64,000 bases of DNA, from assembly GCF_036971445.1 (NCBI RefSeq), contig NC_091471.1, positions 199,454,001 to 199,518,000 of the forward strand, written 5' to 3'. The translations under genes and the position numbers were made by a program. The stretch is from Narcine bancroftii (taxonomy: Eukaryota). The notes beneath the pieces were generated by a model. That model saw only the letters and a list, made by a program, of their open reading frames with translations. It was not told the origin of the DNA and ran no database searches. Positions 1-64,000 of this stretch are shown in pieces; positions within the stretch are counted from its first letter, which is position 1; each line of letters opens with the position of its first letter.

Positions 1-1429
1 GTGAAGTAACTATTATTTGCATGCTCATTTTGAAGGCAAGTTGAATAAAAAAATAATTTACTTTCAAAAGTCTATGCATCTATTCCTCTGGTATGACAGT
101 AAATAGCATTTAGCTATTTAGCAAAAAACTAATATATGCATTCAGGCACTTCAAAGCCATTTAACTATTTTGAATATACAGTTAATTTTACTCTAACATG
201 GACATCATTGTAGAACCAGGGAAGTATTTCATTTTATTGTGGTAAATGAGATTCTTGAAAGTGGTTGATTGTCAATAATTAATCATGGCAAAAGTTGTTG
301 GCTATTGTTGGGGGAAATATTGGAGTAAGTAATCAATAATTGTGATTCATAAATACATATATGCAGTCATATGCTTTCAAATTAACCTTTGGGGATCAAT
401 TATGTTCATGAAGTTCAATCAACTCCACTACCACCAACTACTCTTTCAACTATGTTGGAAGCCCTTTATTAAATAAGCTCAACATCTTTACATAAAAACA
501 ATCAAGACAGAATAAAGAGTAGGCCCTTGTGTCTGCTCCTCCAATCAATAAGAACCTTCCCTTCTGCACCATTCTTCTGCTCAAATTATACTTTTTCCCT
601 CCCAACAGATACAAACATACCATTTATTAACTTTAATATTTGTTGAGCAATGGAATCTCCACAGACTATTTGGGTGGAGACTTGTAAAGAATCATTACCC
701 TTCAGATGAAGGCATTTCTCCTCAACAGCCTTGAATGGCTGACCCCTTGTTTGAGACAGAGCCCTGGTTTTGGATGCATCATCCTTTACCCTTGCATCGA
801 ATGCAATTGAGCCTTGTATGAATTGCACGTTTTGTAACTTTGGCACTTCTTGGTGGGCCTCAAAACCCTCCTTAAATACAGTATAAAGGGCAAACTTAAT
901 ATTGTACAAGAAAAATACAAGTGGTCCATGAATTGACTTAAATCCTTTAAAGAAAAGCCCAGCAGATGAATCAATTGTAATGACTGAGCTTGCCCAGGTT
1001 AATCATAAACAGCTCAGTGGCCAAAGTCAAGAAGATTGCTTGATGTATTGTATAGTCAGAACAAATGATTTTCAACCTCTGGCTGAGGATTGTAACATCT
1101 TGGCATCCAATTTCTTTACAGTCAGGCAATGTGATATTTCCGAAATAACAGGATCTTTGTCTTCACTCATTTGGAATGCCATCCTCACCTCGTAGGTACT
1201 ACTTTGCACGAGCAGCTGTTTGGTTCAGTTGCTAAATTGATGTTGTGACATTGTGTGTTCAATAGTGACAGACTTTAAAATGCAGTAGGTTAAGGCAAAT
1301 GTGTGCCCCTATTATTTAGAAGAACAAAACAACTTATTGCTTATGTTCTGATGTGATGTGTTGTACCTGAATTAGTTTGGAGCATTAAACCAAAGTGGAT
1401 GCAAGTTCTATAATTTGATATGAAGTTGT

Positions 1430-2517
1430 GTACACTTTAAACACCCTGGCCCCCGATGAACAGGCTCTGTGCACAGTTGAGGTGGTGGTGACGAGAAACC
1501 TATTCAAGGTGAACCTACACAAGGTAGTGGGACCAGAAACCATACCTGGTCGGGAAATGAAGGACTGTGCAGACATCTTTAACACCTCACTACAGTAGTC
1601 CATCATCCCAATGGATTTCAAGACAGCCACAATCATCCCAGTGCCAAAGAGGGTGACATTAATAGGCCTCAGTGGCTATCGTCTCATAGCATTGACATCC
1701 ACCATTATGAAATGCTTTGAGCACCTGTTGATGGAATGCATCAAAGCATACCTCCCAGACAATGGAGCCATTTCCTTTTACCTACAGATGAAACCATTCC
1801 ACCCATGATGCTAGAGCCTTGTCCTTCCACTGTTTTAACCCACATGGAGAACCACACTGCTGTTCATTTGGAGAAATGGCCTTTACAGTGACTGAACACC
1901 CGTCTCTGTGACTGGATGCTGGAATGTCCAGTATCATCATGCTGAGTACTGGTGCACCTCAGCCCACTCCTCTTCATGCTCCTGACCCATAACTGCAACA
2001 CCAGAGCCAGCTCCAACAGAGCCATCAAGTTTGCAGATGACATAACGGTAGTTTCCTCCATCAGCAACAACGATGAGTCGCACTACAGAGAAAAAGGGGC
2101 AAATCATGTGATTATGGTGCGAGAAAAACAATCTGAATCTCAAAATGCACAAGGAGCTGACTGAAGACTTCAGGAGGACCAGGAACTTTCACCCTCCACT
2201 AAACATTAGTAGCTCAGTCGTGAAGGGAGTGGAGAACGCCAAGTTCCTTGGAATCCACTCAAGTAGCGATCTATCCTGGACACACATCTCCTTACATGTC
2301 AGGAAGGTGCACGTCCCAAGAAGACTGAGGTGGGCAAGGCTACCGGCCATCATCCTGTCAACTTTCTACTTGAACTCAATTGAAAGCATCCTGGACAGCA
2401 GCATCAGTGTGTCATGGTTGCTGTAGAGCAATGGATCAGAGATAAATTCACAGTACCATAAGAATAGCAGAGAGATCTGTGATGTCCACCCCCCCCACCC
2501 CTTGACTGATGTGATCT
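1430..2517 (+). mobile_element. Rex1/Babar-like LINE RT fragment (5' part; continues at ~6100)
   Basis: Decayed ORFs FKTATIIPVPK...YRLIALTSTIMKCFEHL, LSPLLF...IKFADDITVV and KFLGIH...STFY..SIESIL. The sequence breaks after gatgtgatcta and resumes as ctgggatcgttgtctgaag at ~6102. Confidence 0.8.
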
Positions 2518-2736
2518 AAAAGATAAAGGTTCACTGTTGTCATGAAATACTACATTTATGTAGAATATAACTTACAAGTAATTCTTTAACTTTTGTCTGC
2601 AGAGAGTCGTCACTTTGTCCAGCACCCCTCACAAAAACCTACAGCAGCTGGTATTCCTTGGCAGTCTCCCCTCTAAGTACTGACTAGGCCTGAGCCTGCT
2701 TAGCTTCCAATATCAGACAATCTCAGGAATATTCAG
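2518..2736 (-). mobile_element. 5S rRNA-derived retrocopy/SINE3-like element (5S head 2634-2736 plus ~115-bp tail)
   Basis: 2634-2736 is the reverse complement of vertebrate 5S rRNA (GGAAGCTAAGCAGG..GGCCT.GT.AGTACTT...GGGAGAC.GCC..GGAATACC...TGCTGTAGG) with many substitutions and the first ~18 nt missing. It is followed by a non-5S tail ending gacaacagtgaacctttatctttt. Confidence 0.85.
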
Positions 2737-2950
2737 TTTGATAGTATGGGATACTATCACCACTGTATATATTTGCATATATTTACATTTAGCGATATGA
2801 TTGGCTGAGAGCCGTAGCCACACCTACTGGCGGGTCATAAAGGGCTGCTCCTAACCATACCCAGGTCAGTCTGGACTGGTCGACCTCGATGTACTACGCT
2901 CCAGTCTTTTGTTAATAAAAGCCTTGGTTTGAGTCATTCGATGCACTACA
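2737..2950 (+). repeat. 5' LTR of Gypsy element A
   Basis: Direct repeat of 5865-6093, lacking a ~14-nt block near the 3' end. TATA-like CATAAA at ~2837 and AATAAA at 2914. Confidence 0.93.
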
Positions 2951-5864
2951 ATTTTATTAACAAAAATTTCAACGGATGGAGCGAATGCTGCGACCAGAAT
3001 GCCTCAGCATCAACCCGCAGTCACCTACTGCGCAGAGTGATTTCAGGCACTGGGTAACATGCTTTGAGGCATATCTGCAGCATTCAGACCCCTTCGTAGA
3101 TGAAGACACAGATAAACTGCAAGTTCTGATGTCCATGGTGTCCACGAGGGCCTACGAAAATATACAGAACATGACCTCGTACACAGCTGCCATGTACATG
3201 CTGAGGAGACTCTACAAGCGACCTGTTAATAAGGTCTATGCCAGGCACATGCTGGCAACCAGGAGACCGCAGCCCGGTGAGTCCTGCAGAGCCTACCTTC
3301 AGGCACTTAGGTTACTGGGTAGAGCTCCTGTGTACACGACAAAACTGCGGCTGGGATCACCGAAGACCTCATCCGGGAAATTTATGTGTCTGGGGTCCAA
3401 TCCAATGAGGTGAGGGAACGATTACTGGAGCATGAGGGAGACAGCCTGGTGGAGGCCGTTCAAATTGCTGAAACAATGGAGGCTGCAGCCCTAAGGATAG
3501 ATGCCTATACACAGGGCTGGGCCCCCCATTATGATGCAAGTAGAACGCCTGCATTTAACCCAGCCTCCCCACGCCCCATCGATGGCTTCCCCTTCGCCAT
3601 CACCACACTACCCAACGTGGCCCTGAAGTGCTACTTCTGTGGGATGGAGAAGCACAGCCGATCCCCTTGCCCTGCAAGGAAGGCCCAATGCCAGAAGTGC
3701 CAAAAGAACGGCCACTTTGCCATTCTGCCTGTCCAAAATGGCCACTGCCAAGCACAGTGCCTCATGCAAGGCCCAACTGCCTTTCCCAAATTCGAATTAC
3801 TCGTCCTCGGAACTCTCATCCAATGAGAGCGAGGAATCGATCACGCAGCAATGCTTGACATCACAACGCATGTGTTTTCCACCATCGACCTCCAATCAGC
3901 CTACTACCAGCTCCGATCCACCTGGAGGAACGCCCTTTCATGGCCTTCGAAGCAATCGGGCATTTGTATCAATTCCTTCGGTGTCACAAATGGTGTCACG
4001 GTCTTTCAGTGAGAGATGGACCAGATGGTAGACCAGAACAGCCACACAGCTACATTCCCATATCTGGACAATGTCACCATCTGTGGCCACGACCCGCAGG
4101 ACCACGACGCCAACTTTGAGAAATTCTTTCAAATGGCGAAACGGCTGAATCTGACCTACAATTCCGACAAGGCACGACCACTAATCAAGTCCACCTCCTT
4201 GTCAGCGGAAGCCAGAGCAGCCTTCGACTGCATCAATTTGGACATCGCCGCGGCCATTCTGCACGCTGTAGATGAATCCATACCTTCCAGGTAGAGAGCA
4301 ATGCGTCTGACTTTGCACTGGCAGCCACCTAAAACCAGGCTGGTAGGCCTGTCGCCTTCTTTTCTAGGACCCTCCAGGGCCCAGAAAGCCGACACTCTTC
4401 TGTTGAGAAGGAGGCCCAGGCCATTGTAGAGCCTGTACGTCATTGGAGACATTACTTCGCTTGCAGGCGCTTTACACTCCTGGCCGACTAACGCACAGTC
4501 TCATTTATGTTTAGCAGCAACCAGCGGGGTAAGATCAAAAATGACAAGATTGCCAGGTGGAGAATCGAACTCTCTACTTTAAACTATGACATTCTATACC
4601 GGCCTGGCAAACTCAATGACCCCACTTGACGCCTTTTCCCATGGGACATGCGCCAGTGTACAACTGGATAGGCTGCAGAGACTCCATGAGGAGCTCTGTC
4701 ACCCAGGGGTCACCAGGTTCACCTACTTTGCAAAGACCCACAACCTGCCCTATGCAGTCGAAGAGATCCGCTCCATGACCCGAGACTGCCCAGTATGTGC
4801 TGTCCAAGCCCAACTTCTTCCGACCCGAGAAGACCCACGTCATTAAAGCCACCCAGCCCTTCAAACATCTCAGTGTGGACTTCAAGGGGCCCTTATCATT
4901 GACAAACCATAACACCTACATTGTCACAGTGATCGACGAGTACTCCCGCTTCCTGTTCGCTATTCCCTGCCCGGACATGACCACCTCCTCAGTCATAAAT
5001 GCACTGTACAGCAACTTGACCATTTTTGGGTACACCAGTTACATCCACAGTAACATGGGGTCCTCATAGTGGTTTATGAGTGCAAAGCTGAGGCAGTACC
5101 TTATGGAGCACAGTATTGCTTCGAGCAGGACCACTAGCTACAACCCACACGGTAATGGGCAGGTTGAAAGGGAGAATGCCACCGTCTGGAAAGCGATCAT
5201 CCTTTCCCTCCAGTCTAAAGGCCTCCCCACCACTCACTGGCAGGACGTCTTTCCAAACGCCCTACACTCCATCAGGTCTCTTGTGCACTGCCACCAACGA
5301 TATCCCACACCAACGTATGTTCTCGTTCCCATGGAAGTTGGAATCAGGAATGACAAAACCGGCATGGCTGGCGGTCCCTGGATCTGTCCTGCTGAAACGT
5401 CATGTCCGCTACTCAAAAAATGACCCCCTAGTCCTGGGTAATGCTATTACACACGAACTCGCACTATGCCTACATAGAGTACCTGGACAGGTGGGAGGAC
5501 ACTGTCTCTGTAAGGGACCTGGCCCAAGCCGGGTCTAACATTGTCACGTTCCAACCCCAACATCCATCCAATCCTCCCCTAGGTTACATGCTGGGACAGT
5601 GGGACCAGCAGCACCTCATGGACGACGACAGCAGTAGATTGCACAAGCCCACGGCCAACGATGACTGTGGACTAGGTGAAACTGCGTCCACACCTGGTGA
5701 CCTCAGCGATGATGCTCCGCTAGCTACCCCGATCCCAGCGCCACGATGATCACGTCGGGCAATCAGGCTTCCTGACTGCTACAGCCCATGAACACTGCAT
5801 GCTACACCCCCCCTTCTTTTTTCTTTTTACTCACCCCGGGGTCCATTCTTAAAGAAGGGGTGAA

Positions 5865-6093
5865 TGTGATAGTATGGGATACTATCACCACTGTATATAT
5901 TTGTATATATTTACATATAGTAGTAGTGATTGGCTGAGAGCCGTAGCCACACCTACTGAGAGGTCATAAAGGGCTGCTCCTAACCAGACCCAGGTCAGTC
6001 TGGACTGGTCGACCTCAATGTACTACGCTCCAGTCTTTTGTTAATAAAAGCCTTGGCTTGAGTCAACATGTCTGAGTCATGCGATGCACTACA
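5865..6093 (+). repeat. 3' LTR of Gypsy element A
   Basis: TG...CA ends, preceded by the PPT and followed by TSD TTCAG. Confidence 0.93.
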
Positions 6094-6099
6094 TTCAGA

Positions 6100-6478
6100 T
6101 ACTGGGATCGTTGTCTGAAGAGGGCTCGCAAAAATCAGTGAAGACTCTGATCACCCACAATATCTTTCAGCTTCTCCTTTTGGGAAAAATCTACAAGTGT
6201 ATCAGAGCCCGCACCACCAGGCTGAGGAACAGCTTCTTCCCACAGGCAGTGAGACTCCTGAACGACTGAATGAACTATTAATACAAATCATCCAAGACTT
6301 TACCATTTATCATACAATATTTATTTTTATATATACATAATGCATATATATCATTTATCTGTACGTGTATTATATCTGGATATGTTTTGCATGTTTTTAC
6401 ACCGAGGACTGGAGAATGCTGCTTTGTCGAGTTGTCATTGAACAAATCAGATGATGATAAACCTGAACTAGAACTAGA
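6100..6478 (+). mobile_element. 3' end of the interrupted Rex1/Babar-like LINE
   Basis: Encodes IRARTTRLRNSFFPQAVRLLN, a typical Rex1-type C-terminus. The 3' UTR ends in short tandem repeats (cctgaactagaactag). Confidence 0.75.
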
Positions 6479-7536
6479 TTCTCAGTCAAGAATAAAGGTT
6501 TCAAATTTTGGGGCAAAAATTGCTTCAATGGCTGCTCAGTTGACAAAACAGAGAAATTATGTGCAAAGTCAACTAGCATCCTTGAGTTGAAAGGATCAAT
6601 CAAGTTTTCAGGTCTGAACCCTTTCTCAAGACTCAAGTGGTAGTTTAAAAGGTAAGGCAGTTAATTAAAAAAAAACCCTTGATATTTTAGGAAGAGTAAT
6701 TATGTGTGGTTTGACATATATGGCTGAAAATTACATTCAGTTCAATCTGCAGTCACGTCCTTTGACTAACCCAGCTTTAAATAGCTATAAATAAACAATA
6801 AATAAAAAGATTAGACTTGAGGAAGATATGACACCATGGAATCTGAAATGAAAACAATACGTGGAAATATTCAGCATGTCAGGCAGTATCTGGGGAGAGA
6901 AAAATCGGAGGATGTTTTAAGCTGCTAACTTATCAGCAAAGCTTTTGAAAATTTTGACATAATCAAGTTTTAAGGTACAAGAAAAAAGGGATGGTAGAAA
7001 TGAAAAGATGTAAGGGTTGTTTCCTTGTGAGAAATACAAGAAAAAAAGTACTGAGTCAAAAAGATTGACAAAGGAAGAAAGACTCAGTCTTGAAGAGGTA
7101 GAACTTGGAAAAGCAAAACACTAAGTAAAAAGCAGAAAATCCTGGAAGTAAAATATTAAAATACTGGAAGTTGCTGGAAATGCTCAGTTTCTGAACTCAA
7201 TGCTGAAAATAGGAAGCTGCAATATGCCTAGTCAAAATCTCAGCAGACTCTCTTTTCCTTAAGCCTTCCTGAGATTTTATTGCAATAATGTAGGAGGCAA
7301 AAGACACAGAGTGACAGTGGAACATAGAATTAAAATGACAGATCTGAACCTTTGGTTGGAAAGTGATCTCTCCACTGCAGAGCAATCTCAAGCTGCAATA
7401 AGAGGATATACTGAAAACAATACAACCTCTACCTTATCTGGAATGTGTTCTAAAGGGGCCTGAATGGAAGTGATCATCACTCCTTGTGCCATGGGAAGGA
7501 GGATTGATATTTTGGTGGAAATAGGAATCAGCTATG

Positions 7537-7909
7537 CAATGGTTCTCAACCTTTTTCTTTCCACTCACATACGATTTTAAGTAATCCCTATGCCATCGGT
7601 GCTCTGTGATTAATATGGAACTGCTTAAAGTGGGATGCGAGTGGGAAGGGAAAATTGAGAATCATTGCTCTAGACCCAATTGTTACAGAAATATTTTGCT
7701 TGAGAAAAAATTGTTATTGCCCTATTTCCTTTGGAGATATGAAACTGTGCTCATAATTAGTAATTATGTACAATTAAAACAGTGGTTTTCAAACTTTTTC
7801 TTTCCACCCACATACCACCTTAAGCAATCCCTTACTAATCACAAAGCATCTACGGCATAGGGAATACAAAGTGGAATGTGAGTGGAAAGAAAAAGGTTGA
7901 GAACCACTA
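7537..7909. mobile_element. Non-autonomous hAT-type MITE with bipartite internally repeated structure
   Basis: Termini CAATGGTTCTCAACCTTTTTCTTTCCACTCACAT / ATGTGAGTGGAAAGAAAAAGGTTGAGAACCACTA are inverted repeats. A second internal TIR-like unit begins at ~7780. A homologous copy lies at 35220. Confidence 0.8.
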
Positions 7910-8584
7910 TTCTAAAGTATTCCTGAAGGAATGATTTCTTTGGAAGATGGAAGGAGAGAAGGGATTAAGTGTTTTTAGAGGGCATCATGGGGAGGATCTT
8001 TGTTAAATTTAGATATTCAGTTTCCTTGTACTATCTCAGATCACAATTCTGCTTGACCCTTTTCAACCTCCTCCATGCTGTGTTTCTTTCTATAATTGTT
8101 TTATCATCACTTTCTCTCTCTGCTTGAATCACAGGAAATTTAATTTATACCAAAGATAATTAGTTCAAAATTCTGTGATTTATTTCACAGTTGTACTAAC
8201 CGATTAAAATGGATTCACCAGAGGCAAAAAGAAAGTCGCTTTGATACCCAGATAAGCTATTTGAGTTAGCAACCACTCCCTTGGAAAGTAAATGACTTTG
8301 ACATTGAGCAGATACCCCTTGAGCAAATGAGATGAAGAGTCAGCTGTCTACCCTTCATCATTCCCTTCCTTTGTCCACCAGGGCAGGTTCCGACAGGGTC
8401 TATTCCTACATTCACTCCCTCTCAAATGTTTTCCCTGAGACACTTTTCATTGATCTGTACACCCAACTTCTTTCCATGAAAATCTAAGAACACGGTCAGT
8501 CAATCCATCACACCACTTTAGAGTACAATTTCAAAAAAAACTGCAGCTGAAACTAAACTTGGGTTTGCATTTACGTGAACATAT

Positions 8585-8757
8585 GAATTAGAACCAGAAG
8601 TTGGCAATTTGATCTCTCAAAATTGATCTGCTACTTAAAATCTGATTGTCATCTCAACTCTGCAATCCAATAAACCTGCAATAACATTTCACCACTTTGC
8701 TATCTAAACTTTTATTCCATCTCTGCCCTAAAATATTTAAAAACCCTGTCTTCATTT
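8585..8757 (+). repeat. 173-bp direct repeat, copy 1
   Basis: Identical to 10973-11145 apart from one substitution seen by eye (aaaaaccc vs aaaagccc). Confidence 0.92.
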
Positions 8758-8899
8758 TCCTGTTAAACTGTCTTTTTAACATCAAAGTTAGACATGATTC
8801 TACAGCTTCTCTAACATTTTCTTCCAGATAAGCCCTAATCTATAAGGGGATAAAGTTGCCCTTTGGGACCCTTTAATTCTCTCCCCTTTCATATTAAAT

Positions 8900-9935
8900 C
8901 TATGTCTTCTGGTTCCAGAATCATTTATCCTGTTAAAATAAAATACTATGAGCATTAACTTTATCCATTCTCCTCATGATCACCATTCAGCTTCTTATCC
9001 TCCAGTGAATTAAGAACTAGCTTTTCCAGCCTTTTTCTCTCTACAACTCATGCCCTCAAATCCATGTAACATCCTGGTAAATTTCCAACTCAATGACACC
9101 CTTTGTAGAGCTGGATGACGAACTGGTCACAGTGTGGACTAAACAAAGATTTATACAACTAAAACAATAAGATCCTAACTTTTGTATTCAATGCTCTGCT
9201 CAAGGAAAGCAAGCATGCCCAATGCATTCTTTATTATCCTGTCCACCCAAGTCATCACGTTCCGGGAATAACACCCTCTAACTACAAGGATGTCTCTCTT
9301 CAGCAACACCCTCCATGACCATCATTTACAGTGCAAGGCCTGCCTTGGTCTGACTTTCTAAAATGCAACAGTTCAAATTATCCAAGCTAAATTCCATTTG
9401 CTAGTCTGTGACACCTTCAGATATGCTTCTTCACTGACTATTGTACCACCAATTTTGGTGTAATCTGGAAGTTTTTGACCATATTAACTGCATTATCATC
9501 CAAATCATTAAAAAGATAATAAACAACATTGGATTCAGCACAGTCATCTGAGACACACCTCTGGTCACAGAACATCATTCAGAAACTAAATCATCCATTA
9601 CTACACTACGACTTCTACTCCAAGCAAGTTTCAAATCCAATCAGTCAGCTCACCTTGGGAGTCCACATGAACCAACCTTCCAGACCATCTTACCATAAGG
9701 GATTTGCTAACATGCAATAATGACTATGTCCATCGCAGTGTCCACATCAACCCTCTTTATCGCCTCTTCTAAAAGGTCTATCAGATTTGCGATACACCAT
9801 TTCCCATGCAAAAAAACCATGTTAACTACCTCTATTCAATCTTTGCCTCTCCAAATGCTGGGAGATTCAGTCCCTCAGTATGCACTCCAATAACATTTCC
9901 CCTTTTGATGTTTAGCTCACTGGCCTATACTTACA
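8900..9935 (-). mobile_element. Highly decayed CR1-like LINE fragment
   Basis: Resembles the reverse complement of CR1-type RT and 3' region (ccaccaattttggtgtaatctg, tcatccaaatcattaa, aacatcctggtaaat). No intact ORF, and boundaries are approximate. Confidence 0.5.
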
Positions 9936-9996
9936 AAGAATCATAGAATACTACACCACAGAAGCAGGCCCTTTGGCCCAGTGACCCAATGCTGAA

Positions 9997-10070
9997 TTTT
10001 TATTTTTTTTTTCCACACCATAAATCACATTAGCCATGATACACACTTTTTCTTTTTCACACATATACTT
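9997..10070 (-). mobile_element. Very short 3'-terminal copy of the L1/Tx1 family seen at 52999
   Basis: Poly(T) followed by cacaccataaatcacattagccatgatacacactttttctttttcacacatatac, nearly identical to 53022-53077. Confidence 0.8.
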
Positions 10071-10972
10071 TTTTTTTAAATTCTGCCTGGTCCCATCGAC
10101 CTGCCTCCTGACTTGTCCCCTTACTTAACCTATCTGTATTTCTTTTAAACCACCTTTTGGCATCTTCAAAATTGATTTTGTACTGATCCTTGTGGCAATT
10201 TAACAAGCATACCTTCACTGTTTTTCTCTAAAGGTCAGTTCTGCAATTTGCGACCTAGCAATAATCCCTGCAGCACATCGTTTGGTTTATCACGACAGCT
10301 AGAACATAAAACATAGTACAGTCCAGCTCAAGAACAGGCTCCTCGCCCTTTGACGTCTGCACTGAACGTGATGCCATTCTTAAAGAAAATGACCTGACTG
10401 ACCGTTTCCTCTCAAAGAAAATGACTCGACCAACTCCTTCCTCTCAGTTAGCAACCAATTTTCTATGCATGCCAGCATGTTATTTTTATTTTGCATCGCA
10501 AGCTTTTATTTTCTGCTACAAACTTTGAAACAAAATCTTGACTGTACATCTGGTATTACATATTAAATAAAGTCAGATAGGCTTGAGGAACCTTCCAGTC
10601 AAGCAACATCTGTGAAAAGATAAGCCAGTTAATGTTTCAATTCAGCTCCCGTTCATCAGAACCAAGGAAATCGGCTTTTCATTTCCGATGAAGAGAATTT
10701 GACCATTAACATGGGCTTCTCCTTCCACAGATGCAGTTGGACTGATTGGGTTCTTCTGGCATTTTTGATTTTGGTTCAGTTTTCAACATTTCTGGTTATA
10801 CTTGTTGTCCACCACATCACATAATTTCTAAAAGTGATATATTCACTGATTCTCTTTCATCCACAACACCAGCTAAATCTTAAAAATACCTCCTGAAAAT
10901 AGATTTTTTTTTAAAATAAACTATGCTTCAGTGAAGAACTGACAGAGGATATTGAATGTCTTCATCAGATGG

Positions 10973-11145
10973 GAATTAGAACCAGAAGTTGGCAATTTGA
11001 TCTCTCAAAATTGATCTGCTACTTAAAATCTGATTGTCATCTCAACTCTGCAATCCAATAAACCTGCAATAACATTTCACCACTTTGCTATCTAAACTTT
11101 TATTCCATCTCTGCCCTAAAATATTTAAAAGCCCTGTCTTCATTT
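10973..11145 (+). repeat. 173-bp direct repeat, copy 2
   Basis: Matches 8585-8757. Flanked by CAGATG on both sides. Confidence 0.92.
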
Positions 11146-13379
11146 CCCAGATGAGATTTAACAATGCGATATGAGATATGATGGATTCTGGCATGAATTA
11201 TGAGGAAAGTTAACATATCACTAGAAAATGTAGGAATGGAGAGACGAGGTATGCACAAATCCTAAAACATCATAATGGTAAAGTAACATATCTGGGACTT
11301 TAGACCTTGCTCACAAAGTCATGAAACACAAAAGGAAGGAAGGTGATGATTCTCCAACATATCGCACAGATTTGGCTATAACTAGTGCACTGCACTCAGT
11401 GTTGGGCTTTAGGAGGGGAAGAACTGAACTTTGAAAATATTTAACAGAATGGCCTCAGGGATACAAGTATAATTAAATGGAGAATTGGCACTCAGGACAG
11501 GGAGAACTGGAAGTGTTTACAACTGTGATGATTTGAATTAGAAACTTCTTTCCTTTATAGAAATAGGGATCAGTGATAGGTGAGAGGGAAACCCGTTTCA
11601 CACAACATGTAATAATGTTCTAGAATTTACTGCCTTACAAGGTGTTTTTGCTGTCATTCAGAATTTGCATGCATGGAACACCAGACCATGCCACATTGTT
11701 CACAATTCCTGTTCAGTTATCCAAGTGCTTTAATAATTTAAAATATTTTAAGTGTATAATTAATCTTTAATAATATCGAACATTCTTTATGTCAGTAACA
11801 TTAAATTTAGCAGACATCTTTGAAAGCCAGTTAAGTCCAGGAGTACAGATTAGTCAGCTGTCATGCACATTCCTACAGATGGGGCTTATTTCCTGCCAGA
11901 AGGCCTTGCCACACACAAGTCTCCGCTAATGAACTGAAATCATAATTGTGGTCGAGACAGCTCATCATTCCCAAAAAAGTTCATTTCAATAACTTTCAAT
12001 TTGAAAACTGTAAGCTCCAGAAGCAGTTCCAAAGTACTTTGGGGTAAGTCAGACTATTATGCCATTGGAATACTTGAACATCTGATTAACTCAGAGATCC
12101 AAATCACTTCCTAACATGCTTTCAGTGGATTCCTTCCTCTAAACAGACTACACACCCATAAAAGAAAACTGTTTTAATCTACTTTAAAAATTGTTGCATT
12201 AAATATAATAGAATATTGCTATGAAATAAAGTATTCAACATCAAAGGGCCAAAGAACAGACTGAGGACTGAAGAAAAACGGTAGCTCGAAGAGACCTTCC
12301 ACATCACACAATTCACAATAGTGAATGTACCTTCAATATTACATTGGATACCCTAAAACAGGTCTCATGGTCCAACAGCAAGCTAGATACAAAACTGTCC
12401 GAGCTCATTTGGACTGGTGATGTTCAAGACAAGCTTAAAACAAATCCCTGTACCCTTTACTTGTTTGCATCTGCGCAAACTGTAAATTTGAGATGGCTGG
12501 CCAGCATGATCATTGAACATGCAAATATCAAAGTGCACCAAGACATTGGGATTTCAGTGCATTGAAATGGCATTCTCAGGGATATTATGCAATGAATCAG
12601 TAGAGAAGCTTCATCAGTCTTTAACTGGATGATGACATCATGTGATGATACAAAGTAATTCTACAATGATACCTCTCACCAATAAAACATTGGGCTGCAG
12701 TGGTGTCATGCAAGACACTGAAGTTAGAAACTTAAACAATTGTGCCTTCTCTATCTGCTTGAGGGGAAATTGAACCACCTTGGTGAATGATCAGGCAACT
12801 GTTCTGGATGGACTACAATAAAGTCACATTGGACACTAATTGGTGTGAAAAGACATACAATTATTTCATGCTTATTTCTGATGATATGTAGTTTTTTTTT
12901 GTTCTGGCATTTAGGATAGATCAGTTAATTAGAAGTGATTTTCTAACCTCTTATTCCTCATTAGTAATAACTGGTTCTACTTAATCAATGAGATTCATCA
13001 TTAAATAAACTGTTTTCACAGACTTGATGAATAATGAACAAAAAGGAGTAAAAACTGACCTTTCTTTGTTCCATTTGTGAAGTTATGATCACCAAAAACT
13101 TTAAATGTGAATGACTATTGACAGCCTATCAATGAGATCATCAATTTTGATGATTCAAAAACATGCCGTTTAAATAATGAATAGTTTACTAAGGTGGTTG
13201 TAGTTTACTTCTAGTTCTTTTGAGATGCAAGATCAAAAGTCAAGTACATTCTGTAAAGGAGGAAATAGTGAAAACTAAAATGTACTCCAACAGGCTGAGA
13301 TCAGCTGGAAAAATCCAGATTGGAAGGTTTTTCTGTCCCATGAATGAGAAGCTAAGCTACATGAAAGCAAAGCATTTTT

Positions 13380-13621
13380 TATTTATTTAGACATACAGCA
13401 CAGTAACGAGCCATTTTGGCTCACGTGTCTCTGCAGCTCAGTTTACACCCCATAAACCTACACCCTTGCAACTTTTTGAAGGGTGGGAGGAAACCACAGC
13501 CACTGGAGAAAACCCACACAGACAAATCAAAAACATACAAACTCCTTAAAGACAGCATGAGATTCGAACATCGGTCTGATCGCTGGCATTGTGCTAACCA
13601 CTTCGCCATCTGTGCCACCCT
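13380..13621 (-). mobile_element. tRNA-derived SINE (V-SINE/HE1-like)
   Basis: Reverse complement of the family at 44594, 59075 and 59487 (B-box-like GTTCGAATC, core ctgtctgtaaggagtttgta...gggttttc, tail gctgtatgtctaaat). Confidence 0.75.
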
Positions 13622-13839
13622 TTAAGTAAATTTGAGGCAAATCACTGCATCTGAGAGACAGTTGATTGATTGCCTAGTTAAGATCAAGAACTATTGGGAA
13701 CAGGAGTTGAATATTTCATTCTCTGATCAGGTTTGGGACTCTTTGTAATCTGATTATACTTCTTCCCTTTGTGCACAGCATTGCTTATTGCAATTTATAG
13801 TAGTACATAGGTCTAAAATTATCTTGCTTTTATTCAGAT

Positions 13840-14565
13840 ATAAATCTTCTATGTGACAAATGTAAAATTGCTGAGGCTTCTTGAATTCACATGTTCTGGA
13901 CTTGCCAGAGTCTAGAAAAATGTGGAAAGACATCTTTCAAATTTTATCTGTGATTCTCAAGGTCAAATTACAACCTTGGCCTTTAATTTCTTTATTCAGA
14001 TCATTTCAAGAAGATGACGTTTTACTGACTCCAACTCAAATCCAAATTTCATCTTTTACTTAATTGAAAGCCATATGTGCAATTTTGATTAAAGACATTA
14101 CTCCCCCTACACATGCACAATGGTTAAACGATATCATGTCTTATCCAAGTCCAGAAAAATATAAAAAATGTAAGTATTAACTTCCAAAAGATTTATCATA
14201 ACCTAAAGCATCAGCATCTTAGATGTTCTGATGCCGTGCTGTCTGGTTCCAGGTTGGTGTGGCTTGATTCCCAAGTTTCTTTTCTTAACCTTTAGTTGTC
14301 AAGACTTTCTTTTTTGTTTGGAATTTTATTTTTTTTTATTTCTTTTGATTTTGATAATAATAGATAACTGTTTTGTTCAACTGTGAATAATGTAAACTTA
14401 GATAAAATTATTATAGAAGAGAAGGAAAATGATTGGGCTCTGTGCTTTGATTTTCTTATTATGACAATATTGCATATATTTTTTCTTTTTAAAAATCTTA
14501 TAGCTCATTGTATAATTGTACTGTTCAAGTGTTTATACTGTAAGACACCAATAAAAATATTTTTA
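13840..14565 (+). mobile_element. Decayed L1/Tx1-like 3' fragment
   Basis: CDKCK...HMFWTC (tgtgacaaatgtaaa...cacatgttctggacttgc) is the C-terminal Zn-knuckle region. It ends at caataaaaatatttttaaaa. Confidence 0.6.
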
Positions 14566-14589
14566 AAAGATTGATTACCTAATGACCAT

Positions 14590-15066
14590 CCTGACAATGC
14601 TTCTTTCCCTCAGACCTTCAGAAACCTTTTCCTGCTTCCTTGAACTGACAACCATACAATTCCCAACACCTTTCTGCCCATCTGAACTTGTTCAGATATT
14701 GATCAAACTTTCCTTTAACTCAGCCCAATTCGTTCAAACAATAGGTATGCTATTGAGAAGCACATTGACCCTTGCTGTGTATGTGTTTCCTGGAATATAT
14801 GGAATGTTTCAGTCTTACTCAGTTACCTTGCTCACATTTGTTTCAGGTTCAAGTATGATTGTGTCAACAGTAAGTGCAGTCCCAGCCTTCTCCGACACAT
14901 TTCACCAATTAGGTTTCCAATTGCCACTCAATGTTCAACCTCATACAGAGCAGCTCTTCCTCAATTTCTTCATCTCCATTTCTGCAGGAAAGCAGATGAT
15001 AATATGCCAACTAAATACACCCTCCCACATCTTTCAGGGCTCCTTTCCACCATCTCTATTCGAGCT
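14590..15066 (+). mobile_element. Decayed Penelope-like RT fragment (continues after the solo LTR)
   Basis: Weak similarity to 21640-22433 (caaacaataggtatgctat..., cagctcttcctcaatttctt...tctccatttctg). Confidence 0.45.
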
Positions 15067-15414
15067 TGTAGCAGCCAGACACAGCTAACAGTCGTCGAAC
15101 CAGATAATCGGGTTGACAGCACACGGGATGAAACACCCGCTGCCATAGGCCGCAGGAATAGCAGTCGAATCAACCAATCACCACCAGTAGATTGCAGGGG
15201 GTTGAATCTGGGCCCGCGCATCTGGGACAGCCAATCAGCAGCCAACCTCGCTCAAGCCACACTCCAGTGGTGACATGACTGGCTGCCTATAAAAGGCAAA
15301 GCTGCAGCCCAGTTAAGTCAGTGTCATTTATACTTCCTTGGTGTGTGAGTCCTCTTTCAACCTCAAGCTAGAACCCATTATAACTCAAGATATAACTATA
15401 GTGGCCCTGCTACA
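15067..15414 (+). mobile_element. Solo LTR (348 bp)
   Basis: Inverted termini TGTAGCAG...CTGCTACA, 4-bp TSD AGCT (15063-15066 and 15415-15418), CCAAT boxes (aaccaatca, agccaatca) and TATAAAA at 15288. Confidence 0.85.
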
Positions 15415-16908
15415 AGCTATCTCAGTGATTCCATTTTCCACACAATTCATCCAGTAGAAAATCATTTCCTATTACTTCATTTGAGGATTCACTTCATTAT
15501 GGTTGACGGAGCCTTCAAGTAAGCCCCATCCATTTCCTCCACACCTTCTCCATCTCAATTCCTGCACAATTGTGTTCCACAATTTCCACCACTCCATATT
15601 CATCATTCACTTTATCACTTCTCCAATCGCCAGCATCATGACAACACATCAACCCCTTCCCTTTCAGAATTCCAAACAGCCTGTTGAACCCACATCACCG
15701 CAGTCCACTCACACACACCTCAGCTCCCTCCCCAAAGCTCCATTTTTTTTGAGGATTTGTGCTTTCATTTCCTTCAATGGCTGAAGAATTTCTTCTTGAT
15801 GAAGCAGCATTGCATTTACATCTTTCCCCCACCACCCCCCCCCCCCCAATTGAGTGGATTTAACTCACTGTTCATAATACTTTCTTCGGCTTTGTAGAAC
15901 ACCCTTGTTCAATCTGAAAGCATAACTCCAAATTTCTGGTCATGTGCTATTTATATTCTCTGCCTCACTCCTACTCTAATTTCCCCATCTTCAACCATGA
16001 ATACTGTTCAAATTCTCAGATGAAGCTCTTAAGGAATAATACAAAATCTCTTACAAATGTCAAATTCAAATTTATGTTCAATGTTACATGTAGATTCCAT
16101 GCAGCATCTGGCTTGACCAGTAAGCAACTAATCAGTCCTCCAGTAATGTGTGCATGTGTTCGAGTGCGCTTGAATGCATGTTTATATGTGTGTGAGCTGT
16201 GAATACATGCACCTGTGTATATGTATGGAGGTTTAATTTGAGCATTTATACAAATACTTGGATGTATACATGAACATACAACTGAAGTATACATTTCTGT
16301 TATGCTTTCAGAATGCTTTGCATACATGTAGAGGAGGGTGATACATTGTGCTTCCATGTGTATGTTTGCATTTCTTCAAGGAAAATATTAAAATTATTTT
16401 ACTCTGCAGTGATGGTTCTGGAATAACAAGATAATTTAATCCTGGTATCTCATGCATTCTGATTCAAGTCATTCCACTAGTGGTTGTTGCGACTCCAATG
16501 GGTTTCGTCCCAAATTCCAAAATACACTCCATAAACCTTTCCTTCTTTGTTGCTCCCGAATTGCACCCATAGACAAAATGTAAGGCAGCATGCTGTACAG
16601 GTAACATAAGTTGATACAAATTCATTTTCATTAATGCATACATCCTATGGTCCAATGTATTGGTTATAACTAACTCTTCAGTATTTGCAATTCTGTTAAG
16701 CTATAAAATATGGCTTAACATGCAAAATTACAAAAATGAACCATTACTTTCATGCACTACTTTCCAGTTAATTAACCTTCACATTTTAATGGCCGAGGTT
16801 TTGATCTCCCTGTTCATCTCTGAAACCTGCTGAAATCAGCGAGCAAGAATGACATTCATTTATTTCACTTGAAAGAAAAAATTATAACCTTGCAATTTAT
16901 TGTTTTCA

Positions 16909-17211
<303 letters not shown>

Positions 17212-18308
17212 TCAACATCACCGAGTTTTATCTGCTGTAACCAGTTAACAAACTTGCATAATTATGTTCTTGCGTAAATTTATTTCAACCCGAAAGAAAT
17301 TACCATTGGTTCCTTTTTTTTTTAAATGAGATAACAATATTATGATATATTTCTGCAAATTGCAGCTTTTTTATTGAAGGTCAAAGCCAAAGGTATGAGG
17401 GGAGAGATTCATCTTCAGTTGCTGGCAGCTAAATGGACCGTCAGTACCAGTGACCAGATGGCCTCAGCTCCACAACATTTGATTGCATTATCGTCAAAGT
17501 GACTTCATGAGCAAAGCCCAAAAGACATTTGGTGGTTGTGATCTATGATGAATTTCTCCCCTGAGAAGTTGAAGAGACTCCATGCTGTCGTTGTGGCTCC
17601 AGAAAGCAGCAGTTTTCAATGAGGCTGATGTTGATACTTGGTTGTTGCACACATCATTTCTCTCATTTAGGTAAGAGAATTGTTTTTCAATTTTCTTTTG
17701 GCATGGTGAGGTTGGTCATTCAGCTTATTGAGTCCATAAACACCAGTCATCCCCATTCCCCAACTCATTTCCCTGTAAACTACAGTAGTGGTTCTTGCAT
17801 GTCCACAAACTCCTCCATCCCCCATCTCTCCTCTGATTTTTTTTACCACCCACTTCTAACTGGATTAATTTAGAGTTTCAATCTACCTTCTGCCATGTCT
17901 GAGATTTGACTGGAAACAGGATCATCCCAGTGATCTCCACATGGTCACAAGGAAAATGTACAAATGCCACAGTGTGGGAGCAGCACTTACAGCTGCTGAA
18001 CACCCTGGTGAAAGCAGTTTGTGGCTGACACCACCACCCCACACCTCTGCATCTCTTCCAGCTGTTTATCCTGCTGTTGTATGTGTCTTCTCACACCACA
18101 AACATGTCATACTGCAAGGGGTGTACCACTGAGGGGAATGAATATTGCTAGTAGAATTCTTGAAGACAATGTGAATTGCAACATGGAACTATTGGTTTTC
18201 TCTCTGTATCCATTTGGATACATCAAAGTAGAAATAAAACTCACCAAAACAGATACCAAGAAATCAAAATTTTACACCAAAACAATTGTGCAAATGAATT
18301 CTATAAGC

Positions 18309-19594
18309 CAGGGCTTCCCAAACTTTTTGTTCACAGAAACCTTCAAGGGAGCCCTTGGAAATAGAGAAACCCCATAGTTACGAAACGGAAGCAGAATGGC
18401 TTGAAGGGTTAAAAAAAAAAACCAGGATGTTTAAAATTAATGAAAAAAGGTTAGTTGTGAATTGTGCATCCTCCGAGAAAACTTAGTTGCCAAGAAAATT
18501 TCCCCTGTTCAACAGGAGATACTGCATTCTGTGATCAAGTGTATCAATGCCATGAAAGCTGATGGCCAATGTGAATTTCTTTTTAAGCAGTTTTGTGTCG
18601 ATAATAATGCAGAACATGTGAGATTATTGCTTCACACTGAAGTAAGGTGGTTGTCAAAGGGAAACTGCTTCAAAAAGGTTTATGGAACTGTTTGATCTCC
18701 TCAGCGAGTTTTTGACATGCCTGAAGTGAAGCTCTTGCTAACAACAGATGCCAAAGCTTATGTGAGTTACTTGATGAACATTTTTTGAGAAACAAGTACA
18801 TTGAACAAGCAACTCCAAGTAGTAAAAATAATGCAAAAACAAAGATATTTGGATTCATGACACTTCTAGAATTTTGCTATAAATTTCTGCAATAAATTTC
18901 AGTCAGTTCTATTGGTTGAATAAGTGTGAGGTAACTAATGCTGCTACAAATGTCATTATTGACCATTTGGTTACTGACTTCATTAATAGATTTTGTGATT
19001 TTCCCTCTTGGTTAACTCACCCATTGGTGGTGGACTTGTCTGAAGTTCCAGCGCAATACCAAAAAGAGTTATCGAAGTTGCAACATAATGAATCTTTGAA
19101 AACTCTTTTCAAAGTGAAAGAAACCATGATGTGGCTGTCTAATGAGATTGAAAAGAAATACCCAAACTCGACTACATTAGCAAGGGAACTATTGATACAT
19201 GTTCCATCATCTTAAGTAGAATCTGGCTTCTAATTAGTGATTTGTTACAAGAGAAAGCGACTGGAAATTACAAAAAGTGGAGATTTAAAGTTGAAACTAA
19301 CAAAATTAGTCCCTCGAATCAAAATAATCTAGAGCCAGCGTCAGGGGGAAGGTTTCCGCTGAAGTGATGAGAATTGTTGAATGTGTGTTTGAGAAGGTTG
19401 ACGTATTGAAGAAGTATTTGAATACAAAATGTGTTTCAGTGTATTCTTGACCTTAGTTGCATTAGAATACACTTCCAGAAATGAGGTAATTAAAATTTCT
19501 TAAATACACAACTTTTTTTCTGCTTATAATGGGCTGTACAATTTTTTGAAAAATTAAATTGTGCCTAGGGCAAAAAAAAGGTTGAGATCCACTG
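18309..19594 (+). mobile_element. hAT (Buster/Charlie-type) DNA transposon, internally deleted, with decayed transposase
   Basis: Imperfect TIRs CAGGGCTTCCCAAACTTTT / AAAAGGTTGAGATCCACTG. Flanks ctaTAagc / ctcTAttc. Peptides CILRENLVAKKIS...LLLHTEVRWLSKG and YPNSTTLARELLI.VPSS (hAT dimerisation region). Confidence 0.88.
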
Positions 19595-21039
19595 CTCTAT
19601 TCCCTGCATGTTCATGTTTCTATCCAGAAGACTTTTTGCTACTTTTGTATCTTTGACACCATAATGCAACAAAGTTCAATTGATGTAATTTTCATGGTTT
19701 TGTATTTATCCTACAGTTGTTCCTCATGGAATGACCATCAATATACCTCAATGACTTAGTTTTAACACTATTTATGTTTTCCTCTTTTTGCCATATTCCT
19801 CAAAATATAATTGTAATTTTCAATATCTATCCTGACAAAGCCATTTATCATTCAAGAGACTTCAAATGAACAACTCCTTGACAAAATAAACAATGAAATA
19901 TCAGCCAGGTTTATACAGTCTTCCATTCATGTTAATCCTCAAGGATCCTGTAAAATTCTGTTAACCCTGCTCATGACCTTGTCCACACTCCATACATCTT
20001 CCCTGAACCACATGCTTATAACTATCATTTGCTATGAAACTGCATGCAAAAGGAAACCCACTGAAATGTATAAACACTGACAATGGTGTGTTTTATAAGT
20101 TTCCTTGGAGCTCATTAAATTACAAAATGATTACATGAATTACTCAATTTTCTGTTCAATGGTGAGCAGTTAGACAAATCTCATCTTTGATATGAAAATT
20201 AAGTTGGACCTTCCGAAATAAGAGCTACAAATGTACATCAAATTTCTAAGAATTATGAATCAGAATCAAATTATTACTATTAATTATGAATTCATTTGAT
20301 GAATCTAATATTCTGCATGTATGGGAATGTCTAAACAAAATTTGAGGATCCACATGTTCTGATCTACCAATCAAGAATAAATCATTAATGACACTCAGAA
20401 TATGACCATATTGATGCACAGACATACATGAGCTTTCTGCTTACTTCAACATGTGCAACTTAAAGTACATTTCCATCCTCTATTTTGTGTAGTGACCAAG
20501 CCACTTTTTTGGACATTGTCAGTGCCGCAGAATGCAATTAGTTCAAGGCTCAGAAACTCATTTTTGGCTATTAATTTCTGAGTCTACTACAATTAATGAC
20601 CATCTGCCTGTTCAGATTTTTGATCTGAGAAAGCCAATAACCATTCCATTGAAAAGGTGATAGTTTTGAGCAGATATTTCATCACATCTCGACAGAACAT
20701 CCATAAGATATGGTGAAGAATCACTGCTGGCAAAGCGGAAATCCTAAGATGATAAAAGGACATTAGTAGGTCTCTGTTGGGAATGTCAAACTCTATTGGA
20801 ATCTGTGGAGATGTGGTAAGAAGAGCATCAACATTTTTCAATGGTAAGGCAAATTTATGTCTCAAACCATTAATAACAAACAGCTGAAAAATATAAATAT
20901 GCTTTATAACAGTATTAAGACCAAAAATTAAAGACATATTGAAATTAAAGTCTGTGGTATCTCACTAACTTTGCCTAATTGTGCATGCAGTTCTGGAGCC
21001 TGAAAACTTTCTTACAAGATACTTTCAACAGTTCTGCAG

Positions 21040-22433
21040 CTGATCCCATTGCTCATGAACACAGATACTGTCCCATTCTAATCTGCAGCAGTGGTGGTGG
21101 TGCTATGGTCTCGCGCAATGACCTCTACCTTGCTGATGACAGCTCTAAAAACACCTCCAACCTGCCCCTTCCATAGGACCCCACCACTACTCAACAAGCC
21201 ACTGCCTCAACACCATCTCCAACCTCATCACCTCTCTCCCACGGCCTCCAACATTTTTTTTGGAATATTTTATTTAATCAATATATACAAGATCATAATA
21301 AAGAAACAAAAATAAGTCACCATAATACAATGTTAACAAATATATGCTGAAAATATTTTAAAAACTAACTAAACAATTAAAAAACCCTAAATCCTCCCTT
21401 CCCCCCAAAAAACCTAATCTAATCCCATAACTAAGATACATAATATCATTACTGCATAATAATTATTTTGGATTGTATCAGATGACACTGAAGGATCCAA
21501 AAAATATCATAAAATTGTTATTTTTCAGGGAAAACTTAACTGGTTAGGAGAATTTTTTAAAAATTATAATTTTAACCTCATCATTCTAGCATACAGGCTA
21601 GAAATTATTAGAAACAAGGAAATGTACCCATCAAATTGTAAGTAATTTGTTTTTCTAAAGGAATACACGGCTTCCAACATTCTTGTCTCCCATCCTTGCA
21701 CTGGCCGTTTCTACCTTTTAACCAAGATACACAAACCCAACCATCCAGGTAGACCCATTGTTTCTGCTTGCTCTTGTCCCACCAAACGAGCTTCATCTTA
21801 CCTTGACACTATCTTTTCTCCCCCGGTCCCCACCTACATCCGCGACACTTCACATGCCCTGCATCACATTCCTAAACTGGATTGCCTAATTTTCACAATG
21901 GATGTCCAATCTCTTTATACCAGTCACCCTCCTTTGCCTGGTAGAACTCATCTCCCGCTAAACAACTTCTCATTTGAACATCCATAACATCATCTCATTT
22001 TCTCCAAATCAAAGGAGTAGCCATGGATACCTGCATGTGTCCCAACTACATCTACCTGTTTGTAGGCTTTATGGAGCAATCCATGCTGCAAATCTACACC
22101 GGCAATGCCCCCAACTCTTCCTCCATTATATTCACAACTACATCAGGGCTGCCTCATGCACCCATAATGAATTCATGAACTTCATTCAATTTGTGGCCAA
22201 CTTCCACTCCGATCTCAAACTCACCTGGTCCATCTTCAACAACATTCTCCCCTTCCTGGATCTCCCTGTCTCCATCCCAAGAGACAAGCTTTCCACTAAA
22301 ATACTACAAACCCACCAATTCCCACAACTACATCTACAATTCCTCACACCCATCCCCCTGCAAGGATTCCCTCCCTTTCTCAATTTCTCCATCTCTGCTG
22401 CATTTGTTCCCAAGATAAGGTCTTACAGTCCAG
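21040..22433 (+). mobile_element. Penelope-like element RT fragment, interrupted at ~21254-21640 by an AT-rich minus-strand L1-like 3' piece
   Basis: Remnant motifs LIFTMDVQSLYT (ttcacaatggatgtccaatctctttatacc), LQIKGVAMDT, LPFLDL and YYKPTNSHNY. Confidence 0.7.
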
Positions 22434-25226
22434 TGCAGGGAACTGGATTCAATGGTAGGGTGTCATGCTGATGGCTGGCCCCACTTCTGCCCCCATCTGC
22501 TCACTTGTAACCCTGGTTTCCTGCCTATACCTAGAACCCCTCTGAAGACTCCTGTGAGACCCTACCCTTAGTTATAAGCTAATAAAAGCATTTGTACTCA
22601 CTCCAATCATGAGAACTTTTATTCAGCTACAAGTTTATTAGCTTATTCCCTAATGATGGAACTGCTACTCAAACCTGGTATGCTACTGATAGACCCTCTG
22701 TCCCCCGACACAACTAAGGATTTCACATACTGGCTAGACTGCTTCCAGGCCTACATGAATGTGACCAGAGAAGTCTTCCACACCGATGAACTCAGGAGGT
22801 CTGCACACGTTTCGAGGGTACGAACGAAAGGTATGCAGTCATCAGGGACTGCACTACATTGAAATCTTGGTACCTGAAGTCACAGAACAAGGTCTTAACA
22901 AGGCACCGACTTACTCTATGTTGCTAGCGGCCAAGAGAGACCATCGATGACTACCTGCTGGATCTGTGGATACTTGTCAAGAAGTGCAGGTATGAAGCAA
23001 CTGCAGGCCATGTTCGTGAGGAAGAACAGATCCGGAAACTCTAGTTGTGGGGGTCCACTCAAGGTACGAGGCAGTGACTACTTGAATTGGGTAAGAAGGA
23101 CCTGGCTAGCCATGATGAACAGGCAAAAAAAAAAAACAAACCTGGAACAGGCCAAGCTAGAGAACGACAACCTCAAAATCAACGAGCTCGTTCACCCAGG
23201 TGACCGCTTCCAATGACCAGCTGTTCCCACTACCCCAGCCCTAATAGCTATTGCCTCCCATGCCAGGGAGTGCTTTTTCTGCACAAAAGCCAGCATCCCC
23301 AATCTTGTTGCCAGGCAACATCTTGTGTTCCAGCTTCGGCAAGAAATGGCATCGGGCAAGGGTTTGTTGCACAAGGGGAAGTCTGCGGCCTGCACAGCTC
23401 CTGGATCTGATTCCAGCCCCAAGCCGTCTGCCCTGAATTCACCCAAAACCACTTGCTGCGCGACTCACCAACAGAAGGTGGCAGTGAGGAAATGGCATGA
23501 AAAGGCTCAGTGGCCATCTTGATGCAACCCAAATTCAAACTCGGTGCCATCATCGTCGGAGGGAGGAGGGCGGCTATCTTGCTGTGCCACGAGGTCGAGG
23601 CCATTTTACCCATGCAGGGCAACCCACGACAGTGGGGCTCACTCGAGTCAGGAGCATGGAGTCTCCAAGGACCTAACCTTGATGGTCTTAGCTCAGGACA
23701 GATCTCACCAGCTCAGCAACTCCATAGTGGCTGTGAAGGTAAATGGACACTCCACTAAATCCCTAAGTGACACGGGCTCAACTGAATGCTTCATAGACTC
23801 ACTGACTGTGCGAAAGCCCAAAACCTCACTTGTAACTCTGACAAGTGTGTGTTCAGGACTAAATGTCTGGCTATCCTTGTCTATATGCTGGAAAATGGCA
23901 TAATTGGCCCCGATCCAGAAAGGATGTGTCCCCTGTTTGAGCTCCCCATTCCCAGCACCACAAAGGCTTTGAGGAGATGCCTGGGGCTTTTCCTCATATT
24001 ACACCCAGTGGATCCCTCAATACACTAATAAGGTTCGCCCTCTCTTAAAATCTACTAACTTCCCCCCTCTCAGCTGAAACCCAAACAGCTTTTAACTACC
24101 TACGGAACCACATTGCGAAAGTCGCTATGCACGCAGTGGACGAGAAAGTACTTTTCCCAAGTGGAAAGCAACACCTCAGACATAGCCCTGGCCGCTACCC
24201 TCAGACAGGCAGGCTGGTTGCATTTTTTTTCCCTGCGAATATTAAAAGGCCACGATCTCCAGAACCCATCTGTGGAAAAGGAGTCTCGAGCCATTGTAGA
24301 AGCCATGAGGCACTGGAGACACTACCTGGCTGGTAGAAGATTTACACTCCTTACTGACCAACACTAGGTCACATTCATATTCAGTAACATCAAGAGGAGC
24401 TCCACCTACAATTATGACATTGCCTCTCAGCCAGGAGCCCTTATGACCCTCCAGATGCCTTAACCAGAGGAAGCTGTGCCTCTGCACACATTGGCCAACC
24501 GTGGTCTATGCATAATGATCCTTGCCATCCAGGGGTCACCCACATGGCTTATTTTGTCAAGACATGCAATCTGCCCTACTCCATGGAGAATGTCAAGGAA
24601 ATGACCAGGTCTTGCCAGGTCTGTGCAGAGGGCAAGCTGCTCTTCTAACACCCCACAAAGCCACACCTGATCAAGTTATCCAGGCCCTTCGAATGGCTCA
24701 GTGTTGATTTTAAGGGACCTCTCCCCTCCACAAATGGGAACACCTTCTTCCTCTCTGTCATTGATGACTACTCCCACTTCCTGTTTGCCATTCTACGTCC
24801 AGACTTGTCCACTTAATCTGTCTTTAAGGCACTAGACTGAATTTTCGCTCTGTTTAGGTATCTCAGCTTTATTCATAGCGATCGAGGCTCAGCCTTTATG
24901 AGTGAAGAGCTACGTTAATACCTGCTGGTAAGGGACATTGCATCCAGCAGGACTATTAGCTACAACCCCCGGGGAAATGGGCAGGTTAAAAATGAGAACA
25001 CCATGGTCTGGAAGGCTGTCAAACTGGCCCTAAAGACAAAAGGCCTTCCAGACTCACGCTGGCAGGAAGTCCTCCCTATGGCGCTCCATTCCATCCAGTC
25101 ACTACTATGTACCGTGACCAATGCTGCCCCTCATGAGCTCCTATTCAATTTTGAGAGAAGGTTGGCATCGGGAACTACACTCCCTATCTGGCTCACCACT
25201 CCTGGTCCAGTCCTTCTCAGGAAGCT
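22434..25226 (+). mobile_element. Ty3/Gypsy element B: 5' LTR plus deleted internal region, 3'-truncated
   Basis: Putative LTR ~22434-22631 ending CTACA. Gag MELLLKP..L.IDP.SP..TKDFTYWLDCFQAY is homologous to element A gag. Protease DTGSTECFID, RNase H (SNTSDIALAATL, WRHYLAGRRFTLLTD) and integrase (VDFKGPLP, GNGQV, VWKAVKLAL). No 3' LTR found, so the LTR start is approximate. Confidence 0.88.
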
Positions 25227-25499
25227 TCTTTAAACTTGTTTTCTAACACAACCAATCCATTCACACAAAAACACTTACAAATAGAGACACAGCTAAGAAC
25301 TCCATTCACTTCTCCAATTAGAAATTACGATTTGAAACTTCGAGTCAATGTTTGATGGCACATGTTGGTTAACAACAAATTTCACCACAATTTAGTTTCT
25401 TTAGGTTCTAATGCAAACTGCAGATTTTCATTGTTAATGTTTGGACTTCCAATCAATCTATTAAAAAAATATTTTAAAATTTAAATTAAAAATGAATTT

Positions 25500-25729
25500 G
25501 GCTTTAGACATGCAGCACAGTTGCAAGCCCTTATATCCCATGAACCCATGCTACCCAATGACATCCAATTAACCTACATCCCTAGGTTTTGAATGGTGGA
25601 AGGAAACCAGAGCGAACCTATGCAGATCCCTGTGGAGAACATAAACTTCTTACAGGCATCACCGGATTCAAACCCTAGTCGACGGTACTATAACATTGTG
25701 GCACTAATTGCTGCGCTAACAGTGCCACC
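25500..25729 (-). mobile_element. tRNA-derived SINE (same family as 13380)
   Basis: ttagacatgcagcacag...ggaaggaaacc...aaacttcttacag...ggattcaaaccc...gtgccacc. Confidence 0.7.
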
Positions 25730-25829
25730 TTAGAAATTAGCTATTTAATCATGAAGAAATTCAGACAGAAATTAAAAATGGTGCAGCTACTATTCTCATT
25801 AAACTCCTTGATATTATACTCCACATAAG

Positions 25830-26445
25830 TTAAATGGACTTAATCCTAATTATTCAAATAAGTGTTTTCAATTTGAGAAAGAAATAGGGACTTTTTTTTG
25901 CATTCATTGTGGACTTGTGAAAAAGTGGAAAGGTTTTGGAATGAACTGAGTTTATTATTAGGGCAAATTATGAAGGTAAAGATACCAAAGGATCTAAGAG
26001 TATTTTTAGTTGGAGATATTTCTGAAAAGGATATAAAGTTGAAATTGGACAAGTACCAAGATTTTTTTCTTTTTTAATTTCTATTTATTTATTTATTTAT
26101 TTAAAGTATTGCAATAGCAACTGCAATGTGCAGCGGTATCATGGAAAGATGATAGAGAAGTGTTAAGTAGTATTTGGAAACTATATTCAATTTTATAGAT
26201 AATTTTCCATCCATCTCTTCTGTTTTATCCACTTTAATTAGTCATTTTTATTAACATTTAATGATTGTATATGCTAATTTTGTATATTAAATGGTAGATG
26301 TTTCTTTCACTTTTCTTATTTTTGGGTGGGAGGAGCGATGGGGAGAAAAATATAAAAGTATATTTTTGTATCATTGGATATTTGATTAATGATTTATTAA
26401 TTAGTTTTTCCTGTAAGGATGCAAACAATTCAATAAAATTTAAAA
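25830..26445 (+). mobile_element. Decayed L1/Tx1-like 3' fragment
   Basis: HSLWTCEKVERFW (cattcattgtggacttgtgaaaaagtggaaaggttttgg) resembles HAIWTCEKVEKFW of the L1 at 53502. Ends caataaaatttaaaaa. Confidence 0.65.
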
Positions 26446-27434
26446 ACTCCTTGATCTCTCATTATTACAGCATCCAATAAAAATGGTATGTCCATAATTT
26501 TCCATTGACTTCCTGGCTTTCTTGGATGCAACCAAAAAGAAATAGTGATGTTGCAAACATTAAAATTGCCTTTGAGTGATAATGGTTATGCAAAATGAAG
26601 CTCAGTGGGACAAGAAAATACCAGCGTACACCCAATGATGATTCTCAACAAGACTTAAGAAATGGTTCAATATTAAATTATCTTGTTGAGAGGCAGAATA
26701 AGATTGGTTGGAAGTGGGGAAGGAGAGAGGAAGTGCAAGTGAAATGTTAAAGAACTCCAAAAGCAAATGCAACCTGACAATGCAAATACAAGGTATTTTT
26801 ATTGTAATTTTATGCACAACCTAATTAGAAGAAAAATGCCCATAACTCCTCAAAAAATTCAAAATTGTTAATTTCTATCACTTGAGACCAAATTTAGAAC
26901 TGCAATTATCAGTAATCTATTCCACACCATCCACTTCTTCTCTTGTAATCTATGTCAATATCCCTTTGCAAAGTCCACATCACCCACCTCACCACTTCTT
27001 GATCACTGGAAGATGATCCTTTCAACACAAATAAAATTAGTCATTGTTTGACAAACCAGTTAACATTTAGAGACCAATTATTTATCTGCCTGCCATGACA
27101 CCCATGGCACTGAACCCATTCATAATTATTATGTCTGTGTTATTTGAGAGGCTTCTTAAATAAATTAGAGATACAAGATTCAAATAACAGAAGAGATTTT
27201 ACCTACTGATGTCTTCCACCATCTCAGGAAACTGTTCACACATACTGATATACATATGCCCCACAGTATTCTTACATGTTTACAAAATAGTTCACATTAT
27301 CTTGACTATATAATGACTGTAGCTGCATCAGTCGTCTATTATTGATATTTCATCCCTGGATTCAATCACATGAAATATCAATGTGCAGGCTAAACCAAAT
27401 GCTTTCACAGATTGCATTGTAGGCCAAACCCATC

Positions 27435-28405
27435 TTTTTTTGGGATATAAATTGGGGCAGGTTTGTGAGTGTAGGTCACATACAAACACTTTAAAACAGA
27501 TTTTATTTAAAATACTGGAACTCTGCACATGTTAGACATGTCGGGGCCAACCGTCTTTGCAAAAGCTTTGGAGAGTGACTAAGAGACTTCATTAATGGAT
27601 TGTTGTTTACAAAAAGGTAACAGATGAAAAAGCTTGTCGGAGCTGCATTCTGTTTGGAAGGGAACTTGCTGTTCTAAGAGGTTTTTGCAAGCAGAGAGAG
27701 TCAAACAGGCTTTTTTCTCTTCGAGACAAGTGCGAGAGATCATTTCTACGTCAGCAGCAGCAACAGGGTCTGGAAAAGGCTAAGCTGGCAAGCTTGTGGA
27801 AAACCCCATTTGGAAGACGGGTTGTGAGTGCCTAGTTCAGCCTGGTCAAAGCCCTTGTGGTTCATGCTAGAAGAGAGAACTGGCTGTCTAATGTTTCACT
27901 TCAAATAGGAGAAACAAAAGGGCACTCTGAGGTGACCAGAAAGAAAGAGATCATCTGGAGAACCCCGAGGGAGCAAGATTCATCAGCAAGACACTGAAGT
28001 GGCTGATTAAAAAAGAATCAGTTGCGGGTGTCCAGCAAACAACAAATCTCTGAAAACTGACAAGAACCTTCCTGAGTGGTGACCATTTACTTTTCAAGCA
28101 CCAAAGCCTGGTGAACTTTATAAATGTTAAATTCTGTGCACAGTATGCCTGCAACCAGTGAACTTGGAGGAATAGAAGTGAGATTGGACTGTGAACCAAA
28201 TAATTTTTTCTGAACTTACATACACATTATATACATGTGCGGTTAGAATTAGAAGGGGGTTAAGTTTTAGTTAAGTCAATCGTGATAAGTTAAAGTGTGA
28301 TTCTGTTTTCATGTTTAGGATAATTAAAAGCAAATTTTGTTTAAGTAACCATTCATCTTGGTGACTATTGCTACTGGGTTTTAGGAGACCTCTGGGCTCG
28401 TAACA
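27435..28405. mobile_element. Probable long LTR remnant
   Basis: Non-coding block ending sharply in ctctgggctcgTAACA, an LTR-like terminus. No partner or TSD identified, and the left end is uncertain. Confidence 0.4.
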
Positions 28406-30068
28406 GAGTCAAAGAGGTGTTTACTCCCATTGTTTCATTCCTCTCCTTCATTCAGCAGGAAGTTGCTTTCCCATCCAGAAACCATCCAGCCTGTTGAGCT
28501 AATTGAGCTGGATGCTTTTGGACCTGCTCCTCAAATTTTGATCCCCGATTCTAGAAAAAAGTTATACTTATGCAAAACTATCTGGGAAGCAAGGATTACA
28601 GAGATGAAACAGCGCTTTTTTGTTGAAACATTTAATTGTTTGTTGTTGAAAATGCAGCATAGCTTGTATAATAAATCAGTAAAAGACAAAATATTCAAAC
28701 AAGGGTTCATTTTAGCAACCACAAAGCTTAAATTCCACAAAATGCCTTTAGTGAATTCTGTCAGAAAATGGTCTATGTAATTGGAATACAAAAGAAACAT
28801 TACTATCGTACACAAGATTTCTCCACAATAACAAAATATGATATTGGCCCCAAACAAAAGTTTGAGGGTGGGAAGATCACAGATTAATAAGTTTTATCAA
28901 TCACACAGCAAGATATTCTCACAGGTCACTAATTCTGACAGTTGGGCCAAGCCTAGCATTCATTTCTAACCAGTAAAAAAAACAAAAATGCTGGAGGATC
29001 CAACAGGATTTTTAGGAGGTGAAAATATATAATCAGTGCTTTAGGCCTGGGTTCTTTTTTAGAAGCAGGGCACCCGATTAAAAGGCTGTTGAGACGTCAA
29101 GAGAGGCAGAGGAATAGTACAGACCAACAGTTAAAAAATGTTAATTGGACAGGAGAGAGGAAAGGTGGGAATTGACTGGGGAAGGGGGGAGGTGTGGTGC
29201 ATGCAGAGCTGGGGGAAAAGAGGGAGAAAGCGAGAGGAGAGAATTCATAGTCATAGATCAGGGTGGGGGTGGTAATGGAAATTGGAGAAATTGATGTTAA
29301 TGCCATCCAGTTGGAGAGTGCCCAGAAGGAATACAATGCGTGTTTTACCGACATGTCTGTCCATGCCAGACTGTGACCACCCACAAAACTAAGGGAATTT
29401 ATTGACAACTTGCAGAACAACAAACTTTAAGAAAAAGTTGTATCATTTTATCTTGTATCCTTATTTCATTTTCAACTATGAAATTCCTTGATTGTGCCTT
29501 CACAAAATCAACATAATCCTTGCACACACTGTATGAAATTATTTAATTGGACCAGGCACAGAGCTCATCTCAGAAGTTTTATGCTCCACTTGAGTTAACT
29601 GCATCATCCAGAGTATCAATGAAATAGCATAATGTTTTAAAGATGACTGACATATTGACAGGCTGGTTCAAAGTATGTGACACAGTCTTCACTGCTTCAT
29701 TTTGTTCCTGGAACTGAATATGCCTTGGTAATAGACACGCACCAAAGTGAGAGCTACATCAGTGGGAAATTACTGACAAATACAAGATTTGCTTATGAAT
29801 CTGCACCCATGGCTAAATCCAAAACATATGGAATAACACGTGGATGAATGTACACCAATGACAGACTGCATGCAGAATCAAAAATATATATTTAGTTATG
29901 CAAAATAAACCATATAACATATGCTTCATTTTTCATATCTAACTATATCTCCCCTACATACACACCCACACACCTCCCCTAAACACACATTATACACGTG
30001 TATATATATATATACACACACAAATATAATGCACACACATACAGACATACATGTGTGTGTGTATATAT

Positions 30069-33000
30069 CCATTCAACACCCCCCCCATAGACGACAGCCA
30101 TTCAACACCCCCCCCATAGACGACAGCCATTCAACACCCCCCCCATAGACGACAGCCATTCAACACCCCCCCATAGACGACAGCCATTCAACACCCCCCC
30201 ATAGACGACAGCCATTCAACACCCCCCCATAGACGACAGCCATTCAACACCCCCCCCATAGACGACAGCCATTCAACACCCCCCCATAGACGACAGCCAT
30301 TCAACACCCCCCCCATAGACGACAGCCATTCAACACCCCCCCCATAGACGACAGCCATTCAACACCCCCCCCATAGACGACAGCCATTCAACACCCCCCC
30401 CATAGACGACAGCCATTCAACACCCCCCCCATAGACAGCCATTCAACACCCCCCCCATAGACGACAGCCATTCAACACCCCCCCCATAGACGACAGCCAT
30501 TCAACACCCCCCCCATAGACGACAGCCATTCAACACCCCCCCCATAGACGACAGCCATTCAACACCCCCCCCATAGACGACAGCCATTCAACACCCCCCC
30601 ATAGACGACAGCCATTCAACCCCCCCCATAGACGACAGCCATTCAACCCCCCCCCATAGACGACAGCCATTCAACCCCCCCCCATAGACGACAGCCATTC
30701 AACCCCCCCCATAGACTACAGCCATTCAACCCCCCCCCCAAAGACTACAGCCATTCAACCCCCCTCCCATAGACTACAGCCATTCAACCCCCCTCCCATA
30801 GACTACAGCCATTCAACCCCCCCCATAGACTACAGCCATTCAACACCCCCCCATAGACTACAGCCATTCAACCCCCCCCCATAGACTACAGCCATTCAAC
30901 CCCCCCCCCCATAGACTACAGCCATTCAATACCCCCCCATAGACTACAGCCATTCAACACCCCCCCCATAGACTACAGCCATTCAACACCCCCCCCATAG
31001 ACTACAGCCATTCAACACCCCCCCCATAGACTACAGCCATTCAACACCCCCCATGGACTACAGCCATTCAACACCCCCCCCATAGACTACAGCCATTCAA
31101 CACCCCCCCCATAGACTACAGCCATTCAACACCCCCCCCATAGACTACAGCCATTCAACACCCCCCCCATAGACTACAGCCATTCAACACCCCCCCCATA
31201 GACTACAGCCATTCAACACCCCCCCCATAGACTACAGCCATTCAACACCCCCCCCATAGACTACAGCCATTCAACACCCCCCCCATAGACTACAGCCATT
31301 CAACACCCCCCCATAGACTACAGCCATTCAACACCCCCCCCATAGACTACAGCCATTCAACACCCCCCCCATAGACTACAGCCATTCAACCCCCCCCCAT
31401 AGACTACAGCCATTCAACCCCCCCCATAGACTACAGCCATTCAACGCCCCCCATAGACTACAGCCATTCATCGCCCCCCCATAGACTACAGCCATTCAAC
31501 GCCCCCCCATAGACTACAGCCATTCAACGCCCCCCCATAGACTACAGCCATTCAACGCCCCCCCATAGACTACAGCCATTCAACGCCCCCCATAGACTAC
31601 AGCCATTCAACGCCCCCCATAGACTACAGCCATTCAACGCCCCCCATAGACTACAGCCATTCAACGCCCCCCTAGACTACAGCCATTCAACGCCCCCCTA
31701 GACTACAGCCATTCAACGCCCCCCTAGACTACAGCCATTCAACGCCCCCCTAGACTACAGCCATTCAACACCCCCCTAGACTACAGCCATTCAACACCCC
31801 CCTAGACTACAGCCATTCAACCCCCCTAGACTACAGCCATTCAACCCCCCTAGACTACAGCCATTCAACCCCCCTAGACTACAGCCATTCAACCCCCCTA
31901 GACTACAGCCATTCAACACCCCCCCCTAGACTACAGCCATTCAACACCCCCCCCTAGACTACAGCCATTCAACACCCCCCCCTAGACTACAGCCATTCAA
32001 CACCCCCCCCTAGACTACAGCCATTCAACACCCCCCCCATAGACTACAGCCATTCAACACCCCCCCCATAGACTACAGCCATTCAACACCCCCCCCATAG
32101 ACTACAGCCATTCAACACCCCCCCCATAGACTACAGCCATTCAACACCCCCCCCATAGACTACAGCCATTCAACACCCCCCCCATAGACTACAGCCATTC
32201 AACACCCCCCCCATAGACTACAGCCATTCAACACCCCCCCCATAGACTACAGCCATTCAACACCCCCCCCATAGACTACAGCCATTCAACACCCCCCCCC
32301 ATAGACTACAGCCATTCAACACCCCCCCCCCATAGACTACAGCCATTCAACACCCCCCCATAGACTACAGCCATTCAACACCCCCCCCATAGACTACAGC
32401 CATTCAACACCCCCCCATAGACTACAGCCATTCAACACCCCCCCCATAGACTACAGCCATTCAACACCCCCCCCCATAGACTACAGCCATTCAACACCCC
32501 CCCCCATAGACTACAGCCATTCAACACCCCCCCCATAGACTACAGCCATTCAACACCCCCCCCATAGACTACAGCCATTCAACACCCCCCCCATAGACTA
32601 CAGCCATTCAACACCCCCCCCCATAGACTACAGCCATTCAACACCCCCCCCCCATAGACTACAGCCATTCAACACCCCCCCCATAGACTACAGCCATTCA
32701 ACACCCCCCCCATAGACTACAGCCATTCAACACCCCCCCCATAGACTACAGCCATTCAACACCCCCCCATAGACTACAGCCATTCAACACCCCCCCATAG
32801 ACTACAGCCATTCAACACCCCCCCATAGACTACAGCCATTCAACACCCCCCCATAGACTACAGCCATTCAACACCCCCCCATAGACTACAGCCATTCAAC
32901 ACCCCCCCCATAGACTACAGCCATTCAACACCCCCCCCCATAGACTACAGCCATTCAACACCCCCCCCATAGACTACAGCCATTCAACACCCCCCCCATA

Positions 33001-34610
33001 GACTACAGCCATTCAACACCCCCCCCATAGACTACAGCCATTCAACACCCCCCCATAGACTACAGCCATTCAACACCCCCCCCATAGACTACAGCCATTC
33101 AACCCCCCCCATAGACTACAGCCATTCAACCCCCCCCCATAGACTACAGCCATTCAACCCCCCCCCCATAGACTACAGCCATTCAACCCCCCCCCATAGA
33201 CTACAGCCATTCAACCCCCCCCATAGACTACAGCCATTCAACACCCCCCCATAGACTACAGCCATTCAACACCCCCCCATAGACTACAGCCATTCAACAC
33301 CCCCCCCATAGACTACAGCCATTCAACACCCCCCCATAGACTACAGCCATTCAACCCCCCCCATAGACTACAGCCATTCAACCCCCCCCATAGACTACAG
33401 CCATTCAACCCCCCCATAGACTACAGCCATTCAACACCCCCCCCATAGACTACAGCCATTCAACACCCCCCCCCATAGACTACAGCCATTCAACCCCCCC
33501 CCATAGACTACAGCCATTCAACCCCCCCCCATAGACTACAGCCATTCAACCCCCCCCCATAGACTACAGCCATTCAACCCCCCCCCATAGACTACAGCCA
33601 TTCAACCCCCCCCCATAGACTACAGCCATTCAACCCCCCCCCATAGACTACAGCCATTCAACACCCCCCCATAGACTACAGCCATTCAACACCCCCCCCA
33701 TAGACTACAGCCATTCAACACCCCCCCCATAGACTACAGCCATTCAACACCCCCCCATAGACTACAGCCATTCAACACCCCCCCCATAGACTACAGCCAT
33801 TCAACACCCCCCCCATAGACTACAGCCATTCAACACCCCCCCATAGACTACAGCCATTCAACACCCCCCCATAGACTACAGCCATTCAACACCCCCCATG
33901 GACTACAGCCATTCAACACCCCCCCATAGACTACAGCCATTCAACACCCCCCCCATAGACTACAGCCATTCAACACCCCCCCATAGATTACAGCCATTCA
34001 ACCCCCCTAGACTACAGCCATTCAACACCCCTCCATAGACTACAGCCATTCAACACCCCCCCATAGACTACAGCCATTCAACACCCCCCCATAGACTACA
34101 GCCATTCAACACCCCCCCATAGACTACAGCCATTCAACACCCCCCCCATAGACTACAGCCATTCAACACCCCCCCCATAGACTACAGCCATTCAACGCCC
34201 CCCTAGACTACAGCCATTCAACCCCCCCCTAGACTACAGCCATTCAACCCCCCCCCAGACTACAGCCATTCAACCCCCCCCCAGACTACAGCCATTCAAC
34301 CCCCCCCCAGACTACAGCCATTCAACCCCCCCCCAGACTACAGCCATTCAACCCCCCCCCAGACTACAGCCATTCAACCCCCCCTAGACTACAGCCATTC
34401 AACCCCCCCTAGACTACAGCCATTCAACACCCCCCCATAGACTACAGCCATTCAACCCCCCCATAGACTACAGCCATTCAACCCCCCCATAGACTACAGC
34501 CATTCAACACCCCCCCCATAGACTACAGCCATTCAACCCCCCCCCATAGACTACAGCCATTCAACCCCCCCCCATAGACTACAGCCATTCAACCCCCCCC
34601 ATAGACTACA
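30069..34610. repeat. Minisatellite, ~29-30-bp unit CCATTCAACA(C)7-9ATAGAC[T/G]ACAG, roughly 150 copies
   Basis: Directly visible tandem array with blocks of variant units, embedded in CA/TA-rich simple sequence. Confidence 0.98.
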
Positions 34611-35219
34611 CCCATACCACACCCCCCTATACTACAGCCATACCACACCCCCCCTATACTACACCCATACCACACACCCCCATATACTACACACAACACA
34701 CACCCCTATAATACATATAACACCTTTCCAATACATATAACACACACCTATAATACATATATAACACATAACACACAAATACATGTAATACACACACACA
34801 CACACTCAAGACACAACAAGATCATAATTTAACAAATTATTTCCACATTTAGCAAATTAAAGAATCGGTCAAAAGCTGATTTCTCATTTACTGGTTCAAG
34901 ACACTGAATATGTTGTCAATTAATATTTTACATTAGGATATCTATGACGGGTTTCAACAGCAGTTTTTCTTTAAAGATCTTGTCAGTACAGGTGCAACAA
35001 TTCAAAACACTGAAATTGACATATTGTGGAAGTTAATTGAAGAAAGCAGAATTCAATATAACCACCATAATGTGGTCCATTTACCAATTATGAAGGAAAG
35101 TTTTCCCAAAATGTACTTTTACCAGAATTTATCTCCATAAAAAGATTTAAGTGAAATAATTAAAAACAAATTTGTCATGGATACAATCACAACTGTTGGA
35201 ACAATGATATCCTCCAACT

Positions 35220-35512
35220 CAGTGGTCCTCAACCTTCCCCCCCCCCCCCCCACCCACTTATATACCACTTTAAGTATTCCCTATGCTATCGGTGCTCTGT
35301 GATTAATAAGGGGTTGCTTAAGTGGGTAAGTCAGTGGGAAGGTTGAGAATCACTGCTCTAGACCCAATTGTTACTGAAATATTTTGCTTGAGAAAAATTG
35401 TCATTGGCCCATTTCCTTTGGAGTTATGAAACTGTGCACATAACGAGTCAATTAGATACGATTAAAACAGTGGATTTCAAACTTTTTCTTCCCACCCACA
35501 TCCCACCTTAAG
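35220..35512. mobile_element. Second, truncated copy of the hAT-type MITE at 7537
   Basis: Shares ctctagacccaattgttac.gaaatattttgcttgagaaaaa...catttcctttggag.tatgaaactgtgc with 7667-7750. Confidence 0.8.
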
Positions 35513-36405
35513 CTGGTCAAGTGGATTATATGGAGAGTGAAACAAATTTAACCTATCAGGACCATGATGAAAGATTTCAGACTCTTATGAAAAATCATTG
35601 ACCCAAGTTTCTGATCTGCTGAGTATTTTCAGAACCTTTGTTTTATACTGTATCATCAAAAAATTAGAACTGATTTAGCAGAGGTGTTTTGCTGAGCCCT
35701 GTTTTGCGGAAATAAGGATACTGAACCTGTGTCAATATACAATATAATTTTGGAGACTGAGGAGGTTTCCAGACATGGTGCAGGATCTGAAGTAAATCCT
35801 GCATCCAGGATAGAATGAGACACAATGTGAGGTTGAGTTTATTTGGCGAAATAATTGGAGCTAGCCAATTCGAAGAGAAGCATACTAATGCAACAATAGT
35901 GCCAGTGGCCTGCCACCAATGGACGGTGAGGAAGAAGCCAATAGGAGATTGACTCCATATATGGAAGTGATGACTCCAGGTACACCATAATCCTTGAAAT
36001 TGTTAGGTCACAATGAAGGATCAAGTACTATCCCAGAAAAACTGGCACCACTTAGTCAGACTACCACACAGGTTTGTTTGACAGAAACAGATGTGGAAAT
36101 ACCAATGAAACATTACCAGCACCACAGAGTGAGGTCACCACAGCTCAGCAACAGGCTCAAGAGACAGAGTGTTAACATCAGTACCAGAAGGACTGTCTGT
36201 TGATCAAAGCACAAGTACTCCCTGACTTACTGTCATGATAATGAATATGTATGAGATGTACCGGAAGTCACGTGGTATGAGAGAGATAAGAGCACAAGCA
36301 GGAGAACAAAGGAAACTGGAAAATAAAGACCCCCGAGAAGTTTACCTGATAAAACTGGTGTTTAATGTTTTATTAACTTCACATTTCAGGCCACAAATGT
36401 GACAT

Positions 36406-36423
36406 TGGCGACGAGGATGGGAT
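36406..36423 (+). promoter_or_regulatory. Primer-binding site complementary to the tRNA-Ser(GCU) 3' end
   Basis: TGGCGACGAGGATGGGAT, 1 nt after the LTR. It is the complement of ATCCCATCCTCGTCGCCA, as I recall the vertebrate tRNA-Ser(GCU) 3' end. Confidence 0.88.
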
Positions 36424-36536
36424 ACAAGCTTGAAGAAAATTAAAGACTAAACAAGATTACAGAGGATTACAGAGAACTTCAAGATGATAAGTATTTTCTC
36501 TGTGACTCAGTACTTTTGGGGCTGGAATATTTTCTC

Positions 36537-39500
36537 ATGGCTGGGGCAGACAGTGACTTTCTAACACATACTTCAATTGCTCATTTTGACCCAACGGGTG
36601 ATGCAAGCACTGTAAGTGTGAAGTGGAAGGCATGGCTGGAAGAATTTGAATCCTATGCCGACAGTTGTGGCCTATTTCTAGACACCGGTACCATTGAACA
36701 AAAAGCGCAGAGAAGGGCGTTACTTCTTTTCACTGCTGGACCTGCAGTTCGGGAAACATTTAAGATATTTTTGAATACTGGAAGAAAGGATGAGTACCGG
36801 AAAGCGGTAGATGCATTAAATGCACACTATGTAGTGACACCGAATGCTACATTTCAACGCCATTTGTTTCGGAGAACGAGACAAGAAGATGGCCAGACAA
36901 TTGCTCAGTACGTGATGAGACTACGCCAGCTAGCTGTTGGATGCAATTACATGCCAGCTGATTTGGAAACCAATTATTGGATCAAGTCGTACAGCACTGC
37001 AGATCAGATAAACTCAGAAGACGTCTACTGGAAAGGGAGTGAGTTGGAACTCACCGATGCTTTAACCATTGCTGCTGCATTAGAGGCTGTTGAAGGGCAA
37101 TTTCATACCATGACCCTGAAAGACAACTCAAGCCAGCAAATTAAGAGGCTCACACATCGCCATAACCAGCCAAGATATTCGTCGACACAGGACGTGGAGT
37201 GTTATCGATGTGGAAACCGAGGTCACTTTGGAAAAGACCCATATTGCCCGGCCAAAGGCAAAGTTTGCAGAAAGTGTGGAGGTAAGGACCACTTTGCAAA
37301 GTGCAAAAGCAAGTCCAATGCAGACCAGAAGAGGAAGAGTACAACTTCCAAAGGCAAAGCCTGGGGGAAAGGAAAGTATCCTGGAAAGAAAGATACCATT
37401 CACCAGATAGACGGTGACGATGATGATACCCAGGAGGAACAGAGTTGTTATCAATTTACGTTGAATGAAGTACATCATGAGAAGGTCCCAGTGATCATTG
37501 GTGGAGTGACAGTGCAGGTCATTGTAGACTCAGGCAGCGACAGTAATGTGATTGATCGACATTTATGGGAGAAGTTGAAAAGGAAAAAGATCATCTGTAC
37601 CTCAAAGAAGTGTTCCAAAAACTGTATCCATACACAGCAACCAAGCCATTGCAGACCATTGGATGTTTTACTGCAACTGTTGAAGCTGGAGATAAGTACA
37701 CCGAAGCAGAGTTTATGGTCATAGAAGAGAGGGGAGAACCATTGCTGAGTAGAAGCACAGCGCAAGACCTGGCAATACTTCATATTGGAGCTTGTGTCAA
37801 TTCAGTCATATGAGGATATGAAGCAAGAATTCCCCGCAGTCTTCCAAGGAGTAGGAAAGCTGAAAGGTCGACAATTGAAGCTAGCGGTAGATGAAACGGT
37901 CAAACCCAAGGCACAACCAATGCGCCAAACTCCGTTTGGACTTCGTGGGAAAGTCAAAGCCAAAATTAAAGAATTGATCAAACAAGACATTATTGAACCG
38001 GTGGAACATTCGACACAATGGGTCAGTCCCATAGTGATTGTACCCAAACCAAAGGATGACATAAGACTATGTGTTGACATGAGAATGGCCAATGAAGCTA
38101 TAATTAGAGTACGACACCCTATACAAACAGTGGAGGAAATACTTCAAGAACTAACTACCAGCAAGGTATTCTCAAAAATTGATCTGAAATGGGGCTATCT
38201 TCAATTAGAGTTGAATCCAGGTTCCCGAGATGTGACAACATTTGTGACTCACAGTGGATTGTATCGTTACAAGAGACTATCATTTGGAATTAATGCAGCT
38301 TCGGAGATCTACCAGTATGAAATCCATCGAGTGATTCAAGGGATTCCTGGAGTTGCCAACATTTCTGATGACATCGTTGTCATGCTCTTCCTTTGTTGGT
38401 GCATGGACTAACGGTTGAGGCGTGTACTATCTAGCCTACAGAGGCAGGCCTTACCGTGAATGGAAACAAGTGCCAGTTTGGTGTGTCAGAAATGAACTTC
38501 ATGGGACACAGACTTACACGGGAAGGACTAAACCCTGCAGAGGCCAAGGTGAAAGCTATTGCAGAGGCACGTGCACCTCAGAACGCAACAGAGGTGAGGA
38601 GTTTCCTGGGATTGGTCAATTTTTGTGCAAAGTTCATTCCTAATTTTGCTACAGTGGCAGAACCACTAAGGAAACTAACCAGGAAAGGTATACCATTTCA
38701 TTTTGGATCTGAGCAGAAGAAAGCGTTCACAGCGCTGAAGCAAAACCTGACAGATGCAAAAACTCTTGGATATTACGATCCGGCGGCATCAACCAAAGTC
38801 ATAGCGGATGCCAGCCCGGTTGGTTTAGGAGCCGTGTTGGTCCAGATGCATGACGGAGGACCAAGAATCATTGCCTATGCCAGCAGATCGTTATCAGATG
38901 TGGAAAGAAGATACTCTCAGACAGAGAAAGAAGCACTCGGACTTGTATGGGCCTGTGAGAGGTTCCATGCATATTTATACGGCATTGAATTTGAACTCAT
39001 CACAGATCATAAGCCATTAGAGGTGATCTATGCACCTAGATCCAAACCATGTGCCAGAATAGAGAGATGGGTACTCAGACTACAACCCTACAAATATAAA
39101 GTAATCCACATTGCAGGGAAAGCAAACATTGCTGATCCGCTGTCCAGATTGGTGAAGGATGGATGTCCACATTCCAAGTCAGAATTGGGAACAGAAACAG
39201 AGAGCTTTGTACGCTTCGTAGCTATTCAGGCGACACCGAAAGCTGTGACTACGAAGGAAGTCGAGAAAGAATCCGAACATGATCCAAAATTCATGGAAGT
39301 AAGAGAATGCATACAGAGTGGACAATGGGACAAGTGTACTCACAAGGCTTACATTCCCATTAGAGACGAACTTTGTTGCATCGGACAGTGTGTATTAAGA
39401 GGTTGCAGATTGGTGATACCGCAAAGATTGAGACCGAAGATTGTATCCTTAGCGCATGAAGGACACCTAGGCATTGTTGGTACCAAGCAAAACCTCAGAA

Positions 39501-40600
39501 CCAAGGTATGGTGGCCAGGTTGTGATAAAGATGCAGAGAAATTTGTTAAAACTTGTCACGGATGTCAAATCACAAGTAGGAGTAATCCGCCAGAACCGAT
39601 CCGGAGTACGCAACTCCCGACAGGACCATGGATCGACGTAGCTGTTGATTTTCTTGGACCTTTACCGACGGGTGAATCAATTATGGTAGTGATAGATTAC
39701 TACAGCAGATACTATGAGTACGTGGTGTTGAAGTCCACAACCACTGAAAAAACAATACAAGCGTTAGCAGAGATATTCGCAAGATATGGATTACCTGTTA
39801 CATTATACTCTGACAATGGTCCACAATTCATTTCAGAGACATTTGCGGAATACATGTGGACCACAGGTATCCACCATCATAAAGTAACTCCGAAATGGCC
39901 GCAAGCCAATGGAGAAGTAGAGAGACAAAATCAGTCCATTGAAAAACGATTGAGGATTGCACACGCAGAAGGACAAAATTGGCGAGAAGCATTGCCATCC
40001 TATGTGGCTGTCTATCAAGCAACGCCTCATGCAACCACTGGAAAAAGTCCTGCAGAAGCATTTTTTGGGAGAAAAATCCGCACAAAAATGCCAGAAATAA
40101 AGGAAATCCGAGACGACCAGGAGATGATGGACCACGATGCTGAAAAGAAAGGTGCAGCAAAACTGTACACAGATTCGAAACGTGGAGCCAAGTACTCAGA
40201 CATCATGCCAGGAGATAATATTCTAGTGAGGCATGAAACTGGTGGTAAGCTAGACACACCTTATTACCAGCAACCCTATACTGTCATATCCAGAAGTGGC
40301 AGTATGGTGACAGTCAAGTCTCCAACTGGAGTCCTGTATAAGAGAAATGTATCAGGTGTAAAAAGGTACCAGTCCAGAGATACATCGAGCGAAGAGGTTG
40401 AAAGGCCAATACGAGATGCTGAAACTGAGAGACCTGATGATGTTCCAGAGGCAGTTACCAGCACTCCTGATGAAGTGACTAGAGCACCAGAAACACCCGA
40501 AGCCGTGGCGAGCAGTATTTCCGACGCTAAGAGTGAACAACCGAGAAGCGACGACAATATCGCAGGTAGGCCGATACGAAACCGGAAAGCGCCCAAATGA
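36537..40600 (+). pseudogene. Frameshifted gag-pol of provirus D; the last 714 codons (38456-40600: RT thumb, RNase H, integrase) are open
   Basis: ORF track 36516-37724, 37565-37813, 37785-38411 and 38456-40600. Motifs ADASPVGLGAVL, ITDHKPL, H-X3-H...C-X2-C, VDFLGP, SDNGPQF and NGEVERQN. Confidence 0.92.
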
Positions 40601-41095
40601 TATGAAGACTTTGTGCCATAGTTTTAATAAGAACTTTGGGACAGTATTTAATCTTATATCATAAAGTGCATGTATGAGTGCTGTAGGAAGTAAATTTTAT
40701 GTAGTTGATTTATAGTATTACCATTAGTTACAATGTTTGTAGGTTTCCGAGGGATATTGGTAAGTGAAGGTAAAGTTTATTTCTGATTAAAGGAGGGATG
40801 TCATGATAATGAATATGTATGAGATGTACCGGAAGTTACGTGGTATGAGAGAGAGATAAGAGCACAAGCAGGAGAACAAATGAAACTGGAAAATAAAGAC
40901 CCTGAGAAGTTTACCTGATAAAACTTGTTTAATGTTTTATTAACTTCACATTTCGGGCCACAAATGTGACACTTACGACCTCAATTGGGATGAAAGGATC
41001 AGTAGTATCTTGAAAGGAAGTCTGAATTTTGCTGGCACGCGTGGAGGACTGAAGACTTAAAATTTTTAATTAAGTGCTGTATTGGAGAATCCATA

Positions 41096-41460
41096 ACAGG
41101 GATACAGGGCACGTAAGAGCTAAAATGTGTGTAATTACTTTGCTAGTCTATGACCTAGGATCCATAGGCTGGACACGACCACCTTGATTCCCGTGCACAT
41201 GCGCGAGTCTTCAGTTGGTGCATGCTCAGTGGGTTCATGCATTGGAGATCGGTTGGTGTGAGAGTGAAGCATCTTGATGATATTGAATTTGCTTCCTTAA
41301 CTCGTGCACATGCGTCAACCAAACTCCAATAAGCGAGCCCATTGTGCATATGCCAACCAAAGACTCTTATGCACACAGGAGTCAAGACCTACGGACCCTG
41401 GGACACCAACGAACAAAGCAATTATGCACATTTTGACTTTTACACGCCCTGTATCCTTGT
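41096..41460. mobile_element. MITE with long (~55-75 bp) terminal inverted repeats, flanked by TA
   Basis: ta|ACAGGGATACAGGGCACGTAAGAGCTAAAATGTGTGTAATTACTTTG pairs with CAAAGCAATTATGCACATTTTGACTTTTACACGCCCTGTATCCTTGT|ta. Confidence 0.8.
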
Positions 41461-42711
41461 TACAGTTTGCCAAATACAACATAAACCATGTCAATTTTAT
41501 AATTTTTCTTATATATTGTAAAGCACAGAATTTAGAGGTTTTTTAAAATATCTTTTTGATTCTTAAGGATACAACGTTGGTTGCTTGTGTACTATTGTGT
41601 GAGAACTCCTTTAAGAATTGCACCATATGACCAACTGCTCTCACTGAATATATTGCAACATTAATTAAGCCACAATGTGTTGCTAAGATTCTGGAAGATA
41701 GGTAATGAGTGCAGGGGAAAGTGGGCACCAGTAAAGTTAGATGGGGGAAAAAAATGGGAAATGGGTGTTTAAAGAAAATGGGTTAGGGTAGAGAATGTGG
41801 ATTTTGAAAGAATGGTAGAGAGAGTGCGAGAGGTAGGTTGTGGCCTCACAAAAAAAATCCTCTCATACAAATAAAATGACCTCATCTGCAGAAGGAGAGA
41901 GGCATGTTCTTGCACATGTAAATGCATGCTACAGCTATAGATGTGCACATGCGCAGTGTGTGTAGTCAGAGTGCAATAAAGAAGACGTCTTCATCAATCA
42001 TTACATTCCGCAAGCTAGCTAAGGAGAAAGAAATACAGAGAGTAGAACATGCTCGTAACTACCATGTTGACTTCAGGTGGGCATACTGCCTGACCAATGT
42101 GGTGTCTGATATGGTTTGAGTTGTATGTGGACACATTCATATTGGTTGCTATTTGCATCCAAACAATGTTCACCAAGAAACTGTTTTATGGCCTCAAAAC
42201 AAAATGCTGAAGGAGCTCAGGGAATAGAAGGAAATAGACAGTCAATGTTATGGGTTGAAACCCTGCTTCAAAATTCATTCCATTTCTTTCCATGAATGTT
42301 ACCTTACCCACTGAATCTAGAGCAGTTTGCGTTCCAGAATCTGCGCACTCTTTTTTCATAGTTTATGACCATTTTAATTAAGAACCTGCAAACCTGCAAC
42401 CTCTTTTTAGGTCCCACAGTGGGGATCCCAGCTCCCAGTACTATTGGGTTTTGCATCTGTTAACAAACAAATATCTTTACAGGTTTTTCCAGGCTATAAT
42501 ACAAGTTCAGAGAGTGAAATTTTCACAGCACTGGAGTTTGAGAGATTACCCACAAATAATCATGTGTATGTAGGATCTGCGTTGACTTATCAGGTGAGAA
42601 ACACTTAGCAGAGAGACTTGCAGAGCCATTGTTTACATTGTATTCCAGTGGTAATTATTACAATGTAAGCGATTGGATACTGGCCAGTGAAATTGACATT
42701 TGTAACAGAAA

Positions 42712-43432
42712 TATAGACAACAGACTCGCCAAGGCAAATAGCGCCTTTGGAAGACTACACCAAAGAGTCTGGAAAAACAACCAACTGAAAAACCACAGAT
42801 TAGCGTATGCAGAGCTGTTGTCATACCCACACTCCTGTTCGGCTCCAAATCATGGGTCCTCTACCGACATCACCTACGGCTCCTAGAACGCTTCCATCAG
42901 TGTTGTCTCCGCTCCATCCTCAACATTCATTGGAGCGACTTCATCACCAACATCGAAGTACTCGAGATGGCAGAGGCCGACAGCATTGAATCCACGCTGC
43001 CGAAGATCCAACTGCGCTGGGTAGGTCACGTCTCCAGAATGGAGGACCATCACCTTCCCAAGATTGTGTTATATGGCGAGCTCTCCACTGGCCACCGAGA
43101 CAGAGGTGCACCAAAGAAGAGGTACAAGGACTGCCTAAAGAAATCTCTTGGTGCCTGCCACATTGACCACCACCAGTGGGCTGATATCGCCTCAAACCGC
43201 GTATCTTGGTGCCTCACAGCTCGGTGGGCAGCAACCTCCTTTGAAGAAGACCGCAGAGCCCACCTCACTGACAAAAGACAAAGGAGGAAAAACCCAACCC
43301 CAACCAACCAATTTTCCCTTGCAACCACGTCTGCCTGTCCCACATCGGACTTGTCAGCCACAAACGAGCCTGCAGCTGACGTGGACATTACCCTTCCATA
43401 AATCTTCGACCGCGAAGCCAAGCCAAAGAAGA
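42712..43432 (+). mobile_element. 5'-truncated RTE-clade LINE (3' end)
   Basis: IDNRLAKANSAFGRL..RVW and QLRWVGHVSRMEDHHLPKIVLYGELSTGHRDRGAPKKRYKDCLK. The tail ends gccaagccaaagaaga, and many CpGs are retained. Confidence 0.9.
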
Positions 43433-44593
43433 TTGCTCTCTTGAACTCACCCTCAACCTAGACCTTCTAACAAAAGTTTCTTCATTCACCTTGAGTAATG
43501 CAGTTAGACTCATTTAAACATACTTCCTAACATTGATTTTATAAGATTAAAGATAGAGACAAAAATTTACTAGAAAAAATATGCTGCCAAGGTAACTTGC
43601 TGACTTTGAAGTCACATATTCCTCTGTTCAGCATAACCAGCCTTCAGCACTCATAAGGCAAAATTTTTATGTATTTATCCTTCTGACATAAATACATCAG
43701 GTTTAGAGCTAACATCATGAGTTTGGGCAACGAAGTCAGTCAAATCCCTTAGTATTTGGTATATTGGATGATTGCTATGACCACACAACTAAAAATCCAA
43801 CTTACAGAATCACATGATGAAACTGAATTCATCAGGAAGACACCCATCTTCCTAAACTTTGCTAGCAATGTAAAGGTTAGCTTCGCAACAGAAGGCACAT
43901 CATTCACACCTCGGCATGAAGCTTGTACATCTTGATCACCAGGCTCTTCCATCTGCCAACCTCTCAATCAACAGACAAATTAGATTAAAAACAAATTTTA
44001 CTTTCTTTGAAATACAAAATTATACATTTTTTGTAACACAAGTGGTACATTACAATGGATCAAACAGAATAATGCATTTTTTATATTGATGTAGGTATTC
44101 TTAGGGGCCTTAATATTTCAGGCATGATGCAAATACTGTACTTTCATCACCTCAACCAATGAGACAGGAAAGGAACCTCCATCTGCACACAGTTTGAAGT
44201 ATCATGTGCAAGTTAATCATGAAATTGACTCATCAATTTGTCAGCAAAGGTTTTTCCAATGAAATTGTTCATTTTAATCCAATATCAAATTGCCATATGA
44301 ATTCAGTTTTTCCTCAAGTCTTCTTGCAAATCTCCAATCTCATTCTCTTAATTCAAGAAAAGAATTACTTTGTTAAAGGCTCAGTGAGCTAAGTGATGGT
44401 TTATTTCCGGTGTCAGGAATTCTGAACAGAGCAACAAAAATAAAAATTTTGATGGGTGTCAACCTCTGACCTGAAATGCAACATCCCTTCCAACCAAAAT
44501 GAGGTTGGAGTACTGGGTAAATAGAAAAATACAAAAGTGAATCCAGAAGTGAACATAAAGGCTTTTAGATTGGTACATTTGACACCAACAAGG

Positions 44594-44782
44594 ATGGCAT
44601 GGTTGGTGTAGCAGTTAGCGTAACACCTTTACAGCTCTAATCCCACGCTGTCTGTAAGGAATTTGTATATTTCCCTGTGTCTTTGTGGGTTTCCTCCCAC
44701 CATTCAAAATGTACAGACATTGTAGATCAATTGGGTGTAATTGACTGAAAGGGCTTGTTACTATGCTGTATGTCTAAAAAAA
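44594..44782 (+). mobile_element. tRNA-derived SINE
   Basis: tggcatggttggtgtagcagttagcg (A-box-like)...ctgtctgtaaggaatttgta...gctgtatgtctaaaaaaaa. Confidence 0.72.
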
Positions 44783-45539
44783 AATGTTGATGGGCAGGTG
44801 GGTGGCCAGCCAATTGAAGTGCTCCCTACACCCCAACTGCTGCATGCCTCTGGCAGCTAGACACAATAACAGACATGTTCAGGGGCACTCTGACTGTCTG
44901 TGCCTCCAGTGGTGAGGGACTTTTCCCCATGAAAAAAACTCACCTTGCTCACGGATTCATTAGTGGTTACTTAATCTTTGCTACCAGATCTAATAAATGG
45001 CATCACCAGTTCACCAAAGTATGCATTATCATTGCCAATAACTTCAGGTATCCAAAACAATAGAAGCTGAATTCAACACTGTCAATGGTTACTCAGTGTG
45101 CCAACTGTTTGTACCGCCTTGATTACACTGCATACTGGCTGAAAATAACAATTAATAGCAATAATCTCAGCAGACAAATCTTCAAAAATCTCCATCTTTG
45201 CCGGCCGCTGCTTTCACACACCTTATTATCTCAATTCATTTCCCATAATCAACCCACTGTTGTTGTCACCTTCTGCTTTCATTCACTGCCCAGTTCATCC
45301 AGGAGTATACACATGCTAAGTTTTGCAGGTATAGCCTAACCAATCAACTAATTTCTGAAATCCTGCTTACAAGATACAAGTATCTTCATTATATCAAATT
45401 TAACAGTATATGGATTCTCATCAAAATCCAAAAAGTAAAATATGATAATGCAGGGAGTTAATCAGTAATCAATGGTCACTTCAGAATGCAGCTTTTAAAA
45501 AAAAAGTCATTACAATTCTCTGCATTCAACAGTATCTAC

Positions 45540-46030
45540 GTCTTCCCATTCCCTTGCCATGACAGGTCTGCTCATTGCCTTACGCACTGCCAGACTGAGA
45601 TCACCTTCAAAATGGAGGAACAATATGTCATATTTGACCTGTCAACCCTCCAAGCAGATGGCATTAACATCAACCTCCAGTTTCCGTTAGCCTCCCCACA
45701 CCCATCTATCCCCATATCTCCTCTAGCTGTCTCTCTTTCCCATCACCTTCCCCCACCCCCTATTCCTTTCTCTTCCTCCTATTCATGTCCAATTAACTCC
45801 TTCTTCCTGTTGGTCTGTGCTCCTCCCCCTGCCCTTTCTTTCCTTCTCCCCAGCTTTCTAATTCAGCTACCTGCCTGCTTTGTACTCTGACCTTGAAGGG
45901 CTCAGGCCAGAAATGTCAGTAATATATCTTTACTTCCTTTGGACATGACAAGGCCCGCTGAGTTCCTCCAGCATTTCTCTTATGTTTTTTCAACAAATGC
46001 AGCATCTGCAGACCTTTGTTTTACTTGATT
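45540..46030 (+). mobile_element. Penelope-like 3' region remnant
   Basis: KMEEQYVIF.L.TLQADGINI (end of the GIY-YIG-type ORF), then a pyrimidine-rich tract and gaagggctcaggccagaaatgtc...gctgagttcctccagcattt. Reverse-oriented relatives lie at ~28980-29350 and ~6830-7500. Confidence 0.55.
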
Positions 46031-46762
46031 ACAAATGGAATTATCAAAGCAGTCCTCGTCACTCATGATGTCTGACACTCAATCACACTCCAAGTCTTTG
46101 ATCACAAAGTTCTGGTCCTGGGCACAATCTTCCAGCCCTGGATCATGAGGTCCATGATTCAAACCATAGCCTATCTCCTAATGAGCTCTCAGTCAACTTG
46201 CTCCCACAGCCCTTTATTACTGAAGAGAAGATCCTGATCATATAACACCATGTTCCCACCCCACTATCACCAGATAATCTATGCCTCCCCTTGTCCTGAG
46301 TCTTTCCTAACCCTTCAATCAGCATTTCACACAATTGCTACTTACCGTTTCACGGATGCCGCAGGTCCTGAATGGGCTGAGGAACTTGATCATTCTCTGA
46401 CACAACTATACATATATTATAATTTTTTTCTCCTGCAATTATTGTTTTTCTCATGTGCTGTTAGGAATTATGGGCTTCATATACTTTGGAAACTACAGCA
46501 AATTAGGCTTTCATTGAATCCATACATTGTAGCGGCTACTAAGGTAGAGCTACTAAAGAAATACAAACACACGCCAGAGTAGTCAACTCAAGATTGGCTT
46601 ATTGAAGCCTTACAACTGACTTTTATTCCCTGCCTGACCAGGTTCCACAAAACAAGCTGGGACTTTGTTAAGGGATGGCTGCTGGTCCATGGGACCAGTA
46701 GGTTTAAATTGATACTTATTAACTTCCTGCGTTTTTCAGCAGGGGACCCAGCTGAACAATAT

Positions 46763-47162
46763 GCCGGGCGCGGCCGCCACTGCCGCCGCCGGGTCACGCC
46801 TGGGCGCGCCTGCCGCCGCCGGGTCACGCCTGGGCGCGCCTGGCGCCGCCGGGTCACGCCTGCCGCCGCCGGGTCACGCCTGCCGCCGCCGGGTCACGCC
46901 TGCCGCCGCCGGGTCACGCCTGCCGCCGCCGGGTCACGCCTGCCGCCGCCGGGTCACGCCTGCCGCCGCCGGGTCACGCCTGCCGCCGCCGGGTCACGCC
47001 TGCCGCCGCCGGGTCACGCCTGCCGCCGCCGGGTCACGCCTGCCGCCGCCGGGTCACGCCTGCCGCCGCCGGGTCACGCCGGGCGCCGCCGGGTCACGCC
47101 CGGGCGCCGCCGGGTCACGCCCGGGCGCGGCTGCCGCCGCCGGGTCACGCCCGGGCGCCGCC
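46763..47162. repeat. GC-rich 20-bp minisatellite (TGCCGCCGCCGGGTCACGCC)n
   Basis: Eleven perfect units at 46861-47080, with variant ~30-bp units on both flanks. Four CpGs per unit. Confidence 0.97.
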
Positions 47163-48989
47163 ATACCCCTGGCGAATGCAAGTCCGGGTGCTGCAGTGAT
47201 GGTGGTGGTTCACATTACCGTGCTGAGCACCCACTTGACCCACTACATAGCCACTACAACATTGTACTAATGCATGTGTAAATGAACATAATTAATTAAT
47301 TAATTCAATTATCCTTTCTCAATTCCAAAATGTCTATTTTTTTTTGTTGGGATCACAGAGAAGACACAGGATTTTTCAGCATCTGCCAATATGGTGATAA
47401 TGGGTACATGAAGGTTATCGGCCCTCAGAAAGAAAGAAAAATCTTCAGCTGTCGGAATCCTGAGAGAAAATAGAAGTTGGAGGGACTCAGCAGTGTTCAT
47501 GGAGAGAGATAGTCTGTCATTATTTCAGGTCAGGACTTTTATCTTTAATCATTGATTCACCATTTCTCTCCATGGATATTGCCTAACATATTGTGTTCCT
47601 CTATTTTGTCTTGGTTATCAGCCTTTATTTGACAATATACACCATTATCACGGTGCCCATTGTGACAAGGCCATAATGTATATTTTTCAAGTACTTGTAA
47701 ACAGTCTAAAACACCCATTAAAAACCCTAAAATTGTTTCCAAATAATGAACAAAAAAAACTAGAACCTAAATATGCCCTAAGAACATACAAGTCATGCAA
47801 TATGGAAAAACTAAATTGGGAAAGCCTTGGTACCAAGTACAATTCTTCTCCATTACGTGACAAACTAAGTGGTAAATCTTGATAGCAATTCGATGTGCTC
47901 TTTTAGTGCATTGCTCAACTTTTGAAAAACAGCAGTAAACGGTGACTCACAATCACATCCAGGAGCTGAAATCATTGAGTTCAGGTGAAGATATTTCTAC
48001 TATTTCACCAATATATTTTCACAAAATTTGGGGCATTGCTGAAACCTTCTGAATGTCTCTGTAATGAGCTTTATATCACCAGTAACTACTTGCATCACAG
48101 GTGGCTACTGGTATCTTATATTTAGCTGTAAATATTCCTGAATTATTTCCACCCCCCAGAATCAGCTGCAGTAATTTATTAAGGGTGAAATCTTACATTT
48201 TCCCTTTTGAACACATGATTGGGAGTAGATAATAAAAGAAAGATTAATCACTGGGACTATAACACAACCTCTACCTTCATCTATTATTCAATTCACTCAT
48301 TTACTATGTCTTCATACGAGTGCAAGGAATTCTGTATGCCTGCAGCATTGTGCCCAGACAGATGCCTGGATCTATAAAGTTTCATATTAACATCCATTTA
48401 CATCCCCACAGGCAGACATTAAGCTAGTACCAGAGTTGGGATATGGAATATCCCAAATCAACAATGGTGTCTTCATTCAGGCCAGCTTAAAGAAGGAACA
48501 CCCAGACTACCATTAGCATGTCTGCTGTGACACTATTATCCTAAGCTGAAGCCATAGATGAAGCAAGAGATCAGCAAATTAGATTTGTTGCATGCAGGCA
48601 AGGCAACTCTGAAACATTCAGAAACTGTACAACTTCCATAAGAACATTGCAACTGCAAAAAAAAAGGTAATTTTAAACAGATACTCAGCAGCTGTGACAG
48701 GGCTTGTATGCCATCACATTCTATCAGGTGAAACAAGGTGGTATTGTTCACAATTATAAAATATCGAGCGGTCAAGCTCAATGCCTTCTAGGTTTCCTTC
48801 GAGTAGGGGAAAAAAATTATGCATCCCCATGAACTCCCTCAGCCTCCAGTACCTCTCTGCTCCTAGCTTCTGTTCAGGAGGTTGAATCCTCAAAAAGCAT
48901 CGAGCCCAGTTGGACTCTCCAGCTGCATCCTTAAATCTTAGAACAAATGGCTGACGTTTTAGTGAACAATTTAAACCTTTCACTGCTAT

Positions 48990-49445
48990 AGTCTGAAGTC
49001 CTCACCCGATTCAAAAAGATATCCATTGTACTACTGGTGGCCAAGAAAAGCCTCAATGACTATTGGCCGGTGATGAAGTGCTTCAAAGGTAAAAGGTTGT
49101 TATGGAGCAGAAAAGCTCCTGTCTTAGAAAGGACCTGGGTGTAGTTCAATTTCCTATAGTCACAAAAGGTCAACAATGATGCCATCTTGCTGGTCCTCCA
49201 TTCTACATTAGATTTCCTTGACCACAAGAACACACACACCAGGCAACTCCAACCTAACTATAGCTTGGTGTTTAATGCCATCATACCAGCAAAACATGAA
49301 CAAACACAAAGGATCTGTGACTCTGTCCCCTCTGCCACTGGCCACTCAATGTCTTCATCAGCCAATCCCAATCAGTGAAAATTGGCAATATCCTACTTCT
49401 CATTGACCAGCAACAGACACATCAAAGCTGCATGCTTAACCCCGT
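48990..49445 (+). mobile_element. Older decayed Rex1/Babar-like fragment
   Basis: ttcaaaaagatatccattgtac..., cctcaatgactattggccggtg, gatgaagtgcttc and actatagcttggtgtttaatgccatcatacc resemble the RT segments at 1610-1750. Confidence 0.5.
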
Positions 49446-50458
49446 GAACCTTTCCCCACTGCCGACACCCCAACTGTGGAATCTCACCTAGGCCCTGGCT
49501 GCCTGCCCATCCAAGCTCCCGACACCCTGAATTTGGCCTTACCACCCAGTCCCAGCTGGCAGCCTGCCTATCTGAGCTCCCGACTCCTCGAACAATGCAG
49601 GTACTGATTCGGGTCAAAAGTAGTATGTGTTTAATAGTGGACCCCTAAATTTTACCCTAAAAATTGATCCACAAAATTCATCTATTAAGCACACATATAC
49701 TGTGTACTTTTAGATTATTGAAACTAATACAAATTAGCAGTTTAATACATACATGAATAACTATTATGTGCATGTAACTCTTAATATTTATATAATTTTT
49801 TGTAACAAAATGCACAAAAAATGTGCATGTAATATTTTTTCATGTCTTGCAACTCTCAAACACCTGAAGTTTATTGTATGTGGCTCTTACGTTAAGCAAG
49901 TTTGGCCACCCCCTGGCCAACAGTATATCTGTTTCACCAATGGGGATGACATTTTTGCATTACTTTCTGGCCGAAACTAATCCATTAGGAAATTGGACCA
50001 GGCATTTTTTTGTCAGGATTTGTCCTGAATCCAACTTTATTTCCATTTCATATTTTGCACATATGCTGAAGTGATTGATGTGTGCAGGGATGGGTTTACA
50101 ATTCACAGACAAACAAGGAATATGTCACACTGAAAGACCAATACATAAACTCAAGGATGCTGTGACTTGTGACTGATGATCACAGTCAGGGTGTGAGACC
50201 TAACTGAGTAGATCCATAATGTGCAATTACCCTACAATTAGGTTTTTATTTATTCTTCCATGTCTCACTTTCCCCTTCCTACCTCTTCCATTGTTCACAT
50301 CATTACCCATTGGTCTCTTTCTCTTCTCTTCCAAATTTTCCCCTATATTTTCCCCCAGTTCTGACTACAATGGAGAGAGATTGTTCACTGCATACTTCCC
50401 AGTGAATAAGATGGTAGTAGTGATCTCAGGCAACTAAAAACACACGTCTGCTTTAACT

Positions 50459-50797
50459 CACTGGTGTCACTGGGTGGCAGGGGGAAATGGCAGACCGCAC
50501 AGGGAAAAATGAATCACATGTTTTAGTCTGCACGTGCTACAAAGTCAATGCATCCGCCACATCCCCAGTGAGCGCCGCAACCCTCCCTCCACCCTGTTCG
50601 GCACTGCCACCACCATCTCCCCAGCACTGCTGCTGCCACCCCCCTCTCCCCCACCCCTCCTTAAGCCACCCCAGTCTTGAGGAACACACACCTGTTTCTT
50701 CTATGCTCGGCACACTCGGTCCATGGTGGGGGGTGTGGGAGGGAAGTGACACCATGAGTTGCCACACTGGGTGACACGAACCCGAGTGATGCCACTG
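50459..50797. mobile_element. Non-autonomous hAT element (339 bp) with perfect 8-bp TSD
   Basis: TSD CTTTAACT at 50451-50458 and 50798-50805. TIRs CACTGGTGTCACTGGG / CCCGAGTGATGCCACTG, with subterminal GTGACAC repeats. Confidence 0.9.
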
Positions 50798-50990
50798 CTT
50801 TAACTCAAATGGGAGAAAACCATTCTTAAAGGTGAAGATATCCAGTTTAGTGATTTTTTTTTGAGTGACTGCAATTAATGCTCAAGAATGGGTGGTATAG
50901 CATCTTCTTCTTGCACTTGACTTTATCCATGCAGCTGCCTCTCCTGTTCACATCACTTAAGAATTAACTGATTATTGACACCTGCACAAA

Positions 50991-53900
50991 TGTAGTGGAA
51001 CACAGTACTGTGGGCAAGTCCTCACTGGGCTCGGCAGGCTGGCCCTCCTTCTGCACCTGTAGCCCCTCCCCAGAAGATCCCCTAATAAAGGCTGAAAGTC
51101 CTAGTCTCTTTCTTCATATCTGTCTTGGACTAAGCCAGCAGCATGTAGAAGCATGTCTGGGTTTACTGATCAATAAAGCCTTCGACTCTTGCTTAGTGTC
51201 TGAGTGGTCATTGATCGCGCCACAATTTATTGATCAGAATTTTAAAGTGCCATGGACGAGGCAATCAGACTGGAGAAGCTGGAGCTTGATCCAAAGGAAC
51301 TAGAGGCCTCTGTAAAATTTGATAGGTCGCTACACTGTTTGAAGGTCTACCTGAGGCACCACAAAATCTCAGCCAATGGTGATCTGTACAACCTGCTCTT
51401 TGCAGATATGGGCCACTGAGCAAACCAAGTAATTCACAAATGCACTGGATATGAAGAGGCAATGGCTCTACTCTGACAGTAGTACGGAACCTCGAGGAAT
51501 ACAATGTATGCACGCTTCCAGCTTGGCTCCTGATGCCAGGATCTGGGTGAGTTGGTGGATGATTTTGTGAGGCCATGCAGGAGCTGGGACAAGACTGCAG
51601 GTGCTGGGATGTGACCACAATAGCCTACTAGGAGAAGCTCATCCATGATGGGCTAGTCACTGGATTCTGCTCCCCTCAAATACGGTAATGACTCAGAGAA
51701 AGGCGATCAGTCCCTACAGAAGTGGTGCAAATGGCCCAAGCGATGGAGACTGTCCAAAAGAATGTGGAGGCCTACTCAGAGGGCCATGTGGCCACCAGGT
51801 GGGGAGAATGGGGGGAACCATCTTGGGATCCCTGACGGTCACTGCCACCTCCAAGCACACGAGGTGCAACTACCGAGGCCAAAGCAAACACCCGCAAAAG
51901 TACTGTCCGGCTCATAGTGTGAACTGCTTAAACTACCGGAGGAAAGGATACTGCCTGTTCTAAGCCCCACTATCAGTGCCGCGTGCGGACCGAGACCTGC
52001 GTCTCCATCTTGGGCCGAACCTCTTCCGCTGTCATTTCCTGTTGCCGAGAACCAAACTTCAAGGGTGCAACAGCATAGAGGGATGTCACATCCGGCTTCA
52101 CTTCCGGACTCCACTGCGTGCGATTCACGGGGGTGGCCATCTTCATGATCTCCCAGGCAGCCACCTTGGTGGTAGCCAACCCAACAAAAGCAGCAGTGAT
52201 TCAGACAATGAGCTGACATTGGCTTCCATCATGCTGGACCTGAGTAGTCCACACCAGCTGTGGCAATCGATGATGGACAGAGGTAAATGGCCACACCACT
52301 GGCTGCCTGTTTAACAAGGGAAGCACCAAGAGCTTCATACACCCGACACGGCCAAACATTATTCCCTGACTGTATCCCCAGCCAAGTGTAAAGTAGTACT
52401 AGCCTCCAAATCCCTGTGGAAATCCATGGGAGATGCACCATGACCCAACAATGGGGAGCACAAAATACAAGAACTTCAGACTGCTGGTGATGCCCCAACC
52501 CTGTGCAACCATCATATTGGGGTTGGATTTCCAGTGCCTGCATAAGGGTGTGCTGATGCAGTTTGATGGGCCCAACCCCCACCCACCCCCCCCCACCCCT
52601 ACCAGTCAGTTCTGGGAGGACCCTCCTCTGAAGAGGCCCAATCACACACCCAAATGCCAGGTCAGGCTCCCAACTTGCCAACTGGCCACCCTTCGGGTCC
52701 CTCCGCTTCCACTGTTCCAAAACCTCACCCTGGATTGCAAAATTGTGGCCACTAGGAGCAGGTGACACAGGCCAGAGGATAAAGAATTCATTAAGATGGA
52801 GGTGGAGCAGCTGCTGTTGGAGGGCATAATAGAACTGAGTAGAAGTGCCTGGAGGGCACAAGTGGTGGTGAAGAGTGGGAAAAAGTACTGAATGGTGATA
52901 GACAACAGTCAGACCATCAACCCATTCACTTCACTGGACACCAACCCTTTGCCTTGCATAGCTGATATGATGAACAAGATCATCAAGTATAGTCTTCTTT
53001 TTTTAATCAATTTTTTATTTTTCACACCATAAATCACATTAACCATGATACACACTTTTTCCTTTTCACACATATACAGTGCCATTTTCTCCCCCCCCCC
53101 CCTCCTCCCATCCCACCCTCCCTACCTCCCCCCTCCCGTCCATTTAAGGTACAAAATCTAGGATACATTAAACCAGTCAGACAATGTTGTCATTCAATAA
53201 AAATACACCAGAAATTCCACTGAGTCCATTCTTTTCATTTCCTTTTCCTTCCGTTAACTTAGGTAGTGATTGTCCCTGGTAGGTTTTCGCTATTGTGTTT
53301 CATGTAAGGCTCCCATATTTGTTTGAATATTTCAATATTATTTCTTAAACTATATGTTATTTTTTCTAATGGAATACATTTATTCATTTCTATATACCAT
53401 TGTTGTATTTTTAAATTATCTTCCAATTTCCAGGTTGACGCAATACATTTTTTGCTATGGCTAGAGCTATCTTAACAAATCTTTTTTGTGCATCCTCCAA
53501 ATCAATTCCAAATTCTTTGTTTTTTGTTACTTAGGAGGAAGATCTCTGGATTCTTTGGTATATTGTTTTCTGTTATTTTATTTAATATCTGATTTAGATC
53601 TTCCCAAAATTTTTCTACTTTCTCACATGTCCAGATTGCATGAATTGTTGTTCCCATTTTTTTTTTTATATAATTACATCGAAAACATCTATCAGATACT
53701 GTTGAATCCCATTTATTTAACTTTTGTGTAATGTATAGCCTGTGTATCCAGTTATATTGTATCATACGTAACCTCGTATTTATTGTATTTCTCATCGTTC
53801 CAGAGCACAACTTCTCCCATGTTTCCTTTTTTATCTTTATATTTAAATCTTGTTCCCATTTTTGTTTAGTTTTACCATTTGTTTCCTCATTCTCCTTTTC

Positions 53901-56900
53901 TTGCAGTTTAATATACATATTTGTTATAAAGCTTTTGATTATCATTGTATCTGTAATCACATATTCAAAGTTACTTCCCTCTGGCAAACTCAAACTGCTT
54001 CCTAATTTATCCTTCAAGTAGGATCTCAATTGGTAATATGCCAGCGCTGTATCTTGAGTTATATTGTATTTATCTTTCATTTGTTCAAAGGATAATAATC
54101 TATTTCCTGAAAAACAATTTTCTATTCTTTTAATCCCTTTTTTCTCCCATTCTCTAAAGGAAAGGTTATCTATTGTAAAAGGGAGTAACTTGTTTTGCGT
54201 CAATATTAGTTTTGGTAATTGATAATTTGTTTTATTTTTTTCTACATGAATCTTCTTCCAAATATTGAGTAGATGATGTAATACTGGAGAACTTCTATGT
54301 TGTACCAATTTTTCATCCCATTTATATAATATGTGTTCAGGTATCTTTTCCCCTATTTTATCTAATTCTAATCTGGTCCAATCTGGCTTTTCCCTTGTTT
54401 GATAAAAATCTGATAGGTATCTTAATTGTGCGGCTCTATAATAATTTTTAAAGTTTGGCAGTTGTAAGCCTCCTTGTTTATACCATTCTGTTAATTTATC
54501 TAGTGCTATCCTCGGTTTCCCCCCTTTCCATAAAAATTTCCTTATTATTTTCTTTAACTCCTTGAAGAATTTCTCTGTCAGTTGTATTGGCAATGCTTGA
54601 AATAGGTATAATATCCTTGGAAAAATGTTCATTTTAATACAGTTTATCCTTCCTATTAGTGTTAGTGGTAAATCTTTCCAATGCTCAAAATGGTCCTGTA
54701 ATTTTTTCATTAGTGGATAATAATTGAGTTTATATAGTTGGCCGAGATTTTTATTTATTTGTACACCTAGGTATCTTATTGCTTGCTTTGCCATCTAAAT
54801 GGTGATTCCTTCTTAAATTTTGAGAAACCCGCATTATTCATAGGTATTGCTTCACTTTTATTTATTCTCCATATTCCTTCAATTTCTTATATAATTCTTT
54901 TATTGATAGTTCTGGTTCTGTTAAGTATACTATAACATCATCCGCAAATAAACTGATTTTATATTCCTTGTCTTTTATTTTTATCCCTTTTATATTATTT
55001 TCTGTTCTTATCAATTCTGCTAGTGGTTCTATAGCTAACGCAAACAATAAAGGTGATAGTGGGCATCCCTGCCATGTTGACCTGCTTAAGTTAAATTGCT
55101 TTGATACAAGTCCATTTACTGTCACTTTCGCTAATGGTCCCTTATATAATGCTTTAATCCAATTAATATACTTCTCCGGTAAACTGAATTTTTGCAATAC
55201 TTTGAACAAATAATTCCATTTTACTCTGTCAAAGGCCTTCTCTGCGTCTAAAGCAACTGCTACTGTAGGCGCTTTATTCCCTTCTACTGCATGAATTAAG
55301 TTAATAAATTTACAAATATTGTCTGTTATGCATCTTTTTTTGATAAATCCAGTTTGGTCTAGATTTACCATTTTCGGTACATACTCTGCTAATCTGTTTG
55401 CTAATAGTTTAGCTATTATCTTATAACCTTTGTTAAGTAAAGATATTGATCTATATGACGCTGGTGTGAGTGGATCTTTCCCTTGCTTTAGTATTACTGT
55501 AATTATTGCTGTTTTACATGAATCTGGTAAGCTTTGTGTTTTATCAATCTGGTTGATTACTTCCAGGAGGGGCGGAATTAATAAGTCTTTAAATGTTTTA
55601 TAGAATTCTATTGGGAATCCATCCTCTCCTGGTGTCTTATTATTTGGTAATTTTTTTATTATCTCTTGTATTTCTACTATTCCAAATGGCTGTTAATTTA
55701 TTTTGTTCCTCTATTTGTAGTTTTGGTAGTTCAATTTTAGTTAGAAATTCATCTATTTTCCCTTCTTTCCCTTCGTTTTCAGTTTGGTATAATTGTTCAT
55801 AGAATTCTCTAAAGTTTTCCTTAATTTCTTTTGGATTATGTAATTTGTTTGACTTTTTTCCTTGATGCCAATACCATTTTCTTAGCTTGTTCTGTCTTAA
55901 GCTGCCATGCTAGGATTTTGTGCATTTTTTCACCTAGTTCATAATATTTCTGTTTTGTCTTCATTATGTTCTTCTCCACCTTATGTTTGTAGTGTTTCAT
56001 ATTTTATTTTTTTTATCCGCCAATTCTCTTCTTTTAGTTGCATCTTCCTTCATTGCTAATTCTTTTTCTATATTTACTATTTCCCTTTCCAACTGCTCTG
56101 TTTCCTGATTATAGTCCTTTTTCATCTTGGTTACATAACTTATTATTTGCCCTCAGTATAGATTCTTCTCTACCATAGACCTCGAATCAGCATACCACCA
56201 AATTCCAATTTGCCCAAAAGACCAGCCATACACAGCATTCTAAGCCAACAGCCGACTACCATTTCCTGCAGGTCCTATAGAACGAGGCACAAGCTATAGT
56301 GGAGAATGTGAGTCACAGGAGGGACTACTTGGCTGGCAGACCATTCACCTTGCTGACAGGCCAGCCGTCACTTTTGTGTTTAACAATAAACAGCAGGGTA
56401 AAATCAAAAATGACAAGATCATGAGGTGGGGAATTGAGCTGTCTACCTACAATTATGAGATCTTGTACTGGCCAGGCAAGCTCAATAAGCCACCAATGCC
56501 CAGTCTGGGGGCACCAGGAATGGGTGCAAGTAGATCACTTCCATGGCCTCTACAATAGCCTCTGACACCCTGGGAGACAAGGCTCTACCATTTGGTGAGG
56601 GCCCATAACTTCCCCTATTCAGTGGAGGAAGTCAGGGAGCTGACTAGCTGGTCTGTGTGGAATGCAAGCCGCAATTGTACAGACCAGAGAGAGCCCAACT
56701 CATCAAGGCCACTTGCCCCTTCGAACGTCTCAGCATGAACTTCAAGGGACCCCTCTAGCCCACGAATCAGAACATCTACTTCCTGAGCAACATAGACGAG
56801 TACTCACGTTTCCCATTCATCATCCCCTGCCCCAACATGACAACATCCATGGTTATTAAAGCACTCCACACAGTATTCACTGTTAGGGTACCCAGTTATG

Positions 56901-58182
56901 TTCATAGTGACCAGGGATCCACCTTCATGAGTGAGGAGTTATGGAAATACTTCCTTTCCAGGGGCATAGCTACGAGCAGAACCATCAGCTACAACCCCCG
57001 TGGGAACGGGCAGGTGGGGAGGGAGAATGGTATTATCTGGAAGGCAGTCCTTTTGGCCCTCAAGTTGGAAGGGATGATTGTATCCCAGTGGCAAGCGGTC
57101 CTTCCAGAAGTGCTCCATGTCACAAGGTCCCTACTTTGCATGGCAACGAATGCAACATCACATGAAAAATTGTTCCCCCTTCCCTAGGAGTTTGGCATCA
57201 GGAACCAAGCTGCTGGTCTGGCTAATGACACCGGAGCCAGTGCTTCTCCAGGAGCATGTTAGAATGCACAAGGCAGACTCACTCATTGAGGAAGTGCACC
57301 TCCTGCATGCGAACTCCCAGTATGGCAAGGTACCCAGACAGATGGAACAATACAGTGTCCATCCTGGACCTGACACGAGCAGGGGTCCCGACACGGGAGG
57401 AGCACCCAATACCCCCAGGCAGTGACCAGTTGGCCCCAGGGATCACCTTGACAATCAAAGTAGAAATTGTTTCATCTTGTATGTGTGAGTTCTTAGACAA
57501 CACATGGATGAAGGAATAGGTTGTTGTACGATGCCCATGAGGCTGCAAACCTCGAACAGATCTCTCATGCAGCAGTCTCTTCATCTGTGAGAGTCCCCTG
57601 TTGGCACCCAAATATAATCAAAGAGGAACTATGGTCCTTGAGACTTTGCTAGTGGCCATTACAGGGATCCCACCTCCATCACAGCCCCGAGTGTCCCCCT
57701 CACCAGTGTTACAAATTCCCTGCCCCCTACAGACCTAGTAAACACAGATATTGTTCACCCCTCCAACACACAGACCATTGAATAAGCTACCGTTCCACTG
57801 GAGCCAACGATACAGCCAGCAGTACTTTGGAGATCTCAGCGCCGAATAAAACCACCAGAGTGGCCAAACCTATGAACTGCAAGACTTGTGCTGATGGACA
57901 TTTCCCCACATCGCCCACTGGACTTCATTCAGAAAAGAAGGGGTGAATATGGTGGAACATGGTACTGCAGGCATGTCATCACTGGGCTGGGTAGGCTAGC
58001 ACGTCTTCTACACCTGTGGCCCCTCCCCATAAGATCCTCAATAAAGGCAGAGAGCCCTAGTCTCCTCCCTCATTCCTGCCTGGACATGAGCCAGCACCAC
58101 GTAGAGGCACGTCTGGGTCTTCTGATCAATAAACCCTTTGAGTCTTGCTTTGTGTGTTCAAGTGGTCATTGATTGCACCACA
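50991..58182 (+). mobile_element. Ty3/Gypsy element C (same lineage as A and B), old and decayed, split by an L1 insertion
   Basis: Diverged LTRs at 50991-51224 and 57948-58182. PPT AAAGAAGGGGTGAA. Gag from ATG 51252 (MDEAIRLEKLELDP), ILGLDFQ, SAWRAQVVV, FSTIDLESAYHQIPI, KIKNDKIMRWGIELSTYNY, SDQGSTFMS and GNGQVGREN. The TSD is degenerate (acaaa/ataag). Confidence 0.92.
52999..56154 (-). mobile_element. 5'-truncated L1/Tx1-clade LINE (ORF2 RT plus C-terminus, 3' UTR, poly-A) nested in Gypsy C
   Basis: ORFs 54862-55371 (LDAEKAFDRV, QGCPLSP, LFADD) and 53502-54794 (YLGV, CFRC...HAIWTC). Poly(T) on the plus strand at ~52998. Imperfect TSD AGTATAG-TCTTCT / AGTATAGATTCTTCT at 52986-52998 and 56155-56169. 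Confidence 0.95.
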
Positions 58183-58303
58183 ATAAGCACTTTAAAAATC
58201 AGTGCTGAAACCCTTGTGTATCAAGTGGAACAGAATCATTAATAGGATCACACCTGCAACTAACTCATCGGAAAAAAAAAATACAAAAATACCAAATAGT
58301 ATA

Positions 58304-58755
58304 CAGGTATTCCCTGACTTGTGAAATATGCGACTTGCGTTCATCCACAAAGATGACCACATTTTAAAAAAAAAATATATGAATCTTATGGTGAGAATAG
58401 AGCCTATTTCGGGAAAATAGAACCTCTCATAAGAGTTTGGTAGTGGTGGCCAACCTCACAAGAGCTGGCCTTAGTAGCTGCTGTGTTGAGATATTTCACC
58501 ACATTTTAACTCCTAGTTTCTCATTTTTTCTGATTCTGTTGCTCAATATTCTGATGGTCAGACAGATTTTGGAGGCTAATAGGATCTGTGGGGTGCGCAG
58601 CAACAGAGAATGAGAAAGATTCAAAGATAGAGAATGGAAGGAAATCAATCATTTTACTCTTCAATAAAACAGGTAGGGCAATTCTGACATACATCTATTC
58701 CAAGATACGACCAGTCATCTAGAATGGAACACGGACTTGCGTCGGGAAGTACCTG
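58304..58755. mobile_element. pogo/Tigger-like non-autonomous DNA transposon
   Basis: ta|CAGGTATTCCCTGACTT ... GCGTCGGGAAGTACCTG|ta: imperfect TIRs with TA duplication. Confidence 0.72.
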
Positions 58756-59074
58756 TATTAGATTCCAAGAGTCATATAGACTCTCCCCAGATTCTACCAC
58801 TCACCGCCGTACATGGCCAATTTATATTGGCCTATTAATTTACCAATCTGAATATCTTTTGATATAGCAGGAATCAAGAATATCCAGATGAAACTCATGT
58901 TATTAGTTGAACAGGCAAACTCCACACAGACAATCCCCGAGGTTGGTTTGAACCTGGGTTTCTGCTGTTGAAAGATAGCAGCTCACACACCTGCCCTTTT
59001 GAAACACCCAACAGCATTATAGCACAGATGTGACCATGAAATATTTAAGAATTTATGCTATGTCTGTAAGAAGA

Positions 59075-59276
59075 TAGCACAGTGAGCATAGCATTTAGGA
59101 CAATGCTGTTAAAGCACCAGTGATGAGGGTTTGGATCCAGTGCTGTCTAAAAGGAGTTTTTACATCTCACTGTGTCTAGTTTCCTCCTACCCTTCAAAAC
59201 GCACTGTGGTTCTGGGCCAATTGGGCGGCTGGGCTCATTGGCCTGAAGGGCCTGTTACCATGCTGTATTTCTAAAT
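59075..59276 (+). mobile_element. tRNA-derived SINE (decayed)
   Basis: Same family core and tail (gctgtctaaaaggagttttta...gggcctgttaccatgctgtatttctaaat). Confidence 0.65.
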
Positions 59277-59486
59277 GAAAAGCAGAAAAGACTGGATATC
59301 AAGCAGGCCAGATAGCATCCATCTGTGTAAAAATAGTGCTAAGATTTCACATCAAAAAAAAGCTTTCATCACTTGGAGATTTGAAAAAATTATTTTTAGC
59401 AAATACTTGGCTTAGAATGGAAAATTTTAACTTGAAATGCCAGCAATCAAAAAAGATGCAAATGTAGCTCTTACATTAATATTAGT

Positions 59487-59730
59487 GCTTAGCGCAACAC
59501 CTTTATGGCGCCAGTGATTGGGACCTGGGTTCGAATCCCACGTTGTCTGTAAGGAGTTTATACATTCTCCCCATGTCTACATGGGATTTCCCTGAGGGGG
59601 CTCCGGTTTCCTCCTACTGTTTGAAACGTACCGGGGTGTAGGTTAATTGGGTGTACACTGGGCCACACAGACTCAAGGGCCAAAATGGCCTTTTACCATG
59701 CTGTATGTCTACATTTAAATTTAATTTTAA
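59487..59730 (+). mobile_element. tRNA-derived SINE (best-preserved copy)
   Basis: B box GGTTCGAATCC at ~59528, core gtctgtaaggagtttatacattctcccc...ctccggtttcctcc, tail gctgtatgtctacatttaaatt. Confidence 0.8.
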
Positions 59731-60177
59731 AATTGTACAAAATTTAAAATTTATACATTTATTAAATCTAATTATGTTAGTCAATAGGCCATTTCAGTTT
59801 GACGGCCAAAACTTAAGACTTACTGTTTTATTTGAATCAAAAAATTAAAGCTTGTTTTAATACTCCAATTCTGATTCATAAAATATCCCCTTTAAACTGA
59901 ATACATACCAGGTGACTTTTTAAAAAGGTAGGCAATTTTTGTAGCAGCTAGAAGACTCGCCACCTTATCATGAATTAATGATGTTTATAGACACTCGTGC
60001 ATCAAATTCTTTTTCATAGTAATCTCTGAAATTATGCAACTGACCACTGAAGAGTGTGGATCTGGTTCATAACACTAAATGTCCTTCTAATTAAGAGATG
60101 AAAATATTTATTTGGGACAAAGATTTATCAATAAAATAATTGTTCTCCAACTGATATTTCAGTTTACATAGACCAAA

Positions 60178-60350
60178 GCCCCTTTCACACTTGCAAATTA
60201 TCCCAGGAATCAAATGTCAATCGGCCTTTAAAGTGGCAAGTGTGAAAGCAAAATCAGCTCAATGCAGGCGTCAGATGACGTAATCTCATGCAGGGCCTCA
60301 ACCCCTAGTAAGATCTCCAGTGTCTGCAATCAAGCAAGTGTGAAAGTGGT
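60178..60350. mobile_element. Short palindromic MITE-like element (possibly PIF/Harbinger)
   Basis: CTTTCACACTTGC (~60182) has two inverted partners GCAAGTGTGAAAG (~60236 and ~60333). Confidence 0.55.
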
Positions 60351-63300
60351 AATTGCATTGTGGGATTGAAATGACCCAAGTTTTTGCACGAGTGCAGGAA
60401 GATTAAAGTGAAAGTATAAACTTTGAAATGAAAGTCACAGTGGAGGAAAAAAGAGGAAAAACAGCATTTGTATCCAATCTCTCAGTGATATTTTACACAA
60501 CAAACTGAACTTGGTCAGCAAATATAGATTTCTTCAAATGTTCTTTAATGCACCCCAACATGTTTTCTGAAGTCCACCTTTTTTTGGTACATTAGGAATG
60601 ATTCAGAACTTCTGCTGTTTCATTAACACATCAGCTGCTTGGAAATGGGAGGCTCCCAGGAATCAATTGATCAAACCTTCATTACACTTTTCTGTATTGC
60701 AAGTATCCTCAATTAGTTAGAGACTAGATTGGTACACAATATTCCTAATGCAGTTTCATTTGGCTCCTGGGCACTGCATTTTGACTCCTGTACCAAGATC
60801 TCCTTGCAGTGACAATGTTTTCTCTATTTGCTTGTTAACTTTCAGTGATTCATATACAAGGTACCACCAACATTTTTCAAATTTTCAACATTTAAAGCAA
60901 TATCCCTGGAAACCAGACATTCTAATATACAAGAGCCAACTGCAACCAGATTTAAAAGCTGAATTTGCACAGTGCTCTGAACCATTAAATATAACATTTC
61001 AGAATCGTTGCAAAGCTGTGAGGTGATCAGCCCAATTTTGGTTAAGACCTGCTAAAACCATTTTGAAACATGTTTTAAAATGTAAACTCCAATGATATGC
61101 ACAGTCCAGGCACACATTTTGATGTATCTATACTCCTTCTGGCCAAATATGAATGATTACATTGGTAGATGACACAAATGTAAATTAACAGATCAATCTT
61201 TCACTTTAATGTTTGATTCTTTTTCATTTCCACCCCCCCCTCCCCCCGAACAGCAGCTTATGTGATAAGAATGCAAGTGTGAAGTGTCCCATAGTTGTTC
61301 AGTAATGCAAGGGGAGAAACTTAACTTTGGCTCCATCAAATGCATGCAAGCAGTTACTTCTGCAAACTGCATTTATCTCTATGTATCAGGTTCCAATAAG
61401 ATTAGAACTGATACTTAACCGAAAGTTTAGCAAATCAAGGTGAATTTCTACCTCTCATTTCAACTGTCGAGCAAGTATAAAACATCTACATCTCATTTGT
61501 CAGGAGGGTGTTTCCTTTCAGCTACATGGCTGCAACTTGCATGGTATTTAAATTGATGACTGAAAATTGAGTGCACCAATAATTTTGCACCAAAAAAAAA
61601 TTAGTTAATGCAATAGTATTGCTCAAACAGGCAGTGCAAAACCAAGCATTAACACCTTGTAAAATTTCAGCTAATTAGGATCTAGTTCAAATTATGAAAG
61701 CAGACACCTTAAACATCAGCAACTGCAAACCTCCTCCTAACCCACTATTGTGTCAACAATAGATTACAGGCTGGTATTCAATCAAAATTAATCAGCACAA
61801 ATTTTATGTCATAGTATAATTTCAAGCTCATTTCTTATGATCTTAAGATCACCCACCAAAAGACAGACAGCTGGTCCCTTGAAGCCATCAGGCTCTTCAA
61901 TGAACTGCACAGCAGTATTCTCATGCTGCCCTTGCATTGTACTTATTGAACGTTTCCCATTGTAGCTCAATCCTTTATAATTGTACTCTTGTTTTTCCAC
62001 TTTATACAGCTGCTACAAATTCACCTGCTACACTTCTAGCCGAAGAATCCTTTAACTGTATCAGGCATAATGTGGCAAATAAACTTAAAGGATGTTTTAT
62101 TGGGGCCATTGAATAACCAAACCGAGACTCCAGCAATGAGCTGCTTGTTTGTTATCAACATGTGTGGCAAGTTCATTATCTCCAGATTTATTCAGTGTGC
62201 AAAGCAAAACTGCCTGATCCAAAAGAACTAAGCTCTACTGTGGAAAGGCTCAGGCCAACCATTGCATGAGTGTAGCAGTGTTTGGTTAAGGCACACATCG
62301 CTGGACTAAAAAATAGACCCATCAAGAATCCCTGATACTCAAACATTCAGAATGTTAAAACTACAAAATTTTAAACCTTCACTTTTTAAAGTTTCATCCA
62401 TACTTGTGGTAGAAGAAATCTCAAGCAGAACACCAATAATTATTTTGTTTGAGGCTACAAGCCTCAGTTTTAAAAAAAAGTGCCCTGCAAAATGTTCCAA
62501 TGTTATTTTTCCAAAGACTCAGATTGCCAGTAGCCATAGGATGAAGCAGGGTTGTATGGTGGCCAAGGTGGATTGTAATGGGCTGATAGTGGATACAGGG
62601 ATCAAAATGCAATTATATGGTGGTTGAAGGGAGACACTGGAGGCCATTGCATTGATGACTGAGGAGAGGAAAGGTTTGTAATGGTTTGGTTAAGGGTGCA
62701 GGTGATGGTGAGATGGAGTTCAGGCAATTTTTGAATTGATTGGGGCTGTTAAGGAGAAAAATGATGACTAGGATTGGGCAATATAGACCGGGTGTAGGAA
62801 CTCAATACAGTGTCATGGGCCTCAGGTGACAAGAGGGTCAGATCAGGAGAATGGGGTCTGAGTTTTACAATCCACCAGAAGGTGGTGTTCGTGATCAAGG
62901 TCATGAGGTTGGACTGAGAGACATGTAGGAGTTTTACCTGATGGAGTTCCTATTTTGGGGCAGAAGTGAGAATTAAATTTTTGTTTCTCCCAGGACTTGT
63001 ATGTTCACGTTTCCTACTAATGCTGAATGATGTCTTCTCATCTATTCTTAGCCATAAATAGCATAAGGGTGAATCAGGATTGGAAGCCCATGAGTAAATT
63101 TCTGGAGTGATGCCAATCATAAATTACAGTGATGCATTTCACACCAGATTGCATTTTTGTCCAAGCAGAGAAAACATTGTGTGTGCAAATGCAATTAAAA
63201 CTAAGTAAATTAATTTTTTTAATGAATAATTTCATACTTAATTCAGTATCTTACAATTTTGTTCAAACAAAGCGACTTACAGTTGACATGTCAGATCTAA

Positions 63301-64000
63301 CCTGTGTTGAAGCAGACAGATCAAAGAGTGCATGTCGTAAGGAGTGCATTTGTTTATTTATACCAATTTTGGACCTTTTCATGCATGCAGGAATCTGGGA
63401 TTTCTAACATTTTCACCAAAATATGCCACCAGTTCAGCTAACTTACTGGTTGGTAAGATGAATATATCTCATCTTTTGTTCTTGGATTGTGTTGACAATT
63501 TAACACTCAGTGCTTCAGGACTGGATTCAGAACAAAGCTTGACATTTAAAAGGCTGCCACCCCCACCCCCACCACAATGAAGAATGTTTTTCATCTTTAC
63601 CTTTGTTTTGAAATATCAGTATTCTAATAAAATGCTTAAAATGGATGCAAAACTAAATCTCATTAATTTTGCTCATTTGCCCAAAAAGACATTTTGCCAT
63701 GCACTTCCAAACCCAAGCTCTTGCACCATCAAACACAGAATAGCGTGCAACGAAGCCACAGGAGACCGGCTCCAAATGAGGTCATGGAAAATGTTACATT
63801 TACCTCAAAGCAGTGAAAGTGCTCCAGGAAAAACATTCTTAATGTACTTTCTATCACATAAACAGATATACAATGGGGATTATCATTATGTTCCACTGAT
63901 GAAAAAGATTTTAATATTCATCGGCACCTTTGTTCACATGCACAATGATATTCTCCTCAGTAATAAAATAAACAAGATATTCCACATTCCCTATTGCTTA

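Follow-up and report, generated by a model that had tools for sequence, protein, structure and literature searches.

A helix between the LTR and the primer-binding site of ray Ty3/Gypsy elements as the likely basis of self-priming

Self-priming retroelements and the copies in the window

Self-priming has already been shown for the fission-yeast element Tf1, and it has been predicted for its relatives and for two plant lineages. The primer-binding site (PBS) of Tf1 and Tf2 (Schizosaccharomyces pombe), Tj1 (S. japonicus) and the Tf1/sushi group is complementary to the element's own LTR, and no tRNA is used. In the published passages cited here, cleavage by the RNase H of Tf1 follows base 11 (PMC7175516), the cDNA ends contain a copy of the retained primer (PMC11042837), and an inner U5-IR-like hairpin is needed (PMC4600332). 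For the plant Tcn1 chromoviruses and the TAR (Houba, Osr-1) Copia elements, self-priming was predicted from LTR–PBS complementarity; these belong to other lineages and kingdoms, and an overlap with the poly(A) signal goes unmentioned in the cited part of that study (PMC6317226). The Saci2/lennie-like Gypsy elements of flatworms, which we compared by description only and treat as a lead, share with the present elements a single Gag-Pol frame and a PBS that varies between families. In the passages cited, their PBS variants were assigned to different tRNAs, and their target duplication is 4 bp, as against 5 bp here (PMC12471100).

We analysed a 64,000-nt stretch of the Narcine bancroftii genome (the window; GCF_036971445.1, NC_091471.1:199,454,001–199,518,000, forward strand). 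It contains three decayed copies, A, B and C, of compact Ty3/Gypsy elements of ~4.3–5 kb with LTRs of 200–240 bp and 5-bp target duplications. The Ty3/Gypsy hallmarks are present (TG...CA LTRs, a polypurine tract and a target-site duplication). The domain order in a single frame is Gag-PR-RT-RNase H-IN, as seen in protein P0001 and four relatives, and fragments of this frame remain in the window copies. No chromodomain was found in these five proteins or among the precomputed domains of 120 matches. Named relatives came from rays (best match Narcine bancroftii), a shark, insects, a spider, a fluke and a snail, whereas Tf1 and Tj1 reside in fission yeasts. A Gag search among longer proteins gave no match, and the viral contigs searched contained no relative. 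By the TGG criterion, as distinct from a comparison with the full tRNA set, the leader has no tRNA-type PBS; the sequence at this position is complementary to the element's own LTR instead. These elements represent a separate, chromodomain-less animal clade with a putative primer that is much longer than that of Tf1 and would end in the poly(A) signal. Within the literature searched, from which most subscription papers, Repbase reports and bioRxiv supplements are missing, neither self-priming nor masking of the poly(A) signal turned up for this clade.

The same genome also holds family Y, a young sister of family A, whose LTR pairs are 98.8–100% identical. Most of the fossil evidence given below comes from family Y rather than from the decayed window copies. 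The window contains a different Gypsy element at 36231–40979, with LTRs of 93% identity and a TGG-type PBS, which we take to be Mag-like by its Gag and PBS motifs. The features of copies A, B and C are collected in Table 1.

Table 1. Features of the three element copies, in window coordinates
Feature	Position	Strand	Remark
Copy C 5' LTR (TG...CA)	50991–51224	+	80.5% identity to its 3' LTR
Copy C TATA-like box in U3	51083–51089	+	Itself a second AATAAA; putative role
Copy C predicted initiator	51114–51119	+	Putative start at A 51116, from spacing
Copy C 5' arm	51166–51177	+	Holds AATAAA 51172–51177; annealing end of the putative self-primer
Copy C predicted cut	51177/51178	+	In family C junction copies, antisense U5 adjoins the arm end
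Copy C loop (rest of R and U5)	51178–51224	+	Inner U5-IR-like hairpin predicted by folding
Copy C PBS	51226–51237	+	1 nt past the LTR; complements the arm; does not begin with TGG
Copy C gag ATG	51252–51254	+	Frame broken further downstream
Copy C polypurine tract	57936–57947	+	
Copy C 3' LTR	57948–58182	+	AATAAA 58128–58133 partnerless, predicted unpaired
Copy A 5' region	2737–2978	+	LTR 2737–2950; arm 2907–2920, AATAAA 2914–2919; PBS 2952–2965; gag ATG 2976
Copy A 3' LTR	5865–6093	+	94% identity to the 5' LTR
Copy B	22574–22655	+	Arm 22574–22586, AATAAA 22581–22586; LTR end 22631; PBS 22634–22646; gag ATG 22653

A stem in fixed register with the LTR end

The two arms form perfect Watson–Crick stems of 12 bp in copy C, 14 bp in copy A and 13 bp in copy B. 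The initial annotation had described a paired segment that includes the whole AATAAA hexamer, a pairing partner that lies outside the LTR and hence follows only the 5' copy, and a gag ATG 21–27 nt past the LTR. All three observations were reproduced. The hexamer lies entirely within each stem; the 3' LTRs of A and C border directly on host DNA and are not followed by a 3' arm (B has no 3' LTR inside the window); and the leaders from LTR end to gag ATG measure 25 nt in A, 21 nt in B and 27 nt in C. The 3' arm begins 1 nt past the LTR-terminal CA in copies A and C and 2 nt past it in window copy B, while most other family B copies have the 1-nt spacer. The isolated helix is modest, with a predicted stability of –8 to –10 kcal/mol, and the folding stability of the 145-nt region as a whole is not unusual (z = –1.44). 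Copy A shows a 5-bp target-site duplication with the flank of its 3' LTR; the 5-mers flanking copy C agree at only three of five positions.

The predicted initiator of copy C lies ~32 nt downstream of the TATA-like box, and its equivalent in family Y was mapped as the start (see below). Two of four truncated inverted pieces of family C (L368 and L371) stop at or near the equivalent place. The AATAAA at the TATA position in the U3 of family C (51083–51089) is a possible rival poly(A) signal in the 3' LTR. In families B and C (window 22581–22622 and 51168–51216), U5 also contains a partial copy of the PBS, to which the arm can pair in both LTRs as a possible alternative fold.

The stem was then scored in genomic copies, taking the best 30 loci of each family (A, B, C and Y) and anchoring at position +2 from the LTR end; loci with no recognisable CA anchor were left unscored (four in A, six in B, eight in C and none in Y). 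At least 11 of 12 pairs were formed at this register in 19 of 26 copies of A, 18 of 24 of B, 16 of 22 of C and all 30 of Y. Shuffled upstream controls reached this level in 0.18% of cases for C and never for A, B or Y. Paired changes were seen on both arms: among 19 scored copies of family C, seven carry the compensated variant TC/GA and four TT/AA; L113 and L116 differ by a compensated pair within one family, and L016 has ATTAAA in its arm with a matching partner.

A metagenome scan extended the comparison to distant relatives. From 70 loci, 41 candidate gag-start regions were obtained, and 17 loci from 16 families were kept. We set aside 12 redundant copies, one decayed stem, one duplicate row apiece for two loci, seven rows with no true gag start or LTR, and loci L132 and L174, which have a gag-type ATG yet no anchored stem. 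In all 16 families, a single nucleotide separates the terminal CA from the PBS and the arm ends in TAAA(A); RCC follows the arm in 15, but the arm sequences are otherwise unrelated. The arm holds AATAAA in four families, ATTAAA in six and neither in the remaining six, which by eye represent ~4 lineages; every ray family has AATAAA or ATTAAA in the arm. In L119 and L121, the canonical hexamer lies in the loop instead of the arm, and L150 has a second hexamer in the loop. A fixed register to the LTR end is a requirement of priming and not of masking. Because six of the 16 distant families keep the stem with no canonical hexamer in it, priming appears to be the conserved job.

In 14 of the 16 distant families (L111–L180), the last 11 nt before the predicted cut start with AG in an initiator-like context, which makes a short, Tf1-like 11-nt primer possible in those families.

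Transcript ends and inverted junction copies

Family Y provided indications of both transcript ends. Three of its copies end in an A-run 16–20 nt past the hexamer. Two of the three run from the LTR start and lack a duplication; the third, the retrocopy L343, starts with an extra G at LTR 141, ends in 15 A residues 16 nt after the hexamer, and is flanked by 13–17-bp duplications. An extra 5' G can be a trace of the cap. We interpret L343 as a capped 68-nt RNA that was copied by a LINE; the cap evidence comes from this one copy. A search for more retrocopies starting at LTR 141 gave three matches, all of them junction copies, which had been selected for their start and were not counted. No A-tailed copy was found for family C.

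These copies place the start of family Y 45 nt upstream of AATAAA, in agreement with the stops of the inverted pieces described below, and show that the hexamer is used even near the cap. For this sister family, they speak for two premises of the initial annotation, namely that transcription does not start downstream of this AATAAA and that this same hexamer directs 3' cleavage. Polyadenylation at 68 nt, as read from L343, implies that proximity to the cap alone is an incomplete block. The source of the L343 RNA could equally be a 5' LTR or an LTR lacking a PBS.

Attention was drawn to a class of inverted junctions by a contig of one assembly, where the PBS is continued by the LTR stretch that precedes the arm, in reverse-complement orientation. 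In family Y, the genome contains 243 exact junctions of this type, as against 1077 normal junctions and none for the reversed-pattern control. On one strand, the junction reads as the front of the LTR ending in AATAAAA, one T, and antisense U5. This is the shape expected of a self-primer joined to minus strong-stop DNA. We read the first 90 of the listed loci, which gave 91 junctions, in family Y LTR coordinates 1–240 (initiator A at 141, AATAAA at 186–191, arm end at 192). Twenty-six of the 91 are palindromes with two U3 ends. Among the 24 palindromes with exact ends, 20 are flanked by a 5-bp duplication with at most one mismatch, perfect in 17, and these duplications indicate that the misproducts arose before integration. 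Palindromic mini-elements of ~433 bp (an LTR plus inverted U3-R) are exemplified by L254, L255 and L259. A junction from the inverted piece into gag is common to L257, L277 and L306, and this misproduct seems to have been amplified again.

The broken ends of the misproducts cluster at two places. The sense U5 piece is truncated in 48 junctions, 43 of them independent and 42 when one fold-back type is set aside. Of these 42, 29 start at LTR 181–203 and seven at 192–194; the predicted cut is at 192/193. The breaks around the cut spread over ~20 nt with no sharp peak. The inverted piece is truncated in 20 junctions (18 independent); eight of these 18 end at 135–143, where the start is predicted (141), and 15 end at 135 or further downstream. 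Against uniform breaks, the binomial P is ~1e-6 for both narrow windows, the widths of which were chosen post hoc. A hairpin found by eye at LTR 127–152, with its loop on the initiator, could itself cause breaks near 135–143. The two arms differ at shared non-CpG variants in seven of 27 two-armed copies, which points to the use of two templates and goes beyond simple snap-back. The primer part held no excess of arm-to-arm differences (28 of 1290 sites, as against 83 of 3410).

Related families gave comparable junctions. In family A, eight of the ten loci read contain inverted junctions, the other two being Y variants. The exact junction pattern gave no match in family C, but 23 matches were obtained when two mismatches were allowed, and the 20 that were read comprised 11 junctions and nine ordinary reversed LTRs. 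Two of the U5 pieces start at the equivalent of 51178–51179, and L368 and L371, two of four truncated inverted pieces, end close to the equivalent of 51116. Among the sequencing runs listed as carrying the element, none was on record as RNA. In four assemblies from one study that we guess to be RNA, the contigs span the family Y element and leave its flank uncovered, their depth is silent on starts and ends, and no loose poly(A) end was seen among the rows listed; we do not use them as evidence. Because 243 genomic copies carry the junction, a contig with an inverted junction in this set is uninformative on particles.

Priming, masking and the competing readings

On this evidence, the helix at the PBS position likely serves to start reverse transcription, with the element's own RNA, once cut after AAUAAA(A), as the primer. 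In the ray families, transcription would likely begin at an initiator ~45–55 nt upstream of the hexamer. The arm of the RNA would fold onto the PBS 1 nt beyond the LTR, and the RNA would be cut just after AAUAAA(A), presumably by the element's own RNase H, by analogy with Tf1. With a start at this distance, the primer would be the capped front fragment of ~52–62 nt, of which only the last 12–14 nt anneal. Minus strong-stop DNA would be made from the PBS to the cut and would then jump via an overlap of ~16–20 nt that ends at the 3' poly(A) site. Plus-strand synthesis would often copy the retained primer to its 5' end and so produce the inverted junction copies.

The cycle proposed here from sequence would work like that of Tf1 as far as the latter is set out in the passages cited (PMC7175516, PMC4600332, PMC5341516, PMC11042837). 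The retention of the primer and its copying by plus-strand synthesis are indicated indirectly, through the 243 junction copies and the inverted pieces that stop at the start site. The ray primer would be several times the 11 nt of Tf1 and would usually end in the bases of the poly(A) signal. Since the elements lack a chromodomain, and since the mapped start of family Y lies 52 nt upstream of the arm end and the primer is hence not the first 11 nt, we do not file them as Tf1/sushi chromoviruses. Integrated misproducts provide a genome-only readout of the start, the cut and primer retention, and the approach is repeatable in other assemblies with a young family.

The polyA hairpin of HIV-1 is built from LTR sequence that is present at both ends. 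Its AAUAAA is part of R, appears at both transcript ends and is occluded by pairing (PMC12789967), as is predicted for the hexamer here; the hairpin works together with U1 binding and U3 enhancers. In the ray elements, by contrast, the partner is the PBS outside the LTR, and the pairing is thus 5'-specific by construction and would double as the primer duplex. As the poly(A) signal makes up the last primer bases in most families, folding would cover the signal in the 5' LTR only. We expressed masking as the predicted cost of opening the hexamer in its 5' and 3' contexts. For window copy C, the cost was 5.9–6.3 kcal/mol in the 5' context versus 0.2 kcal/mol in the 3' context, and for window copy A it was 8.4 versus 0.8–1.0 kcal/mol. 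The 5' cost was more than 2 kcal/mol higher in nine of nine pairs of Y, five of five re-anchored pairs of C, three of four pairs of B and all five distant pairs whose arm holds the hexamer; some of the compared pairs have a decayed 3' hexamer. In round terms, the predicted costs were ~4–8 kcal/mol in the 5' context versus 0–3 kcal/mol in the 3' context. Folding is thus predicted to place the hexamer in a helix in the 5' context only.

Covering the signal may reduce premature polyadenylation in the 5' LTR, a model-based possibility in which we place somewhat less than even confidence. One helix would then act both as the primer duplex and as a 5' anti-termination switch. Folded RNA would escape premature polyadenylation, arrive loaded with its primer and be cut after AAUAAA(A), with the capped 52-nt front as primer; unfolded RNA, or RNA lacking a PBS, would end as a 68-nt polyadenylated stub; and the host genome would keep hundreds of integrated intermediates of the cycle. 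We regard this double role, in which selection in the ray families also acts on hiding AAUAAA from CPSF, as a tentative reading. It agrees with a start upstream of a hexamer that is in use in family Y, with the opening costs given above, with the AATAAA or ATTAAA in the arm of ten of the 16 distant families and all ray families, and with L343, by which a 68-nt LTR transcript can be polyadenylated. However, L343 is equally compatible with a 5' LTR where masking failed, the hexamer-less arms and the loop hexamers of L119 and L121 show no such arrangement (in L119 the hexamer is predicted to be open in both LTRs, 0.1 versus 0.2), and the decayed A copies retain a difference above 2 kcal/mol in only five of 14 pairs. 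The AATAAA of the control element with the TGG-type PBS, the start site of which is unmapped, is unmasked in both LTRs (0.1). The modest stability of the isolated helix also speaks against this reading, and established ways of silencing the retroviral 5' site include closeness to the cap, enhancers in U3, binding of U1 and a weak signal (PMC12789967).

The overlap of hexamer and arm may also be explained by geometry alone. For the first jump to have an overlap, the poly(A) site would have to lie shortly past the cut, and the signal would then come to lie near the arm end. Masking is best seen as a plausible side benefit of the priming helix, predicted to be 5'-specific and not conserved across the clade. 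If real, it would be a simple solution to the problem of 5' LTR polyadenylation. The initial annotation had offered masking as an alternative or additional explanation to self-priming. The additional role stands in this limited form, while the alternative is contradicted by the fixed register, by the junctions that join the arm to antisense U5 and by the hexamer-less distant families.

Priming could also occur in trans, if LTR transcripts that were polyadenylated prematurely, like the short RNA behind L343, were trimmed back as far as the hexamer and used as primers. A capped 68-nt RNA of that type did leave a retrocopy, and the seven two-armed misproducts from two templates would fit, but two templates are also expected of co-packaged genomes. 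On an uncut template, strong-stop synthesis would proceed to the cap (LTR 141), yet the deduced 3' ends cluster at 181–203 with a mode of 192. We consider priming in trans improbable.

The palindromic class, with arms that are identical in several of the 26 full palindromes, could arise with no RNA primer by snap-back of plus-strand DNA at the 14-bp inverted repeat, in which case the inverted junctions would be plain errors at a short inverted repeat and silent on priming. Such errors do not predict U5 pieces that start at the arm end, stops at the cap site or arms from different subfamilies, and they would leave the element primerless; we find this explanation of the junctions unlikely.

That the helix mainly masks the poly(A) signal or tunes translation, with priming by something else, is hardly credible: each of the three window copies does have its hexamer inside the helix and a gag ATG close by, but no TGG-type PBS exists in the leader, the 1-nt spacer after the LTR is fixed, the arm end is joined to antisense U5 in three families, and leader length is highly variable. 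The initial annotation had also suggested that this helix may couple priming and translation initiation. The priming part is supported by the register and the junctions, but we found no evidence for the coupling to translation and rejected it; among relatives, between ~13 and 92 nt separate the 3' arm from the start of gag.

Other repeats were noted in the window. An L1-like LINE fragment with RT-like frames lies on the minus strand within copy C (~53000–55900). A long minisatellite of 26–29-bp units occupies 30077–34617, and a GC-rich tandem array of 10/20-bp units was found at 46720–47159. A 176-bp direct repeat (8585–8760 and 10973–11148; 99% identical, 2388 bp apart) is possibly the young LTR pair of a short element.
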